A stretch of 63,313 nucleotides of DNA, filler included, from Candidatus Fermentibacterota bacterium (GTDB lineage Bacteria > JAFGKV01): assembly GCA_016928395.1 (NCBI GenBank). It is 7 parts of 7 records of this genome, joined end to end, with 100 filler letters (N's around TTAATTAATTAA, not from the genome) between each part and the next. Parts side by side here need not be neighbours in the genome. Positions count along the whole stretch, not along the records: positions 1 to 6,713 come from JAFGKV010000027.1; 6 more parts are not named here. The stretch is one strand, 5' to 3'. Both the position numbers and the translations under genes were made by a program. The notes beneath the pieces were generated by a model. It saw nothing but the letters and a program-made list of their open reading frames with translations. It made no database searches and was not told the DNA's origin. Of the stretch, positions 1 through 63,313 are shown one piece after another. How positions within the stretch are numbered: position 1 is the stretch's first letter; every line of letters starts with the position of its first letter.

Positions 1-17
1 CGAATCCCTCGTTTTGA

Positions 18-92
18 CCACTATTCTAAACTTAGAATAGCTCCCCGCACGGCACTGCCGCACCCAGTAACTTGCCATTTTACCAACGTCCC
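18..92 (+). mobile_element. Right end of ~430-bp dispersed element (cut by contig start)
   Basis: Palindrome CTATTCTAA-AC-TTAGAATAG (21-40) and GTAACTTGCCATTTTACCAACGTCCC (67-92). The same two motifs occur at the same 46-nt offset at 2856 and 2902. Confidence 0.75.
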
Positions 93-183
93 GCTGGTCT
101 CCCACCAGATCCGGGTCTCTTGGGGATCCGATATGGGCAGTTCCTCCAGCGAAGCACTTCTCAGGACTTGATGTGAAACGTCG

Positions 184-1323
184 ATGATGATTGGCCCTGG
201 CACCAACGATCCAGAGTCCGCGGTCGCCGGCCTTGCGGCACGTTACCCGGAGAAGACCTCCTATCTCGGCCGCGTGTTCAACGACACCACGAACTCCTAC
301 AAGCTCATCTGGTTCCTGGCCATTCTCTCGCTGCTTCGTCGGAACGAGAGCACGTCATTCTCCCTGCCGGAGCTGTTCGCCGAGATGGGCACGATCGCCT
401 GGCACCCAGTGTGCCTCTACAGGCTCTCCCTCGGGCGGCAGGACAAACTCCAGGACGCGGTGCGAGAGATACGGTCTCGTTCGAGCCTCCCCGCCAACGC
501 AACGCCGGGTTCGGTGCGAACGTTCGTGCTGGAGTCCGAGGAGGCGGGCAGGAGCCTCGACTTCATACGGAACTACGTGCCGGCGCGTTTCCTCGCGCCG
601 TGGTTCGCCGAGGAACTTCGCGGCCACAAGGACTCCGTGCGCAACCGGCTCATAGCAGAACTGGCTGCGTCGAGCCAGCACACCTCGTCAGCCTGCCCCT
701 ACTGGCTCGGCGACGGGCGCATCCACCTCAACGAGTCGTGGCGGGCGTTCCTCCTCGAGAACATTGCGATGGTGGAGGCATTCGCCGAGTACCACTTCGC
801 CCACTACCTGCAGGTGCGGAATCCGAACGTGCCCGGCATCGTGAACAAGCTCCGCGCACCGGTTGCCCGGCAGCTCGGGGATGCGCGGCGATTCTGGAGG
901 CTGGTGCGTCACGGTTTTGAACAGTCCGGGAAGGCGGACCTCTTCGGGGATATCTATGCGGGACGCCCACTGGGCGACGACTTCGCGATTGACCATTTCC
1001 TGCCCTGGAGTTTCGCGCTCCACGACCTGCTCTGGAACCTCACGCCAGTCGAATCTGGAACCAACTCCAGCAAGAGCGATTCCCTTCCCGACATCGAGCT
1101 CTATCTGCCCCGGCTTGCCCGGCTGCACTTTGAGGTCGTCGAGACGATGCAGAGTCACCCAAGGCTGCTCGAAGACCACACCGACTGCTTCAAGCTCGAG
1201 CCCAGTGATCTTCTGGCTCTCGGGGAGGACGGACTGACAGCGAAGTACCGGGAAGTGGTGATCCCACAAGCCCAAATCGCGATGAATCAGGGCTTCCCGT
1301 CCGGGTGGGCGTTCAGGGAGTGA
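184..1323 (+). CDS. HNH endonuclease domain protein (putative defence/restriction nuclease)
   Basis: N-terminal TTNSYKLIWFLAIL motif; C-terminal IDHFLPWS...LWNLTPV...NSSKSD HNH-type signature. Confidence 0.85.
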   Translation: MMIGPGTNDPESAVAGLAARYPEKTSYLGRVFNDTTNSYKLIWFLAILSLLRRNESTSFSLPELFAEMGTIAWHPVCLYRLSLGRQDKLQDAVREIRSRSSLPANATPGSVRTFVLESEEAGRSLDFIRNYVPARFLAPWFAEELRGHKDSVRNRLIAELAASSQHTSSACPYWLGDGRIHLNESWRAFLLENIAMVEAFAEYHFAHYLQVRNPNVPGIVNKLRAPVARQLGDARRFWRLVRHGFEQSGKADLFGDIYAGRPLGDDFAIDHFLPWSFALHDLLWNLTPVESGTNSSKSDSLPDIELYLPRLARLHFEVVETMQSHPRLLEDHTDCFKLEPSDLLALGEDGLTAKYREVVIPQAQIAMNQGFPSGWAFRE

Positions 1324-1805
1324 GCCTCGACGTGACGACCTTCGGAGCAATCGAGCAAGACCTGATCCTTGCCGAGGATGACTTGTTCATCGTCGCGCGA
1401 GACAAGTTCCCCGTCTCGCCGGGACATACGCTGGTCATCGTGCGACGTGTCGTATCGCGATTTCTCGACCTGACTGCGGAGGAGAAGACCCGGCTGCTGC
1501 GGTGGATCGACTGGTCTGTCGCTCACCTGCAGAACACCCTGAATCCACGCCCCGACGGCTTCAACATCGGACTGAACGACGGGCCCGCAGCCGGCCAGAC
1601 CATCGCCCAGCTTCACGTCCACATCATCCCCCGCTACAGGGGTGACATCCCCGATCCCCGCGGCGGCGTCCGCCACGTGATCCCCCAGAAGGCCAAGTAT
1701 TGGTCGGATGACATGACCGCCGATCTCCATGATCCAGTTCACCTCAGAGAAGACCGCGTCAGTCTCAGACAGGACGGACAGCATGACCACGTTATTCGGA
1801 GTTGA
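1320..1805 (+). CDS. HIT family nucleotide hydrolase
   Basis: DKFPVSPGHTLVI, GFNIGLNDGPAAGQTIAQLHVHIIPRYRGD. GTG start overlaps the HNH stop (GTGA). Confidence 0.9.
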   Translation: MSLDVTTFGAIEQDLILAEDDLFIVARDKFPVSPGHTLVIVRRVVSRFLDLTAEEKTRLLRWIDWSVAHLQNTLNPRPDGFNIGLNDGPAAGQTIAQLHVHIIPRYRGDIPDPRGGVRHVIPQKAKYWSDDMTADLHDPVHLREDRVSLRQDGQHDHVIRS

Positions 1806-2484
1806 TTGTGCTACGGTCCCCAGGAAGACTGGCCTCGCCCTCGGAGAGTTGTCCGGGGAGATAGTACGAATCACCAAGTGTCGCACAGCCTCTGCCAAGG
1901 AGCCGCCCGCGGTTATTGCTGCGGATTGGCTCAGTACCCACGAGCGAGTGATTATCGCTATTGACGCCCCGCTGGGATGGCCAGTAGGGCTCCGGAAGGG
2001 TATTGGGGAGCACAGCGCGGGGGACCCTCTGTCAGTCTGTGCAGATGAGATGTTTCGCCGGGCCACGGACCTGGAGATCGAGGAAAGACTTGGAAAGAGA
2101 CCCCTGGAGGTTGGGGCAAACCTGATCGCCCGAACTGCTGCGGCCGCCCTCGGGTTTCTCGAAGAACTCCGCAACCGGACCGGCCGTGAGATCCCGATTG
2201 CCTGGGACCCCGATCAAGAGGATGCCTGGCGCGCCATTGAAGTATACCCTGCGGCTACTCGCATCGGGCACGGTGCACCTGATCGCGGAGGCAGCCTCAA
2301 CGGGCTGGGCAGGCTGCTGGATTGCACCGGTCTTCCAGCGAAGGCACTCAAGTCGAAAGACGCCGTCGACGCAACGGTGTGTGCGCTTGCGGCTGCCGAC
2401 TTCCTACGTGGCCGATCAGTCGCGCCCGTCGACGTTGACACTGCTCGTATTGAAGGCTGGATCTGGGCGCCGCGGGCAAGGTGA
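1783..2484 (+). CDS. DUF429 family predicted nuclease (RNase H-like fold)
   Basis: GVD, IAIDAPLGWP, RRATD, IEVYPAA, DAVDA, EGWIW motifs. Start at 1783 preferred; 1729 is possible. Confidence 0.85.
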   Translation: MTTLFGVDCATVPRKTGLALGELSGEIVRITKCRTASAKEPPAVIAADWLSTHERVIIAIDAPLGWPVGLRKGIGEHSAGDPLSVCADEMFRRATDLEIEERLGKRPLEVGANLIARTAAAALGFLEELRNRTGREIPIAWDPDQEDAWRAIEVYPAATRIGHGAPDRGGSLNGLGRLLDCTGLPAKALKSKDAVDATVCALAAADFLRGRSVAPVDVDTARIEGWIWAPRAR

Positions 2485-2497
2485 TCAGGGGCACGGC

Positions 2498-2930
2498 CTA
2501 TGGACTTAGGCAAAGCGCCAACTTACGGGGAACCGCAGGCGCCGATTCGGAAGTTGCCGAACGTGAATCTGCGCTGTGGAGCGGGCACGTAGCCGCTGCG
2601 CGGCAGCTCTCAGCCAGCCGACTCCTTTCCCTCTTCACCTCCCTACTTCTTCACCTCTTCGCCCCTTGACTTCTTCATCTCCTCACTCTTTACTCCTATC
2701 TCCTCACTCAAAGGACACCTTCACCATGGGGCCGTGATGGATACGATCGGATCGCACATCCTCCTCTCCCGCTCGAGGCGGCGATCCGGTGTACCCGCCG
2801 GGGGATTCGCCTGCTCATGCCACGTATTCGGCGAAGCCGGGGCCGATACTGCCCACTATTCTAAGGTTAGAATAGTGGGTTTCGGAGGCCATACTCGATC
2901 GGTAACTTACCATTTTACCAACGTCCCTAG
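2498..2930 (+). mobile_element. Complete ~430-bp non-coding MITE/REPIN-like element with imperfect terminal inverted repeats
   Basis: Left end CTATGGACTTAGGCAAAGCG aligns with CTAGGGACGTTGGTAAAATG at 6634. Right end CATTTTACCAACGTCCCTAG (2911-2930) is the exact reverse complement of 6634-6653. Contains a 13-bp-arm palindrome (2852-2879). Internal blocks are shared with 6670-6713 and 57363-57670. Confidence 0.75.
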
Positions 2931-2940
2931 TTCCACTGAA

Positions 2941-4248
2941 GTGGTCAATGTGCTGACCGTGGTCGCCAACGAGAGTTTCTCCGCGTTCGCAAACGGGCTC
3001 CAGCGAGAGTATGTTGAGGCTGGAGATGCCCCGCCGCCATTGCCCACCGATGCGAAGCGGCGAAGGCAAGCCAAGCGCAACGATCGGATCTACCTCGACG
3101 ATCCGCACTTCCAGCGTTTCTGGAGTCAGCTCAACCGGCTTGTTCGCTACCGCATCCGCGTCGTCACCCCGGAACTGGTTGACGCGTGTGTCAAAAGGCT
3201 CAACGACAGCCCCTTCCCGGTTCGCACCCTTGCCGTCGAGAAGGGCAGGATCAACCTCGGGGCGTACAAGGTACACGTTGATCGAGTTGAATCCGGAAAG
3301 GCCCAGCTCACGCTCACGCTGTTCGACGATGAGGGGGAGCCCGTCGTGCATCAGAGGCGTTTCAAACCGGGTGACGACATCGCAAGGGAGCTGCACGAGG
3401 ATCGTCTTCGACCTCTTGGAGCTCTCGATATTGAGCAGGCGGGGGGCTCCTACGACGTTGTCTTCACCTCTCTTGCCAGGCGCGTCAGCGAGGGTGAGGA
3501 GTGGGAGTTCACACCGACCGGATTCGGCGCTACCGCCCAGAAGCAGATCGTGCAGGTGGAGGCCCGCCGTTATCCGGTGTTCAACCTGATTGACCGCGCA
3601 TCACGGGATACAGGGATCACGCGGCCCACGGTCAATGCGATCTTCAAAGGCATGCGCAATGACAAGAAGCGCCTCATCTTCGAGAATCCGGAGGGCTTCG
3701 CCACCGTCTTCATCGGCGAACTCCGGAACGCGCTGGCCGACCACATCACCGAGCGAATCGAGTTTGTCGTTGACGCCGGGGTCGGGCGGTTCGACCGCGA
3801 TGAGCTTTTCCCGCAAGTATGTGAGCATCCCCAGAGGGAACTCATCGAAGCCGGCGAGCATGGGCTGTACGACTTGGTCCAGAAGGATTCAGAGGTCGAA
3901 CAGCACTACGTCGATGCGATCCGACATGAAGGGGACTCCATCGTTTTCTACTTCAAGTTCCCGCCGAAGTTCAAGATCGATCTTCCGCGGCTCATCGGCG
4001 ACTACAACCCCGACTGGGGCATCGCCCGGATCCACCGCAATGGCGACATGGAGGTCCGCACCTTCGTCCACGAAACCAAGGGCACAACGCAGATCGGCAA
4101 GCTCCGCTTCCCTCACGAGAAGCGGAAAGTACGGTGCGCCGAGAAGTACTTCGCCACCATCGGCGTCAACTACCAGACCATCGACCCGAGTCACGTCGGC
4201 GCCTGGTGGGCGACCTCCGCCGAACGTGGCGTACAGACTGAGATGTAG
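2941..4248 (+). pseudogene. res: 5'-truncated type III restriction-modification Res subunit (C-terminal endonuclease half)
   Basis: Begins at VNVLTVVANESF..F...LQRE, which follows helicase motif VI in Res proteins. Contains DSEVE, FKFPPKFKI, YNPDW...HETKG, EKRKVRCAEKYF. No helicase motifs upstream; the element occupies that position. Confidence 0.85.
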
Positions 4249-4262
4249 GGGAGAAGCGCGCC

Positions 4263-6116
4263 GTGGCGAAATCCTCTCCCACGCCCTCCAGCAGCGAAGA
4301 GCAGCCAACCAAACTGACTCCCTTCGCGCAGAGCCTGCTTGACGTCTTCGAAGACAGCCTCCGCTCAACCCTGCACTTCGGAGCCCTCGGCGAGCACCTG
4401 GTGTCGGAATCGGGGCTGGCGGTATCGCGTCTAGAATACGTACTCCGTCATTGCCATTGCCTCGCGGGGCTATCGAAGGAGAACCCCGGCATCGGCCTCT
4501 CATCACGCTGCAGATTCCCGAGCCAGGCCGGTGAGGGAGGACTGGCATGGAAGGGTTTGGGCCGCCTCTCCGGGCTCGAAGTATGCCAATCGTGGTCAGT
4601 GCTCCTGAACATCGGGCACCTTTTCGGTACCTTCGCGACTGAACGCGGTCTGCTCTTTCAGCTCGACAAGGACTTAGACGCGAGAGACGGATTCCTTGGA
4701 GGCGCCTGTTCCCACTTCGAGGGTCAGGCTGGCGATGTCCGAAAGATGGGAGAGGAGCTGCTAGACCGAGCACAGCTGTACCGATTCCACTATCTCCTTG
4801 CTCTTTGGCGGTTGAGAGCAGACAACAACCTGCCCGTGGACGACGCAATCCGCCGCAAGGCTGCACTGCTGGTACTTGCCTTCCTCTCTCCTCCAAGTGC
4901 AAAGCTGAGTCAACTGGCCCACATCTACCGGAAGACCCGAACGCTCGCATACCTTTCGCTTCATGCTGAGATCGGGGTAATGGAACCCCTCTGCAACGTG
5001 AAGGGGCTGCAGCGCTATCGGCAGCTCTTTCCGATCGACGCGATCCTGGAGGACAGCCTCGTCGAACCTGGACAATGGAACCTCATCGAGGCAATGGATC
5101 TCTCGGATTCGGAGCGGCTTTTCAATGCCCCCGATGCGGCAGGCATCGTCCTTGCTCACGCCAGGCAATTCCGGCAGTGGTGGGATCAGCGAAGGGCGAA
5201 TGGCTCTTCCTTCGGAGCTCTCATCGATGAGGCGTTCGGGAAGCCAGACGACTGGCCCGGGGCGCCTGCGCGAGAACTCCAGCACTTCGGGCGTATCTAC
5301 CTGCCGTCACGAGTGGGCTGGCTCGAAGAGGTCAGACTCTGGAAACATGACGAGAGTCAGAACAACCCATGGCGAGACTCTGACTTCCTCGTAACGCCAC
5401 CTCAGCAGAGATCTGAGGGACTCCATCTGGACCTGTACGCGGGGGCCTCTGGGATGAGTATCCAGACGGCCCGGCACATCACACTGCAGCTTTCTCGAGC
5501 CCTCTCATTCAGTCCAGAAGGGCAGTCAATGCGCAGGCTATGGATGACCACCGCGCGGTTCGTCGCCAAGGTCTTCCAGGGGTGCCTCAAGCCCGAATAT
5601 TCCCTGCGGCTCACGCCCCTCGAGGCTAGAGGAGATCACCTTGGGTACGGTACGGCCGGTTCGAGCTACGAACTGGCCCGTGGATTCGTCAAACGTTTCC
5701 TTGTAGAGTGCACCGATCCTCAGCGGACGATGGAGTTGAGACAACTTCTCGCCATCGGGGACAGGGATGAGTTCTGGCGGGTGCCTGCTCTCATCATGAT
5801 GGCACGGGCAGAAGTCATCAGCTCCGACGGGCAGTCGATAACCGATCTCGATGGGCTCCTTGGGAAGTTCCAGGGAGACTCGTTGGTCTGGACGGTTGTG
5901 GAGACCAAGAAATCGCCCACTCGAGGGGGCAAGACACAACTGCGGGATCGTGCAGATATCTACCTTGCTGTCGAACGAAGCTCCGAGGTCGAGGTGGTGA
6001 TCAATAGACAACACGTGCAATGGTTCACGGCCATATCCCCTGACCCAATCGCGTCAAGGCTATCCGGCGAGTGTGTGATTCCTGGGAGCACCGCGAAACG
6101 AGAGGAGGATCCATGA
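4263..6116 (+). CDS. Uncharacterised 617-aa protein: degenerate HD-domain-like N-terminus plus putative PD-(D/E)xK nuclease C-terminus
   Basis: Long ORF 14 nt after the res stop. SRLEY / LLNIGHLFGTFATE / RTLAYLSLH parallel HD dNTPase motifs; TDLDG...VETK at the C-terminus. The domain calls are by eye. Confidence 0.6.
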   Translation: MAKSSPTPSSSEEQPTKLTPFAQSLLDVFEDSLRSTLHFGALGEHLVSESGLAVSRLEYVLRHCHCLAGLSKENPGIGLSSRCRFPSQAGEGGLAWKGLGRLSGLEVCQSWSVLLNIGHLFGTFATERGLLFQLDKDLDARDGFLGGACSHFEGQAGDVRKMGEELLDRAQLYRFHYLLALWRLRADNNLPVDDAIRRKAALLVLAFLSPPSAKLSQLAHIYRKTRTLAYLSLHAEIGVMEPLCNVKGLQRYRQLFPIDAILEDSLVEPGQWNLIEAMDLSDSERLFNAPDAAGIVLAHARQFRQWWDQRRANGSSFGALIDEAFGKPDDWPGAPARELQHFGRIYLPSRVGWLEEVRLWKHDESQNNPWRDSDFLVTPPQQRSEGLHLDLYAGASGMSIQTARHITLQLSRALSFSPEGQSMRRLWMTTARFVAKVFQGCLKPEYSLRLTPLEARGDHLGYGTAGSSYELARGFVKRFLVECTDPQRTMELRQLLAIGDRDEFWRVPALIMMARAEVISSDGQSITDLDGLLGKFQGDSLVWTVVETKKSPTRGGKTQLRDRADIYLAVERSSEVEVVINRQHVQWFTAISPDPIASRLSGECVIPGSTAKREEDP

Positions 6117-6529
6117 CAGGCTACTGGTTGGTCAACACGAACGAGAGGCATCGGCCAGACACGAAGGCGCACATGCTCGCCAACAGGTGCGTGTGCGCCC
6201 AGTACGACCCCAAGGTTGACATCGATCGAATCTCCGCAGGCGATGTCGTCTTCATCTATGAGAACGTCGTGGGCATCATCGGCTACGGCATCGCAGATGG
6301 CCGAATCATCATCAGAGACTACAAAGGGGAGCGGAACGAACAGCACGAGATGCGCCTCGACCAGTTCGAGGTTCTCCCGCAACCGATCACCCCTTCACAG
6401 ATCAGCGCGATCTCCTGGAATCTCGATAGAGCAGGGGTCTTTTACGCCCGCACCGTCGTCCCCTTGCGCGATCTTGCGGGCGCCGAACTGTACCGCATCG
6501 CCAAGGAGCTGATACGATCGGGCGACTGA
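6113..6529 (+). CDS. EVE/PUA-like domain protein
   Basis: YWLVNTN ... ISAGDVVFIYENVVGIIGYG ... LPQPIT. RBS GAGGAGG; ATGA overlap with the upstream stop. Confidence 0.65.
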   Translation: MTGYWLVNTNERHRPDTKAHMLANRCVCAQYDPKVDIDRISAGDVVFIYENVVGIIGYGIADGRIIIRDYKGERNEQHEMRLDQFEVLPQPITPSQISAISWNLDRAGVFYARTVVPLRDLAGAELYRIAKELIRSGD

Positions 6530-6633
6530 CCGCTGAAGACGCCAGACCAACACGGATCATCAGCGCATGGAGGTACAACCCTATGACCATTCTGCGCGGA
6601 GCACCTGGGGGACGTTGGTGCAGAAAGCGGCTC

Positions 6634-6713
6634 CTAGGGACGTTGGTAAAATGTCAACTTCCGGGGTGTTGCAGGCGCCGGTTTCGAAGTTGCCGAACGA
6701 GAGTCTGCGCTGC
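6634..6713 (+). mobile_element. Left end of ~430-bp element (cut by contig end)
   Basis: CTAGGGACGTTGGTAAAATGTCAACTTCCGGGG...GCAGGCGCCG...GAAGTTGCCGAACGAGAGTCTGCGCTG is colinear with 2498-2576. An extra GGGGGACGTTGGT copy lies at 6607-6619. Confidence 0.75.
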
Positions 6714-6813
6714 NNNNNNNNNNNNNNNNNNNNNNNNNNNNNNNNNNNNNNNNNNNNTTAATTAATTAANNNNNNNNNNNNNNNNNNNNNNNNNNNNNNN
6801 NNNNNNNNNNNNN
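6714..6813. other. Artificial contig linker
   Basis: N-run with central TTAATTAATTAA (stops in all six frames), 100 nt. Confidence 0.99.
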
Positions 6814-7886
6814 ATCAAGTGAAGTTCTACCCCAATGGTGTTACATCCCCTGGGTATGAGATGAATCCGTTTCACCTGAGTGGAGCGGTGGACATCGTCG
6901 TCCGATGCTCGGACGAAATCACCGGCGGAGGGTCAAATGCCGGCGTATACACCGTTGGGTACGAGGTATTCGATGGCTCTGGCGCGAACATGGTCTCTGT
7001 TCGAGGACCTGTCTACAACCTCTACTTCGACTACTGGTGGTGGAACAACTACCTACCCTACATCTACACAGACCAGTCCAGTACTACTGTCTACTACTAT
7101 ATAGCCACGAACGGGCTTGGATACGATAGCTGGCTGGACGTTTCCACTCTTCCGAACGTCGTTGGCCCCTACAATGACGGATACTATACGATCAAGGTGT
7201 ACGCCGGAGATATCGATCAGGGGTTCGCCGAACACGCAGTAGACGTTCGAGTACCGGAACTTGGCGCGAACGAAGTGACCATGACCATTCAGAACAAGTT
7301 CCGGCGACCGCTCGGCCCGGATCTTGACGGCGGGGTTGTTGAGGTCAACGACACCCAGTACCCGTCACCCTTCCCGATGATCTGCTCACCCGGGCAGACC
7401 GTGGAACTCACGGCTGTTTCGCCACAGACCATCAATGGGAAACGATACATCTTCAACTACTGGAACGACGGGTATGACGAGCCGACGAGGGTGGTACAGG
7501 CAAGCGAGTCTACCTACACCGCCTACTTCTCTACCAGGGCTCATACCAAGCCTGCGGATAATGATGACGTGGACGTCACGGCAAGCATTCCACAAACGCC
7601 GGACCCGACGGTGTTCTCGCTTTCAGATGGCGCACCGAATCCATTTGGCACTGAGACCACTATCTCGTACTCACTGGAGAAGTGTGCACCAACCACAATC
7701 CGGCTCTACGACAGTTCCTGGCAACTGGTGAGGGTTCTTGTTGATGAGAACCGGTCGGCAGGGCGACACACAGTTTGCTGGGACGGTAGAGACGAGCAGG
7801 GGCGAGCCACCCCAAGCGGTGTGTACTTCTGTCGCATGGAGGCGGGCTCGTTCAGCGCGACATCAAGACTGGTGCTAGTCCGGTAA
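6814..7886 (+). CDS. Secreted protein with C-terminal FlgD-Ig/T9SS-like sorting domain (5' partial)
   Basis: Open from the contig edge; ends PNPFGTETTISY...WDGRDEQGRATPSGVYFCRM...RLVLVR. Confidence 0.85.
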
Positions 7887-8242
7887 CCACGGAATGCCCG
7901 GAGGACGGATGCCGGATGTGCGGACAAGGCCAAATCCCGCGCCGCGTGCGAGGGCCAACATGCCCTGTAAACACCGTCGTGCTGGCAGAGGATTGACCTC
8001 GGCGAGCTCTCCTTGGCTCGACGCAGCCGAGGTGAGCCTCGCGCGAGAATCACGTTGCAGGCGTCCTTCGGGCATCTTCGTGGCAGTCATCCCCTCCCCC
8101 TACCTGCCTGAATCCCTCTCCGGGCAGGTAGGGAGCTTGCCCGACGTCAACAGGATCTGGGGCACCAGGGAATTGCAGACAGGGCAACCGACCTTCTTGC
8201 GCGGCTATCGTCCGGATCCTGAACAGAACATCGGAGGAACCT

Positions 8243-10360
8243 ATGAGACCCATGCTTCACACCCTTATCCCCGCGGCAACAGCGATCGTGCACTGGTTCG
8301 TGCTTGCAGCAGCGGGGGTCGCGGCGCCCTCCACGACCGTCACGTTTGATGTCGATGACGTGAGCTTCTCTCAGATTGGCAACTACGACATCGCGAACGT
8401 CTCTGGATGTCACTTGCGCGGCGATCCGGGGCTTCCACTGCTTCCGTGCCGGTTTGTCAACCTCGTGATTCCGCGAAGCTGCTCGCCATCTCGAGTGCGG
8501 ATCACAGCCGACGTAAAGACGCGCCTGCCCGGCGAGTATCTCATCGCCCCGGCACAGCCTCTGCCGTCCGCTGAGGACGGATTCGCCCCCGCGGACTCCG
8601 TCGGGCCGGATGCGGATGTCTATCAGTCGACGTTGCCCTTTCCCGGAGATGCGGCTACACTCGATGGCGTCTCGATGAACTGGGGATGGAAGGTCTGTAC
8701 GGTGGTGGTATGGCCCCTTGAGTATGTTCCTGCCAAACGAGAATTGTGGTTGCACCAGAGCATCAAGATCAGTGTTGACCTGGCCCCGTCCACGGAGGCT
8801 GAGCAGGGCGTGTTGCCGCGTACGCCGGAGCAGCAGGAGGACTGGGCCAAGGAGCTGGAAGCATCGGTGGCGAACCCGCAAGACGTCTGGACCTTCGCCC
8901 CGGACTCGCGCAGTCCCGTGCCAGTGAGCCGACGGTGGGTTCTGATCCTCCCCGGTCATCCGGAGGCCCAGGGGCGCAATGGGTGGATCGACGCGCTGAT
9001 GCCGCTGGTGAATCACCGCCAGAGCCAGGGACTTGAGACGGAGACAAGATACGTGAAGACAATCACAACCGCCTCCGGGGAGACAGCGGTGCAGGCGATT
9101 CGGAACTACCTGATTGACCAACATAGCAATCACGGCGCCCGATGGGCGTGTCTCGTGGGAGACAACGAGATGATTCCCTGGACATACGACGGAGGGAACC
9201 CGAATAGACCCACAGATTGGTGCTACTGCGACTTGGATGGCACATGGCCATACGAAGCTGACTGGGCGCCCGAGTTGTGGGTCGGCAGGATACCCGCCAT
9301 CACCGCTCAGGAGGCCTCCAACTTCGTCTCGAAGGTTCTGGCGTACGAACAGAACCCCGGCAACGGTGACACATCGTACCTTACCAAGGCCTTCTACGAA
9401 TACGCCGATGGTGCCCAGGGCTTGGGAACCTGCGACTCCGTTATCGTGCACCAAGGTTACGGAGTACAGGATACGCTATGGAGAGAACTCCCGAGCTACT
9501 ATGACCCGCTCCCGTACTTCCCGTGGGACTATGACGTGGTCGCAACCCTGAGCAACGACCACTACAACCTCGTCACCGTCCATGCCCACGGCTACACCGA
9601 CTGCTATTGGCCGATATCGTACTGTGTGGGGGACAGCGCAATATCGGGGAGCTCTTTTGGCCTCGACGACATGGCGGCGCTCAGCAATACCGACTACTAC
9701 TTCTTCTGGTACTCGGCGTCGTGCATGCATGGCAAACTCGATGACACCATATACCCTCGATGCCTCGCGGAGGTTGCCACATGCATGAACCCGAACGGGG
9801 GGGCCATCGCATTCGCCGCAGACACCTGGACATCACGCGAGACCCCTTCCGCGGAACTGCAGTGCCATGCGTGGGATGTACTTTTTCCGAAGGGGCCTCT
9901 CGTTCCGAGGTACTGCAATCACGCCGGGTCGGTCGTGGCCTTGGCGAAGTACAGATCCGCCCAAGCCGGTGAATCGGACGACGAGACCCGTCGCGGCCAT
10001 GTCCTGTTCGGGGATCCTGCTACGGGGATCTGGACGCCCCAGTTCATGCCCGGACAGCCCAGACCGATGGTAGTCGGCGGGGAGCCACACGTTGGGGCTC
10101 TCCGAATCCTCTCATGGGGTCCGAACCCGGTGGTGGGGAGCCGAGGGAGTCTCCTCCTCTCACTCGACCGCCGCGCCGAGCTCCGCGTGGCAGCCTATGA
10201 TCTCATGGGGCGTCAGGTGAGGCAATTCCACAGTGGTGCGGCCACCCGGGGAGACCGCGCTCTATCGGTGGACTGGTCTGGTCTATCTCAAGGGACGTAT
10301 GTGCTTCGGGTGATTGCCGGCCAGGAGATGCTGACTAGGGAGGTTACGATACTTCGATAG
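8243..10360 (+). CDS. Gingipain-like cysteine peptidase (family C25) with propeptide and C-terminal sorting-like domain
   Basis: Signal peptide; GDPGLPLLP propeptide; LVGD, D..Y.DLDG, PELWVGRIP, AHG (His), ASC (Cys), GGAIAF, LFGDPA; GPNP...GTYVLRV C-terminal domain. Confidence 0.9.
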   Translation: MRPMLHTLIPAATAIVHWFVLAAAGVAAPSTTVTFDVDDVSFSQIGNYDIANVSGCHLRGDPGLPLLPCRFVNLVIPRSCSPSRVRITADVKTRLPGEYLIAPAQPLPSAEDGFAPADSVGPDADVYQSTLPFPGDAATLDGVSMNWGWKVCTVVVWPLEYVPAKRELWLHQSIKISVDLAPSTEAEQGVLPRTPEQQEDWAKELEASVANPQDVWTFAPDSRSPVPVSRRWVLILPGHPEAQGRNGWIDALMPLVNHRQSQGLETETRYVKTITTASGETAVQAIRNYLIDQHSNHGARWACLVGDNEMIPWTYDGGNPNRPTDWCYCDLDGTWPYEADWAPELWVGRIPAITAQEASNFVSKVLAYEQNPGNGDTSYLTKAFYEYADGAQGLGTCDSVIVHQGYGVQDTLWRELPSYYDPLPYFPWDYDVVATLSNDHYNLVTVHAHGYTDCYWPISYCVGDSAISGSSFGLDDMAALSNTDYYFFWYSASCMHGKLDDTIYPRCLAEVATCMNPNGGAIAFAADTWTSRETPSAELQCHAWDVLFPKGPLVPRYCNHAGSVVALAKYRSAQAGESDDETRRGHVLFGDPATGIWTPQFMPGQPRPMVVGGEPHVGALRILSWGPNPVVGSRGSLLLSLDRRAELRVAAYDLMGRQVRQFHSGAATRGDRALSVDWSGLSQGTYVLRVIAGQEMLTREVTILR

Positions 10361-10423
10361 GTGCGAGGGCAGGTCTCATCCGAGGCCATGTGATCGAACA
10401 ACTGTGAAGGAGGAAGCGGTTCA

Positions 10424-12028
10424 GTGGTACGACCTTGGAAACTCGTGGTTCTTGCATACGTTGTGATCGTTGCGGGTCCTCGCTTCGCGCTGGCAGACGA
10501 CAGTCTTCATACGCTGTTGACTATTGTGGGCGACAGCCCGGGGCAGCACCTGGGTCGGGCAATTTCAGGGGGTGGAGACATCAACGGAGATGGATTCGCG
10601 GATCTCGTGGTCGGTGACCCGAGCCGCAAGGAATGCAGGGTCTACCTCGGTGCTCCATCGCTTTCCTCCTCTCCCTCGCTGGTCATCGCCCAACCGGAGA
10701 CGTGCCCAGGGTTTCCTCCCAGCACCTATGGAGGCGTGGTATCTGGAGCTCGGGACATCAACGGTGACGGCTATGATGATCTTGTGGTGACGAACGCAGA
10801 ATGGCTCTACGTCACGGGGAAGGCCTACGTCTACTACGGCGGCGCCGAAGTGGACACTATTCCCGATGTGGCGATCGCCGGGTATGGGAGTTCCTGGCTC
10901 CACGAGTTCTGGTCGACCGATCTGCGCGGTCGAGTGGTCGGGGACATCAATGGGGATGGGTATGACGAACTGGCGTGCTTGGCCTACTACACCGTGGATA
11001 CTGGTGCATACGTCTACTTCGGAGGCGCACCGATGGACAGCGTGCACGACGTGGGGTGCCGTGGCCCTGGGTACCCGTATCTAGAGCTGGGGAGCGACAT
11101 CGCATCGGGCGACCTGAACGGCGACGGCTTCGGCGATCTGGTCGTCGGGGCATATGGGGCTGAGAACCATCCCGAGGTGCAGGATGCGGCGTGGGTCTAC
11201 TTCGGGGGCACGGAGGTGGACGAGACACCGGATGTGATCCTCTCTCCCTCGCGTGTCGCGCGTGACAACACGGTTCTCGTGCCAGGAGACCTCAACGGCG
11301 ATGGATTCGAGGACGTGGTGGTGGGGCCGTCAAGATACACAAACCCCACCGTGACTGATCCTGGGTGTGCCCACGTGTACTTCGGCTCGGCTCGCATGGA
11401 CAGCGTCGCGGACCTCGCCCTTGTGGGTGACATTGACGGAGGATGCCTTGCGCTGGCGGGAGGAGACATCAACGGAGACGGGTATGCAGACCTGATTGTC
11501 TGTGAGAGACCGGTGTGGCACCCCCCGTACACGGTGGGTCGATTGTCGGTGTACTTGGGCGGCGCGGACATGGACTCAATCCCCGCCGTGGTGATCACTG
11601 GTTCCGGCCGTTTCGGCGAGACAGTGACGTGGATCGGTGATATGAATGGCGATGGGTGGCCGGAGTTCGCCGTCTCGGATCCTGATGCGGCTGGCGGACC
11701 GGGCGAGATCTACATCTACACCTTGGCTCAAGTCGGCTCCCCCCCGCACCCCCTCCCTCTGCCCGACCCGGTCGCGCTCACGGTGGCCCCCAATCCAGGC
11801 GCCGGCCCATTCCATATCTCGTGGTCCTCGGCCGCCGTGAATCCCGGAGCAGTTGAGATAGTGGACATCAATGGCCGCGTGGTGCGAAGCCTCAGGGCGG
11901 GATCCGGCGGCGCCATTGTCTGGGATGGGTGCAATGGGGCAGGGATTCCTGTGCCCAGCGGCGTCTATGTCGTTCGCATGCAGGAAGGAGGCGTGGCGCA
12001 CTCAAGGAAGGTGGTGGTCGTACGCTGA
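10424..12028 (+). CDS. FG-GAP repeat (integrin-alpha-like beta-propeller) secreted protein with FlgD-like C-terminal domain
   Basis: Seven (G)D(I/L/M)NGDG repeats, signal peptide, PNP...WDG..PSGVY C-terminus; RBS AAGGAGG. Confidence 0.92.
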   Translation: MVRPWKLVVLAYVVIVAGPRFALADDSLHTLLTIVGDSPGQHLGRAISGGGDINGDGFADLVVGDPSRKECRVYLGAPSLSSSPSLVIAQPETCPGFPPSTYGGVVSGARDINGDGYDDLVVTNAEWLYVTGKAYVYYGGAEVDTIPDVAIAGYGSSWLHEFWSTDLRGRVVGDINGDGYDELACLAYYTVDTGAYVYFGGAPMDSVHDVGCRGPGYPYLELGSDIASGDLNGDGFGDLVVGAYGAENHPEVQDAAWVYFGGTEVDETPDVILSPSRVARDNTVLVPGDLNGDGFEDVVVGPSRYTNPTVTDPGCAHVYFGSARMDSVADLALVGDIDGGCLALAGGDINGDGYADLIVCERPVWHPPYTVGRLSVYLGGADMDSIPAVVITGSGRFGETVTWIGDMNGDGWPEFAVSDPDAAGGPGEIYIYTLAQVGSPPHPLPLPDPVALTVAPNPGAGPFHISWSSAAVNPGAVEIVDINGRVVRSLRAGSGGAIVWDGCNGAGIPVPSGVYVVRMQEGGVAHSRKVVVVR

Positions 12029-12363
12029 AGACGGCCCGAGGCAGGCAGCGGGATCGGCGCCGGAGCGTCTCCTCCGCTCGTCCCGGTCGACCTCTTCGGA
12101 TGTGAGCCGGGCCGCCGAGCGTGCGCGTACTCAGGCTCTTCGAGGTTGAAAGCATGGCGGGATGACGGGACTGATGAGGCACCAATGTATTGCTCTGGGT
12201 AGCAGAGACGACCACATCGCCCGGCCAATCAGGGACAATGGCGAAAGGGATTGCGATGGGATGCGCGCTCATGTGCTGTCACACATGCCTGCGTCTGGGG
12301 CCGAGGCATGCGCTCCATCCCGACGCTCGAAGTGAGAACTCGTTCCGGCAAGGAGGTTGCGGT

Positions 12364-13764
12364 ATGAGAGGAGAAGCGTTCGCAGGCAAAGGCCGCCTGT
12401 GTGTGATGCGCGTGGTGTTGGCGCTTCTGATCGGCGTGCTTGGGAGTAACACTTCTCGCGCGTTCGAATGGCACTTCGAGGTTGTTGACGGCACATGGGG
12501 TGTCAGCTACTCCTCCCTGGCACTTGATCGGGAGAATCGACCACACATCAGCTACTTCGTCGCTGGCACACGTGACCTGAAGTATGCCTGGAGGGGCGAT
12601 GCCGGCTGGATCGTTGAGACTGTCGACACCGAGGGCGATGTCGGGTCATACGGCTCATTGGCGCTTGATGAAGCGGGCTATCCTCATATCAGCTACCACG
12701 ATGGGGACAACAGCGATCTGAAGTATGCCAACAAAGACAGCTCAGGGTGGCACATCGAGGTCGCGGTCAGTGATGGCTGGGTCGGCGAATTCACATCGAT
12801 TGCGCTCACCGATGCGGGGACTCCATGCATTAGTTGCACCCGGCTGAATGCGGGGCACGGGTTGGAGTATGCGTATCGGAGCGAATCAGGATGGCGCCAC
12901 GAGACGATTGACAGCCTCGAGAACTTCTGCCCCTACACGTCGCTGGCTCTTGATGACGAGGGACGTGCCCATCTCAGCTACATGGCCGTGACCAACAGCA
13001 CCGAACTCAGGTATGCAGTTCGATCCGAGTCGGGCTGGGTGGTCACGACGGTAGACAGCACCGGGCTGCCGGGGCACCACTCCTCCTTGGCACTGGATCG
13101 CTTGGGGTTTCCTCACATCAGCCACTTCAGTCCTTCCGGCTCTCGAGTCGAACTGGCCAGCAGAGACAGCTCTGGCTGGCATACGGAGACCGCAGGCTAT
13201 GGACAAGCATACGATACGTATTCATCCCTCTGCCTGGATGCAGACGACAGGCCGTATATCGGCTACTACCGTGATCGCGCCTGCGTCCTGATGCTTTCAT
13301 TCAAAGATGAAAGTGGCTGGCACACGGAGACCGTGGATGACGGGGGCAGCTACCTCTCCCTGGCCCTCGATGACGCGGGCGCCCCGCGTCTGAGCTACAT
13401 GGGTGCAGGCGGGCTCAGATATGCCTATGCAGAGCCCGTAGGCGTTCCTGAATGGGCACGGCGAGACGGGACATTGGTATTCAGGGTTTGCCCGAACCCC
13501 GCGAGATCCACGATATCGGTTCAATGCCACTCGGATGGAGGTTTGCACGGCGCCGGGGGGTGCGCGTATCTGAAGGTATTCGATTGCCTCGGGCGACTCG
13601 TGGCAGCGCCGCTGAACGACATGCGTCTCGATGGAACCGGCGCTTCCAGGTGGGATCTGACAACCTGCCGTGGCGATCGAGTGCAATCCGGTGTGTACTT
13701 CCTGATCCTTCAGGATGATGCCGGACAGTCGGCCGCCCTCGAACGACTGGTCGTGCTGGAGTAA
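12364..13764 (+). CDS. Secreted beta-propeller repeat protein with FlgD-like C-terminal domain
   Basis: About 7 repeats of W..ETVD..G..SSLALD..G.PHISY; AGGAGG RBS before ATG 12364; PNP...WDL...SGVYFL. Confidence 0.85.
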   Translation: MRGEAFAGKGRLCVMRVVLALLIGVLGSNTSRAFEWHFEVVDGTWGVSYSSLALDRENRPHISYFVAGTRDLKYAWRGDAGWIVETVDTEGDVGSYGSLALDEAGYPHISYHDGDNSDLKYANKDSSGWHIEVAVSDGWVGEFTSIALTDAGTPCISCTRLNAGHGLEYAYRSESGWRHETIDSLENFCPYTSLALDDEGRAHLSYMAVTNSTELRYAVRSESGWVVTTVDSTGLPGHHSSLALDRLGFPHISHFSPSGSRVELASRDSSGWHTETAGYGQAYDTYSSLCLDADDRPYIGYYRDRACVLMLSFKDESGWHTETVDDGGSYLSLALDDAGAPRLSYMGAGGLRYAYAEPVGVPEWARRDGTLVFRVCPNPARSTISVQCHSDGGLHGAGGCAYLKVFDCLGRLVAAPLNDMRLDGTGASRWDLTTCRGDRVQSGVYFLILQDDAGQSAALERLVVLE

Positions 13765-14093
13765 AAGGAGGTTGAGCCCGAGTGGAGGGAGCTGAGCAGG
13801 CTATGGAGGATGCGGGGGCACTGAGCAGATGTGTCCGGCGCCCGTGAAGCACGAACGTGTCATGAGTACGAGTATGGGGGACGTAGGGGACGCGCCGGGT
13901 AATCGGCGAGGTGGAGTGAATGGAAGAGCCGCGGGACTGGGAAGTCGAAGACCATGGTTGGACGAGCCCCGACGGGCGGGAGCGGGGCTGCGCGGCGCAT
14001 GTCGATGACTATTCTGCTTCGTAAATACGCGGGCGAGCCGTGTTCCCGACGTGACGCAGACTTCTGCAGTGCAGGCTGCGCCGCGGTTTTCAT

Positions 14094-14193
14094 NNNNNNN
14101 NNNNNNNNNNNNNNNNNNNNNNNNNNNNNNNNNNNNNTTAATTAATTAANNNNNNNNNNNNNNNNNNNNNNNNNNNNNNNNNNNNNNNNNNNN
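14094..14193. other. Artificial contig linker
   Basis: N-run with TTAATTAATTAA. Confidence 0.99.
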
Positions 14194-14274
14194 CGGGGGT
14201 TCGGGGCCGGTATCGCCATCGGAATCGACGAGTCGGGCATTCGAGTACGAGTACGAGCTCTGCATGTTCTCTCA
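14194..14274 (-). repeat. Dispersed repeat TGAGAGWACATGCAGAGCYCG with hexamer tail (copy A)
   Basis: The reverse complement of 14254-14274 matches 18088-18108 and 45047-45067. Confidence 0.75.
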
Positions 14275-14514
14275 CACAAGTCGATCATCGGAGGAGCGTC
14301 GACTGTCGCCCCTCCCTTTCGCAAAGGGAGGTTGGGAGGGATTTCCCTTTGGAAGGGACGAATGGAAGGATGGGAAAATGGGACCGAGGGATGGACAGGG
14401 AGCCGTGAACCGTCAACCGTGAATGATGAACTCCTTGTGCAGCAGGTGATGCAGCCTCTTAATCTCGACGAATCCGCCGGTGGCTCATGCCCTCAGAGGC
14501 CAGACTGAACCCTC

Positions 14515-15507
14515 CTAGCCTGAGCCCTTGCGCCCTGAGCTCAGAGATACCCAGCTATCGTCCAGGGGGCGCGTGGGCGGTCTTCGCGGCGCCGGCGTCT
14601 CCAACTCGGGAATCTGCATCCCCCGATGAGTGATCGGAGCGATTTTCAGGGGCTGCGGCGTGAAGGTGACCGCAAACACCACCAAGGCAAGAATGCCCAG
14701 ATTCCTCCGCGTCTCATCAAGGCCTGAGGGTGTACCGGGCATGGGGTGGAAGGGGTAGAAGGGCGAAGGAGCGTAGTCTTGGGCCAGGGGAGGATGCCTG
14801 CTTCCCATGAGGGTGATGATCAGCGCCCACAGGATCCACCCTTGCCACGCAACCAATCCCAACAGCAGCAGGGCAATCACCACAGTGCGGCTCATGGCGC
14901 GGTGCCTTCGCGGCCACAGGCTGTAGAAGATATGGCCTCCGTCTAACTGGCTGGCCGGCAGGAGATTGAGTGCCGTTACCAGAAAGCCGATCCACCCCGC
15001 GAAGGCCATGGGGTGCAGCATGAGTTCCGAGGCCACGGGGGCAGGACCCTTGAGCAGTCGAACCAGGAACGCGAACAGCAAGGAGTCACCCAGCATCAGA
15101 GCGCCCTGGGTCTGTACGCTGGGCACGAAGGTCGAAAGAGAGATGCCGATAGCCGCGATGGGAATCGCCAGTACCATCCCGGTCAGCGGTCCCGCGACGC
15201 CTACGTCCAGCAGGGCCTGGCGATTCTGAATGGGCGTGCGGATTTTGATGAACGCCCCCAGCGTGCCGAATAGGAAGATGGGTGGCGGCACGGGGATGAA
15301 GTAGGGGAGGGTGGCCTGGAGCTCATGGCGCCGGCACGCGTAGTAATGCCCCATCTCATGCCCCAGCAGGATTGTCAGCAGTGGCAGGCTGTATGACAGA
15401 CCCAGGGCCATGTCGGCGGGGTTGCGCAGGGGATTACCGCCCTGTTGCAGGCTCCCCCCGAAGGTTGTGGTCACAAAGGTCAGCCCAAGCAATACCAGAT
15501 GAATCAT
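14515..15507 (-). CDS. Site-2 protease family (M50) intramembrane metalloprotease
   Basis: HEMGH, AGPLTG, NLLPASQLDGGH, multiple transmembrane segments. Confidence 0.95.
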   Translation of the reverse strand: MIHLVLLGLTFVTTTFGGSLQQGGNPLRNPADMALGLSYSLPLLTILLGHEMGHYYACRRHELQATLPYFIPVPPPIFLFGTLGAFIKIRTPIQNRQALLDVGVAGPLTGMVLAIPIAAIGISLSTFVPSVQTQGALMLGDSLLFAFLVRLLKGPAPVASELMLHPMAFAGWIGFLVTALNLLPASQLDGGHIFYSLWPRRHRAMSRTVVIALLLLGLVAWQGWILWALIITLMGSRHPPLAQDYAPSPFYPFHPMPGTPSGLDETRRNLGILALVVFAVTFTPQPLKIAPITHRGMQIPELETPAPRRPPTRPLDDSWVSLSSGRKGSG

Positions 15508-15889
15508 GCGGTCTCCTTACTTCGTCCGCGCAAGATGCACCGTCCGGGGGTGCCGGGCAAGGCCGGCCGGCCGCGGATGCCTCCGCACATCCGAGACTCG
15601 AAGCCCTGTATCCACAGGCGTGGGGCAAAGCGCGAAATCCGAAACGAAGGGGGGAGGAGGGGAGGGGGGAAGAATGGAAGGATGGATGGATGAATGGAGA
15701 GATGGGAGGGTGGAGTATCTATCGGAGAATAGACCGGCAACGGACAACGGCCAGCCATGCCCAGGGGAGCGAGATTCCACGAGGCGTGTTCGCACCGGCT
15801 GGCCGATATGCCAACCCCAACGCCAGTCAAAAGAAATGCCCGCCGATCAAGGTCTGGGTGAGAAGGCATGACTTCCTGGGAAGAAGGCC

Positions 15890-15918
15890 TTGACAAGACC
15901 ACACTGACCGGATATCCT
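15890..15918 (+). promoter_or_regulatory. Putative sigma70 promoter
   Basis: TTGACA-17 nt-TATCCT upstream of the 16115 CDS. Confidence 0.55.
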
Positions 15919-16114
15919 GCTAACACTTGACACAGTACCGTGGTTCCCGTACTTATGGAACCATCGTGAGTTTGTTGTTTTCGGGGAGCCGACGACATAC
16001 CCAGTCTCTGAGCCGGCCTGAAGAAAGGAGGTAGCGTGTCAGTCGCTGGCTCGTGGTAGGCTCCAGATGGTTCAGGTTAGGCCATAACGGCCGAACAGAA
16101 AGGAGTTTCCAGCA

Positions 16115-17875
16115 ATGAGGAAGATGCTGGTTATGGCGTTGGTAATGGTCCCCGTGGCCGTTCTAGCGCTGACACCGCCCCCCGCGGTGAGAGTTACTGA
16201 TGATCCCTCGTCCGCCGTTGTTTCTCCCACCGTCAATTCGCGCGACTTTGAGCGTGTCCGCATCGCGGAATTGACCTCCTATATCCGCTATCTGTTTGAG
16301 CACAAGCAAGGGCTGCTACTCAACGGTTCGGATGATCCGTACTTCTTCTTCGCCCACAACGACGCCGCGGGCAAGATCAATACCGTGGTTTTCAACGAGA
16401 GCCAGTTGATGGATCCGGCCTCGTGGATTGTCCAGGACATCGTCGAGTGGACGGGCGAAGGCTCCCTGCGTTACATCAGCCCCAGCGCATACTCCGATGG
16501 GGACATGTGGTATCCTCAGGTGACCTTCAACTGCTACGGTCCCCCGGCATACGAAGGGTTCTTGTATGACGAGGGCGGCCTCGGCGCCGGCATCTGGACG
16601 AATCCGTTCCCGGTCGACGGCCCGGCCTATGACTACTATCTGCCGCTGACCGACACCGGCGCCGGCAATGTCATCTTCATGGACGGCCAGGCCCGCGACG
16701 CCGCCAGCGACAGCCATATCTTCAAGTCGTTCGGCGGGTGGGACGGCGTCATGGTCGATCCTCCGGGCGAGGTCATGATCTTCCCGGCTGACGAGACCTT
16801 CGGCCCGAACCCCGTGTTCGGCCAGGGCTATGAGAACAGCCAGCTCGTCTACGGTGCCGATCGCAATGGGACCATCGTCATAGCCCTGTGCGGGTACCGC
16901 TCGGCCGACTACACCGACGTGAATAATCCGCTGCTGCCGGTGTTCCGCTGCTCCATGGACGGTGGCTTGACCTGGGCCGACAATGTCTGGCTCGACCAGG
17001 CGACCGTTCCTGACATGCCGGGCTCCATCCCGGGCATCCAGGCGCATTACTCCAACTCGTTCTTCGACTTTGCGTTTGACGGCATGGGCAACATGCATTT
17101 CCTGGCCGTCATCGCTGACTCCGGCTGGTACGGCAATGACACATCGCCCATCTGGGGTCTGTATGACATCCATCAGACCGATGAAGGGTGGACGGCCTCG
17201 CTGGTTTCAGACGGTACGGACTACGAGGGTCTGAACCCCCGCCCGCTTCTGGATGAGACCGGGATCGAATCCTGGATGCACAGCCCGAGCCTGGCCTGGG
17301 GCGAAGATGGCACCATGATCGCCACCTGGGCCGACATCGCCATCGTCGACATGGCCGACACCTCGGTCGCCATCGGCATCCTGATGAGCTACTCCCATGA
17401 CAATGGTATGACCTGGACTGATCCTGCGATCGTCGCTGCCGACCTTGAGATCGGCGAGTACTTCCCGCGGTTGATCCAGAACACCTACGTGCCCGCAGAG
17501 GGCGAAATGGCCTATGCCTACGTCCTGACCATGCCCACCGGCGGCGCCGATGGCCCGCTGGACATGATCAAGGTTCCGTATGAGAAGAATGTCTCAGCCG
17601 ACATGAAGCCCGTCGTGCAGAAGCTTGACGTCCTCGGCCCGAACCCCACCCAGGGCAGGGTCACCGTGGCGCTCAACCTGAACACGGCCGGAACAGTCAA
17701 TGCCGGCATCTACAACCTCAACGGCCAGTTGGTCCAGACCCTGCACAAGGGTATGATGACCGCCGGCTCGCACGAGCTCACCTGGGACGGCAGCACTGCC
17801 GCCGCAGGCATCTACTTCGCTCGCGTGACCTCCGGCTCCCAGAACCTGGCCGCCAAGGTGGTGCTGGTGAAGTAA
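16115..17875 (+). CDS. Secreted protein with Asp-box (BNR)-like motifs and T9SS/FlgD-like C-terminal domain
   Basis: Signal peptide, SMDGGLTW and SHDNGMTW Asp-boxes, GPNP...AAGIYFARV...KVVLVK; RBS AAAGGAG. Confidence 0.88.
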   Translation: MRKMLVMALVMVPVAVLALTPPPAVRVTDDPSSAVVSPTVNSRDFERVRIAELTSYIRYLFEHKQGLLLNGSDDPYFFFAHNDAAGKINTVVFNESQLMDPASWIVQDIVEWTGEGSLRYISPSAYSDGDMWYPQVTFNCYGPPAYEGFLYDEGGLGAGIWTNPFPVDGPAYDYYLPLTDTGAGNVIFMDGQARDAASDSHIFKSFGGWDGVMVDPPGEVMIFPADETFGPNPVFGQGYENSQLVYGADRNGTIVIALCGYRSADYTDVNNPLLPVFRCSMDGGLTWADNVWLDQATVPDMPGSIPGIQAHYSNSFFDFAFDGMGNMHFLAVIADSGWYGNDTSPIWGLYDIHQTDEGWTASLVSDGTDYEGLNPRPLLDETGIESWMHSPSLAWGEDGTMIATWADIAIVDMADTSVAIGILMSYSHDNGMTWTDPAIVAADLEIGEYFPRLIQNTYVPAEGEMAYAYVLTMPTGGADGPLDMIKVPYEKNVSADMKPVVQKLDVLGPNPTQGRVTVALNLNTAGTVNAGIYNLNGQLVQTLHKGMMTAGSHELTWDGSTAAAGIYFARVTSGSQNLAAKVVLVK

Positions 17876-17896
17876 ACCGGTTTTTCCGGTTCTCAG

Positions 17897-17930
17897 CGGG
17901 CGAGGCCCCCGGGCCTCGCCCGTTGTCGTT
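17897..17930 (+). terminator. Probable intrinsic terminator
   Basis: 11-bp perfect stem CGGGCGAGGCC/GGCCTCGCCCG followed by TTGTCGTT, just after the stop codon. Confidence 0.55.
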
Positions 17931-18087
17931 GGGGGAGGGCCGAGAGTCGCCTTCGCCGGGCGCGGGCAACGCCACGTTCAACACTGCAGGCGCCAAGATC
18001 CCGGCACGGAAGCCGGCCGCCCCAATCCCCTGACATTCCTCAGTCGGCAATAGGCAGTCAAGGCTTGCTAAGAGCCGGCGACGTGTC

Positions 18088-18178
18088 TGAGAGTACATGC
18101 AGAGCTCGCGCGTATGCCCGGATCCCCAGCTCGTCGATTACGACAACGATATCGATGCCGACTCCGAGCCCCGGCCCC
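18088..18178 (+). repeat. Dispersed repeat copy B
   Basis: TGAGAGTACATGCAGAGCTCG...ATGCCCG...CTCGTCGATT.CGA, colinear with copy A. Confidence 0.75.
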
Positions 18179-18206
18179 GGCGGGCGACGGGGGGTGCATG
18201 GACAGA

Positions 18207-18257
18207 GTAGGAGGGCCTTCAGGCCCGACACGGGCGGAGTCAGAGCTCCGCCCCTAC
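18207..18257. repeat. Inverted pair of GTAG-type REP-like palindromes
   Basis: GTAG-GA-GGGCC-TTCA-GGCCC on +; GTAG-GGGCGGAG-CTCTGA-CTCCGCCC on -. Confidence 0.6.
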
Positions 18258-18266
18258 AAGGCAACG

Positions 18267-18366
18267 NNNNNNNNNNNNNNNNNNNNNNNNNNNNNNNNNN
18301 NNNNNNNNNNTTAATTAATTAANNNNNNNNNNNNNNNNNNNNNNNNNNNNNNNNNNNNNNNNNNNN
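18267..18366. other. Artificial contig linker
   Basis: N-run with TTAATTAATTAA. Confidence 0.99.
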
Positions 18367-18452
18367 GCCGAACTGGAGGATGCCGCGGGGGTTCCGGTGA
18401 TCGTGGGTGACCTCATCAGCGACGCGCTGGCTGCCGCAGGAAGGAGGCTATT

Positions 18453-19769
18453 GTGAGGAGGACCGCCGGCATCTGGGTGCTCATCGCGCTGTTCGTGGTC
18501 CTCAGAGGCCTGTGGTGTGCGCTGATCATTCCGCCATGGCAGGGGCCGGATGAGCCGATGCACTTTGTCTTGGCGGTATCGTCGGTCGCGGGGCGGATGA
18601 GTGAGGAAGACCGGGTCCACATGGAGAGTGAAGTCATCCGCTCCATGGCCCGGCACAGGTTCTGGGAGCTCACCGGCCAGATCGAGCCGGATCCTCTCCC
18701 AATGATTATCCGGTCTTCGGCCCACATACCCGCGCCGACCTTGTACCATAGGCTGCTGGGCGTCTGGCTTACAGCGGCGGGAGCCCCGCCGCTGGATGGG
18801 GAATGGCCGGGCGCTACGAATGTCGGGTCCCTTCTCAGGGCAGGCAGACTCATGTCAGTGGCTCTCCACGGGGCGGCCGTGGTCATGCTGGGCACGGCCG
18901 CCGCCCTCGTGTCGGGATCGATGTCGTTGGCCGTTCTGACGGCGCTTCTGTGTGCAGCCCACCCTCAGTTGACCTTCATAGGGGCATGCCTGAACTCCGA
19001 CAATCTTGTGGTACTTCTCGCGGGCATGGCGGTGTTCTTCATCTGCCGCATGGTCCGCTCTCCGACCAACAGGGTCAGGGGTGCGCTGCTTCTGCTGTGC
19101 CTTGTGGCGCCAATAGCCAAACGATCCGGCATCGCGCTTACGGTGACCGTCCTGCCTACGGTCCTGTTTCCAGCGCTTCGTCGCCGTCGCCACGCGCTGA
19201 GGGCAGTGGCGGTGGGGGCGGGAGTCGTTCTGGTTGCCGTGGGCGGTCTATGGCTCTTGGGGATGGGGCGCAGCATGGTGATAGATATGCGCGAAGTACT
19301 GGGTGTCGGTGGGTTTGTCGGTGACAGGCCGCCTGGGTGGTGGCAGACCTACGCAGCGCATTTCTGGGAGACATTCTGGGGATCGTATGGCTGGGTGCAG
19401 TGTCCTCTACCGGGTTGGTGGTTGCGCGCCATAGGGATCTGCGCGGCAACAACCCTTGTCATGGTGCCCGCAGGTGTCCGACGGCTGGCGAAAGCCCAAG
19501 GGCTCTGGGTCGTGCTGGCAGTCTGTGCGGCACAGGTGGCGCTGGCCGTTGCTCAAGTTGCCGTGGCCCAGGGCATGCGCGTGGAACTGGGGCAAGGCCG
19601 GCATGCCTTTGTGGGCCTGCCAGGGCTGTGTTTGCTTCTGGCCGTGGGGGTGCGGGGGCTGCTCCCGGTTCGGTGGGGGCCCAGGGCGCTGGTCGCCGTG
19701 GGCATCGCCGCAGTGGTGCTGAGCGAAGCGGCCCTCTGGTGTGTTGCGGTTCCATGCTTCCTGCGGTAG
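18453..19769 (+). CDS. DUF2142/GT-C-like polytopic membrane glycosyltransferase
   Basis: PPWQGPDEPMH after the first TM, P.LYH, NSDNL, FWGSYGW, QGRH; many TMs; RBS AAGGAGG. Confidence 0.75.
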   Translation: MRRTAGIWVLIALFVVLRGLWCALIIPPWQGPDEPMHFVLAVSSVAGRMSEEDRVHMESEVIRSMARHRFWELTGQIEPDPLPMIIRSSAHIPAPTLYHRLLGVWLTAAGAPPLDGEWPGATNVGSLLRAGRLMSVALHGAAVVMLGTAAALVSGSMSLAVLTALLCAAHPQLTFIGACLNSDNLVVLLAGMAVFFICRMVRSPTNRVRGALLLLCLVAPIAKRSGIALTVTVLPTVLFPALRRRRHALRAVAVGAGVVLVAVGGLWLLGMGRSMVIDMREVLGVGGFVGDRPPGWWQTYAAHFWETFWGSYGWVQCPLPGWWLRAIGICAATTLVMVPAGVRRLAKAQGLWVVLAVCAAQVALAVAQVAVAQGMRVELGQGRHAFVGLPGLCLLLAVGVRGLLPVRWGPRALVAVGIAAVVLSEAALWCVAVPCFLR

Positions 19770-21331
19770 CTCTGGCTCTGGCCGTGCAGGCCGTCTGCGG
19801 GTTCGGAATATGCAGGATCGTGACCGACGCCACGTTGATTCCCGGCGCCAATGAGATCCAGGGGATCGGCCCTCACTACCGGGTAACCCAGACCTTCACT
19901 CCCCCCCAGGAGCCCATCGCAGGGGTCGAACTCATGGTGTCGCGGCATCCCAAGACCCGTCCGTTGGACATAATGATCCGGGTGGCCGAAGGGGACCGGG
20001 AACTGGGGTGCGGCCTCCTGCCCATACCGTCCGGCGCGGTCATGCCGGTGCGTCTCGCGTTTCCTGCGACAGCGGCGGGCGGAAAGGTGACCATCGAAGC
20101 ATGGGCTCCCCAGGGGTGTCCCGGCCACACCGCAGGCATACAGTTCTACCCGGTGGATCATTACCACGGCGGCCAGTTGGCAGTAGGAGGCCGGCCGGTG
20201 ACGGGTGATGCCGTCTTCAGGGTGCTGGCCCCGGATTCCAGCCGCTTTGTACTCCAGCCGGGGTTAGACTTCTCCATGGCGCCGGGACGATTCCCCAGTG
20301 AGGACCTCGGTGATGCCGGCTTTCTGGCCCAGGAGTTCGTCGTGCCGATGGACAGTCTGGCGGGGATCGTTTTTGTGGCGGGCACCGGGGGCGCAACGGT
20401 GGGGCCCCCGCTGCGGTGGGAGCTTCTCTTGAATAGCCGAATGGTCCGCGAAGGCAGGGTGGAGGCGATTCGAGACAATGCACCCATCATCATTGATTTT
20501 CCGCCATTGCTGGTCGCCGAGGGGCTGCCGCTTACGCTTCGGCTCACCCCGTTGAGGCCAGGTGAAGTGCGCGTGTGGTTGTGCGGGCGGATGCCAGGTA
20601 CCAGCATCCTGACCACGGGCGACCGGACTGGCGCCGGATCCTTGGCGCTGACCACGCTGCACCTGGCCCGGCGCGCGGATTCGCTGCGGGTCGTGTTGGC
20701 GGCGGACACCCCTCTCCTGCCGGAGCCTGGTCTCCTCCTCGTGGGATCATGCGTATTGACACAGAGCTTCTTGTGGCCAAGGGAGTCAACGGCGGGCGAC
20801 CTGATAGGGCTGCGTCTTGCGCAGGGCGAATGGACCGCTCCCGGATGCCTGGCCTACCAGGTGCGGGACGATGAGCGGGGCGAAGTGGTGTATCAGGATA
20901 GCGTCGGGCTGGCAGGAAGGGGCTCCGATGACTATCTGTGGCTTCGCCTTGGTGGGCCGCACCAGGGGCGGAGGCTCTCGGTGTCTGTTACGGGGAGCGG
21001 CGCCACGACGGATGCCGCGCCACGGTTCTGGTGGATGCCGTCGGATGTCTACGGCGAAGGAGAGGCACGCGGATGCGTGCCGAGACCCGGCGGCGATTGC
21101 GTGTTCCGATTGGCAACACGACACGCGGCAGGAGACTGGCTAAGGGAGTTGCCGCGGGTGGCGGGGACCACGGTGCCAGGGAGGGAGACGGCCCTCGTGT
21201 GGCTTCTGGGGGCCCGGCTGGGTCTGATGGTCATGGGTACCCTGGTGCTCGTGGCCCACCGGATTACGAAGGGGACCTTATCCTCACGGGCCACCCCTTT
21301 GCCAACGAGGATGGCGGGTTCGGGGCAATGA
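19754..21331 (+). CDS. Exported/membrane-anchored protein with three Q-x-F beta modules (paralog 1)
   Basis: N-terminal hydrophobic stretch, C-terminal TM; colinear similarity to the next gene. Confidence 0.75.
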   Translation: MLPAVALALAVQAVCGFGICRIVTDATLIPGANEIQGIGPHYRVTQTFTPPQEPIAGVELMVSRHPKTRPLDIMIRVAEGDRELGCGLLPIPSGAVMPVRLAFPATAAGGKVTIEAWAPQGCPGHTAGIQFYPVDHYHGGQLAVGGRPVTGDAVFRVLAPDSSRFVLQPGLDFSMAPGRFPSEDLGDAGFLAQEFVVPMDSLAGIVFVAGTGGATVGPPLRWELLLNSRMVREGRVEAIRDNAPIIIDFPPLLVAEGLPLTLRLTPLRPGEVRVWLCGRMPGTSILTTGDRTGAGSLALTTLHLARRADSLRVVLAADTPLLPEPGLLLVGSCVLTQSFLWPRESTAGDLIGLRLAQGEWTAPGCLAYQVRDDERGEVVYQDSVGLAGRGSDDYLWLRLGGPHQGRRLSVSVTGSGATTDAAPRFWWMPSDVYGEGEARGCVPRPGGDCVFRLATRHAAGDWLRELPRVAGTTVPGRETALVWLLGARLGLMVMGTLVLVAHRITKGTLSSRATPLPTRMAGSGQ

Positions 21332-22914
21332 GGTGCCGACGTTCTAGAACCGGGCCGAGGTGCCCCGGCATGCGGCGGTACGGTCTTGCGGGGGTCATCT
21401 GGATGTTGTCCGTGGGCGACGGCGGTGCGGAATGCTCGATCTGGCGTATCGTTGTCGACGGTGCGATGGTGCCTGCAGCCTATGAGATTCAGGAAGCAGG
21501 ACCACTGCGCCGTGTTGTGCAAACCTTCACCCCTCCGCAGGAACCCATCGGGGGGGTTGAGCTGTTCGTGTCGCGTTATCCCAGAGATGAGCCTCTCGAC
21601 CTGGCGATTCGGGTGACGCACGGAGAACAGGAACTCGGTTTCGGTCTCATTCCCATACCGTCCGGCGAGCCCATACCGGTGCGTCTCATATTTCCCCCGG
21701 TGGAACTCAGTGAAAGGGTCGCCATTGAGGCATGGGCTCCCCAGGGGCGGCCCGGCTGGAATGCCGCGATCCAGTTCTACCCGGTTGACCACTACTCGGG
21801 CGGCGAACTCTCTGTTGCCGGGAGACCTGTGGTGGGCGATGCAACATTTCGGGTACTCACGCCCGACTCCAGCCGGTTCGGACTGGTACCGGGGTTGGAT
21901 CTCTCATCCGTGCCAGGGAGGTTTCCCAGCCAGAGGCTCTCATCCTCCGGCAGCCTTGTTCAGGAGTTCATCGTCCCGCTGGACAGCCTGGCGGGAGTCG
22001 AATTCCTGGCGGGCACTGGAGGCGTGGCACTGGGGCCGCCGCTGGCATGGGAACTGATGCGGGACGGTATCACCATTCATCGCGGAACCATCGAGGCCAC
22101 CTTTGACAATGTGCCGGTCAGGCTATGCTTTCCCCCTGTGCTGGAGGCCAAAGACGCTACCTTCGCGCTGCGGCTCTCCTTGGTGGGCGCTGGCGAACTA
22201 CGGCTATGGCTCTGCGGCCGAGGGATTGGCACGGGCCCGTTGACTGTGTGCGACCGTCTGGTGGATGGATCCCTGGTCTTGACCTCGCTCCATCTGAACG
22301 AACGAACCGACTCATTGAGAGTGGCGCTGGCCGCGGACGTGCCGCCATCGCCTGAGCCCGGGCTCCTTCTTGCTGGTTCCTGCGTGCTGACGCAGAGCTT
22401 TCTGTGGCCCCGAGAACCCGGGGACTTCGACCACATCGGGCTGCGCTTGGCCCTGGGTGAAGGTATGGTCGTTGGCTCACTGGTCTATGCAGTACGGGAT
22501 GAACTGAGCGGAGGCGAAGTGCACCGGGACACCGTCGAGGTGGGCGGCAGGGGCAGGGATGACTATGTGTGGTTTTCCTTGGGCACGGCTCCTCGGGGCC
22601 GGAGGCTTTCGGTATCAGTATCCGGAGACGGGGCAAAGGCAGAGACAGCGGGGCGGTTCTGGTGGATGCCGGCCGATGTGTACGGCGAGGGGGAGGCAAT
22701 CGGTTGCGTGGCGAGGGCGGGTGGGGACTGCGTCTTCAGATTGGCGGAAGGCACTTCGCTGACGCGGTGGGCTCTCGAGTTTCCACGGCTGTCCACCCAG
22801 TTGGCGCCGGCCATTTCTGCTCCCGCATTGACAGGGTTGCTGTATGTCCGCCTGGCGCTGGTCGGCGTCCTCGGGCTGGCGGTATGCGTGGGCCGTCGCG
22901 TCAATGAGGAGTGA
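21328..22914 (+). CDS. Exported/membrane-anchored protein (paralog 2)
   Basis: ATGA overlap; shares QTFTPPQEPI, IQFYPVDHY.GG, EPGLLL.GSCVLTQSFLWPRE, FWWMP.DVYGEGEA with paralog 1. Confidence 0.75.
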   Translation: MRCRRSRTGPRCPGMRRYGLAGVIWMLSVGDGGAECSIWRIVVDGAMVPAAYEIQEAGPLRRVVQTFTPPQEPIGGVELFVSRYPRDEPLDLAIRVTHGEQELGFGLIPIPSGEPIPVRLIFPPVELSERVAIEAWAPQGRPGWNAAIQFYPVDHYSGGELSVAGRPVVGDATFRVLTPDSSRFGLVPGLDLSSVPGRFPSQRLSSSGSLVQEFIVPLDSLAGVEFLAGTGGVALGPPLAWELMRDGITIHRGTIEATFDNVPVRLCFPPVLEAKDATFALRLSLVGAGELRLWLCGRGIGTGPLTVCDRLVDGSLVLTSLHLNERTDSLRVALAADVPPSPEPGLLLAGSCVLTQSFLWPREPGDFDHIGLRLALGEGMVVGSLVYAVRDELSGGEVHRDTVEVGGRGRDDYVWFSLGTAPRGRRLSVSVSGDGAKAETAGRFWWMPADVYGEGEAIGCVARAGGDCVFRLAEGTSLTRWALEFPRLSTQLAPAISAPALTGLLYVRLALVGVLGLAVCVGRRVNEE

Positions 22915-23294
22915 GACACGGGATGCGGCTCGTCAGATCCGGGGTGGACCTGGCAGCGTATGGGCTACCAGGTCGAGGCGTAGTGCCGCCGTGTGGCTGT
23001 GGTGCACCGCGTTGGCTTGGAACTGGAACTCCTTGGCAGGGCGAGGGTTATCGTCGTGACAGCCCGCAGGGAAGAAGCATGGCCCACGGGCGTTGCCCGG
23101 GATGGCATCGCCTCTCTTCTGACCACGTCTACATGGCCCGCTGCCGGGAAATCAGTGGTGGACATTGACAACGGCATCGGAGATTAGTACATAGCGGTGC
23201 TTGTGTCTTGAGCTATCCCCGAGGGGAGTGCCCCTCAAGAAGTCCTGCTGTCGTGGGCCAAGATCAGACAGACTGCCCGCAAGGAGGTTGGGTC

Positions 23295-23795
23295 GTGAAA
23301 GGAAAACTGCTGCTGGTGTTCGTTGTTGCTGTTGCTGGCCTCGTGGTGGCATGTGGAGGTGGAGCAAAGCGCGTCACGCCGACGGCTCCTCCCGTACCCG
23401 AGGTCACGCCCGAGCCGGTGAGCCCTGTAGAGGTTCCGGTGGAGCCCCCGCAGGCGCAGCTGGCATTGATGCCCATCTACTTTGACTATGATCGTAGCGA
23501 TGTCAAAGCAAATCAGCGGGGCCCTCTGGCCGACAACGCCAAGGCAATCGAGGCGGATGGCGGGATCGCACGGGTGATCATCGAGGGTCACTGTGATGAG
23601 CGGGGCACCAACGAATACAACATGGCCTTGGGCCAGCGTCGTGCGGACAGCGTGAAGAACTACTTTGTGAACTACGGCATTCCCAAGACCAAGCTTTCGA
23701 CGGTGAGCTACGGTGAAGACCGCCCCGTGGATCCGGGCCATACCGAGGAAGCCTGGGCACGGAATCGCAGAGCCGAGTTCATCATCCAGAAGTAG
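23295..23795 (+). CDS. pal: Peptidoglycan-associated lipoprotein Pal
   Basis: Lipobox VVAC; IYFDYD, IEGHCDERGTNEYNMALGQRRA, SYGEDRP, NRRAEF. Confidence 0.96.
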   Translation: MKGKLLLVFVVAVAGLVVACGGGAKRVTPTAPPVPEVTPEPVSPVEVPVEPPQAQLALMPIYFDYDRSDVKANQRGPLADNAKAIEADGGIARVIIEGHCDERGTNEYNMALGQRRADSVKNYFVNYGIPKTKLSTVSYGEDRPVDPGHTEEAWARNRRAEFIIQK

Positions 23796-23863
23796 TCGTC
23801 GCCTTTGTACGACCTCCCCGGCCGGTGGGGATGGGGAGATTGGGGGTTAATGGAGTGATCAAC

Positions 23864-24577
23864 ATGCGTGCCTTGGTCCTTTCTATGGTGGTCTTCGTCG
23901 GAGGATGCGGCGGCAGCGCCCAATTCCAGGGGCACCTGGCGGCGCTGGAAGCTCGGGTAGTGTCCCTGGAAAAGTCGTTTGCTGCGCTGGAGAAGCGCAC
24001 TGCAGGAGACGATGTGAGACAACAGAGCGCCGATGTGCGTCTGGCGCTGGCGACCATGGACGAGATGAGTGCCCGCGTGCAGTCCATGACCCAGGACCTC
24101 GAGCAACGCCACCGGGATGTCGCAGTCTTGCTTGACGACCTCACGAGCCGTGTGATGAAGCTGGAGAGCGCCTCCGCCGAGAGTGCCGGCCCGCGAGTGG
24201 ACGCATCGGCCAAAGAGATGTTCGACAGGGCCCGAACTGATCTGGATGCCGGCAGGACAGAGCTGGCTGCCATGGGATTTCGTTCCTTCATTGAACAGTA
24301 CCCAGGAAGCTCTTTGGCCGCCGATGCGCAGTTCTTGATCGGTGAGACGTTCTATGTTCGTGATCAGTTTGAAGATGCTCGGATAGAATACCAGAAGGTA
24401 GTTGACCAGTATCCGTCCGGCACGAAGCGCCCGTTGGCCATGCTTCGTGCCGGAATCTGTCTTGCCAATACGGGGAGATCCGACCAGGCCGCGGCGACTC
24501 TTCGGCGTCTCATCGAGACCTACCCCGGCACCAATGAGGCCGCTGCGGCACGGGAGCGACTGGCGGATTTCCAGTAA
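23864..24577 (+). CDS. cpoB: Tol-Pal system protein CpoB/YbgF
   Basis: Lipobox-like VGGC, coiled coil, TPR-like YP.S repeats, adjacent to pal. Confidence 0.88.
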   Translation: MRALVLSMVVFVGGCGGSAQFQGHLAALEARVVSLEKSFAALEKRTAGDDVRQQSADVRLALATMDEMSARVQSMTQDLEQRHRDVAVLLDDLTSRVMKLESASAESAGPRVDASAKEMFDRARTDLDAGRTELAAMGFRSFIEQYPGSSLAADAQFLIGETFYVRDQFEDARIEYQKVVDQYPSGTKRPLAMLRAGICLANTGRSDQAAATLRRLIETYPGTNEAAAARERLADFQ

Positions 24578-24635
24578 TCGCGCTGCGTATTCCTCTCCTC
24601 CCATGCCGGTGCCCGGGACGTCGGAGTAATTGAGT

Positions 24636-25319
24636 ATGCCTGTGTCCATGATGGAGGGCGCAGTCCGCATGGTCGCGGACTGCGACGGCGTAGCCAAAGC
24701 CATCTTGCTTGTGCTTTTCGTCATGTCCATCATCTCGTGGGCCGTGATCATCGAGCGGACGGCCACTTTTCGACAGAACCAGAAGAACGTCGATACCTTT
24801 CTTAAGGCCTTCCGTTCCTATTCTCGCCTGTCACATCTTCTTGTCTATCAGAGCCATTCGGTCGGCGGGGCCATCTCCCGGGTGTTCGAGGAAGGATGCT
24901 CGGAGATTCCTTATTTGGTGCAGAAAGACATTCATCCCACGGCGATTTCAGACGAGCACCTCCACCGCATTCGCAGCGCCCTGGATAGACGGATTGGCGT
25001 GGAGATAGCCAACCTGGAGCGCAATCTGTTCTTTCTGGCGACCACCAGCACCGCGGGGCCGTCGCTGGGGTTTTTCGGCACGGTGTGGGGGATCCAGAAC
25101 TCCTTCATGATGATGGGTTACAGCCGTACTACTGACATCCTCGTGATCGGTCCCGGCATTGCCATGGCACTGGTGACCACCGTGGCGGGTCTTCTCGCCG
25201 CGATCCCCGCGCTGGCGGCGTACAACTACCTTATCAACAGAGTAAAGAACTTCGATATCGAGCTCAACAACTTCGCATCGGAATTCCTTGACACGCTGGC
25301 GAAGGGCTCGAAGATATGA
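24636..25319 (+). CDS. tolQ: TolQ/ExbB proton channel
   Basis: SIISWAVI, LGFFGTVWGI, PGIAMALVTTVAGL. Confidence 0.9.
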   Translation: MPVSMMEGAVRMVADCDGVAKAILLVLFVMSIISWAVIIERTATFRQNQKNVDTFLKAFRSYSRLSHLLVYQSHSVGGAISRVFEEGCSEIPYLVQKDIHPTAISDEHLHRIRSALDRRIGVEIANLERNLFFLATTSTAGPSLGFFGTVWGIQNSFMMMGYSRTTDILVIGPGIAMALVTTVAGLLAAIPALAAYNYLINRVKNFDIELNNFASEFLDTLAKGSKI

Positions 25320-25708
25320 AACAGCTACGGTACAACGCCATTGCAGAGATGAATATGACTTCAATGGTGGACGTGATATCAATCATTTTGATAATGTACA
25401 TGATTGCTGCTCCTGCAATGCAAAGTGGTCTTGAAATTCAACTTCCGAAGGCGCATGCAAGAGAAGTTGATGTTGAGAGTGGTATCGTAATAACCCTGAC
25501 AGCCGAGGGCAAGGTGTTCTTGGGCGAGCTGGAGATTCAGCCGTCGATGATCGAGGACGCGCTCACACGCATCCGCCAGGCTGGCCGGGAGCGACCCGTG
25601 TTCATCAGGGCAGACCAGAATCTGGCCTACGGCAGGGTCTTGGACGTTATCTCCCATGTGAAGACCGCGGGAGTCTACAATGTGGGGCTGGTTACCGAGG
25701 CTGGGTAA
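25316..25708 (+). CDS. tolR: TolR/ExbD
   Basis: EMNMTSMVDV TM motif, IRAD, VGLVTE. Confidence 0.9.
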   Translation: MKQLRYNAIAEMNMTSMVDVISIILIMYMIAAPAMQSGLEIQLPKAHAREVDVESGIVITLTAEGKVFLGELEIQPSMIEDALTRIRQAGRERPVFIRADQNLAYGRVLDVISHVKTAGVYNVGLVTEAG

Positions 25709-25760
25709 GCGGATTGCCCGCGCGAGCGCCGATACGCGGCGTGGACCCGGGCGGCGCCTC

Positions 25761-26363
25761 GTGTGTGAGCGTCTTCCCCTGGGGGCGTTTGTCTTGGTGT
25801 CCCTTCTGGGGCACATGCTAGTGGTGGCGCTTGGCGTCAGGCTTGTCTCTCCGGCCCGAGCTACGCCGGCGGCCCCCGAGTTTGTCGCAGTGGACATTGT
25901 GGAGCTTGAGCCCAAGGCAGCCACTGACCGCACGCGGGATGCGCCGTCGCCCAAAGCCGCGGCGCCAGAACCCGAGTGGAAGCCGGATCGGATCGAACAG
26001 GCGGTCCCGCAGCCTGTCCAGACCACTGAGAGCGACATTCGCGATGGCAAGAAGAGCACTGTTGAGCTGGACACGGACTTTCCATTTCTTTACTATCTCA
26101 CCATGGTCCGTAACAAGATCTCATCAAACTGGCTTCCTCCCCGGGCTTCCAGCAGTGCGGGCACCATTCGCACCAAGCTGCACTTCGTGATTCAGCGGGG
26201 CGGCCAAGTGACGAGAGTTGTCGTGGAGGAGACCTCGGGCGTACCGTTCTTCGATCAGTCAGCTCTGCGGGCCGTCTATGCGTCGGACCCGTTGCCCCCG
26301 CTCCCTGAGGAGTTCTCGGATGCTGAATTGGGCGTGCATTTCTCCTTTGAGTTCCTCCACTAG
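25761..26363 (+). CDS. tolA: TolA/TonB C-terminal domain protein (start uncertain)
   Basis: SLLGH TM motif, Pro-rich linker, SG...FDQSALRAV...PLPPLP. Confidence 0.8.
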   Translation: MCERLPLGAFVLVSLLGHMLVVALGVRLVSPARATPAAPEFVAVDIVELEPKAATDRTRDAPSPKAAAPEPEWKPDRIEQAVPQPVQTTESDIRDGKKSTVELDTDFPFLYYLTMVRNKISSNWLPPRASSSAGTIRTKLHFVIQRGGQVTRVVVEETSGVPFFDQSALRAVYASDPLPPLPEEFSDAELGVHFSFEFLH

Positions 26364-26385
26364 ACTCCCGCGTCTCTCCGCGGGA

Positions 26386-27639
26386 ATGATTTTGCTGGGT
26401 GTGTGCCTCGTCATGGCTGTGCCCGCCGAGGGGCAACGTGAAGTCGAAATGGGGATCCGAGAGACAGGTGCTCGTCGGATGGACATCATCCTCGGCGAGT
26501 TCCAAGATGAGCGGGTGATGGGGGAGGACCGCCCGGTATTCGACGTTATCAGGCAGGATTTGGAGCTGTCCGGCTACTTCAGAGTCTTGGACGGGCTCGA
26601 GCTGGTGCGAGATTGGCTTGACAGCACTGAGGTCAGGGCCAAGTGGGCCACTATCGGGGCAGATGCACTGCTGGAAGGGAAGGTTGAGCGTTCGGGAAAG
26701 GACTTCCGCCTCCATGCCTATCTATCTGATTTGGCCAGCGGTCGACTGGTTGCCCGCCGAACCATGGAGGGGCCCGACCCACGCCGGATCGCACACTCCG
26801 CGTCAGATGAAGTCGTGAAAGTGCTCACAGGGGAGCGCGGCATCGCGGCGACCCGGGTGGCATTCATCTTGGACCAGGGCACCCGTTCCGAACTGTGCAT
26901 CGCCGATTATGACGGCCACAATATGCGACAGTTGACGAACACGGGAGTCCTCAAGTTTGGGTCGGCATGGTCTCCCGATGATGATGTGATCGCGTTTTCC
27001 GCGTTGATCGATCCGAGTCCCGATCTGTTCTTCTGGTCGTTTCCCGAGAGCCGCATGAAGAGGATCACCAACTTCCCTGGGCTTGTCGCCGGTGCCTCAT
27101 GGAGCCGCGACGGAAAGAAGCTGGCTCTCACACTGACCAAAGACGGCGACTCAGAGATCTACATAATGAATCGTGATGGCAGCGGTCTTCGCCGGGTGAC
27201 CCGGCATCCCGCCATCGACTGCTCACCCTCCTGGGCGCCCAGCGGGCGTGAGATCGCCTTCACTTCGGATCGGTCGGGAAGCCCGCAGATCTACGTTACC
27301 GATCTCGACGGCACCGAGTTGCGGCGGTTGACGTTCTCGGGAGGGTACAATGAATCAGCGGCGTGGTCGCCAAGGGGTGACCGCATCGCCTATGTCGCCA
27401 AGGAGGCCGGCTTCTTCGATGTGTGGGTCATTGATCCCATGGGGCGTCACCGGAGACGAATCACTTTTAAGGGGACGAGCAACGAAGATCCCGCCTGGGC
27501 GCCGGATGGCCGACATCTGATCTACGTAAGCACCCGCCGGTACCAGAAGGAACTGGTACTCACGGACGTTGGGGGCCGGATCGAGCACGTGCTCCCGCTG
27601 GGCCGAGGCGACAAGGAAGAGCCGAGCTGGTCGCCGTAG
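26386..27639 (+). CDS. tolB: TolB
   Basis: DLELSGYF N-domain, TGERGIA.TRVAF, WSP(D)G PD40 repeats. Confidence 0.93.
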   Translation: MILLGVCLVMAVPAEGQREVEMGIRETGARRMDIILGEFQDERVMGEDRPVFDVIRQDLELSGYFRVLDGLELVRDWLDSTEVRAKWATIGADALLEGKVERSGKDFRLHAYLSDLASGRLVARRTMEGPDPRRIAHSASDEVVKVLTGERGIAATRVAFILDQGTRSELCIADYDGHNMRQLTNTGVLKFGSAWSPDDDVIAFSALIDPSPDLFFWSFPESRMKRITNFPGLVAGASWSRDGKKLALTLTKDGDSEIYIMNRDGSGLRRVTRHPAIDCSPSWAPSGREIAFTSDRSGSPQIYVTDLDGTELRRLTFSGGYNESAAWSPRGDRIAYVAKEAGFFDVWVIDPMGRHRRRITFKGTSNEDPAWAPDGRHLIYVSTRRYQKELVLTDVGGRIEHVLPLGRGDKEEPSWSP

Positions 27640-27754
27640 CGGCGGTTCTCGGGTTCCGGTCGTGTGCACGCCCCGCGCTGCCCACCCACAGACGGCTCCC
27701 CGCGGACCGTGCGGCCCGTGAGTGCGGATGGGCCACAGGAAAAGGGGTGGCGCC

Positions 27755-28669
27755 GTGACCCTGCACCCCCCCCCTCGTGCCGTGGCGTCGGCCCTTGATC
27801 CGGATCTTCTGTCTCGCATCAGGAGCCTGAACCTCCGAGCCCGTCTCGCCGTGGAGGGATTCCTGACCGGGCTCCACCGGAGCCCGTATCACGGATTCAG
27901 TACCGAGTTCATGGATCATCGCGCGTATCAGTCGACAGATCCCCCACGGCTGGTGGACTGGAGGGTATTTGGTCGGACCGACAAGCTGTACGTGAAGAGA
28001 TACGCCGACGAGACCAACCTCCGGGCATATCTCTTGGTGGATTGCAGTGCGTCCATGGGCTATCGCGGAAGCGGCCCCATGACCAAGATGGAGTATGCCC
28101 GGTCCCTGGCGGCAAGTCTGGCATTGCTCCTGCTGAAGCAGCGGGATGCAGTGGGGTTGTGCCTCTTCGACGAGACTATTCGCTCATGGGTGAGGGCACG
28201 GACCGCGGCGGGACATATCGACACGCTTCTGGTGGAACTCCAGCGTCATGAGCCGCAGGGACACACCAGACCGCTGGATGTGTTTACGACCATGGCCGGC
28301 CGTCTTCCCCGCCGCGCCTTGGTGGTGCTCATATCCGACCTTCTGGTTCCCCTTGACACCCAAGTAAGGGCCCTTCGCAGCGTGGCGTCGGGGGGCCACG
28401 AACTGGTGGTCTTCCGGATCCTGGATTCTACTGAGCGCCATCTCCGATTTCCGGGCCCCGTGTCTCTCCGTGACATGGAGACAGGCCAGGAGGTCACCAC
28501 GCTGCCCTCGGCCGTGGGGGAGGCGTATGCGGCGGCCGTGGCTCAGTGGTGGCAGGTACTCTGCCGAGAGACCGAACGCTTCAGGGCTCAGCTTGTGGAT
28601 CTCGACACTGACGACAGCCTCGTGAATGCCTTCACCGCGTTTCTTTCTGCCCGCCAGCGTCTGCGATGA
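27755..28669 (+). CDS. DUF58 (vWA) protein
   Basis: GLHRSPYHGFSTEF..HR.Y, DWR, LLVDCSASM, ISDL. Confidence 0.93.
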   Translation: MTLHPPPRAVASALDPDLLSRIRSLNLRARLAVEGFLTGLHRSPYHGFSTEFMDHRAYQSTDPPRLVDWRVFGRTDKLYVKRYADETNLRAYLLVDCSASMGYRGSGPMTKMEYARSLAASLALLLLKQRDAVGLCLFDETIRSWVRARTAAGHIDTLLVELQRHEPQGHTRPLDVFTTMAGRLPRRALVVLISDLLVPLDTQVRALRSVASGGHELVVFRILDSTERHLRFPGPVSLRDMETGQEVTTLPSAVGEAYAAAVAQWWQVLCRETERFRAQLVDLDTDDSLVNAFTAFLSARQRLR

Positions 28670-30618
28670 TGTTCCTCGCACCATGGTATCTCGCCGCCTT
28701 GGCGGGTGCCGCGGTTCCCGTTATCATCCATCTGCTGTCGAAGAGGGCCATACGAACGAGGCCATTCTCCAGTCTTGTGTTTATCGAGGCAGTGGCGCAT
28801 AGTGCCCTCCGATGGACCCGTATCACGCAACGTCGTCTGCTAGCGCTGAGAGTCTCACTTCTGGCGCTGACCGCGCTGGCCCTGGCTAGACCGGTGTGTG
28901 CTCCCAGGCCACCCGTCGCCACCGTCATCGCCCTGGACGCATCCGCCAGCATGGGGGCCTCGGGCGGTAGAGTCTGGGGGCAGGCCCGCGACACTGCCGT
29001 GGAGCTTGCGCGTCCCGCGCCTATGCCGGTCTATGTTGGGTTGGCAACTCAGACCCTGCGGATCATGCAGCTCTCCACATGGTCAGAGCGAGAGAAGGTG
29101 ATCCGAGAATTCGTGCCGGAAGGCACGGCTCTGGATATGCGGAGGGTTTTCGCCGACGCTACCGGGTACGCGCGAGGATTGGGAGGGAAGATCAGGCTGG
29201 TACTGGTGAGTGATTTCCAGCCCGATGCATGGGAGGATGATCTCAGGGTTCCGCCCGAGCTTGAACTGTGGGGAGCCCGGGTTCCCGGCATGACGGGCAA
29301 TCTCGCCCTGGGGCCGCTCACCCTCGCGGGGACCGTACGGGGCGACGGCATGATGGAGATCGGGGGCGGCATACAACGCTACGGCCACACGGATGACTCG
29401 TGTACGGTAACGCTCATGACTGCCCGCGGCCGCATCGAGACGGTAGTCTCACTGGCGGGTGACGACACTCCGTTCAGCTTTCGCATCCCTCGCCCGCCGG
29501 AAGCCTTGGTCCACGCCACGGTGTTCATCGATGACCGCCACGGTCTTGTTCTTGACGACCGCCGCGAGGCGGCCCGATGGTCCCGGCAACGATGTCGGGT
29601 GGCGGTGATGGGTTCTGAGGGTGAGACCAGGACCCGGGTGAAGGCCGCCTTGGATCCGGCCGGCGACGGGCGATGGGGCTTTGAAACCGACCCCGGCGGC
29701 CTCGGTGACTCGGCAGATGTGGTGATCCTCATGGGCGCCACCGATCCCGGGCCGGACGCCGATCGTGCCCTTGACCACTGGATGAACGGCGCAGGGCTCG
29801 TGCTCGTGGCGGACAACGATTTTCTCTCCGACGAAGGCCGCAGGTTGTATGAACGAACCATGGGAGCAGCGCCGCTCTCCATCCGCGAGACATATTCGGG
29901 TTCGGCCGTCATCCACTATGATCACCCTGTGCTGGCGCCGTTTCGGCGTCTGCCTCCCCACGGCTTCTCGCCGCCTCAGGTACGAAGGTTCTGGCGGTGG
30001 CACGGTGAGGGAACTGCCCTTATCAGTCTGGAAGATGGCCCCCTGATGGTGGAACCGGAGGGTATCCCGCACGGCCGTGTGCTGGCATTTATGACCGGGT
30101 CGGTACCGCCATGGTCGGACTGGGGCAGCAAAGCATCGTTCGTGCCTCTGTTGCAGCTTGCGGTGGAGTATGCGGCGGGAGGGCTGGCGGTTCACCCGGT
30201 TCCCTTCAGTCAGGACTTCTCATGGAGACTCCATGAGGCGGGAGAGGTTTATGTGCTGCACTCGCCCGATGGTCTCGTCTCGCCTGTCACGACAGAGCTG
30301 ACACACGAAGGTATTGCCCGCGCACGCTTGGGACCCTTCGTTGACCCCGGTCTGTACACGCTGTGGGGAGCCCATCGGCCCGTCGCTCTGTTCGAACCCG
30401 TGGTTTCGGCACAAGAACAGGTCGTGGGAGAACCCGCGACCCCCCCGGCGGTGGCCAGATGGGTAGAGCATCCGGGGTTCCGCTGGCCGTCGACGCGGCG
30501 AGAACCGGCATCGCTCTTGTTCATGTTTGCGCTTGGTCTTCTCTTGGGAGAGGCCTGGCTTGCCCTGCGCATTACCCGAGGCGCCCCCCCTGCCGCATCC
30601 GGCGGGACGGGCGCCTAG
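28666..30618 (+). CDS. BatA/vWA domain membrane protein
   Basis: MFLAP..L..L...VPVIIHLL, LALARP, LDASASM, VSDFQ. Confidence 0.85.
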   Translation: MMFLAPWYLAALAGAAVPVIIHLLSKRAIRTRPFSSLVFIEAVAHSALRWTRITQRRLLALRVSLLALTALALARPVCAPRPPVATVIALDASASMGASGGRVWGQARDTAVELARPAPMPVYVGLATQTLRIMQLSTWSEREKVIREFVPEGTALDMRRVFADATGYARGLGGKIRLVLVSDFQPDAWEDDLRVPPELELWGARVPGMTGNLALGPLTLAGTVRGDGMMEIGGGIQRYGHTDDSCTVTLMTARGRIETVVSLAGDDTPFSFRIPRPPEALVHATVFIDDRHGLVLDDRREAARWSRQRCRVAVMGSEGETRTRVKAALDPAGDGRWGFETDPGGLGDSADVVILMGATDPGPDADRALDHWMNGAGLVLVADNDFLSDEGRRLYERTMGAAPLSIRETYSGSAVIHYDHPVLAPFRRLPPHGFSPPQVRRFWRWHGEGTALISLEDGPLMVEPEGIPHGRVLAFMTGSVPPWSDWGSKASFVPLLQLAVEYAAGGLAVHPVPFSQDFSWRLHEAGEVYVLHSPDGLVSPVTTELTHEGIARARLGPFVDPGLYTLWGAHRPVALFEPVVSAQEQVVGEPATPPAVARWVEHPGFRWPSTRREPASLLFMFALGLLLGEAWLALRITRGAPPAASGGTGA

Positions 30619-30637
30619 ACGACCCTGGAGGGTCTCT

Positions 30638-31663
30638 GTGACTGATCCATCCGACCGCGACGCTCCTCGCCGATGCCTCGACGCATGCCAGGCCATATCT
30701 GCGCAAGTCCACAAGGTGATCGTAGGCCAGGAAGCCGTGGTGCAACAGCTTCTTGCCTGTCTTCTGGCCAATGGTCATTCTCTCGTGGTAGGTGTCCCGG
30801 GGCTGGCAAAAACCCTCACCGTGAGTGCTTTGGCCCGCGCCATGGATCTCTCCTTCGGCAGGATTCAGTTCACGCCTGATCTCATGCCGTCGGATATCAC
30901 CGGCACCGAGGTGTTGGAACAGGACCATCGCACGGGAATGCGGAGTTTTCGTTTCGTCCACGGCCCGCTGTTCGCCAATATCGTGCTTGCCGATGAAGTG
31001 AACCGGACCCCGCCCAAGACCCAGGCCGCCCTCCTTCAGGCCATGCAGGAACGCGAAGTCACCTCGGGAGGCGTCACCTATCCGCTCCCTCCCCCCTTCC
31101 TCGTGCTGGCGACACAGAATCCGATCGAACAGGAGGGCACCTATCCGCTTCCTGAGGCCCAGCTGGATCGTTTCATGTTCCAGGTTGACATCTCCTACCC
31201 CACGTGGGAAGATGAAGTGTTGGTCGTGGAACACACTACGGGAGATGTCATCCCCCAGGTGGACTGCGTCATCGATCGTGAGCAGGTTGTCGCGCTGCAG
31301 GCCATGGTGCGGCGCGTTCCCGTGGCTCGCCACGTGGTGGAGGCGGCTGTTCATCTGGCGCGACTCACCCGGCCCGCTTCGCCCGAGGCTCCGTCGTTTG
31401 TGAGGGAGTGGGTGCGATGGGGAGCGGGCGTAAGAGCGGGCCAGTATGCCGTGTTGGGAGCCAAAGCGCGGGCGCTGATGCAGGGCAAACCGACGCCGGA
31501 CAGTGAAGATCTGCGTGCAGTAGCCGTGGCCGCGCTGGCCCACCGTTTGGTGCTCACCTTCCGGGCCGAGGCTGACGGCGTTACCCAACAGCATGTCGTG
31601 AGACGGCTTCTAGAGGAGGAGTGGAACACGGTGTCTGCACATCATGGGAGTGCACGAGGATGA
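30638..31663 (+). CDS. MoxR family AAA+ ATPase
   Basis: GVPGLAKT, RIQFTPDLMPSDITG, DEVNRTPPKTQAALL, NPIEQEGTYPLPEAQLDRF. Confidence 0.97.
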   Translation: MTDPSDRDAPRRCLDACQAISAQVHKVIVGQEAVVQQLLACLLANGHSLVVGVPGLAKTLTVSALARAMDLSFGRIQFTPDLMPSDITGTEVLEQDHRTGMRSFRFVHGPLFANIVLADEVNRTPPKTQAALLQAMQEREVTSGGVTYPLPPPFLVLATQNPIEQEGTYPLPEAQLDRFMFQVDISYPTWEDEVLVVEHTTGDVIPQVDCVIDREQVVALQAMVRRVPVARHVVEAAVHLARLTRPASPEAPSFVREWVRWGAGVRAGQYAVLGAKARALMQGKPTPDSEDLRAVAVAALAHRLVLTFRAEADGVTQQHVVRRLLEEEWNTVSAHHGSARG

Positions 31664-32568
31664 GCAGCTATGCCACAGACGAGACTGACGTGAAAGACAT
31701 GGGCCGTCTCCTTACGGTCATGGCAGGCGGTTCGGCGTCTGACGTATGGGCACGCATCCCGGCCTATGCCCCCATCGCACTCATGTTCTGGCTCGTGCAC
31801 GTGGCGTTCAGGTTTCGCGCCGGGGGCCCAGTGGGAGTGTGCGATCTAGCGCTGGCGGCACTCCTGTTCCTTCCCTGGTCAGTGCGGTCACGGCTCCTGC
31901 GGGTGCTGATGTCCGCCGCGGCCTACTTCGCGGTCTACTATGTCGCGTTCCTTCCGCTCCTCGACGACATCGCCGCGCGGGCTCATTGGCATGAGATACC
32001 GGCTCTGGAGGCGGCGCTTTTCCCGGGCACCAACCCGGTCATCGCAGTGCAGGCCTATCGAACCACCTTCCTGAACGTGATCTTCTGCATTGGCTACACT
32101 CTCCACATCGCCAACATTCTCGTGCCGTTGCTGTTTTTCCTCCGTACACGGGACATGGCCAATGCCGACTCCTATTCCTCCTCGTTTCTTGCCTGCGGCT
32201 ATCTGGGGTTCGCCATCTACTTGCTCTATCCTGTCGTTCCGCCGCGCCTGGCCCTGCCAGAAGTTACCGCGGTGACGCCTCCCTGGGCATCGGATGCGTG
32301 GCACACCGCAGGTTCATGGTTCCGCGCCAATCCTTACGCGGCGATGCCCAGTCTCCATTGCGCATTCCCGGTGCTTTCGTATCTGTACCTTCGGTCAATC
32401 CACTCCCCCCTGCGGTGGGTGTTCCTCGGTATGTCGATCTGGCTCTTTGTCGGGACTGTGTACCTTGGCGAGCACTATGTCTCCGATGTCGTGGCGGCCA
32501 TGCTCGTGGCCTGGGTTGCGGCGGAATCTGTGCGCCATATGCGGCGGTGGTCCCATGATCGCTCTTGA
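31660..32568 (+). CDS. PAP2/AUR1-like membrane phosphoesterase or phosphotransferase
   Basis: P..PPRL, AAMPSLH, HY.SD motifs; multiple TMs. Confidence 0.88.
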   Translation: MSSYATDETDVKDMGRLLTVMAGGSASDVWARIPAYAPIALMFWLVHVAFRFRAGGPVGVCDLALAALLFLPWSVRSRLLRVLMSAAAYFAVYYVAFLPLLDDIAARAHWHEIPALEAALFPGTNPVIAVQAYRTTFLNVIFCIGYTLHIANILVPLLFFLRTRDMANADSYSSSFLACGYLGFAIYLLYPVVPPRLALPEVTAVTPPWASDAWHTAGSWFRANPYAAMPSLHCAFPVLSYLYLRSIHSPLRWVFLGMSIWLFVGTVYLGEHYVSDVVAAMLVAWVAAESVRHMRRWSHDRS

Positions 32569-33415
32569 CAGCCTTGACCTGGTTGACGCCACCCGCATCG
32601 TGGCGGCCGCCCTGGCAGAGGATCTGGCTGGCGCGGGAGACCTGACAAGCAACGCTCTGGTGGCTGAACGTCGGAGGGGCCGGGGCGACTTTGTTGCCCG
32701 AGCCGACGGAGTGATGGCGGGCGCACCGGTGGTAGAATTGGTGTATCGGACGCTTCACGCCGATGTGACGTGGGAATGGTTCGCTGAGGGATGTGCGTTT
32801 CGCCGGGGGGCCCGACTCGGAACTGTCGAGGGACCCTCCGGGCTGCTCTTGACTGGGGAGCGGGTCGCCTTGAACCTTCTCCAGCGGCTCTGCGGGGTGG
32901 CCACGCTGACGAGACGGTATGTCGACGAATTGGCGGGTACGGGCGTGACACTTCTTGATACCCGCAAGACGACGCCCGGCCTCCGGCGGCTCGAGCGCTA
33001 TGCGGTTCGAGTCGGCGGAGGCCACAACCACCGTATGGGTCTCTATGACCGGGTGCTCATCAAAGATAATCACCTGGCGTTGGCTGGCGCCCCGTCGGAG
33101 GCCGTGCGAACCGCCAAGACACAGTGCCCCGGCATCTCCATCGAGGTCGAAGTCACCACAGTGGAAGGATTTCTCGATGCATGTCGAGCCTACCCCGACT
33201 GGGTGCTGCTGGACAATATGGGCCTTGCCGCACTGTGCAGATGCGTCGAACTCCGCAACGCCATGCCATCGCCGCGACCCCACCTAGAGGCCTCCGGAGG
33301 CGTCACCCTGGAGACGGTGCGTGATGTTGCCTCCACGGGGGTTGATGCGGTGAGCGTCGGCGCGCTGACCCATGCGGCTCCCTGGGTCGACATCGCGCTG
33401 GAGATGACGCCATGA
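32555..33415 (+). CDS. nadC: Quinolinate phosphoribosyltransferase
   Basis: ERVALN, DTRKTTPG, NHRMGL.D..LIKDNH, LLDNM, EASGG. Confidence 0.97.
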   Translation: MIALDSLDLVDATRIVAAALAEDLAGAGDLTSNALVAERRRGRGDFVARADGVMAGAPVVELVYRTLHADVTWEWFAEGCAFRRGARLGTVEGPSGLLLTGERVALNLLQRLCGVATLTRRYVDELAGTGVTLLDTRKTTPGLRRLERYAVRVGGGHNHRMGLYDRVLIKDNHLALAGAPSEAVRTAKTQCPGISIEVEVTTVEGFLDACRAYPDWVLLDNMGLAALCRCVELRNAMPSPRPHLEASGGVTLETVRDVASTGVDAVSVGALTHAAPWVDIALEMTP

Positions 33416-34374
33416 GCGCAGACGATCCCCTCCTTCTGGCCTTGGCCATGCGGCTGTGGGAACAGCGGGGTCAACTTCTCACGTGGGAGCACCTTGGCGC
33501 CGACACTCGCGGGCATGACGTCACGGTCAGCGCGCTCTCCCGACTTCTGGAGATAGGATTCGACGTGCGCCTATCACCCTCGGGCGTGCGGCTTGTGCCA
33601 GCCGCCGACACGCCGTGTTCTCACGAACTCCTTGATGAGCTCGGCATACCATCGGTGTGTTCTCCCGTGGTGGAATCGACAAACAGCATCGGGGTCATGC
33701 TGGTCAAGGCGGGTGCGGCCCATGGCACCGTCGTACTGGCCGAGGCGCAGGTCTGCGGCAGGGGCAGGCACGGGAAATCGTGGTTCTCCCCTGCCGGGCA
33801 GGGGCTGTGGCTGTCTATGCTGCTCTGTCCTACCTCCGAGCTGCCCTCTCCGGGATTGGTCTCGCTTCTGGTGGGGCTGTGCGTCGCGCGAGTGTTGCGT
33901 CGCCGGGGTGCGGACGTGGTGCTGAAGTGGGCCAATGATGTGATGTGGCATGGGCGCAAGATCTGCGGAATTCTCGTGGACAGAGTGGCGCGTGGCAACG
34001 ATGAGGCCTATGTCGCCGGCATCGGCATTAATGTCCATCAGAGCGAAGAGGCATTCCCCCCCGACATCCGCGCCAAGTCGGTATCATTGGACATGGTAGT
34101 CCCTCAGGAGGTGGACAGGGCGGATCTCGTGCTGCGGGTGGCACGGGAGATCCTGGCGGTGTGGGCCGCCGCCGAACCCGAGGGTCTGCGCATGGTACCT
34201 GACCAATGGAATGCCGAGTCGGGAACCGTAGGAATGCCCGTCCGCGTCGGAGCGGGCAGCGAGCTGTTCAGCGGAACAGTGGCAGGAGTGACTGGCAAAG
34301 GTGAACTGCAGGTCCTTCGTGCCGACGATACCCTGCGCACCGTGGCGTCGGGCCACATAGAGCTGATGGTCTAA
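33412..34374 (+). CDS. birA: Biotin-protein ligase
   Basis: STN, Q..GRGR.GK.W.SP, KWAND, KICGIL, GIGINV. Confidence 0.93.
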   Translation: MSADDPLLLALAMRLWEQRGQLLTWEHLGADTRGHDVTVSALSRLLEIGFDVRLSPSGVRLVPAADTPCSHELLDELGIPSVCSPVVESTNSIGVMLVKAGAAHGTVVLAEAQVCGRGRHGKSWFSPAGQGLWLSMLLCPTSELPSPGLVSLLVGLCVARVLRRRGADVVLKWANDVMWHGRKICGILVDRVARGNDEAYVAGIGINVHQSEEAFPPDIRAKSVSLDMVVPQEVDRADLVLRVAREILAVWAAAEPEGLRMVPDQWNAESGTVGMPVRVGAGSELFSGTVAGVTGKGELQVLRADDTLRTVASGHIELMV

Positions 34375-34378
34375 CAGG

Positions 34379-35143
34379 ATGCAGAGACCTGTCGCGGGTA
34401 CAGCCCTCTTGGTTGACGTGGGTAACTCCGCCGTCAAGGCCCGCGTGTGGAGCCCCCATCAAGGTCTAGGGCACGGCGAAGTGTGGCCGGCGGGCGGCGC
34501 CTTCCATCCCGGAGAGCTATTCACTGGCCGGTATGATGCCGTTGTCATGGCATCGGTGGTGCCGGCCTTGGGGTCTCGGATCGTGGCCATGGCGTCGAAA
34601 CTGGGGCTCGTGGTGCATTCGGTGACGCCCGACGCGGCGGAATCCGGGGCTTTGATACGGGGTCTCTATGAAGGCATGGGTCAGGACAGGGTCGCGGATG
34701 CCGTCGCCCTGTCGGGGCTCTTTCCGCTCCCGGCTCTGGTGGTTGATGCAGGCACCGCGGTGACCGTGGATCTCGTGGCGGAGGGAGGCGTGTATGCCGG
34801 AGGGCTCATCGTCCCTGGGCCTAAGCTCATGATTCGCTCGCTGGCGTCCGGTACGGCCCTTCTGAAGGGCGTGGAACCCAATGGCGCCGGGCCCGTCCTC
34901 GCTACCGACACGGTGTCAGCGGTGGCTGGCGGGGCGCATTGGGGAAGCATCTGCATGATCCAGGGACTCTTGAATCTGGTGGAGTCCCGGGGATACCGCT
35001 GGCGGTCCTTGGTGCTCACGGGAGGTGACTCGAAACGGGTCTCTCGCGATCTCACGCGGGAGCATGTGGTAGACCATGACCTCTGCTTTAAGGGGATGGC
35101 TCTTGTCTGGCAATCATTGTACGCTGGCACTGACGCCGGGTGA
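34379..35143 (+). CDS. coaX: Type III pantothenate kinase
   Basis: VDVGNS, SVVP, G.DR, VVDAGTAVT.D, GG.I.PG, LTGGD. Confidence 0.93.
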   Translation: MQRPVAGTALLVDVGNSAVKARVWSPHQGLGHGEVWPAGGAFHPGELFTGRYDAVVMASVVPALGSRIVAMASKLGLVVHSVTPDAAESGALIRGLYEGMGQDRVADAVALSGLFPLPALVVDAGTAVTVDLVAEGGVYAGGLIVPGPKLMIRSLASGTALLKGVEPNGAGPVLATDTVSAVAGGAHWGSICMIQGLLNLVESRGYRWRSLVLTGGDSKRVSRDLTREHVVDHDLCFKGMALVWQSLYAGTDAG

Positions 35144-36041
35144 CCCCCAGGGCATCGGGCCGGACGTTGTCGTCCGGGCGGCGGTCGCATTCGATATGCC
35201 TCGGGTGGAACTGGTGCTCTACGGCCCCGCCTCGGCCTGGGAAGGCCATGTGGCGCCATCGAGCCCATGGAGGCGCGTGGAGCTGCCTGAGCCCCCCTAT
35301 CAGCGAGAATCGCTGCGCGCCCCCTCAGCGTGGGGAGGAAGCGTCGCCATGACCTCACTTGAAGCGGCCGTGCGCGACGCCATGGCGGGCACGGTCAGCG
35401 CCGTGGTCACGGGCCCGGTGAGCAAGCAAAGCATCCATTTGGCGGGATACGCGTATCCGGGTCAAACCGAATATCTGGCGGCACTCACCGCCGCGCAGGA
35501 TTGGGCGATGATGCTGGCCCACGGGCGTCATCGAGTACTCCTGGCAACGCGTCATCTTCCCCTGCGTGATGTGCCGGACGCACTCCGTACGGATGATCTC
35601 GCAAGGCTCTTTCTGCTGGCTGATCGAGAACTCGGGATGCTGCTGGGGAGGAGGCCCCGCATCCTTGTCTGCGGCCTCAACCCCCACGCGGGGGACGGCG
35701 GCCTCGTAGGCAAGGAGGAAGTAACGGTCATCACTCCGGCCGTGGCCGAGGCGGCGCGGCAGGGCTGCCTGATTCAGGGGCCAGTCTCCGCCGAGGAGGT
35801 TTTCATGCGATGGGGAGGGGGTGCGGATGTGGCGATTGCCATGTATCACGATCAGGGTGCACTCCCGGTCAAGCTGCTGGGGTTGGGCAGTGCAGTGAAT
35901 GTAACCTTGGGCCTGCCCATCGTACGAACAAGCCCGGGGCACGGCACCGCGTTCGGTCTGGCCGGTACGGGGCAGGCCAGTGCGCGCAGCCTGGGCGCGG
36001 CGCTGCGCTGGGCCGTCGCCTTGGTCCGTCGTCGGTCATGA
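35103..36041 (+). CDS. pdxA: 4-hydroxythreonine-4-phosphate dehydrogenase
   Basis: GDPQGIGP, T.HLPL, GLNPHAG, AMYHDQG, NVTLGLP.VRTS. Confidence 0.93.
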   Translation: MSGNHCTLALTPGDPQGIGPDVVVRAAVAFDMPRVELVLYGPASAWEGHVAPSSPWRRVELPEPPYQRESLRAPSAWGGSVAMTSLEAAVRDAMAGTVSAVVTGPVSKQSIHLAGYAYPGQTEYLAALTAAQDWAMMLAHGRHRVLLATRHLPLRDVPDALRTDDLARLFLLADRELGMLLGRRPRILVCGLNPHAGDGGLVGKEEVTVITPAVAEAARQGCLIQGPVSAEEVFMRWGGGADVAIAMYHDQGALPVKLLGLGSAVNVTLGLPIVRTSPGHGTAFGLAGTGQASARSLGAALRWAVALVRRRS

Positions 36042-36763
36042 TTCGGCTCATCAAGGTCTCCTTCGGGGCGCAACGGCCAAACCGGGGCATTCGTCAGGTG
36101 TCGCTGCACGTACCCCGGGGCACCATGGGTCTCATCGTGGGCTCCATGGGCGCGGGGAAGACCCTGGTGCTGCGACTCTGCGCGGGATGGTCCCTCCCCG
36201 AGGAGGGCAGCGTACTGATCGACGGAAGAGACACCAAGGAAATGAGCGGTACCCAACTCAGAAGGCTCCGCCGGACCATGGGAATCGCCAGCATGGATCT
36301 TCCGCTTCTGGATACGCACTCAGTGCTGGACAATGTGGGAGCGGCCCTGGAGGTTCGAGGGATCCGCCAGCGCGCAGCCGTTCGCGCAGCGCTTCGCACG
36401 CTGGAGACTCTGGGAGTCCTGAGCCTGGCCTCCGCTCGGCCTCCCGACCTATCCTCGGGTGAGCGCCGACTCGTGGCGCTGGCCAGAGCAACCGCGGCCC
36501 GGCCTCCCATAGTCTTGGCGGATGGGCCCCTTGAGACTCTACCACCCGAGTACGTCTCAAACGCAGTGGATCTTCTGTCTGATCTAGTGTCGGCCGGGAG
36601 CTGTGTGCTCATGTCCAGCCGTAGCGGCGCTCACGTTCCGGAAGGCGCCCGGGTCTGGCTTCTACGCGATGGCACTATCGGGCCGTACCAGGAGGCCGCT
36701 TCACAGGTGGGGGTGCACACCAGTTCTCTGGTGGAGGCCTTGCTGAAGGGGGGGTGGACCTAA
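36038..36763 (+). CDS. ftsE: FtsE-like ABC ATPase (divergent)
   Basis: GSMGAGKT, LSSGE; followed by an FtsX-like gene. Confidence 0.7.
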   Translation: MIRLIKVSFGAQRPNRGIRQVSLHVPRGTMGLIVGSMGAGKTLVLRLCAGWSLPEEGSVLIDGRDTKEMSGTQLRRLRRTMGIASMDLPLLDTHSVLDNVGAALEVRGIRQRAAVRAALRTLETLGVLSLASARPPDLSSGERRLVALARATAARPPIVLADGPLETLPPEYVSNAVDLLSDLVSAGSCVLMSSRSGAHVPEGARVWLLRDGTIGPYQEAASQVGVHTSSLVEALLKGGWT

Positions 36764-36765
36764 GC

Positions 36766-37626
36766 ATGGGTCTGGCCGTGAGGATGATCCGTACTGCCTT
36801 CGCCGTGCTGCGGAGCAACCCTGGCGCATGGATCGAAAGCGTGGCGTGGTATTGCGCTCTCACCTGTGCCGTGCTTTGCGGCGCTGCTGCCCTGGACGTG
36901 GCATGCACCGCGTCCCGTCTCATGGAGGATTCGGCAGGCGTCCACGTGTTTCTGGCGCCGGATGCCCTGGGGCTCGCCGCATTGGATCAGGCTATCGAAG
37001 CCCTTCCCGGGGTACGGGATGCGCGGTTTGTGGTACGCCATGTCTCCGCCAGTGGTGCCGACTCCCCCGGTAGTGTCCACACACCCGGCAGTGTGCCCCG
37101 TCAAGCCTTGTACGTGCGGACCACGTCGGTGGATGCCGACAGCCTGGCGGTCTTGGCCGGTGCGATCCATTCCTTCCCACAGGTTGATGAGGTCCTCTAT
37201 TCCTCGGATTTTCTGGGAAGCGCAGCGGGAGTCGTGGCCTCCTGCCGATACGTGGCGGGTGCCGCCTGGGGCGCGGTGGCGCTGCTGGCGCTGGTGGCAG
37301 GGAGATGGTGTTGTGCGGGCCTTGTTCGGCTCTTCGGGACGCAGGCCATGGTCGCGTCGCTACTGGGTGGATCGTGGTGGGCAGCGGCGGCTCCAGTGAT
37401 CATCGCCGGGGCATCGGCCGGCGCCGTGGGATCTCTCCTTGGGTGGGTTCTGGTCGGGGGGATGGCCACCACTGGCACCACCCTCGCCCACGAGGCTCTC
37501 CGCCGTGTCGGCACCATCGGCCCCATGGTGACGGGGAGTACCACCGGTCTGGGGGCCTTGGGGTCTCTCGTGGGCGCCACCCGAGTCATATCGGGCAGAT
37601 CTCTCCGGCGGCGCCACGAGGAGTAG
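36766..37626 (+). CDS. ftsX: FtsX-like permease (divergent)
   Basis: TM - periplasmic domain (VHVFL...LPGV...VDEVLY) - TMs with LLG motif; follows the ftsE-like gene. Confidence 0.6.
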   Translation: MGLAVRMIRTAFAVLRSNPGAWIESVAWYCALTCAVLCGAAALDVACTASRLMEDSAGVHVFLAPDALGLAALDQAIEALPGVRDARFVVRHVSASGADSPGSVHTPGSVPRQALYVRTTSVDADSLAVLAGAIHSFPQVDEVLYSSDFLGSAAGVVASCRYVAGAAWGAVALLALVAGRWCCAGLVRLFGTQAMVASLLGGSWWAAAAPVIIAGASAGAVGSLLGWVLVGGMATTGTTLAHEALRRVGTIGPMVTGSTTGLGALGSLVGATRVISGRSLRRRHEE

Positions 37627-37635
37627 GAGGACGCG

Positions 37636-38727
37636 GTGAACGTCTTTGATGCCATCAAAGGTCAAACATGGGCTGTGGGCTACCTTAGGCGGGCCGGGGC
37701 GGCGGGCCGCTTGTCGCAGACCCTCATCTTCCACGGCCCGCCCTATGTTGGCAAAGAGACCGCCGCTATGGCGTTGGCGTCGTGGTGGCTTTGCGACCGT
37801 GAATCAGGGTGCGGCGTCTGTCCTTCTTGCCGCCAGGTCGCGACATACCAACATCCTGATTTCCACTATGTGTTTCCCTGCCCGGCCTCATGGTATGAGG
37901 ATCCCGTGCAGATCGGCGAGATCGTGGCGCAGCGCTGGATGCCGGAGCACCGGCTGGGGGAACCGCTGACGGATCCGAATCTCACCATCAGCATTGAGGC
38001 GGTACGCGGACTTATCCGGGCCGCCGCCCGCACTCCCTTCGGCGGGAGGGCCAGGGTGATCATCATCAGGAGCGCAGAACGGCTTCGGGAAGAGGCGCAG
38101 AACGCCTTTCTCAAGCTCCTGGAGGATGCTCCTTCCCATGTGCGGATTGTGCTCCTGACCACGAATATGGAACGGATGCTGCCCACCGTGCGGTCACGGG
38201 CCTACCACATTCGCTTTGTTGCCTTGGGCAAAGACGACTGGATCAGTGTGTTCCGCTCGCTGCATTCCGTGGATCTCTCCACGGCCGAGCTTCTGTACCG
38301 GCTTTCCGGGGCGTCCCTGGCCAGGGCTGCCTCCCTTCTGTCTGAAGACGAGGCCCTCCGCCAGCTCCCCATGACGCTCTTCACCCAGGATTCCTCTCCT
38401 GGCGCCTGGGCTTTTGCGGTGATGGAGCACATGGGTCCGAGGGTGGAGAGGGATGACCTAGATCGGTTTCTGGATTTCACCCTGTTATGGCTGCGCGACA
38501 TAATGGTATGGCGTGGAACGAAGAATCCGATGCTCTTGTTGAATTTGGATGCGGCCGACGCCATCGCCGACATTGCGACTCGTGTCGATCTTGCGCTCAT
38601 TCTACGCTTGATCTCGGAACTCGAGTCGCTGCGACAGGCATCGCGGTTGAATCTCGATCCGCGGCTCGTGTGCCATCGCATCGAGCGGCTCATGACCCGA
38701 TCACAGCTTATTGGAGGTCACGGGTGA
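37636..38727 (+). CDS. holB: DNA polymerase III delta' subunit
   Basis: GPPYVGKE, C...CGVCPSC, HPD, NAFLKLLE, LPTVRSR. Confidence 0.93.
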   Translation: MNVFDAIKGQTWAVGYLRRAGAAGRLSQTLIFHGPPYVGKETAAMALASWWLCDRESGCGVCPSCRQVATYQHPDFHYVFPCPASWYEDPVQIGEIVAQRWMPEHRLGEPLTDPNLTISIEAVRGLIRAAARTPFGGRARVIIIRSAERLREEAQNAFLKLLEDAPSHVRIVLLTTNMERMLPTVRSRAYHIRFVALGKDDWISVFRSLHSVDLSTAELLYRLSGASLARAASLLSEDEALRQLPMTLFTQDSSPGAWAFAVMEHMGPRVERDDLDRFLDFTLLWLRDIMVWRGTKNPMLLLNLDAADAIADIATRVDLALILRLISELESLRQASRLNLDPRLVCHRIERLMTRSQLIGGHG

Positions 38728-39569
38728 GCGACCCTGGTATCGCCCCCGCCCAGGACCAGGGTGGGCGTCTTCGGCTGGTTGAGGTCCATTTCAAGGGCGG
38801 CCGTGCCGCCTACTACTTGAACCCGCGCGACCTGGCGGTGTGCCCCGGCATGTTTGTCGTGGTGTCTGCAGACAAGGGAGAGGATCTTGGCCGTGTTGCC
38901 AAGACTGATGTGCTGCGCAAGGCGATGCGCAGAGGCACCATCAGGACTCTCGTCCGACTTGCCACTCCCGACGATGTGGGGTTGCTCACCAATGTGCGCG
39001 CCCGTGAAGACAGTTTCTTCAGCCTGTGCCAGGCGAGGATCAGGGCGCGAAACCTTCCCATGAAACTCGTCGATGTGGAGAGCCAGTTTGACGGCAACCG
39101 GGTGACTTTCTTCTTCACCGCGGAGACGCGGGTCGATTTCCGAACCTTGGTGCGAGATCTGGCCGATACCTTCAAGACACGGATCGAGCTTCGGCAGATC
39201 GGCGTCCGCGATCATGCCAAGCGTACCGGCGGATGCGGGTCGTGCGGGCTCCCCCTCTGCTGTACCACCTTTCTCCACGATTTCCAGCCAGTTACCCTGC
39301 GGATGGCTCGTGACCAGAGCGTGTCCCTGAGCCCTTCAAAGATCAGCGGCGTGTGTGGCCGGCTGAAATGCTGCCTCGCGTTCGAGCATTCGTCGTACGA
39401 GAGCCCCTCCCGCGTTCCCTCACCAGGTGAAAGTGTCGTACGCGATGGCGTGGAGATGACCGTCGTCACCGTGGATGAGAGCGAAGGCCTCGTCGTCGTC
39501 GTCACGCCCGACGGAGAGGAACTGAGTCTCAGCATGTCGGAGTGGGAAGAGGCGGGGCACGAACGGTAG
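38724..39569 (+). CDS. yaaT: PSP1 domain protein (YaaT/RicT)
   Basis: MKLVDVE, RVDFR.LV.DLA..FKTRIELRQIGVRD, CG..LCC, SGVCGRLKCCL. Confidence 0.95.
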   Translation: MSDPGIAPAQDQGGRLRLVEVHFKGGRAAYYLNPRDLAVCPGMFVVVSADKGEDLGRVAKTDVLRKAMRRGTIRTLVRLATPDDVGLLTNVRAREDSFFSLCQARIRARNLPMKLVDVESQFDGNRVTFFFTAETRVDFRTLVRDLADTFKTRIELRQIGVRDHAKRTGGCGSCGLPLCCTTFLHDFQPVTLRMARDQSVSLSPSKISGVCGRLKCCLAFEHSSYESPSRVPSPGESVVRDGVEMTVVTVDESEGLVVVVTPDGEELSLSMSEWEEAGHER

Positions 39570-39575
39570 CATGCC

Positions 39576-40343
39576 GTGGCACGCAGGGCTCACAGTCAAG
39601 TCTTTCTCCATGATCGGGGAGTTATCAACCGGTTCGTGTCGGCCCTTCCGGCGCCCTCGGGGAAGCCGGTACTGGAGATCGGTCCCGGATCGGGCGCCAT
39701 CACCCACTCCCTGCTGGCCGCGGGGCACCGGGTGGTCGCCGTAGAGATCGATCCATGTCTTGCCAAAGGCCTCGCCGATCTCGGCCACGCGGTTGATGTG
39801 AGGATCGGCTCGATTCTTGGCTTTCAGCCCCGCGACCTTATTCCGCCGCCGGTTGTCGTGGTGGGAGCACTTCCCTATCATCTTTCCGGCCTCATCCTTC
39901 GGTGGCTGGCTGACTGGGCGGACGACATCGCCACCGCCGCTGTGATTCTGCAAGGGGAGGTAGTGGAACGAATGGGTGCACCCCCGGGTCACCGGGCGCG
40001 AGGTCTGTTGAGCATCATCGTCCAGTCGGTCTTCGACGTGACGCCTTTGTTTCGGATCGGCTCCGGCGCATTCGTGCCACGTCCCAAGGTTGAGTCCCGG
40101 GCCGTGCTTCTCACCAGGCGGACGGACGGCCGGACTGTGGCGTCATGGGCGAGCCAATGGTCGGTAGCGCGGGGACTTTTCCAGCACCGGAGGAAGATGA
40201 TCCGAGGGATCATCGAGCACAGGTGGGGAGAGCATGCCGCGCGGCGGGCGGCGGAGGCAGGCATAGACTTGACCCTTCGGCCGGAGCGGCTAAGTTTCCT
40301 CGACTTGGAAACCCTGACTACCGCGCTCATGCCAGGAGCCTGA
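39576..40343 (+). CDS. rsmA: 16S rRNA adenine dimethyltransferase
   Basis: Q.FL.D, VLEIGPG.G..T, VEID, F.PRPKVES, F.HRRK, RPE.LS. Confidence 0.9.
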   Translation: MARRAHSQVFLHDRGVINRFVSALPAPSGKPVLEIGPGSGAITHSLLAAGHRVVAVEIDPCLAKGLADLGHAVDVRIGSILGFQPRDLIPPPVVVVGALPYHLSGLILRWLADWADDIATAAVILQGEVVERMGAPPGHRARGLLSIIVQSVFDVTPLFRIGSGAFVPRPKVESRAVLLTRRTDGRTVASWASQWSVARGLFQHRRKMIRGIIEHRWGEHAARRAAEAGIDLTLRPERLSFLDLETLTTALMPGA

Positions 40344-40414
40344 GCGTTCCCACCCACCGAGACTCTGCGGATACTGCGCTGAAGCGACACCCTAACCTGT
40401 AGCTGGATCAGACT

Positions 40415-41155
40415 ATGTGCCGTCTATCTGTAAACGTTGACCATGTGGCGACTCTGCGTGAGGCACGCAGGGCCGTGGAGCCCGATCCCGTCCACGCAGC
40501 GGTGCTCGCCGAGCTGGGCGGCGCCGACGGTATCACCGTACACCTCCGCGGCGATCAACGTCACGTCAAGCTTCGAGATCTTAGGATGCTGAAGGATACC
40601 GTGCGGACGCGACTCACACTGGAGATGGCGCCAACGCCCGAGATGGTGGCCTTGGCGGTGGCGACCTCGCCCTTTATGGTGACACTGGTTCCAGAGAACC
40701 CCGGCGAAGTTTCCACCGAAGGCGGGCTGGATCTGGCCACTCTCGGCAAAGACATAGCTCCCATCGTTGCGCCGCTTCACGACGCAGGCATCGCTCTGTG
40801 CGCGTTTGTAGACCCGGTCATCGAACAGATTCAGGCCGCGGCGGGGTTCGACATGCGCGCAGTAGAGCTGTGTACGACGAAGTTCGCGGAGAGCTCTCAG
40901 GAAAACGCCCGAAGGGAGCAGATAGACACCCTGAAGGCGGCCGCTTCATTGGCAGCGAGAAAGGGGCTACAGGTCCATGCGGGGCATGGCCTTACCTATG
41001 AGAATGTTGGTATGGTGGCCGCGATAGATGGTATTTGCGAGCTCAGCATTGGCCACAGCATTATCGCCCGTGGGGTCTTGGTGGGCATGGAGCAGGCCGT
41101 GCGCGACATGCAGAGCATCATCCGTGGCGCGTGCCAAGGACGTCGTCGTGTCTAG
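40415..41155 (+). CDS. pdxJ: Pyridoxine 5'-phosphate synthase
   Basis: LSVNVDHVATLREAR, GITVHLR.D.RH, LVPE, TEGGLD, AGHGLTY. Confidence 0.97.
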   Translation: MCRLSVNVDHVATLREARRAVEPDPVHAAVLAELGGADGITVHLRGDQRHVKLRDLRMLKDTVRTRLTLEMAPTPEMVALAVATSPFMVTLVPENPGEVSTEGGLDLATLGKDIAPIVAPLHDAGIALCAFVDPVIEQIQAAAGFDMRAVELCTTKFAESSQENARREQIDTLKAAASLAARKGLQVHAGHGLTYENVGMVAAIDGICELSIGHSIIARGVLVGMEQAVRDMQSIIRGACQGRRRV

Positions 41156-41347
41156 TGTCCCATCCCAAAACAGCCTTCGCCTTCGTCGGTCGATACATCC
41201 CGACCGCCTGTGGTGCTCACCGGTATCGCAGTGCAGTGGACAGCATGGGATGCACCCGGCCACGAAAATCGAGGTATTTCTCACACAGAACGCCAAATTC
41301 GATGGCCGCTCCCAAAGGCTGGGCGGCATCTCAGGAATGGGGTATTC

Positions 41348-42982
41348 ATGAAGAAGGGCCTTGTCTGGCGGCTAGTTGTGGTGGCTGCGGTCCTAGTGGC
41401 CGCGATCATTATCCTGATTCCGACGTTTCGGTTTTACCGGCTTTCTCCCAGTCAGCGTGAGGAAATGGCACCCAGCAGGCTCGCGCGACTGCGGGCGAAG
41501 GCGCTGCACCTGGGGCTAGATCTCCGCGGCGGCACTCATCTGGTCTTGGAAGTGGACCAACGCAACCTCACGGAGGATCAGCGTAAGGATGCCGCAGAGC
41601 GTGCCATGGAGACGATTCGGAACCGCATCGATGAATTCGGTGTGGCCGAACCAATCGTGCAACGCCAGGGGGAGAATCGCATTGTCGTCCAGCTGCCCGG
41701 CGTTGATGCAGCCCGAGCGAAGGAGTTAGTCCGGCGGACCGCCTTTCTGGAGTTTCGGCTGGTGGAGGATCCGGTCAATGTTCAGGCCGCCATCCAGCGC
41801 ATGGATGAAGTCGCCTCGCACATGGAGGTAGACCTTTCCGACGCGGCATCCCCCGAGAGACCCGAGGGTACCATCGAAGGGTTGTTTGACGAGCCCGGGG
41901 ATTCCACGGACGTACCCGGCGTCACCGCCGATATGAAGCTGAAGCACCCCTTGGCTTCGCGCATCTACATCGTGGACAATGGCGTATGTTCTGTCCCTAC
42001 AGACGAAGAACCAGTCGTGCGCCGTTTCCTGAGTGAACCGTCAGTACAGCGGGTCTTGGGCCGGGATATCGGCTTCGTGTGGGGCCAGACTTTCACCGAC
42101 GCGCGAGGCGGCTCATATCGTCATCTGTACTTGCTGAAGAGCGAGCCGAAGGTGACGGGGGAGGCGCTCTCCAACGCCCAAATGGGTGTCGATTACGACA
42201 GCGGGACCCCCGCAGTGGACTTCTTCCTCAATCGTCGCGGCGGGAGGAGATTCGGCGCCATCACCAAGGAGAATGTCGGGAAGCTCCTGGCCATCGTGCT
42301 GGACAATGTCGTCCAGTCCGCACCGCGGATCAATTCCGAAATTCGCACGAGAGGGCAGATCACCGGGTCATTCACGGAGAACGAAGCCAGGGACCTGGCC
42401 GTGGTCCTCCGCACTGGCGCTCTCCCCGCGCCGGTGATAATCAGTGAAGAGCGAACCGTTGGGCCATCGCTGGGAGAGGACTCGATACGCCGCGGACTTC
42501 GCGCGGGTCTGGTCGGGCTTGCTTTGGTCGTTGCCTTCATGCTGGTGTACTACAAGGCCGCGGGGCTTCTCGCTACCGGGGCACTCTCTTTGAACATCCT
42601 GTTGCTCATCGCCGGTTTGGCGCTCTTCGGTGCGACGCTTACCCTCCCGGGTATCGCGGGCATCGTCCTGACCATCGGTATGGCGGTTGACGCCAATGTG
42701 CTCATCTATGAACGCCTTCGAGAGGAGTTGCGGTCGGGCAAGACCGTGGCTGCATCCATCGCGGCGGGCTATTCCCGGGCATTCCTCACCATTCTCGACT
42801 CCAACGTCACGACATTGTTGACCGCGTTGATCCTCCTCCAGTTCGGCTCTGGCCCGATCAAGGGCTTCGCCGTCACGTTGTCGCTGGGCATAGTGTTCAG
42901 CATGTTCACGGCACTGTTTGTCACCAGACTGGTGTATGATCTGGTGATGAGCCGCTGGCCGCTCACCAAGCTGAGCATATAG
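41348..42982 (+). CDS. secD: Protein translocase subunit SecD
   Basis: LGLDLRGG, RIDEFGVAEP, VGPSLG, LTLPGIAG..LTIGMAVDANV. Confidence 0.98.
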   Translation: MKKGLVWRLVVVAAVLVAAIIILIPTFRFYRLSPSQREEMAPSRLARLRAKALHLGLDLRGGTHLVLEVDQRNLTEDQRKDAAERAMETIRNRIDEFGVAEPIVQRQGENRIVVQLPGVDAARAKELVRRTAFLEFRLVEDPVNVQAAIQRMDEVASHMEVDLSDAASPERPEGTIEGLFDEPGDSTDVPGVTADMKLKHPLASRIYIVDNGVCSVPTDEEPVVRRFLSEPSVQRVLGRDIGFVWGQTFTDARGGSYRHLYLLKSEPKVTGEALSNAQMGVDYDSGTPAVDFFLNRRGGRRFGAITKENVGKLLAIVLDNVVQSAPRINSEIRTRGQITGSFTENEARDLAVVLRTGALPAPVIISEERTVGPSLGEDSIRRGLRAGLVGLALVVAFMLVYYKAAGLLATGALSLNILLLIAGLALFGATLTLPGIAGIVLTIGMAVDANVLIYERLREELRSGKTVAASIAAGYSRAFLTILDSNVTTLLTALILLQFGSGPIKGFAVTLSLGIVFSMFTALFVTRLVYDLVMSRWPLTKLSI

Positions 42983-42992
42983 AGAGGCCGCG

Positions 42993-43910
42993 ATGCAGAT
43001 TTTCCAGACTACCAGAATCGACTTCGTCCGTCTTCGCCATATCGCCCTTGTCATCAGCGCTGCCGCCATCCTGGCCAGCATCACACTGCTCTCCTTGGGC
43101 AGACTGAAGATGGGAGTTGACTTTACCGGCGGGCATCTCGTGCAGGTACGCTTCGAGGGAGGCACGGTCGCTATCGGGCGCCTCCGGCAGATTCTTTTTG
43201 ATGGCGGCATCTCCAATGCGGAGGTGCAATCCTTCACCGAGGGCCTAGAGTATGTGGTACGGGCGCCCCTGGCTGAGGAGGCTGAGGGCGGGAGCGGAAC
43301 TAAACTCGAACGGGTTCTGGCCGCGGGTTTTCCTGAAGGATTTGAGATCGTACGCACAGAGGATGTTGGGCCCAAGATCGGCGCGGAGCTATCCCGAAAC
43401 GCACTCCGGGCGATTTTGTGGGCCTTAGGCCTCATTCTCGTCTACATCTCATGGCGGTTTGAGCTGCGGTTTGCCGTGGGAGCCGTCATTGCACTAGCCC
43501 ACGATGTTCTCATCACTGCCGGCGTGCTAGCGTTCACGGGCCGTGAGGTGAGTCTCTCGGTCGTGGCGGCCCTGCTCACCATCGTGGGGTACAGCCTCAA
43601 TGACACCATCGTCATCTTCGACAGAATCCGGGAGGAGCTTAGGCTTCAGCGGCGGGAGCCGCTGCCAGCCGTGATCAATGCCGGCATCAACAAGAGCCTC
43701 TCTCGCACGGTCATCACCTCAGTCACCACCCTTGTCGTGCTCCTCATGCTCTATGTGTTTGGTGGAAAGGTGATCAATGATTTCGCCTTCACCCTTCTGT
43801 TCGGCGTGCTCATCGGGACCTACTCCTCCATGTTCGTGGCCAGCCCCGTCGTGCTGGAGTGGGAACGAATCAAGCCTCGAAGCCGAAGGACAAAGAGGAC
43901 CGAATCCTGA
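42993..43910 (+). CDS. secF: Protein translocase subunit SecF
   Basis: GVDFTGG, VGPKIG.EL, HDV, GYSLNDTIVIFDRIRE, GTYSS. Confidence 0.98.
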   Translation: MQIFQTTRIDFVRLRHIALVISAAAILASITLLSLGRLKMGVDFTGGHLVQVRFEGGTVAIGRLRQILFDGGISNAEVQSFTEGLEYVVRAPLAEEAEGGSGTKLERVLAAGFPEGFEIVRTEDVGPKIGAELSRNALRAILWALGLILVYISWRFELRFAVGAVIALAHDVLITAGVLAFTGREVSLSVVAALLTIVGYSLNDTIVIFDRIREELRLQRREPLPAVINAGINKSLSRTVITSVTTLVVLLMLYVFGGKVINDFAFTLLFGVLIGTYSSMFVASPVVLEWERIKPRSRRTKRTES

Positions 43911-44341
43911 GACTGCTGGCCTCGGTGCTACTCCTGAGTCTGGCCGGGTATGCCCCGGTGAGGGCGGAATGTACGAAATGGCCCTGGCCTGATTTGGCCA
44001 AGGCACTAAGAGATGGGGATACTCGCACCATCGCATCCATGATCGGTGGTGGGCGGGTGTCCTTGAATATAGACGGTATTCCTCCCGGCAGCTACACCGC
44101 GGCCCAGGCCGGCCGGCTCTTGGGGGGGTTCTTCAAGTCAACGACGGCGCGGCGGGTGGAGTATCGTGGCTGCGGTGCGTCCGGTATGATCAGGTGGGCG
44201 GACGCCGTGCTCTTCTATCGCGTGGCAGGAAGCGCCCATCGGGTTGAGGAACGTATCTTGCTTGAGATGTGCGGCAGTGGCGAAGACGCGGTGCTGTGCG
44301 GCATGCGCAGCGCGTCACCCCCGCAGTTGAGTGCGTCCTGA
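43907..44341 (+). CDS. DUF4783-like exported protein (start uncertain, possible CTG)
   Basis: Signal-like N-terminus; AL..GD...A......V.L.I....G.Y...QA...L..FF pattern. Confidence 0.55.
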   Translation: MRLLASVLLLSLAGYAPVRAECTKWPWPDLAKALRDGDTRTIASMIGGGRVSLNIDGIPPGSYTAAQAGRLLGGFFKSTTARRVEYRGCGASGMIRWADAVLFYRVAGSAHRVEERILLEMCGSGEDAVLCGMRSASPPQLSAS

Positions 44342-44416
44342 GGGCGCAGACACACCGGCATATCGGAGGTTGCGTTGGCAGCCTAGAAGGTGCTAAGGAG
44401 GTATTGAGTGCATAGC

Positions 44417-44837
44417 ATGTCACTACGTGTTGTTCTTCTCGGCTGTGTGGCACTTCTGGCCACACCGCTTCTCAGCGATGCAGCGGATCCGGCTGCGGCC
44501 GAGCACTACAATGCAGGAGTCGCCAGTATCGAGGCGAGGGATTTTGACAAGGCTCTGGACAATTTCTCGCAGTCGTTGACCATCGACCCGGACTACGCCG
44601 AGGCACACTACGGCATGGGGCTCGCCTATCTGGGAATGGGTGACAGCGACCAGGCTTTGGCCAGCTTCACCAAGGCAGTGGCCAACGACCCGGCTCATGC
44701 CCAGGCGCATTTCAACCGGGGCAAGATCCTGTTCAACAAGGCGAGGACGGCTGAGGCGATTGACGCCTACTTTGCAGCAGTGCAGGCCAATGCCGAGTAC
44801 ACTGAGGCATATTTCGCCATGGGGACTGCTCAGAAGA
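44417..44837 (+). CDS. Exported tetratricopeptide repeat protein (3' partial)
   Basis: Signal peptide, TPR repeats (AHYGMGLAY, AHFNRG, AYFAMG); runs into the linker. Confidence 0.9.
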
Positions 44838-44937
44838 NNNNNNNNNNNNNNNNNNNNNNNNNNNNNNNNNNNNNNNNNNNNTTAATTAATTAANNNNNNN
44901 NNNNNNNNNNNNNNNNNNNNNNNNNNNNNNNNNNNNN
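44838..44937. other. Artificial contig linker
   Basis: N-run with TTAATTAATTAA. Confidence 0.99.
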
Positions 44938-45046
44938 GACAGTCGGCGACCGACGGTTGGATGCTGTTCGAGACGTGCGACTTATGTCCTGAACCTGAAA
45001 TGTTACCCATGTTCTGACTTGACCAACTGAAAACCGACGACCCGTT

Positions 45047-45285
45047 TGAGAGTACATGCAGAGCCCGTACTCGTACTCGTTCACGTACTCGTTCACGGAA
45101 CCGCATCTCTCGATACCGATAGCGATAGCGATCCTGAGTGAGGAGTGAGGAGTCAGGAGGAGCGAGCTGACGGCCGATAGCTGATAGCCACCTGCCAACC
45201 GCACTCTCAACCCTGAAAAACCTGAGGGAATCCCGTGACCTCAGAGGCCCAACTGAGAACTGAGAACTGATGACTGAGAGCTGTG
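45047..45285 (+). repeat. Dispersed repeat copy C followed by mixed 6-7-mer tandem tracts
   Basis: TGAGAGTACATGCAGAGCCCG, then (GTACTC)n, (CGATAG)n, (TGAGGAG)n, (CTGAGAA)n. Confidence 0.75.
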
Positions 45286-45373
45286 AGCCAAGCGAGGCAT
45301 TCATCCGCCCCCATGGTGTCATCATTCGATGGTCCCAAATCCTGAACCTTCTCACGATTCCAGGAGACCCCTG

Positions 45374-47752
45374 ATGCTTTCCCTTCTTCTGCTTACCCTG
45401 CTTCTCTCCACGGGCTATATGCAGCCTGACTCAGCGATCACGGCCATTGTGGATACGCCGTTGCCCCCGTGGATCACCATCTCCCCCGATTCGTCGATCT
45501 GGCTCGTGCGGACGGTGCTGCGCAACCCGCCAATCTCCCACCTTGCCATGGAGGAATTGAGGCTGGCGGGGGTCAGGTTCAACCCTGCGACGAATGCGCC
45601 CAGCAGGACCACCACGTTTGTCGGAGTCTCCCTGATGCGCGCCCCCGAAGGAAAGATGCTTCCCCTCACGGGGATGCCTTCCGAACCCCGGATCAAAAGC
45701 TATGCCTGGTCTCCGGATGGGTCCATGGCCGCCTTTACCCACGAGACTTCCCAGGGCATCGAATTGTGGCTGCTCACGACCCGCGAGGCCTCGGCTCGAC
45801 GGCTCACCGGCCCCATCATCAGCCTGGTGGCGGAGGCGTATCCCCAGTGGCTCTCCGGAGGTGACGGCATCCTCTGCGCGCTGGTGCCCGAGGGTAGGGC
45901 GGCACCCCCGACACCAGATCCCGTTCCTCAGGGACCGATGATCCAGGAGGCCTCCGGGGTGCCCTCACCGGTGCGCACCTTGCAGGATCTGCTGCGGAAC
46001 CCCCACGATGAAGCCCTGTTCGAGCATTATCTCACCACGGTCGTCGCGTTGGTGCGGCTGGACGGGACCCTGGAGTCGGTCGTCGCTCCGTGCATGGTCA
46101 CGGACTTCTCACCCTCGCCCGATGGGCGGTTTGTCTTGGTCACGACCGTGGAGCGGCCGTTCCCCTACTCGGTGACCGCGTGGAGATTCCCGGGAAGAAC
46201 CCAGGTGTGGGACTTGTCCGGGGCGGTCGTGTACGACGTGGAACGCCACGGGGTGCTGGATCGCATTCCTATCACCAGGGGGAGCGTACAGCAGGGACGA
46301 CGCACCGTGGCGTGGAGGGAAGACGCCGATGCGACGCTCTGCTGGGTTGAAGCCCTGGACGGCGGAGACGCTGGGGCCGAATCCGACCTGCGCGACAGAG
46401 TCTTCACCATGGCAGCCCCCTTCGAGAAAGACCCGTTGGTGCTGGCGGAGCTCACGAACCGGTTTTCAGGGATTGCGTGGAGCAGCGATACCCTGGCAAT
46501 CCTCTCCGAATGGTGGTGGCCCACCAGAAACATCCGGTCGTTTCGAGTGCGCCCCGGCGGCACGGAGGCGGGAAAGGAGCTTCTGCTCGACTACTCGTGG
46601 GAGGATTCCTACAATGATCCCGGCACTTTGCTGACTACCACGGATCACCGCGGCAGGGAGGTGATCTACACGACGGGAGACGCCGTGTTTTTCCGCGGCG
46701 ACGGAGCAACGCCGGAGGGAGAGCGGCCGTTTGTGGACCGGCTTGATCTCGGCACGGCGCAGAGGGAGCGGCTCTTCCAGTCATCGCCGCCGTACTTTGA
46801 ATCTCCCGCCAGATTCCTAAATCGGCAGGCAACCCTGCTTCTCCTTCGCAGGGAATCGGCCACAGAGAACCCCAACTACTATATCCGAGACCTGACATGC
46901 GGCAGCGAAACAAAGGTCACGGATTTCCCACATCCCTATCCCTGGTTCCAGGGCATGCATAAGGAGATCATCACCTACACCCGGGGCGACAGGCTGCCAC
47001 TCTCCGCGACCCTGTACCTGCCTCCCGGCTACCGCCGTGAGAATGGCCCGCTGCCCATGGCGATGTGGGCGTATCCCCGGGAATTCGTATCCGCCGACGC
47101 CGCGGGGCAAGTCTCCGGATCACCCCACCGTTTCGACTACATCGGCTGGTGGTCCCCGCTGATCTGGCTCCTCCAGGGTTTCGCGGTATTGGATGACCCC
47201 GCCATGCCCATCGTGAGCAGGAATGGCGAGCTCCCCAACGAGAGCTTCGTGGAGCAGCTCTCCCAGAGCGCGGAAGCGGCGGTGAACACGGTGGTGGAGA
47301 TGGGCGTGGCGGATCGGGAGAAGATCGCCATAGGCGGTCACTCGTACGGCGCCTTCATGACTGCCAGCTTGCTGGCCCACACCGACCTGTTCGCCGCGGG
47401 TCTGGCGCGTACCGGCGCCTACAACCGAACATTAACCCCCTTCGGCTTCCAGTCGGAGGATCGCAATCTCTGGGCGGCAAAGGATACCTACATCGAGATG
47501 TCACCCTTTATGTATGCCGATGGCATTCGTGAGCCCCTGTTGCTCATCCATGGCGAAGCCGATGATAACCCCGGCACCTTTCCCATGCAGAGCGAGCGGC
47601 TGTTCTCGGCCATCAATGGTCTCGGAGGTATCGCGCGGCTGGTGATGCTGCCCCTGGAGGATCACTCATACCGGGCAAGGGAATCCATCCTGCATGTGCT
47701 CTGGGAGACTCAGGAATGGCTTGATCGGCACGTGAAGCACCGGGGCGAGTGA
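45374..47752 (+). CDS. S9 family (prolyl oligopeptidase-like, glutamyl endopeptidase type) serine peptidase
   Basis: Signal peptide, LRLAGVRFNP, GGHSYGAFM nucleophile motif, GAYNRTLTPFGFQ, HGEADDN, LP.E.H.Y. Confidence 0.96.
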   Translation: MLSLLLLTLLLSTGYMQPDSAITAIVDTPLPPWITISPDSSIWLVRTVLRNPPISHLAMEELRLAGVRFNPATNAPSRTTTFVGVSLMRAPEGKMLPLTGMPSEPRIKSYAWSPDGSMAAFTHETSQGIELWLLTTREASARRLTGPIISLVAEAYPQWLSGGDGILCALVPEGRAAPPTPDPVPQGPMIQEASGVPSPVRTLQDLLRNPHDEALFEHYLTTVVALVRLDGTLESVVAPCMVTDFSPSPDGRFVLVTTVERPFPYSVTAWRFPGRTQVWDLSGAVVYDVERHGVLDRIPITRGSVQQGRRTVAWREDADATLCWVEALDGGDAGAESDLRDRVFTMAAPFEKDPLVLAELTNRFSGIAWSSDTLAILSEWWWPTRNIRSFRVRPGGTEAGKELLLDYSWEDSYNDPGTLLTTTDHRGREVIYTTGDAVFFRGDGATPEGERPFVDRLDLGTAQRERLFQSSPPYFESPARFLNRQATLLLLRRESATENPNYYIRDLTCGSETKVTDFPHPYPWFQGMHKEIITYTRGDRLPLSATLYLPPGYRRENGPLPMAMWAYPREFVSADAAGQVSGSPHRFDYIGWWSPLIWLLQGFAVLDDPAMPIVSRNGELPNESFVEQLSQSAEAAVNTVVEMGVADREKIAIGGHSYGAFMTASLLAHTDLFAAGLARTGAYNRTLTPFGFQSEDRNLWAAKDTYIEMSPFMYADGIREPLLLIHGEADDNPGTFPMQSERLFSAINGLGGIARLVMLPLEDHSYRARESILHVLWETQEWLDRHVKHRGE

Positions 47753-48077
47753 CCTGCACGAAGGGGAGTATGGTCAGGAGCCTCGGTTCGTGTCTGCCGT
47801 CTCCACGGCGGTAGCCGCGGCGCTCTGCGCCGTGCATCCCGGGGCGAGGTTCGGGGCCGGTCTCGATATTGTTGTCGCATTCGTACTGGACGAGCCTGGC
47901 TTGTGAGCCCGACCCTCTCGTGTTCTCTCGAGGAGGACGCTTATGATGGGCCGACTTCCCTAAAGGCGATCGCCTTCCGTAGCCCGGCAATTCTGAATTC
48001 TGACTGGCCGAACACGCAACTTTGCTCTTCGAATTCACTTTCTTCTGTCCCCGGAGCCACACAAGGAGGGATCACCC

Positions 48078-48869
48078 ATGAATCACCGGGATGTCGGCAG
48101 GTGCTGGGACGGCAATGCCGATGCATGGACGACGCTGGCGCGTGCCGGCTACGATGTCTACCGCGACTCGTTCAATACGCCAGGTTTCTTAGCGATGCTC
48201 CCCGATGTCACGGGTCTTCGCGGGCTCGACATCGGATGTGGCGAGGGCCACAATACCCGGCTCCTGGCCTCCCGCGGCGCGCGGGTGACCGCGCTGGACA
48301 TCGCGGGCCGGTTTGTTCGTCATGCCCACGAAGCCGAGAGAGCCGGACCGTTGGGCATCTCATTTCTGAGGGCCAGCGCCGTGGAGCTTCCCTTCCCTGA
48401 CGCCGTCTTCGATTTCGCCACAGGCTTCATGAGCTTCATGGACATCCCCGAAACAGGCCGAGTGCTGGCGGAGGCGCATCGGGTCTTGAGGCCGGGAGGC
48501 TTCCTGCAGTTCTCCCTCACCCACCCCTGCTTTGTCGATACCCCGCACCGTCGCAACTTGCGGGATGAGAATGGGGTCACCTACGCCATCGAGGTCGGCG
48601 ACTACTTCAGGAATCTGGAGGGCGAAATCGAGCGCTGGGTCTTCAGGGACGCGCCGGCCGATGCGACGGCGGGGCTTGCCCCCTTCGAGATCCCCCGTTT
48701 CAACCGCACCATCAGCCAGTGGTTGAACCTGCTGATCGACAGCGGGTTTGTGCTGGAGCGGGCAGAGGAACCCCGACCTTCAGACGATGTCGTTCGCTTG
48801 TACCCCGCCGTCCAGGATGCCCAGGTCGTCGCCTACTATCTGCACATCCGGGTGCGGAAGCCGGCTTAG
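48078..48869 (+). CDS. Class I SAM-dependent methyltransferase
   Basis: LDIGCGEG, LPFPD..FD, RVLRPGG, HPCF; RBS AAGGAGG. Confidence 0.95.
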   Translation: MNHRDVGRCWDGNADAWTTLARAGYDVYRDSFNTPGFLAMLPDVTGLRGLDIGCGEGHNTRLLASRGARVTALDIAGRFVRHAHEAERAGPLGISFLRASAVELPFPDAVFDFATGFMSFMDIPETGRVLAEAHRVLRPGGFLQFSLTHPCFVDTPHRRNLRDENGVTYAIEVGDYFRNLEGEIERWVFRDAPADATAGLAPFEIPRFNRTISQWLNLLIDSGFVLERAEEPRPSDDVVRLYPAVQDAQVVAYYLHIRVRKPA

Positions 48870-48883
48870 GAAGGCGGGTTTCG

Positions 48884-49000
48884 TTACACCCGCCACCACG
48901 TCTCTCCGTAGATCGAGTGGCGCGGCCCAACCGCCACGATCTCGATCATGGCTCTGGAGACTCGATAGACAATCCGGAAACGCCCAATCCGGCAGCTTTC
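48884..49000 (-). pseudogene. RelE/ParE toxin C-terminal remnant
   Basis: The minus strand reads ESCRIGRFRIVYRVSRAMIEIVAVGPRHSIYGETWWRV*. No matching N-terminus or antitoxin is present. Confidence 0.7.
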
Positions 49001-49427
49001 CGACGCCCTCGCCGGCGGTCCGCCGTGATGAGCATGCCCGTCACGCACGGGTCAACCGGTGATTCGGCCGCCAGGTTCGCCTGCCGAGCAGGGTCACTTG
49101 GCGACTGACACCGACCCGGTTTCTTCAGCCACAGCCACATCTGCGAACCACCTTCGTCGGGGAACGCCATGGCCGACCTGCTTGAACCGCTCTTCAGCGC
49201 CGACATCCTTCCTGCCCCCCTCGGCACCTTCACCCCTGCGCTGAGTTCGGCGCAGGCGGCCGGTTGTGATGCGGCGTCTGTCCCGAGTGCTGGCCCGGCA
49301 TGTGGACATCGTGAGCCGGTCGATTCGTGGCACGACCGAAACCGAACCGCGCCTGGCGACCGGCAGGCGTATCACCCACGTTCTGCACCAATGGCCCGGC
49401 CCAGATGGCTTCCCTGTACCTATTCCC

Positions 49428-49456
49428 TTGACACACACCGCGCGCCCGGCAATACT
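49428..49456 (+). promoter_or_regulatory. Putative sigma70 promoter of the abi locus
   Basis: TTGACA-17 nt-AATACT. Confidence 0.6.
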
Positions 49457-49461
49457 ACGAC

Positions 49462-49521
49462 CAACAATACCCGCCAAGCCTCTGGCCTTTGGTCACGCTC
49501 AAATCGGCGGGTTACTCTTTT
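49462..49521 (+). ncRNA. Putative abiF-type RNA (antitoxin/leader hairpin)
   Basis: Outer stem ACCCGCC(49469-75)/GGCGGGT(49506-12), inner hairpin TGGCC-TTT-GGTCA, T-rich tail; lies between the promoter and the Abi CDS. Confidence 0.6.
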
Positions 49522-49533
49522 CTGGGCGGCGCC

Positions 49534-50478
49534 ATGAGCTACAACAAGCCCGCAAGAACATACGCCGAGCAGTTGGAGATTCTGAGGAGCCGCGGACTCA
49601 CCATCGGCGATCCCGCATTCGCCCTTCGTTGCCTAAAGCACTGCAACTACTACCGTATCTCTGCCTATCGATTCCCGTTGACAGTTCGCGGCAATGCCGA
49701 CCGGTTCCTCCCCGGCGCAACGTTCGAACAGATGTGGGGTCTGTACTGTTTCGACCGTCGGCTCCGTCATCTGGTGACAGAAGCCCTGAAACATTTCGAG
49801 ATCTCGGTTCGTGCACACTGGGCCTATGTGCTGGGACACGCCCATGGCGCGATGGCATACGAAGATCCCGCCGTATTCCGGGACCCGCGCCGGCACACGA
49901 GCGCTCTGGCGAAGCTGGACGAAGAGCTTGACCGCAGCCACGAGGTCTTTGTCTCCCACTTCAGACAGAAGTATGGGATGGACCGCCCGCCTATATGGGC
50001 AGTATGCGAGATCATGTCATTCGGACTCTTGAGCCGATTCTACGAGAACATCAGAAGGGATCACGACCGCAAAGCTATCGCGCGGGCCTACGATCTCTCG
50101 CCAGACACTCTCAAGTCCCTTCTTGAGCACGCTGCCTACGTGCGCAATCTATGCGCGCATCATTCGCGGCTCTGGAATCGCCGATTCACGATCACCGTCA
50201 GCTTGCCTCGCCATCGTCCCGCCGATCTCGTCTCCAGCTTGAATCCCACCGAGACCCGGCGGCTCTACGACACGCTGGTTCTTCTGGCGCATGTGGTGGA
50301 CATAGTTGAACCGCAGAGCCACTGGGCACGCCGCGTGTTCGAGCTGATCAGCAACCACGCCAGCCCGGTGACCGCAGCCATGGGGTTCCCGTCGGATTGG
50401 GAGGCAAGACCAATATGGTCAGGCCGCGCAGCAGACGAACTGCCTGACTCCTCTCCTCCCATGAGGCCCATTGCATGA
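49534..50478 (+). CDS. Abi family (Abi_2, AbiD/AbiF-like) HEPN protein
   Basis: KP..TY.EQLE.L.SRGL, NYYRISAY, Y.FDR.LR, PPIW...E.MSFG, RNLCAHHSRLWNR (RxxxxH). Confidence 0.95.
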   Translation: MSYNKPARTYAEQLEILRSRGLTIGDPAFALRCLKHCNYYRISAYRFPLTVRGNADRFLPGATFEQMWGLYCFDRRLRHLVTEALKHFEISVRAHWAYVLGHAHGAMAYEDPAVFRDPRRHTSALAKLDEELDRSHEVFVSHFRQKYGMDRPPIWAVCEIMSFGLLSRFYENIRRDHDRKAIARAYDLSPDTLKSLLEHAAYVRNLCAHHSRLWNRRFTITVSLPRHRPADLVSSLNPTETRRLYDTLVLLAHVVDIVEPQSHWARRVFELISNHASPVTAAMGFPSDWEARPIWSGRAADELPDSSPPMRPIA

Positions 50479-50804
50479 GCGAGGTGTCCACGCGGAACTC
50501 CGGCCCCACTTCAATCGGAGATGGCTTGAGGTTCTGAAGGCCGATCTCTTGCTCCAGGGCGACCTCTGACCGGCAGTCGCGCCGCGCTATGCCTCCCGGC
50601 TGGCAATCCACATGCAACCGCACCGTATTTAGCCCACCGACTCACTGATCACCAACACTGCGGGGAGCCATGGCCGACCGGTTCACGCCGCTGTCCAACG
50701 CATCCATCCTCCGCGTTGGGCTGGCGAAGTCCTCGCCGGAGCTTGCTGCGGTGGGGAACGTGTCGTCTTGGTCAAGAGGAGAGCGGGCGCACGGGATGTT
50801 TGTA

Positions 50805-50904
50805 NNNNNNNNNNNNNNNNNNNNNNNNNNNNNNNNNNNNNNNNNNNNTTAATTAATTAANNNNNNNNNNNNNNNNNNNNNNNNNNNNNNNNNNNNNNNN
50901 NNNN
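50805..50904. other. Artificial contig linker
   Basis: N-run with TTAATTAATTAA. Confidence 0.99.
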
Positions 50905-51751
50905 AACCTACTACTTCCTGAGCCGCACCGTAGGCACGGCAGGAGAATCGGGCGACTCCGACCGGGTCGGCGAGCACGAGGTGGCGTTGCCGTAAGATGC
51001 ACACGCCTGGAGGCTCCCTGCGAATGAGCAATTGGGGAGAGTGCAGATCCCGTCGCCACACCCCCGCATCCTGTGGTGCAGAGGAGAACTTGAGTGACAT
51101 TCTATGTCTCCAGTGGTCACGTGTCCTATGTGACGGGTGGGTGCTGCGTAGCATGACTGGGGCAGTCTGGGGACATACGTGACTTGTCAGCTCACTCGCA
51201 CGATGGGAGGCTGATGACAACCTCTCGATGAGGATCTTTGGGAGACGTCGATTCCGGGAGCGCGCGGAGAACAGGGGTAGCAGCTCGCTGAAGCGTGACT
51301 TCCGGCTGCGTTCTCTCTTGCTTGGCGAGGGGCTATCGGCGTTCGGCTTCTTCGCGTTGCGAGGAGTTGACAGTTCACAATCGACGGTTGACGGTGGGCT
51401 CGCTGCGCGAGCGGGATTCGGGTTCAGGGTTCAATGCGCTCACTCGACACTCCGCAATCGAGATGCTAGCGGCTGTTGGCTGGCCTGATGAAGGAGCCCA
51501 ACACTCACCACGTTCATTCCCTCCCAGTCCGTCGAGGAGTTTCTTGCCGGCAGCCCGACTGAGCAGCCTGCCTCTCGCCGCACAGGTGGAAGACCCTGAG
51601 CTCTCTTGTGGGAGAGCATTTCCCGTTGACGGCCCACTGCATAATAGGCCATATTCGTGTCCACCCTCACTCAGGGAATCATGCCCGCGGTGTCCTACCT
51701 GTGGTGGGCGCACGCACCTCGGCATCGCGGGAAAACGGGAAGGAGACTTCC

Positions 51752-54262
51752 ATGTCCTCGCGGCGTCTAGTGCTCCTCGGTATGCTTTGCTGTCTTCTCG
51801 TCTTCTCGGCGTCTGCGGAGATCCCGCAACTGATCAACTATCAGGGCAAGGTGACCGATTCCGGCGGAACTCCGGTGGCTGATGGCGCCTACTCAATGAC
51901 ATTCTCGATCTACGACGCCTCCACGGGCGGCAGTTCGCTGTGGAGCAGCGGAGCGGTGAGCGTGACGGTGAGCGGCGGGGTGTTCAGCGTCGTGCTGGGC
52001 GAGAGCCCGCAACCCGCCTTGAGTCTGGACTTCTCTGCGGACTACTGGGTGGAGACGAGTATCGAGGGTGACCTCCAGAGTCCGCGCGCCAGGCTTGGTT
52101 CGGTGGGCTATGCGTATATGGCCAGCGGTCTTGTGGCCGGCACCGAGGTCGAAGGATCAGTGAGCAGTGGGAACCTGGCTGCCATCAGTGGGACCAACAC
52201 CTCGACCGTCAACGCTGCCCGTGGTGTGTACGGCAGCGTCTCGAGCGCGACGGGCCGGGGTATGGAAGGAGTGGCCACCTCCTCGACGGGCACCGCGTTC
52301 GGGGGGCGGTTCGAGAGCCAATCGGAGGCGGGGCGGGGCGTGTTGGGGCATGCGTCGGCAACCACGGGCACGACCTACGGTGTGCGGGGCACGTGCAGCT
52401 CGACCGCGGGGACGGCGGTGTACGGAAGAGCACTGGCGACCGAGGGGACGACGTATGGGGTGTACGGCGAGACGAATTCGACTGACGGATATGCCGGCTT
52501 TTTCGCGGGCAATGCCCGGGTGACGGGGAACATGACTATTGATGGCGCCCTAAACGCCTCCGGACTGGGCGACATCACGGCGGTGACCGCGGGGACGGGT
52601 CTGACCGGCGGCGGCGCGACCGGAGACGTCACCCTGAGCGTGGAAGTGCCGCTCTCCCTTACCAGCACATCGACTCAGACCATTCAGGGCACCAACACCT
52701 CTGCCACCGGCTACACCTTTGGCGGCTACTTCACGAGCCAATCTCCCGATGGCCGGGGCGTGCTGGGCAGCGCAACGTCCACCACCGGGATAAACTACGG
52801 GGTTCGAGGGCTCAGCAGCTCGGTCTCGGGCACCGCCGTGTACGGTGAGGCCCTGGCCACGACGGGGACGAACTACGGCGTGTACGGGAAGACGAACTCC
52901 ACCTCGGGCTGGGCCGGCTACTTCCAGGGCGACTCGCGCGTAACCGGCAACCTCACGGTGGACGGTACACTCAGCGCTCCTGGGCTGGGCGATATCACCG
53001 CGGTGACCGCGGGGACGGGTCTGACCGGCGGGGGCACCAGCGGCGCGGTGACGCTGAACGTGGCGGTACCTCTTTCCCTCACCAGCACCTCGACTCATAC
53101 TATTCAGGGCACCAACACCGCCGCCACCGGCATCCGCTACGGCCTCTATGGGGAGACCGCCTCGACCGCCGGGCGCGCGGTCTATGGGGCGGCAACCGCC
53201 TCCTCTGGCGGAGCCATCGGTGTCTACGGCCAGAGCGCGTCGACCGCCGGGTATGGAGTCTACGGGGAAGCGATGCGAACCACAGGCGGGACGTTCGGCG
53301 TCTACGGCATGAGTTCCTCCACCGCCGGCCACGGGGTGTATGGGGTTGCCACTGCCGCATCGGGCCTCACCTACGGCGTCCACGGCAGGACTGATTCTTC
53401 CGGTGGCATCGCGGTCTGGGGACAAGCAACCGCCACCACCGGTAATGCATATGGTGTCTACGGTGAATCGGCATCCTCAGGTGGGACGGGCGTCCGTGGC
53501 GTGGCAACTGCAAGCTCGGGTTCCACAAACGGAGGTTCATTCGCCAGCTATTCAACGTCCGGGACAGGCGTCTCAGGCGTGGCCGATGCCTCGGCGGGCT
53601 ACACCTACGGAGGCAGATTGTTCTCCTACTCGCCGTCGGGCATGGGTGTGTTCGGAAAGGCCTGGTCAAGCTCGGGCCAGTGTATCGGCGTCTATGGCGA
53701 GACCGCGTCTTCCGACGGGTACGGCGTGTACTACTATGGAGGTCTCGGCGGAGTAGGCAAGATGACGTCAATCGTACGCACATCCAAGGGTCCGACGGGC
53801 CTCGGCGTGCACACCACCGCGGGCGACTGGGTCGAAGACTTCGGGGAAGGGCAACTTGTGAACGGGCGATGCCACATCGAGCTGGATCCGCTGTTCCTGG
53901 AGACCGTGACGATCGATGCGGCCAATCCGATGAAGGTGTTTGTCGAACTTGGAGGAAGGTGCCGCGGGGTGTTTGTCGAACGCGGTGTGACGGGCTTTGA
54001 CGTCATAGAGCAAGATGACGGCACGAGCGCTGTGCCCTTTTGCTTCCGCGTTGTGGCCAAGCGCAAGGGATTCGAGGAGAAGCGACTGGACTACTGCAAG
54101 GCAGCGGAGAGGGATTCGTATTTGCATCCCGAGTTGCGGGAAGAGCAACTGCGCGAAAGGGCAGCGGAACGAGACCGCCGGCGCGACGAACACGCGCGTA
54201 TGGATGAGGAACGCCGTCTGCAAGAAGCCGCGATGGCCTTCTCTGCGTCTATGCCCGAGTAG
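51752..54262 (+). CDS. Secreted Gly/Thr-rich repeat (fibre/beta-helix-like) protein
   Basis: RBS AAGGAG; signal peptide; IPQLINYQGK.TD domain; many GVYG repeats; C-terminal EDFGEGQL.NG...IELDPLF domain and charged helical tail. Confidence 0.88.
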   Translation: MSSRRLVLLGMLCCLLVFSASAEIPQLINYQGKVTDSGGTPVADGAYSMTFSIYDASTGGSSLWSSGAVSVTVSGGVFSVVLGESPQPALSLDFSADYWVETSIEGDLQSPRARLGSVGYAYMASGLVAGTEVEGSVSSGNLAAISGTNTSTVNAARGVYGSVSSATGRGMEGVATSSTGTAFGGRFESQSEAGRGVLGHASATTGTTYGVRGTCSSTAGTAVYGRALATEGTTYGVYGETNSTDGYAGFFAGNARVTGNMTIDGALNASGLGDITAVTAGTGLTGGGATGDVTLSVEVPLSLTSTSTQTIQGTNTSATGYTFGGYFTSQSPDGRGVLGSATSTTGINYGVRGLSSSVSGTAVYGEALATTGTNYGVYGKTNSTSGWAGYFQGDSRVTGNLTVDGTLSAPGLGDITAVTAGTGLTGGGTSGAVTLNVAVPLSLTSTSTHTIQGTNTAATGIRYGLYGETASTAGRAVYGAATASSGGAIGVYGQSASTAGYGVYGEAMRTTGGTFGVYGMSSSTAGHGVYGVATAASGLTYGVHGRTDSSGGIAVWGQATATTGNAYGVYGESASSGGTGVRGVATASSGSTNGGSFASYSTSGTGVSGVADASAGYTYGGRLFSYSPSGMGVFGKAWSSSGQCIGVYGETASSDGYGVYYYGGLGGVGKMTSIVRTSKGPTGLGVHTTAGDWVEDFGEGQLVNGRCHIELDPLFLETVTIDAANPMKVFVELGGRCRGVFVERGVTGFDVIEQDDGTSAVPFCFRVVAKRKGFEEKRLDYCKAAERDSYLHPELREEQLRERAAERDRRRDEHARMDEERRLQEAAMAFSASMPE

Positions 54263-54493
54263 GGCGTTCGGGGCAGACGCGCTACGCTGACGGCCGCTTC
54301 GTTGGAAGCTGCCGGTTGTCAGTCTGTCCGTCGTTGGTCATCAGTTTTTCGGTTTGGATCTCTTCGGGCACTGAAGGATGACGGATTCCGCAAAGGATCT
54401 GAGGCTTGTGCTCGCTTTCCGTATGATCCCACGAGGCGCTGAGGCGGCAGGCGGTACGCATAGTCCTACGGCTCGGCGAGGCATGAGCCGCCG

Positions 54494-55044
54494 ATGCAGC
54501 AGGAGGGCGATGGGTGTGCCATCATGGTGGATGACGCCGACGCAGTGTATCCCGTCTTGATCGATCCCTTGTCATCTTCGCCGGACTGGACGGCCTCGGG
54601 GGAGGCGGAATACAGCGTCTTTGGCTATTCGGTGGCGACGGCGGGAAACGTGAACGGAGACGGCTACTCTGACATCGTGGTCGGGGCCCCCAGCGACGGG
54701 AATGACAGGGGGACGGGGTGCCTGTACTGCTGCAATGACGGTGACGCCCTGTACGTGCTCCCGCGCCGCACATCACAACGCTGAGCCCCACTCAGTGTCG
54801 GCTGTGGTGGCACCCGGTCTCGGGCGCCATGTCCTACAACCTGTACCGTGGGACCTTCTCGTACTTCGCGCCGGGGACGCCATGGCAGACGGTGGCCGCG
54901 CTGGACACGACGTACGACTTCAGCGAGGGCGTCGGCGACCAGGGCGCGTTGGTGCAGAAAGTGCCTGGCGAGCTGAGCAAGCCTGCCCGCTGGACCCTCG
55001 ATTCCTGGTCTAGGATATGGGCTCTCTCCACTGAGGTACTCTAA
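54494..55044 (+). pseudogene. Fragments of an FG-GAP repeat secreted protein
   Basis: VDDADAVYPVLIDPL and FGYSVATAGNVNGDGYSDIVVGAP (one repeat), then a different-frame YNLYRGT fragment. No signal peptide. Confidence 0.6.
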
Positions 55045-55088
55045 CCCTAATGGCCACAAGCCCCCACACCGCAGGCCGGTTGGTGAGA

Positions 55089-55904
55089 TCAGTCCCCGAG
55101 GATGTTGGTCTCGAAGCGGATCTCCACCACCTCTTGGCTCTCTACCGCATTCCCCTTCACGCTCGTCCTCACAACGAAGCTGACCATGTGGAACGGGTGC
55201 TCCTCGGCAGGATACACGTAGACATAGAGATCCGTCCCCAGGGTATCCGACCTGTACTCGTATCCGAGCTTGTTGAGGACTCCATGCAAGGAGTCCCCGA
55301 CGCCAAGCCCAAGGATGCGGCGACCGCTATCCGAGATGGTCACCTTGCTGATGAACTCGCGTTCTGACGCGAACCCGCACTCCTTGACCGGATAGAACAG
55401 CTCAACTTCCACCCCAGGGAAGCGCAGCGTCTTGGTCCTCACCCCCACGCACTTACCCCACGCCCCCTCGTGCACCTCATCAGGTTCCCCAAGTTTGCGC
55501 CGCACCGTGGCCTCATCGTCCCCGAAGAGGTGTCTGATCGTCTGGGCGCAGTAGAATGCCAGGTGCTCGCTGCCGCGGTAGACAGGCCCTTCGATGAGCG
55601 GAAGCGGGCCCGCATCGAGCTTCAGATGCGGCCCGAAGACAAATCCTGTGTGGCTTCCGCTCGCCACCGAACACCAGCTCCCGATCTCACCATCTACTAT
55701 CCCCGAGAACCCGGTGACAAACAGTACTTCCATGCGAGTCCCTTTCGCCAGATTGGCAAGGATCTCACCGAATGGTGATGGTTCTGCACGGAGGGCCGTT
55801 TCGGCACCGACGATCAAGGCGTTCTCCTGGGGGTAGACAAGGGAGGGCGCGAGCAACAGCAACGCCAGCGTGACAATGGATCTGCGGATTCGATCTTGAA
55901 TCAT
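55089..55904 (-). CDS. Exported bacterial SH3 domain protein
   Basis: Signal peptide; LRAEPS..GEILANL.KGT.MEVL...WC.V....TGFVFG..L. Confidence 0.8.
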   Translation of the reverse strand: MIQDRIRRSIVTLALLLLAPSLVYPQENALIVGAETALRAEPSPFGEILANLAKGTRMEVLFVTGFSGIVDGEIGSWCSVASGSHTGFVFGPHLKLDAGPLPLIEGPVYRGSEHLAFYCAQTIRHLFGDDEATVRRKLGEPDEVHEGAWGKCVGVRTKTLRFPGVEVELFYPVKECGFASEREFISKVTISDSGRRILGLGVGDSLHGVLNKLGYEYRSDTLGTDLYVYVYPAEEHPFHMVSFVVRTSVKGNAVESQEVVEIRFETNILGD

Positions 55905-55965
55905 GGCACGTTCCTACGGTAGGACCTGATGGTCTTTCTTAGCGACGGCGGCTACCGGCAAACAT

Positions 55966-56160
55966 GTGGCCTCACCGATTCGGCGCAAGTTGGCAGTGAG
56001 ACGACTGGGTTACAGCGGCGCCAAGGTGGCCCGGCATCTGGGAACGACAACCTCCTGTGTCAATCGGCACATGGTGTCAGGAGAGCTGCGCGAGACTGCC
56101 CAGTTTATCGCAGACCTGTGGGCACAGTCGTGCACGTTCTTAAGCAGCGTACTCCAGAAC
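55966..56160 (+). pseudogene. C-terminal HTH remnant of a Y1 (HUH/RAYT-like) transposase
   Basis: AVRRLGYSGAKVARHLGTTTSCVNR resembles the DnaA-C-like HTH tail of REP-associated-type transposases (recalled pattern). No catalytic domain is present. Confidence 0.55.
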
Positions 56161-56449
56161 TCATCCTTTCGGAGATGGGATTGATGTGGATAGTGGCCGC
56201 CCCCATTGTGTGGGGATGCCTGGCGCCGTCCCGATGAGTGGTGCGATGATCGGGAGGTGGTCACCGGAGAGGGTCACCGCATTCGCATTGTGTGACCATC
56301 AATTGAGACCTCTCCCCTTTGGTTTCACTTGAAAACGGACCAATCAGGCGATAGTTGGCGTCGCTGTGTGGACAGGTGGGCCCGCGCGCAGATTTGCCGG
56401 CGGGAACCCATGAACCAACCCGCGTACATACCAAACAGGAGATGATGAG

Positions 56450-57301
56450 ATGCCTGCGCCAGGGACTCGGATATCATCCATGGGAACACTACGGACGTTT
56501 CTCAAGGAGGGGACGTGATCTGAAGCACTGATGAGCGTCGTCGACCGCTCATTCGGCCATCCATTGAAACTCGAGGAGGAGGCCGTTGGCCCCCTCGCGG
56601 GCGGCATAGTGCAACATGGGCACCAGTGTGGCATGCTCTGGGGTACCACGCTGGCTGCGGGAGCACACGCGTATCGGCTCTGCGGCTCGGGTCCAGAGGC
56701 AGAAGCTAAGGCCATCGCAGCAGCCGGGAGGATTGTCGCATCGTTTTGCAACTGCGCCACCCACACCGATTGCGTCGACATCGCGGGAATAGACTTCACG
56801 ACATCATCCAAGCGCCGCCTGCTGCTGCAGGTGCTCAGGTACTTCATCACGGGTCGGGCCATCGGCTGCTTCAGGCTCGCGGCGAGATACGCCCCTGTGG
56901 CAGGTGATGAAATCAACCGCGCGTTCTCTGGGGACCACCCCGAGGTGCCTGCCGCTCCAGTGAGTTGTGCGTCCGTCCTGGCACGGAAGATGGGCGCATC
57001 CGACAGGCATGCGGTGATGGCCGCCGGTTTGGCGGGGGGCATCGGCCTGAGCGGTGGTGGCTGTGGGGCCTTGGGTGCTGCACTCTGGATCGCCGGGATG
57101 AGCACGCTCAACCAGGGCACGAAGCTCGACTACAAGAACCCCCGCCTGCTTCGCACGATCGAGAGATTCCTGCACCAGACCGGTGCGGAGTTCAGATGTG
57201 CCACGATTGTCGGGCGAACCTTCGGGGGTATCAGTGACCATGCAGGCTTTCTGGCCGGGGGAGGTTGCTCGCGGATCCTCGAGGCCTTGGCGGCAGAGTA
57301 A
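56450..57301 (+). CDS. Tandem C-GCAxxG-C-C family redox protein, probable selenoprotein (UGA at 56516-56518, codon 23)
   Basis: AGGAG RBS + ATG 56450 in frame; FLKEGT-UGA-SEAL parallels SCASVL in the second domain; LAGGI....CG motif occurs twice; hairpin after the UGA. Confidence 0.8.
56531..56552 (+). promoter_or_regulatory. Putative bacterial SECIS element
   Basis: ATGAGCG/CGCTCAT stem starting 12 nt after the UGA; the apical loop begins with G (GTC), 21 nt after the UGA. Confidence 0.65.
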
Positions 57302-57319
57302 TCCGCAGGGCACCCGGTG

Positions 57320-57709
57320 GGGGGCGTGTAAGGTCGAATCTTCAAGGTTCGGGCAACAGCCTGCAGACGCGGGTTCCGAAGGTGCCGAACGAGAATCTGC
57401 GCTGTGGAGTGAGGATGTAGCCACTGCGCGGCAGCTCTCAGCTATCGGCTATCAGCTCTTTGCCAGCCGACATCCGACAGCCGGCTCGTCGGCGCTTGAC
57501 GGTAGGGCAGCGGCGCGAGCTTCGCTCCGCTCGCAGGTTACAGGGTTCTGGGTTCAGTCCGGACTTCTTCACCCCTTCACCTCTTCACCTCTTCACCTCT
57601 TCACGCTCCTATCTCCCCACTCAAAAGACACCTTCACCGCGGGGCCGTGATGGACATGATCAAATCGCACTTCCGGCAAGGCCGGCGGCGGCATTACTTA
57701 CTATTCCAA
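57320..57709 (+). mobile_element. Diverged copy of the ~430-bp element with degraded ends
   Basis: GCCGAACGAGAATCTGCGCTGTGGAG...GTAGCC.CTGCGCGGCAGCTCTCAGC and CTCCTATCTCC.CACTCAAA.GACACCTTCACC..GGGGCCGTGATGGA are shared with 2556-2740. Confidence 0.75.
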
Positions 57710-57862
57710 CACACTGCTGTCCAAGATCGGGTGGCGAAGGCTGTTTGGGACGGGTGTAGGCATTGTCAGGCCAAGAAGAGGCTTCGGAGGTCTCGAACCA
57801 CCCCCCCTTCGTCATCGGGAGGCGCCTTGAGGAGAGATGCTGTCCAAGAATGGAAGCACGAG

Positions 57863-57962
57863 NNNNNNNNNNNNNNNNNNNNNNNNNNNNNNNNNNNNNN
57901 NNNNNNTTAATTAATTAANNNNNNNNNNNNNNNNNNNNNNNNNNNNNNNNNNNNNNNNNNNN
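57863..57962. other. Artificial contig linker
   Basis: N-run with TTAATTAATTAA. Confidence 0.99.
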
Positions 57963-58404
57963 CAAGCGGTATGAGATTCACCGGCGAGGCGAAGGGAATC
58001 CCCATTCCCGTGTGGACCATGACCGGCAGGCCGTATCGTCGGCCCGCGTCGAACACCTTCCTCCCCGCTGCAGAGCTCGGAATGACGCCACAGGCAAGGG
58101 GATTGAGCTTGATGCCCACGAAGCCGAGCTCTTCAATACAGCGCGCGATCTCCTCCTCGTACAGAGTCCCGGGAAGGTGAGGGCTCGGATTCGCCATGCC
58201 GAAAAAACGCCCCGGGAACTCCCTCCCGAGGGCTGCGATCGCGTCGTGCTGAGCCCTCACGGAGTCGATGTCGTGGCAGGTCGAGGGCTGGACAATCTGA
58301 ACGTCCACGCGGCAGCCGTCCATTTTCTCTACCAGCGCGGCTCTGGGAAAATCTTCATCGAAGGTGTAATCCCACCCCATGTGCACGTGCGTGTCGACAA
58401 TCAT
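57963..58404 (-). CDS. Amidohydrolase family (Amidohydro_2) protein, 3' partial
   Basis: MIVDTHVH, GFVGIKL.P, PVMVHTG. Confidence 0.9.
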
Positions 58405-58514
58405 GATCCTTTGCCCCCTGGACGGTCAGCAAAAACAGTAAACACTGAATCCGCCGAGTCGCGCAAGCACAGCGCCAGACCTTGGTGGCAGCGGGTGGGT
58501 TCCCAAAAAATATC

Positions 58515-58583
58515 TTGACGCGAAGCAGGAGTTGCGGCAGAATAGAAAGCTGAATTGTAATTAGTTTCATGAAATTGATTTCA
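58515..58583 (+). promoter_or_regulatory. Putative promoter and palindromic operator of the sugar ABC operon
   Basis: TTGACG-17-CAGAAT; overlapping palindromes TTTCATGAAA and TGAAATTGATTTCA (LacI-family-like). Confidence 0.5.
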
Positions 58584-58672
58584 CCGGAACGGCCCGGGGT
58601 GTGCCGGCAAGGACGCCGGTTCCGTGGACGCAGCGAGACGGCCGATATGTCATGTCTCTGCAGGAGGGAACC

Positions 58673-60166
58673 TTGAGCCTGCTTAGGGTTCAGAGCGTGA
58701 GCAAGACCTTTGTGACCACGAGGGCTCTTCGGGAGGCAAGCCTGGCGATCGAAGAGGGGGAAATCCGAGGGCTCGTTGGAGAGAACGGCTCGGGAAAATC
58801 GACACTCGCATCGATCGTCTCGGGAATCATCACTCCCGACTCCGGCCAGATGTTCATGCAGGACAAACCCCATACCCCCAAAACCGTGCTCGAGGCCAAC
58901 AACGCGGGAATCAGTATCGTCGTGCAGGAAATGGGGACGATCGATGGTCTGACAGTGGCGGCCAACCTGTTTCTGGGCGAGGAGAGACGATTCACCAAGC
59001 GGGGGTTGCTCAAGACCGCCCACATGAACAAAGCGGCAAAGCAAGCTCTGCGCACCTTCGGGATCGAGAACATCGAGCCGGATGCAGACATCAGTGCGTT
59101 GTCATTCGAGGACAGAAAGCTCATCGAGTTCGCCAAGGCCCTTCATGTCGGTCCGGACCTGCTGATCGTCGACGAGACCACGACCGCCCTGTCCCAGCGT
59201 GGACGGGAAATCCTGTTTGGAGAGCTGCAGCGGCTCAAGGCCGCGAAGAAGTCGATCATCTTTATCTCGCACGATCTGGCCGAGGTGCTCGAACACTGCG
59301 ACACAGTCACCGTCATGAAGGATGGAGTGATCGTCGATACCCTGCCCACCGCGGGCTTGGACGAACGGAAGCTCAAGGAGCTCATGGTCGGCCGGGAGCT
59401 GCAGCAAACGTACTACCGGGAAGACAACGAGGCGTCCTACACCGACGAGGTGGTGCTGAGAGTCCGAGACCTTACCCTCAAGGGCTCGTTTTCCGACATC
59501 TCGTTTGACTTGCACAGCGGGGAGATTCTGGGAATAGGCGGCCTGACCAACTGCGGAATGCATGAGCTGGGCAAAGTCCTCTTCGGGCTGCACGCCGCCA
59601 CGTCGGGCTCCGTCGAGGCGGTCAGGCACGGCAGGAAGGTCTCGAACTACAGGGAGGCGATCGCCTGCGGGCTGGGGTACCTCCCGAAGAACAGGGACCA
59701 GGAGGGCCTGATGCTCCTTTCCAGCATCAAGGACAACATCTGCCTTCCCTCATTGTCCAGGCTGCGGAAGAACACCTTCATCTCTCCGAGGAAGGAACGG
59801 GAGCTGGCAGAAAGGGGAGCGCAACAGCTCAGCATCAAGATGAGCTCGATCAACCAGCTGTGCCTGTACCTGAGCGGTGGCAACAAACAGAAGGTCTCGC
59901 TGTCGAAGTGGTTGGTGAGAGACTCGGATATTCTTATCCTCGATTGTCCCACCAGGGGCATCGACGTGGCGGTCAAGGCGTCGATCTATACGCTGATGCA
60001 GGAGCTCAAGCGGCGAGGAAAGGCAATCGTGATGATTTCCGAGGAACTGCAGGAGCTCATTGGGGTGAGTGACAGGATCATGATCCTCAGAAGGGGCATC
60101 GTGGAGAACACCCTCAATCGGAGGGAGAATCTGAGTGAGGAAGAGATCATTCACTACATGATCTGA
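58673..60166 (+). CDS. Sugar ABC transporter ATP-binding protein (RbsA/MglA-like, two ATPase domains)
   Basis: GENGSGKST, LMVGR, LSGGNKQKV, PTRGIDV; AGGAGG RBS before TTG. Confidence 0.96.
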   Translation: MSLLRVQSVSKTFVTTRALREASLAIEEGEIRGLVGENGSGKSTLASIVSGIITPDSGQMFMQDKPHTPKTVLEANNAGISIVVQEMGTIDGLTVAANLFLGEERRFTKRGLLKTAHMNKAAKQALRTFGIENIEPDADISALSFEDRKLIEFAKALHVGPDLLIVDETTTALSQRGREILFGELQRLKAAKKSIIFISHDLAEVLEHCDTVTVMKDGVIVDTLPTAGLDERKLKELMVGRELQQTYYREDNEASYTDEVVLRVRDLTLKGSFSDISFDLHSGEILGIGGLTNCGMHELGKVLFGLHAATSGSVEAVRHGRKVSNYREAIACGLGYLPKNRDQEGLMLLSSIKDNICLPSLSRLRKNTFISPRKERELAERGAQQLSIKMSSINQLCLYLSGGNKQKVSLSKWLVRDSDILILDCPTRGIDVAVKASIYTLMQELKRRGKAIVMISEELQELIGVSDRIMILRRGIVENTLNRRENLSEEEIIHYMI

Positions 60167-60172
60167 TATCGG

Positions 60173-61096
60173 GTGACCCAGATGAAGGGGATCAAAAAGC
60201 TCATACCGTACATCGGACTGGCCCTGATCATTCTCCTTTTCGGCGTCCTGACGCAAGGCAAACTGCTGACCCTGCGCAATCTCAAGCTGGTCTTCAATCA
60301 GGCAGTGGTGCTGATCATTGCCTCAACCGGCGTGGCCTTCGTGATGGCGCAGGGCTCGCTGGATCTCTCGCAGGGTTCCCTTCTGGGTATCACAGGGGCG
60401 ATGACCGCGACCGCCGCCGCGCTGCATCCGGGCCTGGCGCTGCCCATGGCGCTTCTTACCGGCTTCGCCGTCGGGCTCATCAACGGCTCTCTGCTCGCCT
60501 TCCTCAAGATCCCGTCGTTCATCGTGACCCTCTGCGTGTTGTTCGTGCTCCGGGGTTTGACGGTGATTGCGACTCACGCCGGCTCGATTCCCGTGCCGAT
60601 GGAGATGCTGGCGTTCGACTCGTACGACATCAAGGTAACCCTTCTCGTGCTGATACTCGCCGGCGCGTACTACCTCTTCAACTACACGCAGACCGGAAAG
60701 GGCATGCGGGCGATCGGTTCCGGAGAGGTCGCAGCCCGCTATTCGGGCGTTCCCGTGGAACGGTTGAAGGTGACCGCATACTTGATTTCCGGCACGTTGT
60801 GCGGGCTCTGCGGCTGGCTGAACGTCGTGCGGACCGGCGCCGCAGATTCCAAAACGGGACTGCTGCTCGAGCTGGATATCCTGACCGCTCTGGTTCTTGG
60901 GGGCATGCCCCTCACAGGTGGATCGGGTGCCAAGCTGCAGAGCGCCGTCGTAGGCGGTCTGATGCTTGCCCTACTGGGCAACGGCATGGTGCTCGTCGGT
61001 ATCATGGCAGAGTTGCAGCAAGCGGTTAAGGGGGTGATCTTTCTGCTTGCCGTCTACCTGTCGTTCGAAAGAGAAAGCGCAGTCCTGATCAAGTAG
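60173..61096 (+). CDS. Sugar ABC transporter permease
   Basis: G.LDLS.G, KIPSFIVTL, AIGSGEVAARYSG, ALVLGG. Confidence 0.95.
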   Translation: MTQMKGIKKLIPYIGLALIILLFGVLTQGKLLTLRNLKLVFNQAVVLIIASTGVAFVMAQGSLDLSQGSLLGITGAMTATAAALHPGLALPMALLTGFAVGLINGSLLAFLKIPSFIVTLCVLFVLRGLTVIATHAGSIPVPMEMLAFDSYDIKVTLLVLILAGAYYLFNYTQTGKGMRAIGSGEVAARYSGVPVERLKVTAYLISGTLCGLCGWLNVVRTGAADSKTGLLLELDILTALVLGGMPLTGGSGAKLQSAVVGGLMLALLGNGMVLVGIMAELQQAVKGVIFLLAVYLSFERESAVLIK

Positions 61097-61229
61097 AAAG
61101 GGGGTGAGAAGGCGAGAGTACTGTCCGGGGCTGCCAGCAGCACGCAACAGCGTTCGAGGAGGTGCTCGGGGAGAAAGAACAATACTGCAAGATCAGGGGC
61201 GAACAAATATCCAAGAGGAGAGGTTGGAA

Positions 61230-62345
61230 ATGAGAACGAAGAACAAATTGGCTACGGCTTTGGCGTTGATTCTACTAATCGGTGTTCTGGGAGCGAACGT
61301 TGTGTTTGCAGAGGGCGGACAGGAGAAGCCGTACCTCTTCGGCGTGTCGATCTGGGCCGATTCGGATCCTCTGTCGAAGAAGGTCATCAGCAATCTTCGG
61401 TACGCAGCGGACGTGTTGGGGGCCAAGGTCGAGGTCGCCGTCGACGGGTTCAAGCCGGACAACCAGGTGAGCAACATCGAGAACCTGATCGCCCGAGGGT
61501 GCGACGCGGTCATGATCTGCAACTGCACAGACGCGGTTGTCCCCAAGATCGTCAAGCTCGCAGAAGAAGCCGAGGTCCCGTTGGCCCTCTACTTCCGAAT
61601 GATCAATGACCCCGAAATCAGAAAATACGCCGAGAGCGCCAAGTACTTTATCGGCAACGTTCATGAAGATGAGATCGCCGTTGGCTATGCCCTCGGGACC
61701 GCGATTGCGGACAAGGGCCGCAAGAACGCCGTCATCATCAACTACAACAAGGGCGATACCACAGCCGGAAACCGCTACGAGGGATACAAGAAGGCATTCG
61801 CGGAGCGGGGTGTGAAGCTGCTCGGAGAGCAGTGGGACATTCTGGATGCCGAGCCGGCCGTCAACGCGGTAGAGAGCTTCATCGCGGCTTTCCCCGAGCT
61901 CGACGCGATCGCCGTTGGCGGTGGCGGCGGCGGACCCCTGGCCGGAACGATCCGCGCAGTGAGAAACCACAACAAAATCGGCCAGATAAGCATCACGGCT
62001 TCGGACTTCGGACCGGACATCGAGGACAGCCTCAGGAACCAGGAGGTTGCGGCCATGTCCGGTGGTCACTGGACGGACCCCTTCTTCACCTTCATGCTTC
62101 TGTACAACTACGTGGACGGCCATCCGCTGAGCGACAAGCCGGTCACGATAACCATGGAACCGATCTACCTCACCTCCGTCGAGGAGGCCCAGCAGTACAC
62201 CAAGTGGTGCATGGATCAGCCTCCCTACAACGAAGAGGAGATCAAAAACATGACGGTCCGTTACAACAAGGACTTCACGCTGGCCGATCTCAGAGAGATC
62301 GCGGCCGCGTACTCCCTGGAAGATGTCATGGAGCGCCACAAGTAG
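61230..62345 (+). CDS. Sugar ABC transporter substrate-binding protein
   Basis: Signal peptide ending VFA-EGGQE; QVSNIENLIA.G.D periplasmic binding fold pattern. Confidence 0.93.
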   Translation: MRTKNKLATALALILLIGVLGANVVFAEGGQEKPYLFGVSIWADSDPLSKKVISNLRYAADVLGAKVEVAVDGFKPDNQVSNIENLIARGCDAVMICNCTDAVVPKIVKLAEEAEVPLALYFRMINDPEIRKYAESAKYFIGNVHEDEIAVGYALGTAIADKGRKNAVIINYNKGDTTAGNRYEGYKKAFAERGVKLLGEQWDILDAEPAVNAVESFIAAFPELDAIAVGGGGGGPLAGTIRAVRNHNKIGQISITASDFGPDIEDSLRNQEVAAMSGGHWTDPFFTFMLLYNYVDGHPLSDKPVTITMEPIYLTSVEEAQQYTKWCMDQPPYNEEEIKNMTVRYNKDFTLADLREIAAAYSLEDVMERHK

Positions 62346-62368
62346 GGTCCATCGGGTAGTCGAACGGT

Positions 62369-62402
62369 CGAAGGTCCTGCGGCACAGGCCGCGGGACCTT
62401 CG
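62369..62402 (+). terminator. Intergenic hairpin after the binding-protein gene
   Basis: CGAAGGTCCTGCGGC-ACAG-GCCGCGGGACCTTCG. No U-tract, so it is more likely an mRNA-stabilising stem. Confidence 0.45.
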
Positions 62403-62437
62403 CAACACCCAAATTGAGAAGGACGGATCGCGGGTAC

Positions 62438-63313
62438 ATGCTGAAGAGCTTGTTCAGAAGAATCCTGATCATACTGATACTCCCCTGTGCGGTCTATGCA
62501 CTGTTCTTCATTCTTCAGCCGCAGAGATTCGGAAACCCCCAAACCCTCTACATCATGTTCCAGCAGGCCTTCCTGCCCTCTATTTCCGCATGGGGACTGT
62601 GTTTCGTCATGACCCTCGGCCTCTACGATCTGAGCATCGGCGCCGTTATCATCTTTTCTGCGATCGCGGGAACCAATCTCGCGCTGCAAATCGGCGGCGT
62701 TCTGGGGTACGCAGGGCTCATCGTCGGCTGCGTCTCGGCCGCAGTCTTGCTGGAATTGGTCAACGCGACCGCTTACACCCTTCTCAAGATCCCGTCGATG
62801 ATCGTTACCATTGGGTTGATGATCCTCTACGAGACGGCGGCCAACTTCATGGGCAACGCAGTGTTACCCTATGAGCTCAGCATACTCGGGAGGGCGCCGT
62901 ACAACATCATCGTCGGAATCGTGACTCTCCTCATAGCCTACCTTCTGTATGACCGCACTCGAATCGGCATGCACATCAAGGCCGTGGGAGGCTCTGAGTT
63001 GATTGCCAAGAATGCGGGGGTCAACGTGCCGGCAGTCAAGATCTACGGTTTTTTGCTCTGCGGCATGTTCCTCGGCATCGCAAGCTTCCTGAGCGTAAGC
63101 TACGGAGGGGTCATCATCCCGTCGACGAGAATGTCCAGTATTTCGCGGCTGTTTCAGCCGCTCATGGGGTACTTCATTGCCATCGCACTCAAGAAGGTGT
63201 GCAACGTCATCGTTGGGGTCTTTATTGGAGAAATGGTGATCGTGATGGTCGTGACGGGCATGGTCACCATGGGCGTTCCCACCACCTACCAGCAGGTCGT
63301 CACGGGCTTGTTC
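62438..63313 (+). CDS. Second sugar ABC permease (3' partial; absent from the ORF track)
   Basis: MLKSLFRRILIILILP..., GLYDLSIG, KIPSMIVTIG, AVGGSELIAKNAGV; open to the window end. Confidence 0.92.
   Translation, partial: MLKSLFRRILIILILPCAVYALFFILQPQRFGNPQTLYIMFQQAFLPSISAWGLCFVMTLGLYDLSIGAVIIFSAIAGTNLALQIGGVLGYAGLIVGCVSAAVLLELVNATAYTLLKIPSMIVTIGLMILYETAANFMGNAVLPYELSILGRAPYNIIVGIVTLLIAYLLYDRTRIGMHIKAVGGSELIAKNAGVNVPAVKIYGFLLCGMFLGIASFLSVSYGGVIIPSTRMSSISRLFQPLMGYFIAIALKKVCNVIVGVFIGEMVIVMVVTGMVTMGVPTTYQQVVTGLF

Follow-up and report, generated by a model that had tools for sequence, protein, structure and literature searches.

A gene-less ~430-bp repeat between gene blocks of a candidate-phylum bacterium is probably a relative of TIRtron mobile elements

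Two gene blocks in a bacterial contig lie between copies of a ~430-bp sequence, which raises the question of what this sequence is and whether it gathers the genes around it. The window, i.e. the whole 63-kb stretch of DNA analysed, consists of seven contigs joined by N spacers, with contig 1 at positions 1-6713. Based on comparisons to related genomes and already described mobile elements, we propose that the ~430-bp unit is probably a gene-less, non-autonomous relative of the TIRtrons, its ends being matched in a sister genome, and that the gene blocks are likely ordinary inter-element DNA and not cassettes.

The repeat itself is real. Along contig 1, one repeat appears three times in the same direction, first as a right end, then complete and last as a left end (Table 1), and, as an earlier note on this DNA had described, each end of the contig falls inside the repeat. 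The 17-nt end motif has three sites in the entire window, all in contig 1 (76-92 (+), 2911-2927 (+) and 6637-6653 (-)), with 0.10 expected and at least three sites in 0 of 100 shuffles, and the two sites of a 9-2-9 palindrome compare with 0.00 expected; both the 17-nt inverted ends and the palindrome are thus above chance. The palindrome starts exactly 46 nt ahead of the conserved 26-nt end block in copies 1 and 2, the palindrome and end-block families share a 2835-nt spacing, and the 26 nt separating them are unlike between the two copies, in agreement with the fixed distance and divergent spacer reported in the note. Its description of the ends as inverted repeats needs the correction that the full copy has a degenerate left end (17 of 26 positions match its own, perfect, right end; 79% identity to copy 3 over 80 nt). 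Copy 1 is followed by GCT, not TAG, and there is an extra end-like head at 6607-6629.

Table 1 Features of contig 1, in window coordinates.
Feature	Position	Strand	Basis or remarks
Element copy 1, right end (contig starts inside)	1-92	+	Palindrome 21-40, 26-nt spacer, 26-nt terminal inverted repeat block 67-92
HNH_4-domain protein, 379 aa, first gene of block 1	184-1323	+	PF13395, E 2.7e-8
HIT-family protein, 166 aa	1305-1805	+	Domain match; weak PADLOC match to ThsC2
DUF429 protein, 251 aa	1729-2484	+	PADLOC candidate PDC-S44, E 4.9e-14
Element copy 2, full, gene-less	2498-2930	+	Repeat comparison
Copy 2, degenerate left inverted repeat	2501-2526
Copy 2, conserved left core	2535-2562
Copy 2, GTAG-headed small hairpin	2584-2614
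Copy 2, pyrimidine-rich low-complexity middle	about 2626-2712
Copy 2, right module	2713-2895
AT-rich 9-2-9 palindrome	2856-2875	.	Member of lineage-wide intergenic repeat family
Copy 2, right inverted repeat	2902-2927
Type III restriction enzyme (res), C-terminal 44% (Res residues 559-990)	2938-4248	+	Helicase half and mod missing
617-aa protein, no known family	4263-6116	+	Only unnamed clusters matched
138-aa protein, possibly EVE/PUA-like (lead only)	6113-6529	+	Atlas lead
Element copy 3, left end (contig ends inside)	6607-6713	+	Extra end-like head 6607-6629
Copy 3, left inverted repeat	6637-6662
Copy 3, left core	6671-6698

The genes between the copies largely carry the labels given to them before. 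Domain matches confirmed HNH, HIT and DUF429, and the res gene is a genuine C-terminal fragment, in which homology to 990-aa type III enzymes starts at residue 69 of the ORF, equivalent to Res residue 559, and 8-14 nt past the end of element copy 2. The EVE label of the 138-aa protein is no more than a lead from the Atlas, in which an EVE cluster ranks 8th with a feature score of 0.95; Pfam gave no match at E 0.1. None of the six contig 1 proteins has a recombinase domain.

The identity of the element is suggested by genome G001, which carries the label Candidatus Eisenbacteria and was the nearest one found; a SecD comparison (79% identity) places the window beside it. Its contig C235 contains a 1095-bp unit (1258-2352) with window-type inverted ends on both sides of a Y1_Tnp gene, i.e. 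an autonomous element with the same ends, for which the earlier note had proposed to look. The encoded protein is a Y1 HUH transposase that has an HTH at its C-terminus: it matches PF01797 (E 1e-8), has 'REP-associated tyrosine transposase' as its best NCBIfam family (55.5 bits, cut-off 80) and shows a weak Bac_DnaA_C match (E 0.0034) below Pfam's cut-off. H69 and H71 of the HUH motif and Y128 of the YIHxNP motif are invariant across an 8-sequence alignment, and a search of solved structures returned no match. Since the window ends match the inverted repeats flanking this gene, the ~430-bp unit most likely represents a relative of this mobile element that lacks a gene.

This kind of element is already in print, contrary to the note's view of it as unrecognised, and this is in part the outcome that the note itself had named as counting against its reading. 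TIRtrons, or TIR repeat families with TIRYT tyrosine transposases, were named in 2013 (Di Nocera et al. 2013, PMC3733652), and TIRYT constitutes subclass 2.1 of TnpA_REP (Quentin et al. 2018, PMC6006769). In these accounts, a TIRtron is a small mobile unit with terminal inverted repeats flanking a Y1 HUH gene, the TIR head has the consensus GGGGWSAS, the repeat families occur as dimers or clusters, and TIRYT, a relative of RAYT, carries a C-terminal HTH/DnaA_C region of Bac_DnaA_C/HTH_23/HTH_28 type (PMC3733652, PMC6006769).

TIRYT homologues were found in 55 of 200 relatives. At 13 tabulated loci, selected from 30 by inverted-repeat score, the inverted ends measure 15-39 nt and most start with GGGG(A/T)C. 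The likeness of the ends rises with TIRYT relatedness: the closest homologues, at 53%, 45% and 37-39% identity, have the window-like heads GGGACGTTG, GGGGACGTTG and GGGGACGTAG, respectively, the window head GGGACGTT and GGGGACGT, the head in close relatives, fit GGGGWSAS at 6 of 8 positions, and that of more distant homologues, GGGGTCAG, fits it fully. In one relative, G125, 23 end-head sites compare with 0 in the control, and a single autonomous copy of 1100 bp is accompanied by seven distinct end pairs that span 68-121 bp. Identical 27-nt ends there enclose unrelated DNA and are hence not tied to one cargo; no end pair was seen around any non-transposase gene of that genome. Target duplication was found in 0 of these seven miniature pairs, and none is consistent across the 13 autonomous units.

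Judged by sequence, then, the window copies are gene-less mosaics bearing TIRtron-type ends. They resemble TIRtrons in the sister genome's same-type inverted ends around a Y1 HUH gene whose product has its HTH at the C-terminus, in a head related to GGGGWSAS, in the lack of target duplication and in ends that also form a moderately abundant repeat family of pairs and clusters. They differ in being mosaics of 350-750 bp, with sub-terminal modules that are conserved and a palindrome that is foreign, instead of bare end pairs, in their variant head, GGGACGT, in the 63-kb window having no TIRYT gene (best tblastn E 0.084) and in their host, a candidate phylum that the accessible parts of the published accounts do not name. 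The element interior is a mosaic of lineage-specific repeats and is not derived from a TIRtron interior. In the sister genome the element modules give 14 matches at E <= 1e-6, there are 5 left-end sites, and the left and right modules are collinear in contigs C109 and C174. Together with the three window sites and a raised summed sample depth, these sites make the ends a dispersed repeat family. In a source-like sample, depth was 103-133 over the element and 12.6 over unique DNA, and one unitig ends within the inverted repeats; element-like sequence there is ~8-10 times more abundant than the unique flank, a summed contig depth and not a copy number, which supports the earlier note's reading.

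We suggest that a TIRYT encoded elsewhere in the genome would recognise the ends and move or copy them, most likely by the single-stranded DNA route known from IS200/IS605 and REP/RAYT systems. Transposition of this kind, if strand-specific, would account for the orientation shared by the copies and for their co-orientation with neighbouring genes. Several copies may have built up in an accessory region tolerant of insertions, and recombination or deletion beside one of them presumably removed the 5' half of res. Against the TIRtron relationship we count that three copies within 6.7 kb cluster more densely than simple random insertion predicts, that copies have diverged to 72-90% identity between genomes and to 79% between two left ends of the window, and that neither an empty site nor an excision junction was seen, nor any presence/absence polymorphism affecting the element itself. 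The same side takes the window head, which fits the published consensus at only 6 of 8 positions, the window's lack of a TIRYT gene, the interior, and the sister-genome enzyme, with its score below the RAYT model cut-off and no match in solved structures.

REPIN and REP-RAYT systems, reportedly described by Bertels and Rainey in 2011 and by Nunvar et al. in 2010, are another known system close to the element: they too consist of short, intergenic, lineage-specific repeats that do not code for protein, come as inverted pairs and are linked to a relative of Y1 transposases, with mosaics like BIMEs, and a single internal unit of copy 2 opens with GTAG and continues into a small hairpin. The earlier reading of the repeat as non-autonomous, bounded by inverted ends and akin to REP/REPIN-type biology is supported. 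However, the ends here are long 26-nt inverted repeats, not a repeat unit of GTAG-tagged palindromes, the sister-genome enzyme falls below the RAYT model cut-off, and copies are few, with about 5-14 module matches there; we do not place the element among them. Nor does it belong to IS200/IS605 (IS608, ISDra2), which shares the Y1 HUH catalytic domain, the lack of target duplication and probably a strand-biased single-strand mechanism (PMC6006769), but has sub-terminal hairpins in place of inverted ends and a short TnpA, often accompanied by TnpB, that lacks the C-terminal HTH; the TIRYT enzyme is 321-345 aa long with this extra HTH. Integrons are similar in that a recurring non-coding unit separates co-oriented gene blocks; here, however, the unit is ~430 bp long with inverted ends and is not an attC site, no integrase was found in contig 1, and the blocks are multi-gene, one of them starting with a truncated gene, which sets the locus apart from them.

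The co-oriented blocks nevertheless invite the reading advanced in the earlier note, namely that the copies are junctions of a gene-cassette array, integron-like or built by composite or one-ended HUH transposition, in which a recombinase or Y1 enzyme captures, excises and re-orders defence blocks. Blocks of 1-4 kb between same-orientation copies do recur, in the window, in sister-genome contigs C109 and C235 and in L001, the sole metagenome contig found. They include defence-like or addiction genes, i.e. DUF429/PDC-S44 and the res fragment in the window, VapBC and other toxin-antitoxin parts in the sister genome, and in L001 a lone gene between two modules that matches the candidate defence family HEC-09. 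Furthermore, the sister genome has none of the window's six genes, though element modules are common to both, and the ends in G125 are free of any one cargo. Yet the blocks are situated outside the end pairs, whose heads point towards the genes, and in that relative no end pair was seen around a non-transposase gene. The claimed capture into an array is not supported: block 2 starts with the broken res, contig 1 has no recombinase, and the sister-genome neighbours are mostly of housekeeping type (GH31, peptidase, ABC-transporter and BipA genes besides toxin-antitoxin genes); circular or re-ordered forms were not seen either, the sole joints in the sample being low-likeness matches within res. 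We consider such an array quite improbable. As for the defence bias of the flanking genes, the HEC-09 match speaks for it and PADLOC, which matched 0 of 8 sister-genome neighbour proteins tested, against it. It is also unlikely that same-orientation element chains in this Eisenbacteria-like lineage are composite units whose accessory and defence blocks a Y1 HUH enzyme moves and re-assorts via single-stranded DNA; the palindrome 35 nt from the right end would then be a docking site setting the enzyme's action, and the cassette system would be based on a tyrosine HUH transposase instead of an integrase.

Of the flanking genes, 12 of 14 on the upstream side and 10 of 13 on the downstream side share the orientation of the element, and left modules sit 11-230 nt past a co-oriented stop codon. 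This could fit modules that are non-mobile host intergenic control or structural sequence, selected and spread by vertical descent and local duplication, for instance a left module acting as a 3'-end stabiliser or terminator and a right module plus palindrome acting as a promoter with operator. A cross-species identity of 76-90% in non-coding DNA and the exact 18-nt palindrome conserved in three sources point the same way, as does a published view that places most REPs downstream of genes, with a possible role as RNA elements. We nonetheless give such a function little chance: the ends match transposase-flanking inverted repeats, one copy adjoins the broken res, Rfam gave no match, and covariation in the left module is almost nil (covariation term -0.36; 1 of 21 pairs compensatory). 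The palindrome, with 12 convergent and 5 divergent intergenic regions among 50 sister-genome sites, does not fit an operator, and the elements contain no sigma-70-like promoter or intrinsic terminator patterns, in a scan possibly ill-suited to this phylum. An ordinary MITE of a TA-duplicating DDE-transposase family, e.g. IS630/Tc1-mariner, would likewise be small, gene-adjacent and without coding capacity, have inverted ends and break short-read assemblies, and TA does stand just outside copy 2 on both sides, copy 3 and both ends of the C235 unit. It is absent at copy 1, however, and at C235 belongs to the inverted repeat itself; with no consistent duplication in the 13 units or the miniature pairs, interiors that vary between copies, and a Y1 HUH gene as the sole gene found between such ends at the loci inspected, this origin is highly improbable. 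The layout might in part be an assembly artefact, two loci having been joined through the repeat at copy 2 by the metagenome assembler, in which case the three copies would not share a single 6.7-kb molecule, given that both contig ends lie inside the repeat and the ends of copy 2 are unlike. None of the 8 X1 pieces listed, of 77, spans 2465-2907, where X1 unitigs measure 44-356 nt in several variants, except for a 48-nt match inside a 5493-nt contig. As 98% of the sampled words of the stretch are present in one run and similar arrays exist in independent sister-genome contigs and L001, we regard this as doubtful, and even if true it alters the layout only and not the identity of the element.

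As a TIRtron relative, the window element would add a member to a kind that is known but barely studied. The lineage offers a tidy natural set for binding and cleavage tests of TIRYT, which the accessible parts of the published accounts raise as future work only (PMC3733652, PMC6006769): an enzyme gene that appears intact, together with its ends, the larger mosaics, which lack genes but keep conserved sub-terminal modules, and the relative's miniature end pairs around unrelated DNA. For annotation, the element explains short-read assembly breaks next to accessory genes in these organisms, and such breaks should not be taken for cassette arrays.

As an intergenic repeat specific to the lineage, the AT-rich palindrome stands apart from the element: it forms a REP-like family with 71 sites in the sister genome and 0 in 59 other relatives searched, and represents an abundant, unexplained lineage marker in its own right. 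Its gap to the 17-mer is 35 nt in the window copies and in L001, and the fixed motif spacing pointed out previously recurs in further copies, with offsets of 32-34 nt at 3 of 50 palindrome sites in the sister genome.

Based on comparisons with the closest genome, G001 (a MAG labelled Candidatus Eisenbacteria), and its relatives, we propose, as the best explanation of the ~430-bp repeated element of contig 1, a mosaic that is related to TIRtrons and carries no gene. In TIRtrons, long inverted repeats (TIRs) flank a tyrosine-transposase gene, the enzymes being named TIRYT; as outlined by Di Nocera et al. (2013, PMC3733652), the TIR head consensus is GGGGWSAS, and TIR repeat families are moderately abundant, occurring as dimers or clusters. 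According to Quentin et al. (2018, PMC6006769), most TIRYTs belong to subclass 2.1 of TnpA_REP and have a Bac_DnaA_C, HTH_23 or HTH_28-like C-terminus. A full-text search returned three papers with the words TIRYT or TIRtron, those listed being two distinct works, hence this kind of unit is known but little studied.

The layout of contig 1 (1-6713, 60.5% G+C) described in the earlier note, i.e. a right end, three genes, a full copy, three genes and a left end, is correct, and the copies and the six genes all lie on the + strand. The 17-nt end motif is present at three sites in the whole seven-contig window, all in contig 1 (0.10 expected from shuffles, 0 of 100 reaching three), and the 9-2-9 palindrome at two, 21-40 and 2856-2875 (expected 0.00); both features are real and above chance. 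The palindrome repeat and the repeat of a conserved 26-nt end block share a spacing of 2835 nt, so that in either copy the end block begins 46 nt after the start of the palindrome; the 26 nt in between differ. Three details depart from the earlier description: the full copy has a degenerate left end, with 79% identity to copy 3 over 80 nt, no TAG follows copy 1, and ~30 nt upstream of copy 3 there is another end-like head.

Sites of the 17-nt end motif in contig 1 (positions along the whole stretch)
Feature	Position	Strand	Method
17-nt end motif	76-92	+	motif scan
17-nt end motif	2911-2927	+	motif scan
17-nt end motif	6637-6653	-	motif scan

A link to TIRtrons is provided by G001. Here, on contig C235, a Y1_Tnp gene (PF01797) is enclosed by inverted ends of the window's type in a 1095-bp unit, with a frame open from within the left end and a GTG start available; the autonomous element with the same ends that the earlier note had thought worth seeking thus exists, in a sister genome. 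The best NCBIfam family of the encoded protein is 'REP-associated tyrosine transposase' (55.5 bits, below the cut-off of 80), and its C-terminus matches Bac_DnaA_C weakly. The HUH histidines and the YIHxNP tyrosine do not vary when this protein is aligned with six homologues and a short RAYT-like protein. Of 200 relatives, 55 carry homologues, often as several copies. Among 30 homologue loci a usable gene was called in 19 and none in 11, and the 13 with clear inverted repeats that were picked for tabulation have inverted ends of 15-39 nt, most beginning GGGG(A/T)C, with no consistent target duplication across these units. Among homologues with clear ends, the closest three carry the heads GGGACGTTG, GGGGACGTTG and GGGGACGTAG, which match the window head GGGACGTTG; end type thus tracks enzyme relatedness.

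As judged by eye, the TIRYT-type ends appear to be built of a GGGG-like head and, after it, two or three tandem 8-9-mers (window 67-92, 2902-2927 and 6637-6662; loci L181-L210). Such tandem repeats would suit binding by an HTH domain and are candidate sites for the C-terminal DnaA_C-like HTH. At the C235 locus (L128, 1167-1290) the autonomous unit directly follows a left module, one of the two conserved parts of the element, and the left end of the unit aligns where other copies have a GTAG-headed hairpin, which suggests that left ends may be nested or doubled there. The same genome also has a classical REP/RAYT arrangement: on contig C309 (L180, ~590-1620), copies of a GC-rich REP-like repeat flank a Y1 gene that is short (137 aa) and RAYT-like.

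That such ends also occur without a gene is apparent from G125, a relative whose TIRYT shares 37-39% identity with the G001 protein and in which the end head has 23 sites (0 in the reversed control). The 14 places examined (L211-L224) comprise one autonomous unit of 1100 bp, seven distinct pairs of 68-121 bp, one of them seen twice, at two contig ends, and five places with one exact head each, in four of which a degenerate partner end can be discerned by eye. The pairs share identical 27-nt ends around interiors that are unrelated and unequal in length, and show no target duplication. Gene-less end pairs are thus normal companions of these enzymes, and their interiors did not arise by simple deletion from the autonomous unit.

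For the element itself, an exact scan for palindrome plus end yielded no match in 185,579 species genomes and a single one among metagenome contigs (L001, 1263 bp), where an NYN-domain gene sits between two same-orientation right modules, the second with palindrome, 35-nt gap and end as in the window. G001, to which the SecD of another window contig is 79% identical (next-best 66%, others at most 57%), has 14 matches at E <= 1e-6, with 84-90% identity in the left module (query 1-126) and 72-79% in the right module (query 216-398). In its contigs C109 and C174 the two modules are collinear as in the window, with different middles. Among 200 relatives of G001, with the best three candidates per genome scored, the element was matched in G001 alone, and no DNA matches to plasmids or phages were found. 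The six contig 1 genes have no DNA match in G001, and none of the G001 loci examined is orthologous to the other window contigs.

The AT-rich palindrome is a separate, lineage-specific intergenic repeat resembling REP-like repeats. It has 71 sites in G001 at up to 2 mismatches (control 0), 61 of them at up to 1, and a search of 59 other relatives found no site. Of 50 sites in G001, 48 are intergenic, and their configuration (12 convergent versus 5 divergent, with 26 tandem) does not fit an operator. An end-like motif (up to 5 mismatches of 18) accompanies only 3 of the 50, always at the 32-34-nt offset found in the window, so that the succession of palindrome, 35 nt and end constitutes a specific sub-family. 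At about half of the sites complementarity reaches at least 4 nt past the 20-nt core, 2 of these nt being part of the consensus itself; longer inverted flanks, particular to each locus, often enclose the palindrome (20-22 nt).

Several other explanations were weighed. Our first guess, an IS630-type MITE with TA duplication, was rejected, as copy 1 lacks the TA and the related units tabulated show no consistent duplication. Contig 1 may be mis-joined inside copy 2; even in that case the clustering appears to be real, since G001 and L001 have arrays of a similar kind. A cassette system, as envisaged in the earlier note, is argued against by the broken res gene and by the lack of a recombinase or re-ordered form. 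Nor is there a clear defence bias, the flanking genes being accessory and addiction genes: neighbours in G001 include those for GH31, M16 and M20 peptidases, BipA, an ABC ATPase, DUF1579, arylsulfotransferase-like and radical SAM proteins, as well as VapBC, a second PIN protein and an antitoxin-like protein. Ten proteins were compared to PADLOC, of which eight G001 neighbours gave no match and one a marginal match (E 0.00096), and the L001 NYN-domain protein matched HEC-09 (E 1.3e-39).

Over 18 element instances from the window, G001 and L001, merged by hand, 12 of 14 genes upstream and 10 of 13 genes downstream share the orientation of the element. For a TIRtron-related mosaic, strand-specific single-strand transposition, a mechanism extrapolated from IS608/ISDra2 as summarized at abstract level (PMC6006769), would fit both the same orientation of the copies and their co-orientation with genes. 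A transcript-level role for the element is also conceivable. A scan for sigma-70 promoters and terminators detected nothing within the elements, and Rfam returned two sub-threshold, chance-level matches, neither inside the element. A structured RNA in the left module was also considered, and dropped because its consensus fold shows almost no covariation.

Of the words sampled from the stretch, 98% are present in the sequencing run X1, possibly the source. Over 2465-2912 the summed contig depth is 103-133, compared with 12.6 over 3137-5824, a measure that is not a copy number and to which other organisms may contribute; the bins over 225-2464 have little or no contig cover and carry no evidential weight. 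A 3750-nt unitig begins inside one end and stops inside the next, its span being exactly 2907-6656, and loose ends at 2614, 2657 and 2676 lead to other continuations. One contig matches from about 2944-2945 on, with an upstream part that translates like intact Res just before the break, which hints at an uninterrupted res allele, or a homologue from another organism, in the same sample. The joints 1568>2727 and 2975>3992/3995, with short sides or low-likeness matches within res, were read as other organisms' genes.

In the first gene block the HNH_4, HIT and DUF429 identities are confirmed by domain matches. Overlaps of 19 nt (HNH/HIT, 1305-1323) and 77 nt (HIT/DUF429, 1729-1805) make it look like one operon, which corresponds to no defence system catalogued in PADLOC; individually, the DUF429 protein matches the PADLOC candidate PDC-S44 and the HIT protein, weakly, ThsC2. 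The second block starts with a 504-codon frame opening inside the element that is res only from residue 69 on, the homology beginning 8-14 nt past the element's last base. This part aligns at 63% identity with a type III restriction enzyme of 990 aa, over residues 559-987 of that enzyme, hence the helicase half and mod are missing. ORF617 has no family in any family search. The 138-aa protein, previously termed EVE, lacks a Pfam match, and what is left of that assignment is an Atlas lead to EVE-like folds. Elsewhere in the window, an ORF of 884 aa (51608-54262) has a weak fibre/adhesin-like match at its N-terminus, and the region 51815-54146 within it shares 67-72% DNA identity with four separate G001 loci; it appears to represent a multi-copy gene family.

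Follow-up and report, generated by a model that had tools for sequence, protein, structure and literature searches.

A rare bacterial gene family joining a predicted SAMHD1-like domain, without canonical metal ligands, to a PD-(D/E)xK nuclease

Introduction

A gene for a 617-residue protein in a Candidatus Fermentibacterota bacterium (GCA_016928395.1), overlapped by the start of a gene for a 138-residue protein, raises the question of what happens to a nucleotide-hydrolyzing fold when its metal site is lost and a nuclease is attached, and of whether such a protein needs a partner. The initial annotation proposed a candidate two-gene defense module, in which a catalytically dead HD-like domain fused to a PD-(D/E)xK nuclease is coupled to an EVE-like reader of modified DNA. 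The window is the whole stretch of DNA analyzed, 63,313 nucleotides long, and consists of contigs joined by artificial linkers; the contig holding the 617-residue gene spans 1-6713 and ends 184 bp past the smaller ORF. Coordinates of all features are collected in Table 1.

Table 1. Positions of features in the window, with strand and basis of assignment.
Feature	Positions	Strand	Basis
HNH_4 protein	184-1323	+	Pfam/PADLOC
HIT protein	1305-1805	+	Pfam/PADLOC
DUF429 / PADLOC PDC-S44 protein	1729-2484	+	Pfam/PADLOC
504-aa ORF, C-terminal endonuclease half of type III Res, without helicase	2734..4248	+	Pfam, PADLOC
617-aa ORF, predicted pseudo-HD (SAMHD1 fold) + PD-(D/E)xK nuclease	4263..6116	+	ORF/sequence, family conservation, AF2
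Predicted complete SAMHD1/dGTPase-type HD catalytic-core fold, residues ~10-431, without canonical metal ligands	4290..5555	+	VIA, unbiased chain scan, column counts
Motif I, R56-L-E-Y59, aligned to R-x-E-H of SAMHD1-type proteins, Tyr for metal-binding His	4428..4439	+	HMMER (weak), column counts
Motif II, L114-LNIGHLFGTFAT-E127, taking the place of LLHDIGHxPFxH	4602..4643	+	Sequence, model helices, hhalign, column counts
Motif III, R226-TLAYLSL-H234, taking the place of D-x-x-D-Y-x-x-R-D	4938..4964	+	Column counts, helix 213-236
PD-(D/E)xK nuclease domain, residues ~440-600	5580..6062	+	Conservation, model secondary structure, fold matches
Catalytic codons E491; D530; E547-T-K549	5733-5735; 5850-5852; 5901-5909	+	Conservation
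138-aa ORF, possible divergent EVE/PUA-like domain	6113..6529	+	ORF; one homolog cluster; 36 plasmids; sub-threshold EVE match; Atlas lead
Artificial contig joint, N run with TTAATTAATTAA	6714..6813		Window = contigs joined by such linkers

Results

The 617-residue protein and its family

Re-reading of the sequence found both ORFs, the motifs quoted for them, and the ATGA overlap as first described, while the spacer of the C-terminal motif, given as TDLDG-(x11)-VETK, had to be corrected to TDLDG-x14-VETK. The larger ORF starts with GTG behind a likely ribosome-binding site (GGGAGAAG, 4249-4256), and in its product SRLEY corresponds to residues 55-59, LLNIGHLFGTFATE to 114-127, and RTLAYLSLH to 226-234. 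Promoter and terminator scans gave chance level only. Seven relatives share 37-43% identity with the protein, and a search covering 1.84 billion returned 183 cluster representatives at E ≤ 1e-3, with 63 at E ≤ 1e-30; the family is conserved, yet rare. No Pfam or NCBIfam family matched the protein, and neither it nor the 138-residue protein matched any family of PADLOC-DB v2.0.0 (systems named up to 2023) at E ≤ 1, in keeping with the earlier suggestion that the pair is not an already named system. The family is unseen by Pfam, NCBIfam, and PADLOC, and is therefore annotated only as hypothetical protein. No account of a SAMHD1- or dGTPase-like domain fused to a restriction-type nuclease was found in the main text of the literature searched, including PMC12839542 and PMC7641849.

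Residue counts for alignment columns are based on 117 aligned members of the family, while the other conservation and Pfam tests are based on 66 members. In motif I, position 56 is R in 112 of the 117 and position 59 is Y in 110 and H in one. In motif II, 68 members have L and five have H at position 115, 94 have N and 17 have S at position 116, and H119 is retained in 112. The arginine R226 of motif III is present in 116 members and Y230 in 97, with position 234 divided between H (59), D (48), and Q (10). The nuclease columns are similarly uniform (E491 in 115, D530 in 114, E547 in 112, and K549 in 113 of 117). As judged from these columns, the motifs of the protein are not due to chance.

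Fold of the N-terminal domain

The AlphaFold2 model of the 617-residue protein (pLDDT 90.7, pTM 0.90) was aligned by VIA over residues 10..431 with residues 117..583 of SAMHD1 (3u1n_D; rmsd 3.7, 333 aligned) at Z 15.7, a score to be read with the aligner's own caveat that mostly helical models may reach Z ~14 through arrangement alone. Of 1000 chains, 139 had Z ≥ 8. When 48,161 chains were scanned without bias, only dNTP triphosphohydrolases scored Z ≥ 8 (12 chains, among them the defense enzyme CloA), and the next score was 7.6. Every top match listed by Foldseek was SAMHD1 or an HD dNTPase, the best having E 3.1e-3 and none reaching 1e-3. The model shows the N-terminal ~430 residues in the full SAMHD1/dGTPase dNTP-triphosphohydrolase fold. 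The proposal of an HD-like N-terminus is upheld in kind by AlphaFold2, Foldseek, and VIA, but not in extent, which had been placed at residues ~1-230 and is ~10-431. An HD-like part confined to residues 1-230 is rejected on the VIA alignment.

Searches at the sequence level did not recover this relationship. Pfam HD families matched none of the 66 members at E ≤ 0.5, and the protein in the window had no match to Pfam HD (PF01966), to HD_assoc, or to the NCBIfam dGTPase. Alignment of the family to E. coli Dgt by hhalign, with Dgt alone or together with 15 Dgt homologs (relatives of at least 84% identity only), gave probabilities of 0.1-0.2%. HMMER matches in the PDB were weak and covered one motif only (E 0.16 for 9mr6 and 1.2 for 2o6i), the sole PDB match of a sub-profile of motifs II-III was a designed repeat protein, and the TIGR01353 profile detected no dGTPase in four related genomes. 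The link to HD enzymes rests on predicted structure and is not supported by the sequence methods.

Lost metal site and retained residues

The HD superfamily is defined by the conserved metal ligands H...HD...D. HMMER pairs H38-L-G and R56..Y59 of the 617-residue protein with Q-L-G and R..H of SAMHD1-type chains. In the model, motif II is formed by helix 104-116, a loop, and helix 124-136, and L/N or N/I, according to the register, stands where the HD dyad would be; the low-probability hhalign alignment to E. coli Dgt pairs L115 with H and N116 with D. The expected H..HD..D positions appear to be taken by Tyr, Leu/Asn, and Arg, with the invariant R226 apparently occupying the place expected for the last metal-binding Asp, and the N-domain residues of at least 90% conservation contain no Asp. 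That the metal ligands are replaced, as had been proposed, agrees with the column counts (n = 117), in which the canonical residues are not conserved. Given that there is no conserved Asp and that other residues stand at the ligand places, canonical HD chemistry appears to be lost while a conserved pocket remains, and dNTP hydrolysis is not expected because the H..HD..D ligands are missing. The near-invariant residues of the domain are H38, G40, R56, Y59, Q109, G118-H119-L120, T123-F124, E127-R128, and R226. A separate observation, which speaks against a sensor, is that the conserved H38, H119, E127, H234, and H299 could make a different active site.

The allosteric sites of SAMHD1 bind single-stranded RNA and DNA. 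If the dead HD domain has kept this property, then it could be a nucleic-acid-binding or oligomerization scaffold instead of a sensor of small molecules, and would hold the nuclease at a structure in DNA or RNA. The best structural matches do include oligonucleotide- or ssRNA-bound SAMHD1 (6u6z, 6u6x, 8tdv, and 8d9j), and the basic residues R56, R128, R183, and R226 are conserved. Occupation of the SAMHD1 allosteric sites by oligonucleotides is described in PMC7854603. However, the near-invariant residues appear to map to the catalytic-pocket motifs of HD enzymes and not to surface patches, and a scaffold role is considered unlikely.

Predicted C-terminal nuclease domain

In the α-β-β-β-α-β topology of PD-(D/E)xK nucleases, the D lies at the second strand and the third strand carries ExK. 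The expected core is present in the AlphaFold2 model, in which DSSP assigns helix 486-501 (with E491), strands 509-512/515-520, strand 525-529 followed by D530, strand 540-549 (with E547 and K549), helix 556-567, and strands 577-591. E491, D530, E547, and K549 are invariant in all 66 members and make up the E-D-ExK nuclease motif of the C-terminal ~160 residues. When the 617-residue model was used whole as query, weak fold matches to this domain were obtained for Can1 (6sce_A, Z 5.3, 121 aligned), Can2 (8bao_B, Z 5.0, 119 aligned), and VC1899 (1xmx_A, Z 5.0, 113 aligned), and all named Atlas matches of the domain, which serve as a lead, fall within the PD-(D/E)xK clan. The only Pfam nuclease family found among the 66 members was PDDEXK_9, in one member at E 0.1. 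The nuclease assigned to the C-terminus at the outset is supported by the invariant motif on the right structural elements, together with these weak matches.

The 138-residue protein and the two-gene question

The ATG of the smaller ORF overlaps the stop codon of the larger one (ATGA, 6113-6116) and follows a likely ribosome-binding site (GAGAGGAGGA, 6100-6109), and YWLVNTN, GDVVFIY, and GIIGYG are all within this ORF. Its two closest homologs are P0010 (on a 1783-bp contig) and P0155 (on a 76,656-bp contig), while further relatives, encoded on 36 small plasmids and without the nuclease, are fused to RHH. The protein has no Pfam match of its own at E ≤ 1, EVE (PF01878) included, and hhalign to two genuine EVE proteins gave a probability of ~1%. 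One plasmid homolog (L031:1992-2597) scored 17.6 bits (E 0.004) for Pfam EVE, under the cut-off of 23. AlphaFold2 on a three-sequence alignment gave a poor model (pLDDT 50), for which the best VIA score was Z 3.7. Atlas, whose results are leads, has its own model with pTM 0.91, places the protein with an EVE cluster at a feature score of 0.95, and finds it structurally like the N-domains of NucS_C, NOV_C/EVE, and HNH_2 nucleases. The EVE identity proposed for the protein stays a lead, with the Atlas score and the plasmid homolog in its favor and the lack of a Pfam match of its own against it.

The 23 related loci, 14 with 500 bp or more of downstream sequence, yielded no relative of the 138-residue ORF (best tblastn E 1.8), and a convergent gene comes next in at least seven. 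As a partner of the 617-residue gene the EVE-like ORF is not conserved, and the two-gene module did not hold up in the homolog neighborhoods. An obligate module, with the EVE-like protein recognizing modified DNA and either passing it to the pseudo-HD nuclease or gating that nuclease, would account for the start/stop overlap with its good ribosome-binding site, and would suit the EVE-like motif order, the Atlas results, and the sub-threshold plasmid match. It is nevertheless quite improbable in view of the 23 loci, the convergent genes, the occurrence of relatives apart from the nuclease, and the missing Pfam EVE match.

The locus in the window

The ORF upstream of the 617-residue gene was described as a type III res gene. 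It has the Res endonuclease domain (Pfam RE_endonuc, 2e-25, residues 376-483) and is directly upstream, ending 14 bp before the 617-residue ORF, but it is a C-terminal fragment only, matching positions 764-976 of the 989 in PADLOC REase_III, and neither a Mod nor a helicase gene is present on contig 1-6713. The possibility that it is a working type III Res is ruled out because there is no helicase. The fragment and the 617-residue gene are probably co-transcribed. None of the 23 related loci has a relative of the fragment (best E 0.24).

Neighborhoods and distribution of relatives

Many of the related loci are too short to judge, and the neighborhoods that can be read are mixed. One member lies between PglZ-BrxD-BrxHI and a PDC-M27-like PLD and SNF2, beside BREX (L002), and another is between hsdR and hsdM/hsdS, inside a type I R-M locus (L004). 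Further neighbors are PLD and SNF2 (L008), an HsdS-like protein (L010), an N6-methylase-like protein (L017), and the C-terminus of a type IIG R-M protein (L020). The locus in the window adds the Res fragment together with the HNH, HIT, and PDC-S44 proteins to this defense context. No defense neighbors were seen at the loci with UbiD (L003), a transposase and a histidine kinase (L005), GyrA (L011), or HTH-M78 and a P-type ATPase (L012). The expectation that relatives would occur in defense neighborhoods is borne out by the BREX, type I R-M, and PLD/SNF2 loci of this survey. The distribution is sporadic, with members in 2 of the 301 genomes searched from one phylum, and none was found in the plasmids, phages, and viral contigs searched. 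This absence, together with the several loci without defense neighbors, counts against a defense role.

The gene might have nothing to do with immunity and encode a repair, recombination, or mobile-element nuclease that lands in variable regions. The transposase and the HTH-M78 regulator among the neighbors are consistent with this, as are the broken copies of the gene (L003, L006, L019, and L023). Such a role is nonetheless improbable, given the repeated position inside or beside R-M, BREX, and PLD/SNF2 loci and the presence in only 2 of 301 genomes, and the absence from the plasmids, phages, and viral contigs searched also speaks against it.

Discussion

The chances appear evenly balanced that the 617-residue protein is a defense nuclease with sensor and effector in a single chain, from a rare and unnamed family. 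Because the fused pseudoenzyme-nuclease stands mostly alone in defense islands, its gene is probably an immunity gene complete in itself, coding for a sensor-nuclease, and not half of a two-gene module with the EVE-like ORF. In the mechanism proposed here, the dead HD domain would no longer hydrolyze dNTPs and would keep the nucleotide pocket, perhaps along with SAMHD1-like allosteric or oligomerization sites. The pocket would sense either a ligand of the (d)NTP type or an infection-induced shift in the nucleotide pool, and binding of the ligand, or assembly driven by it, would turn on the PD-(D/E)xK DNase, which would then cut invading or cellular DNA. The gene would act alone. At the locus in the window only, it would be translationally coupled to the small EVE/PUA-like protein and follow the Res endonuclease fragment, both of which would be lineage-specific additions and not core parts. 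An N-domain that has stayed enzymatic through a rewired active site (H38, H119, E127, H/D234, and H299), giving one protein two activities such as a nucleotide or phosphodiester hydrolase and a DNase, would fit the several His and Glu residues of at least 90% conservation in the 66 members and the Asp found at position 234 in 48 of 117, but is very unlikely with no conserved Asp or H..HD..D, an invariant Arg at the expected place of a metal ligand, and no significant HD family in the 66 members.

A more specific form of the sensor-nuclease reading is offered tentatively and is itself somewhat doubtful: that the metal-free SAMHD1 pocket has turned from enzyme to receptor, making the protein a DNase gated by dNTPs or phage-modified dNTPs that reads the nucleotide pool directly and responds by cleaving DNA, with the EVE-like reader as a local accessory. 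To our knowledge, SAMHD1-fold enzymes in immunity are known only as effectors that destroy dNTPs. If the gated DNase is real, then it would be the nuclease counterpart of the dNTP-depleting defenses (dGTPase and Clover), and a family that kept the fold, lost the metal site, and gained a nuclease would show the SAMHD1 fold reused as a sensor. It would also give defense nucleases that combine a sensor with PD-(D/E)xK a new input domain, and make available a compact system of one gene in which to study how cells read shifts of the nucleotide pool in infection.

Comparison with known systems

The 617-residue protein is predicted to share the whole catalytic-core fold of SAMHD1/dGTPase enzymes, with Z 15.7 (333 residues) for SAMHD1, 15.8 for the T. 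thermophilus dNTPase, and 14.8 for CloA, and has the same order of three motifs as this group, which includes the anti-phage dGTPases and CloA of Clover. It differs in being without the H..HD..D ligands, in having no family match at the sequence level, and in the fused C-terminal nuclease, with which no matched solved chain is described. Precedent for nucleotide-regulated SAMHD1-fold proteins in antiviral defense is given by the Clover preprint.

Other resemblances are to systems that combine a nuclease with a motor or a reader. Type III Res proteins consist of an SF2 helicase motor and a C-terminal endonuclease, with Mod as partner. The upstream ORF shares the endonuclease domain but has no helicase half, nor a Mod gene on its contig. 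As with the EVE/PUA readers that accompany nucleases in type IV restriction, a small β-rich protein with YWL...GD.VF.Y...GI.G adjoins the nuclease here; it is not a conserved partner, and it lacks the W-x-G-V-R-N type motif that housekeeping EVE proteins show, as in L025/L026. The EVE survey (PMC7641849) nowhere mentions SAMHD1, dGTPase, or the HD domain in its main text.

Among the ligand-activated PD-(D/E)xK nucleases of the Can1, Can2, and Card1 type, the C-terminal domain finds its closest solved structures (Can1, Can2, and VC1899), although these matches are weak (Z 5.0-5.3). No Card1_endonuc match was found by Pfam in the 66 members, and Atlas supplies a lead to this group. There is no cyclase or CRISPR locus near the 617-residue gene. 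The overall logic is shared, in that a single chain carries a ligand-binding domain at the N-terminus and a PD-(D/E)xK effector after it, with the sensor role predicted in the present case; the sensor is CARF in Can1, Can2, and Card1, while in the 617-residue protein it would be the HD fold.

The 617-aa family and its N-terminal domain

The 617-aa protein represents a real, conserved, unnamed family. It has no match in Pfam, NCBIfam, or PADLOC, and Pfam scans of 66 family members taken singly returned only noise. A word-indexed search found seven relatives with 37-43% identity. An exhaustive phmmer search covered 1.84 billion cluster representatives, of which 183 matched at E<=1e-3, 91 at <=1e-10, and 63 at <=1e-30. 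Near-invariant residues among 117 aligned sequences are G40, R56, Y59, G118, H119, L120, T123, F124, E127, and R226, and in the C-terminal domain E491, D530, G531, E547, and K549; G40, Q109, R226, E491, D530, E547, and K549 are invariant in the 66 closer members.

The AlphaFold2 model built from the 117-sequence alignment (pLDDT 90.7, pTM 0.90) shows a SAMHD1-type fold; in the aligned sequences the canonical ligands are lost and other motif residues are conserved. The top Foldseek matches listed are all SAMHD1 or bacterial HD dNTPases, the best having E 3.1e-3 and none reaching 1e-3. When the Foldseek candidates were aligned with VIA-align, 139 of 1000 chains had Z>=8, and model residues 10..431 matched human SAMHD1 117..583 (Z 15.7, rmsd 3.7 A, 333 residues). 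When 48,161 representative chains were scanned without preselection, 12 had Z>=8 and all were dNTP triphosphohydrolases, including Thermus thermophilus dNTPase (15.8), CloA (14.8), Aquifex O67745 (14.8), SAMHD1 (14.8), and EF1143 (14.6), values to be read with the aligner's warning that helical models may reach Z ~14 from arrangement alone. The next-ranked chain was a generic HD protein with Z 7.6. True SAMHD1/dGTPase kinship is favored because the top chains all belong to one family, the score gap is wide, and the whole core is covered. The HD-like fold recognized in the initial annotation is thus retained, while its limit at residues 1-230 is not, since the match spans the whole core.

The HD superfamily is defined by the metal ligands H...HD...D. 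The conserved N-domain residues of the family include no Asp, which rules out a canonical HD metal site. In motif I, HMMER aligns H38-L-G...R56-x-x-Y59 with Q-L-G...R-x-E-H of fungal SAMHD1 and EF1143, weakly (E 0.16 and 1.2) and in a register that fits the fold; Tyr (Y59) is therefore at the expected place of the first metal-binding His. For motifs II and III the residue correspondence is inferred. In motif II the HD dyad appears to be replaced by L115/N116 (low-probability hhalign with Escherichia coli Dgt) or by N116/I117 (register of the initial annotation); of the 117 sequences, 94 have N and 17 have S at position 116. In motif III, motif order and helix position would put R226 (R in 116/117) in the place of the last Asp, with Y230 conserved and position 234 either H or D. 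Further mapping of HD residues by profile and hhalign routes gave no usable equivalence. The strong conservation in exactly motifs I-III suggests a pocket kept for binding, not for metal-dependent hydrolysis.

The C-terminal domain

In the model, helix 486-501 carries E491, D530 comes directly after strand 525-529, E547-x-K549 closes strand 540-549, and helix 556-567 precedes two more strands, which is the order of the classical PD-(D/E)xK core. The only non-HD matches of domain size (113-121 residues aligned) are Can1 (6sce_A, Z 5.3, 121 residues, model 401..595), Can2 (8bao_B, Z 5.0, 119 residues), and VC1899 (1xmx_A, Z 5.0, 113 residues), all weak and obtained with the whole 617-residue query; the aligner notes that single domains within long models score low. 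An Atlas feature search with residues 440-600 returned only families of the PD-(D/E)xK clan (NERD, Mrr_cat, Mrr_cat_2, Card1_endonuc, PDDEXK_3), whose scores, all 0.79-0.85, make this a lead only. The domain is quite probably a PD-(D/E)xK nuclease, a prediction that these fold matches do not prove.

Genomic context

N...TTAATTAATTAA...N linkers string the contigs of the window together; the joints are at 6758, 14138, 18311, 44882, 50849, and 57907. Features flanking a joint are not genomic neighbors. The concatenation is artificial: the joint at 6714-6813 and five more, with six-frame-stop linkers, separate at least seven contigs. The 617-aa gene is on the first contig (1-6713), which stops 184 bp 3' of the small ORF.

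Coordinates of genes and related features (window positions, or positions within the locus or plasmid named)
Sequence	Feature	Coordinates	Strand	Match
First contig	HNH_4 protein	184-1323	+	
First contig	HIT protein	1305-1805	+	ThsC (weak)
First contig	DUF429 protein	1729-2484	+	PADLOC candidate PDC-S44
First contig	504-aa ORF	2734-4248	+	Pfam RE_endonuc; PADLOC REase_III
First contig	617-aa ORF	4263-6116	+	
First contig	138-aa (small) ORF	6113-6529	+	
Next contig	Three large secreted-looking proteins	6819-12028		FG-GAP-like repeats (one protein)
L002	Family member and trio	11695-18172		
L008	Family member and trio	6692-12851		
L003	Split family gene	5332-6326		
L006	Split family gene	9689-11215		
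L029 (plasmid)	Small-ORF homolog	989-1624		
L030 (plasmid)	Small-ORF homolog	5743-6393		
L031 (plasmid)	Small-ORF homolog	1992-2597		

Every gene of the first contig is on the same strand. The HNH_4, HIT, and DUF429 genes overlap each other and may form a separate candidate defense cluster. On the next contig, the secreted-looking proteins have similar C-terminal segments of ~80 residues that resemble secretion-sorting or FlgD-Ig-like domains.

Pattern scans found family members at 7 loci in species genomes (mostly Myxococcota-type MAGs) and 16 in metagenomes; none was found on viral contigs by pattern scan, or in plasmids or phages by tblastn. PglZ, BrxD, and BrxHI are upstream in L002, with a PDC-M27-like PLD and SNF2 pair downstream that recurs, convergent, in L008. 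The gene is flanked by hsdR and hsdM/hsdS in L004, and adjoins an HsdS-like protein (L010), an N6-methylase-like protein (the identical L016 and L017), a type IIG R-M C-terminus (L020), or a DUF4357 protein (L007). A defense signal is absent from L003 (UbiD), L005 (IS-type transposase, histidine kinase), L011 (GyrA), and L012 (HTH-M78, P-type ATPase); the other loci are too short or without matches. Of the 14 loci that extend at least 500 bp downstream, at least 7 have a convergent gene as the next one, and the family gene occurs in 2 of 301 genomes sampled from one carrier's phylum. Given the defense neighbors in several loci and this sparse occurrence, the family is probably an accessory, defensive gene that usually stands alone.

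In both L002 and L008 the family member adjoins the same trio, a ~440-aa uncharacterized protein, a PLD-like ZacB/PDC-M27B-like protein, and an SNF2 PDC-M27C-like helicase; its stop overlaps the first start of the trio in L002, and the association may be recurrent. Broken copies, split into two or more ORFs, are found in L003, L006, L019, and L023 and point to frequent decay or to errors of assembly.

The adjacent ORFs

The initial annotation proposed a two-gene defense module, the 617-aa protein being coupled to an EVE-like reader downstream of a type III res gene. The motifs that it names are all present, and the ATGA overlap of the two ORFs is genuine; the spacer from TDLDG to VETK is x14, not x11. 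The small ORF has no relative in the 23 related loci (tblastn, best E 1.8) and is therefore not a conserved partner. Its similar-length homologs form one cluster only, P0010 (50% identity) with member P0155. Other relatives (30-40% identity) are on 36 plasmids, mostly enterobacterial and 2.7-2.9 kb, as the C-terminal part of 201-216-aa proteins whose ~85-residue N-terminus looks by eye like a ribbon-helix-helix (CopG is the name of one Atlas row). Some of these plasmids are so small as to carry only 3-4 genes, the homolog among them; its role there may be that of a regulator, of cargo, or in replication control. One plasmid protein matches Pfam EVE below threshold (E 0.004; 17.6 bits, cut-off 23). 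In Atlas the small ORF has a feature score of 0.95 with an EVE cluster and is structurally like N-domains of NucS_C, NOV_C/EVE, and HNH_2 proteins; its AF2 model has pLDDT 50, and hhalign with two genuine EVE proteins is collinear and not significant (~1%). A divergent, putative EVE/PUA-like domain is plausible.

Of the supposed res gene only the endonuclease part stands: apart from Pfam RE_endonuc, the 504-aa ORF aligns only to positions 764-976 of 989 of REase_III. The first contig has no helicase or mod gene, and the 23 loci hold no relative of this ORF. It is a stand-alone type III Res C-terminal endonuclease half that ends 14 bp before the 617-aa gene begins; it may be what is left of a larger gene, or a solo nuclease that has been domesticated.

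Proposed mechanism and comparison with known systems

The 617-aa protein is most likely a single-chain sensor-effector. The SAMHD1-fold pseudoenzyme would bind a nucleotide-type ligand, or assemble in response to one, and either event would release the PD-(D/E)xK DNase; pocket, ligand, gating, and target are all proposed. PADLOC v2.0.0, which systems named after 2023 may escape, has no model for this protein or that of the small ORF. Literature term searches, which recent systems may likewise escape, gave no paper that describes the fusion of a SAMHD1/dGTPase-like domain with a restriction-type nuclease, and term look-ups in the main texts of the 2026 BREX survey (PMC12839542) and the 2020 EVE survey (PMC7641849) gave no mention of it. 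The Clover system is a precedent in bacterial immunity for SAMHD1-fold proteins under nucleotide control: its CloA, among the best structural matches of the N-domain, is described in the Clover preprint as an active dGTPase that dTTP and p3diT control. Defense nucleases that join a sensor domain to PD-(D/E)xK are already known, as are HD-fold proteins in nucleotide-centered defense; if the dNTP-gated reading of the 617-aa protein is true, it would be newer than those known kinds.
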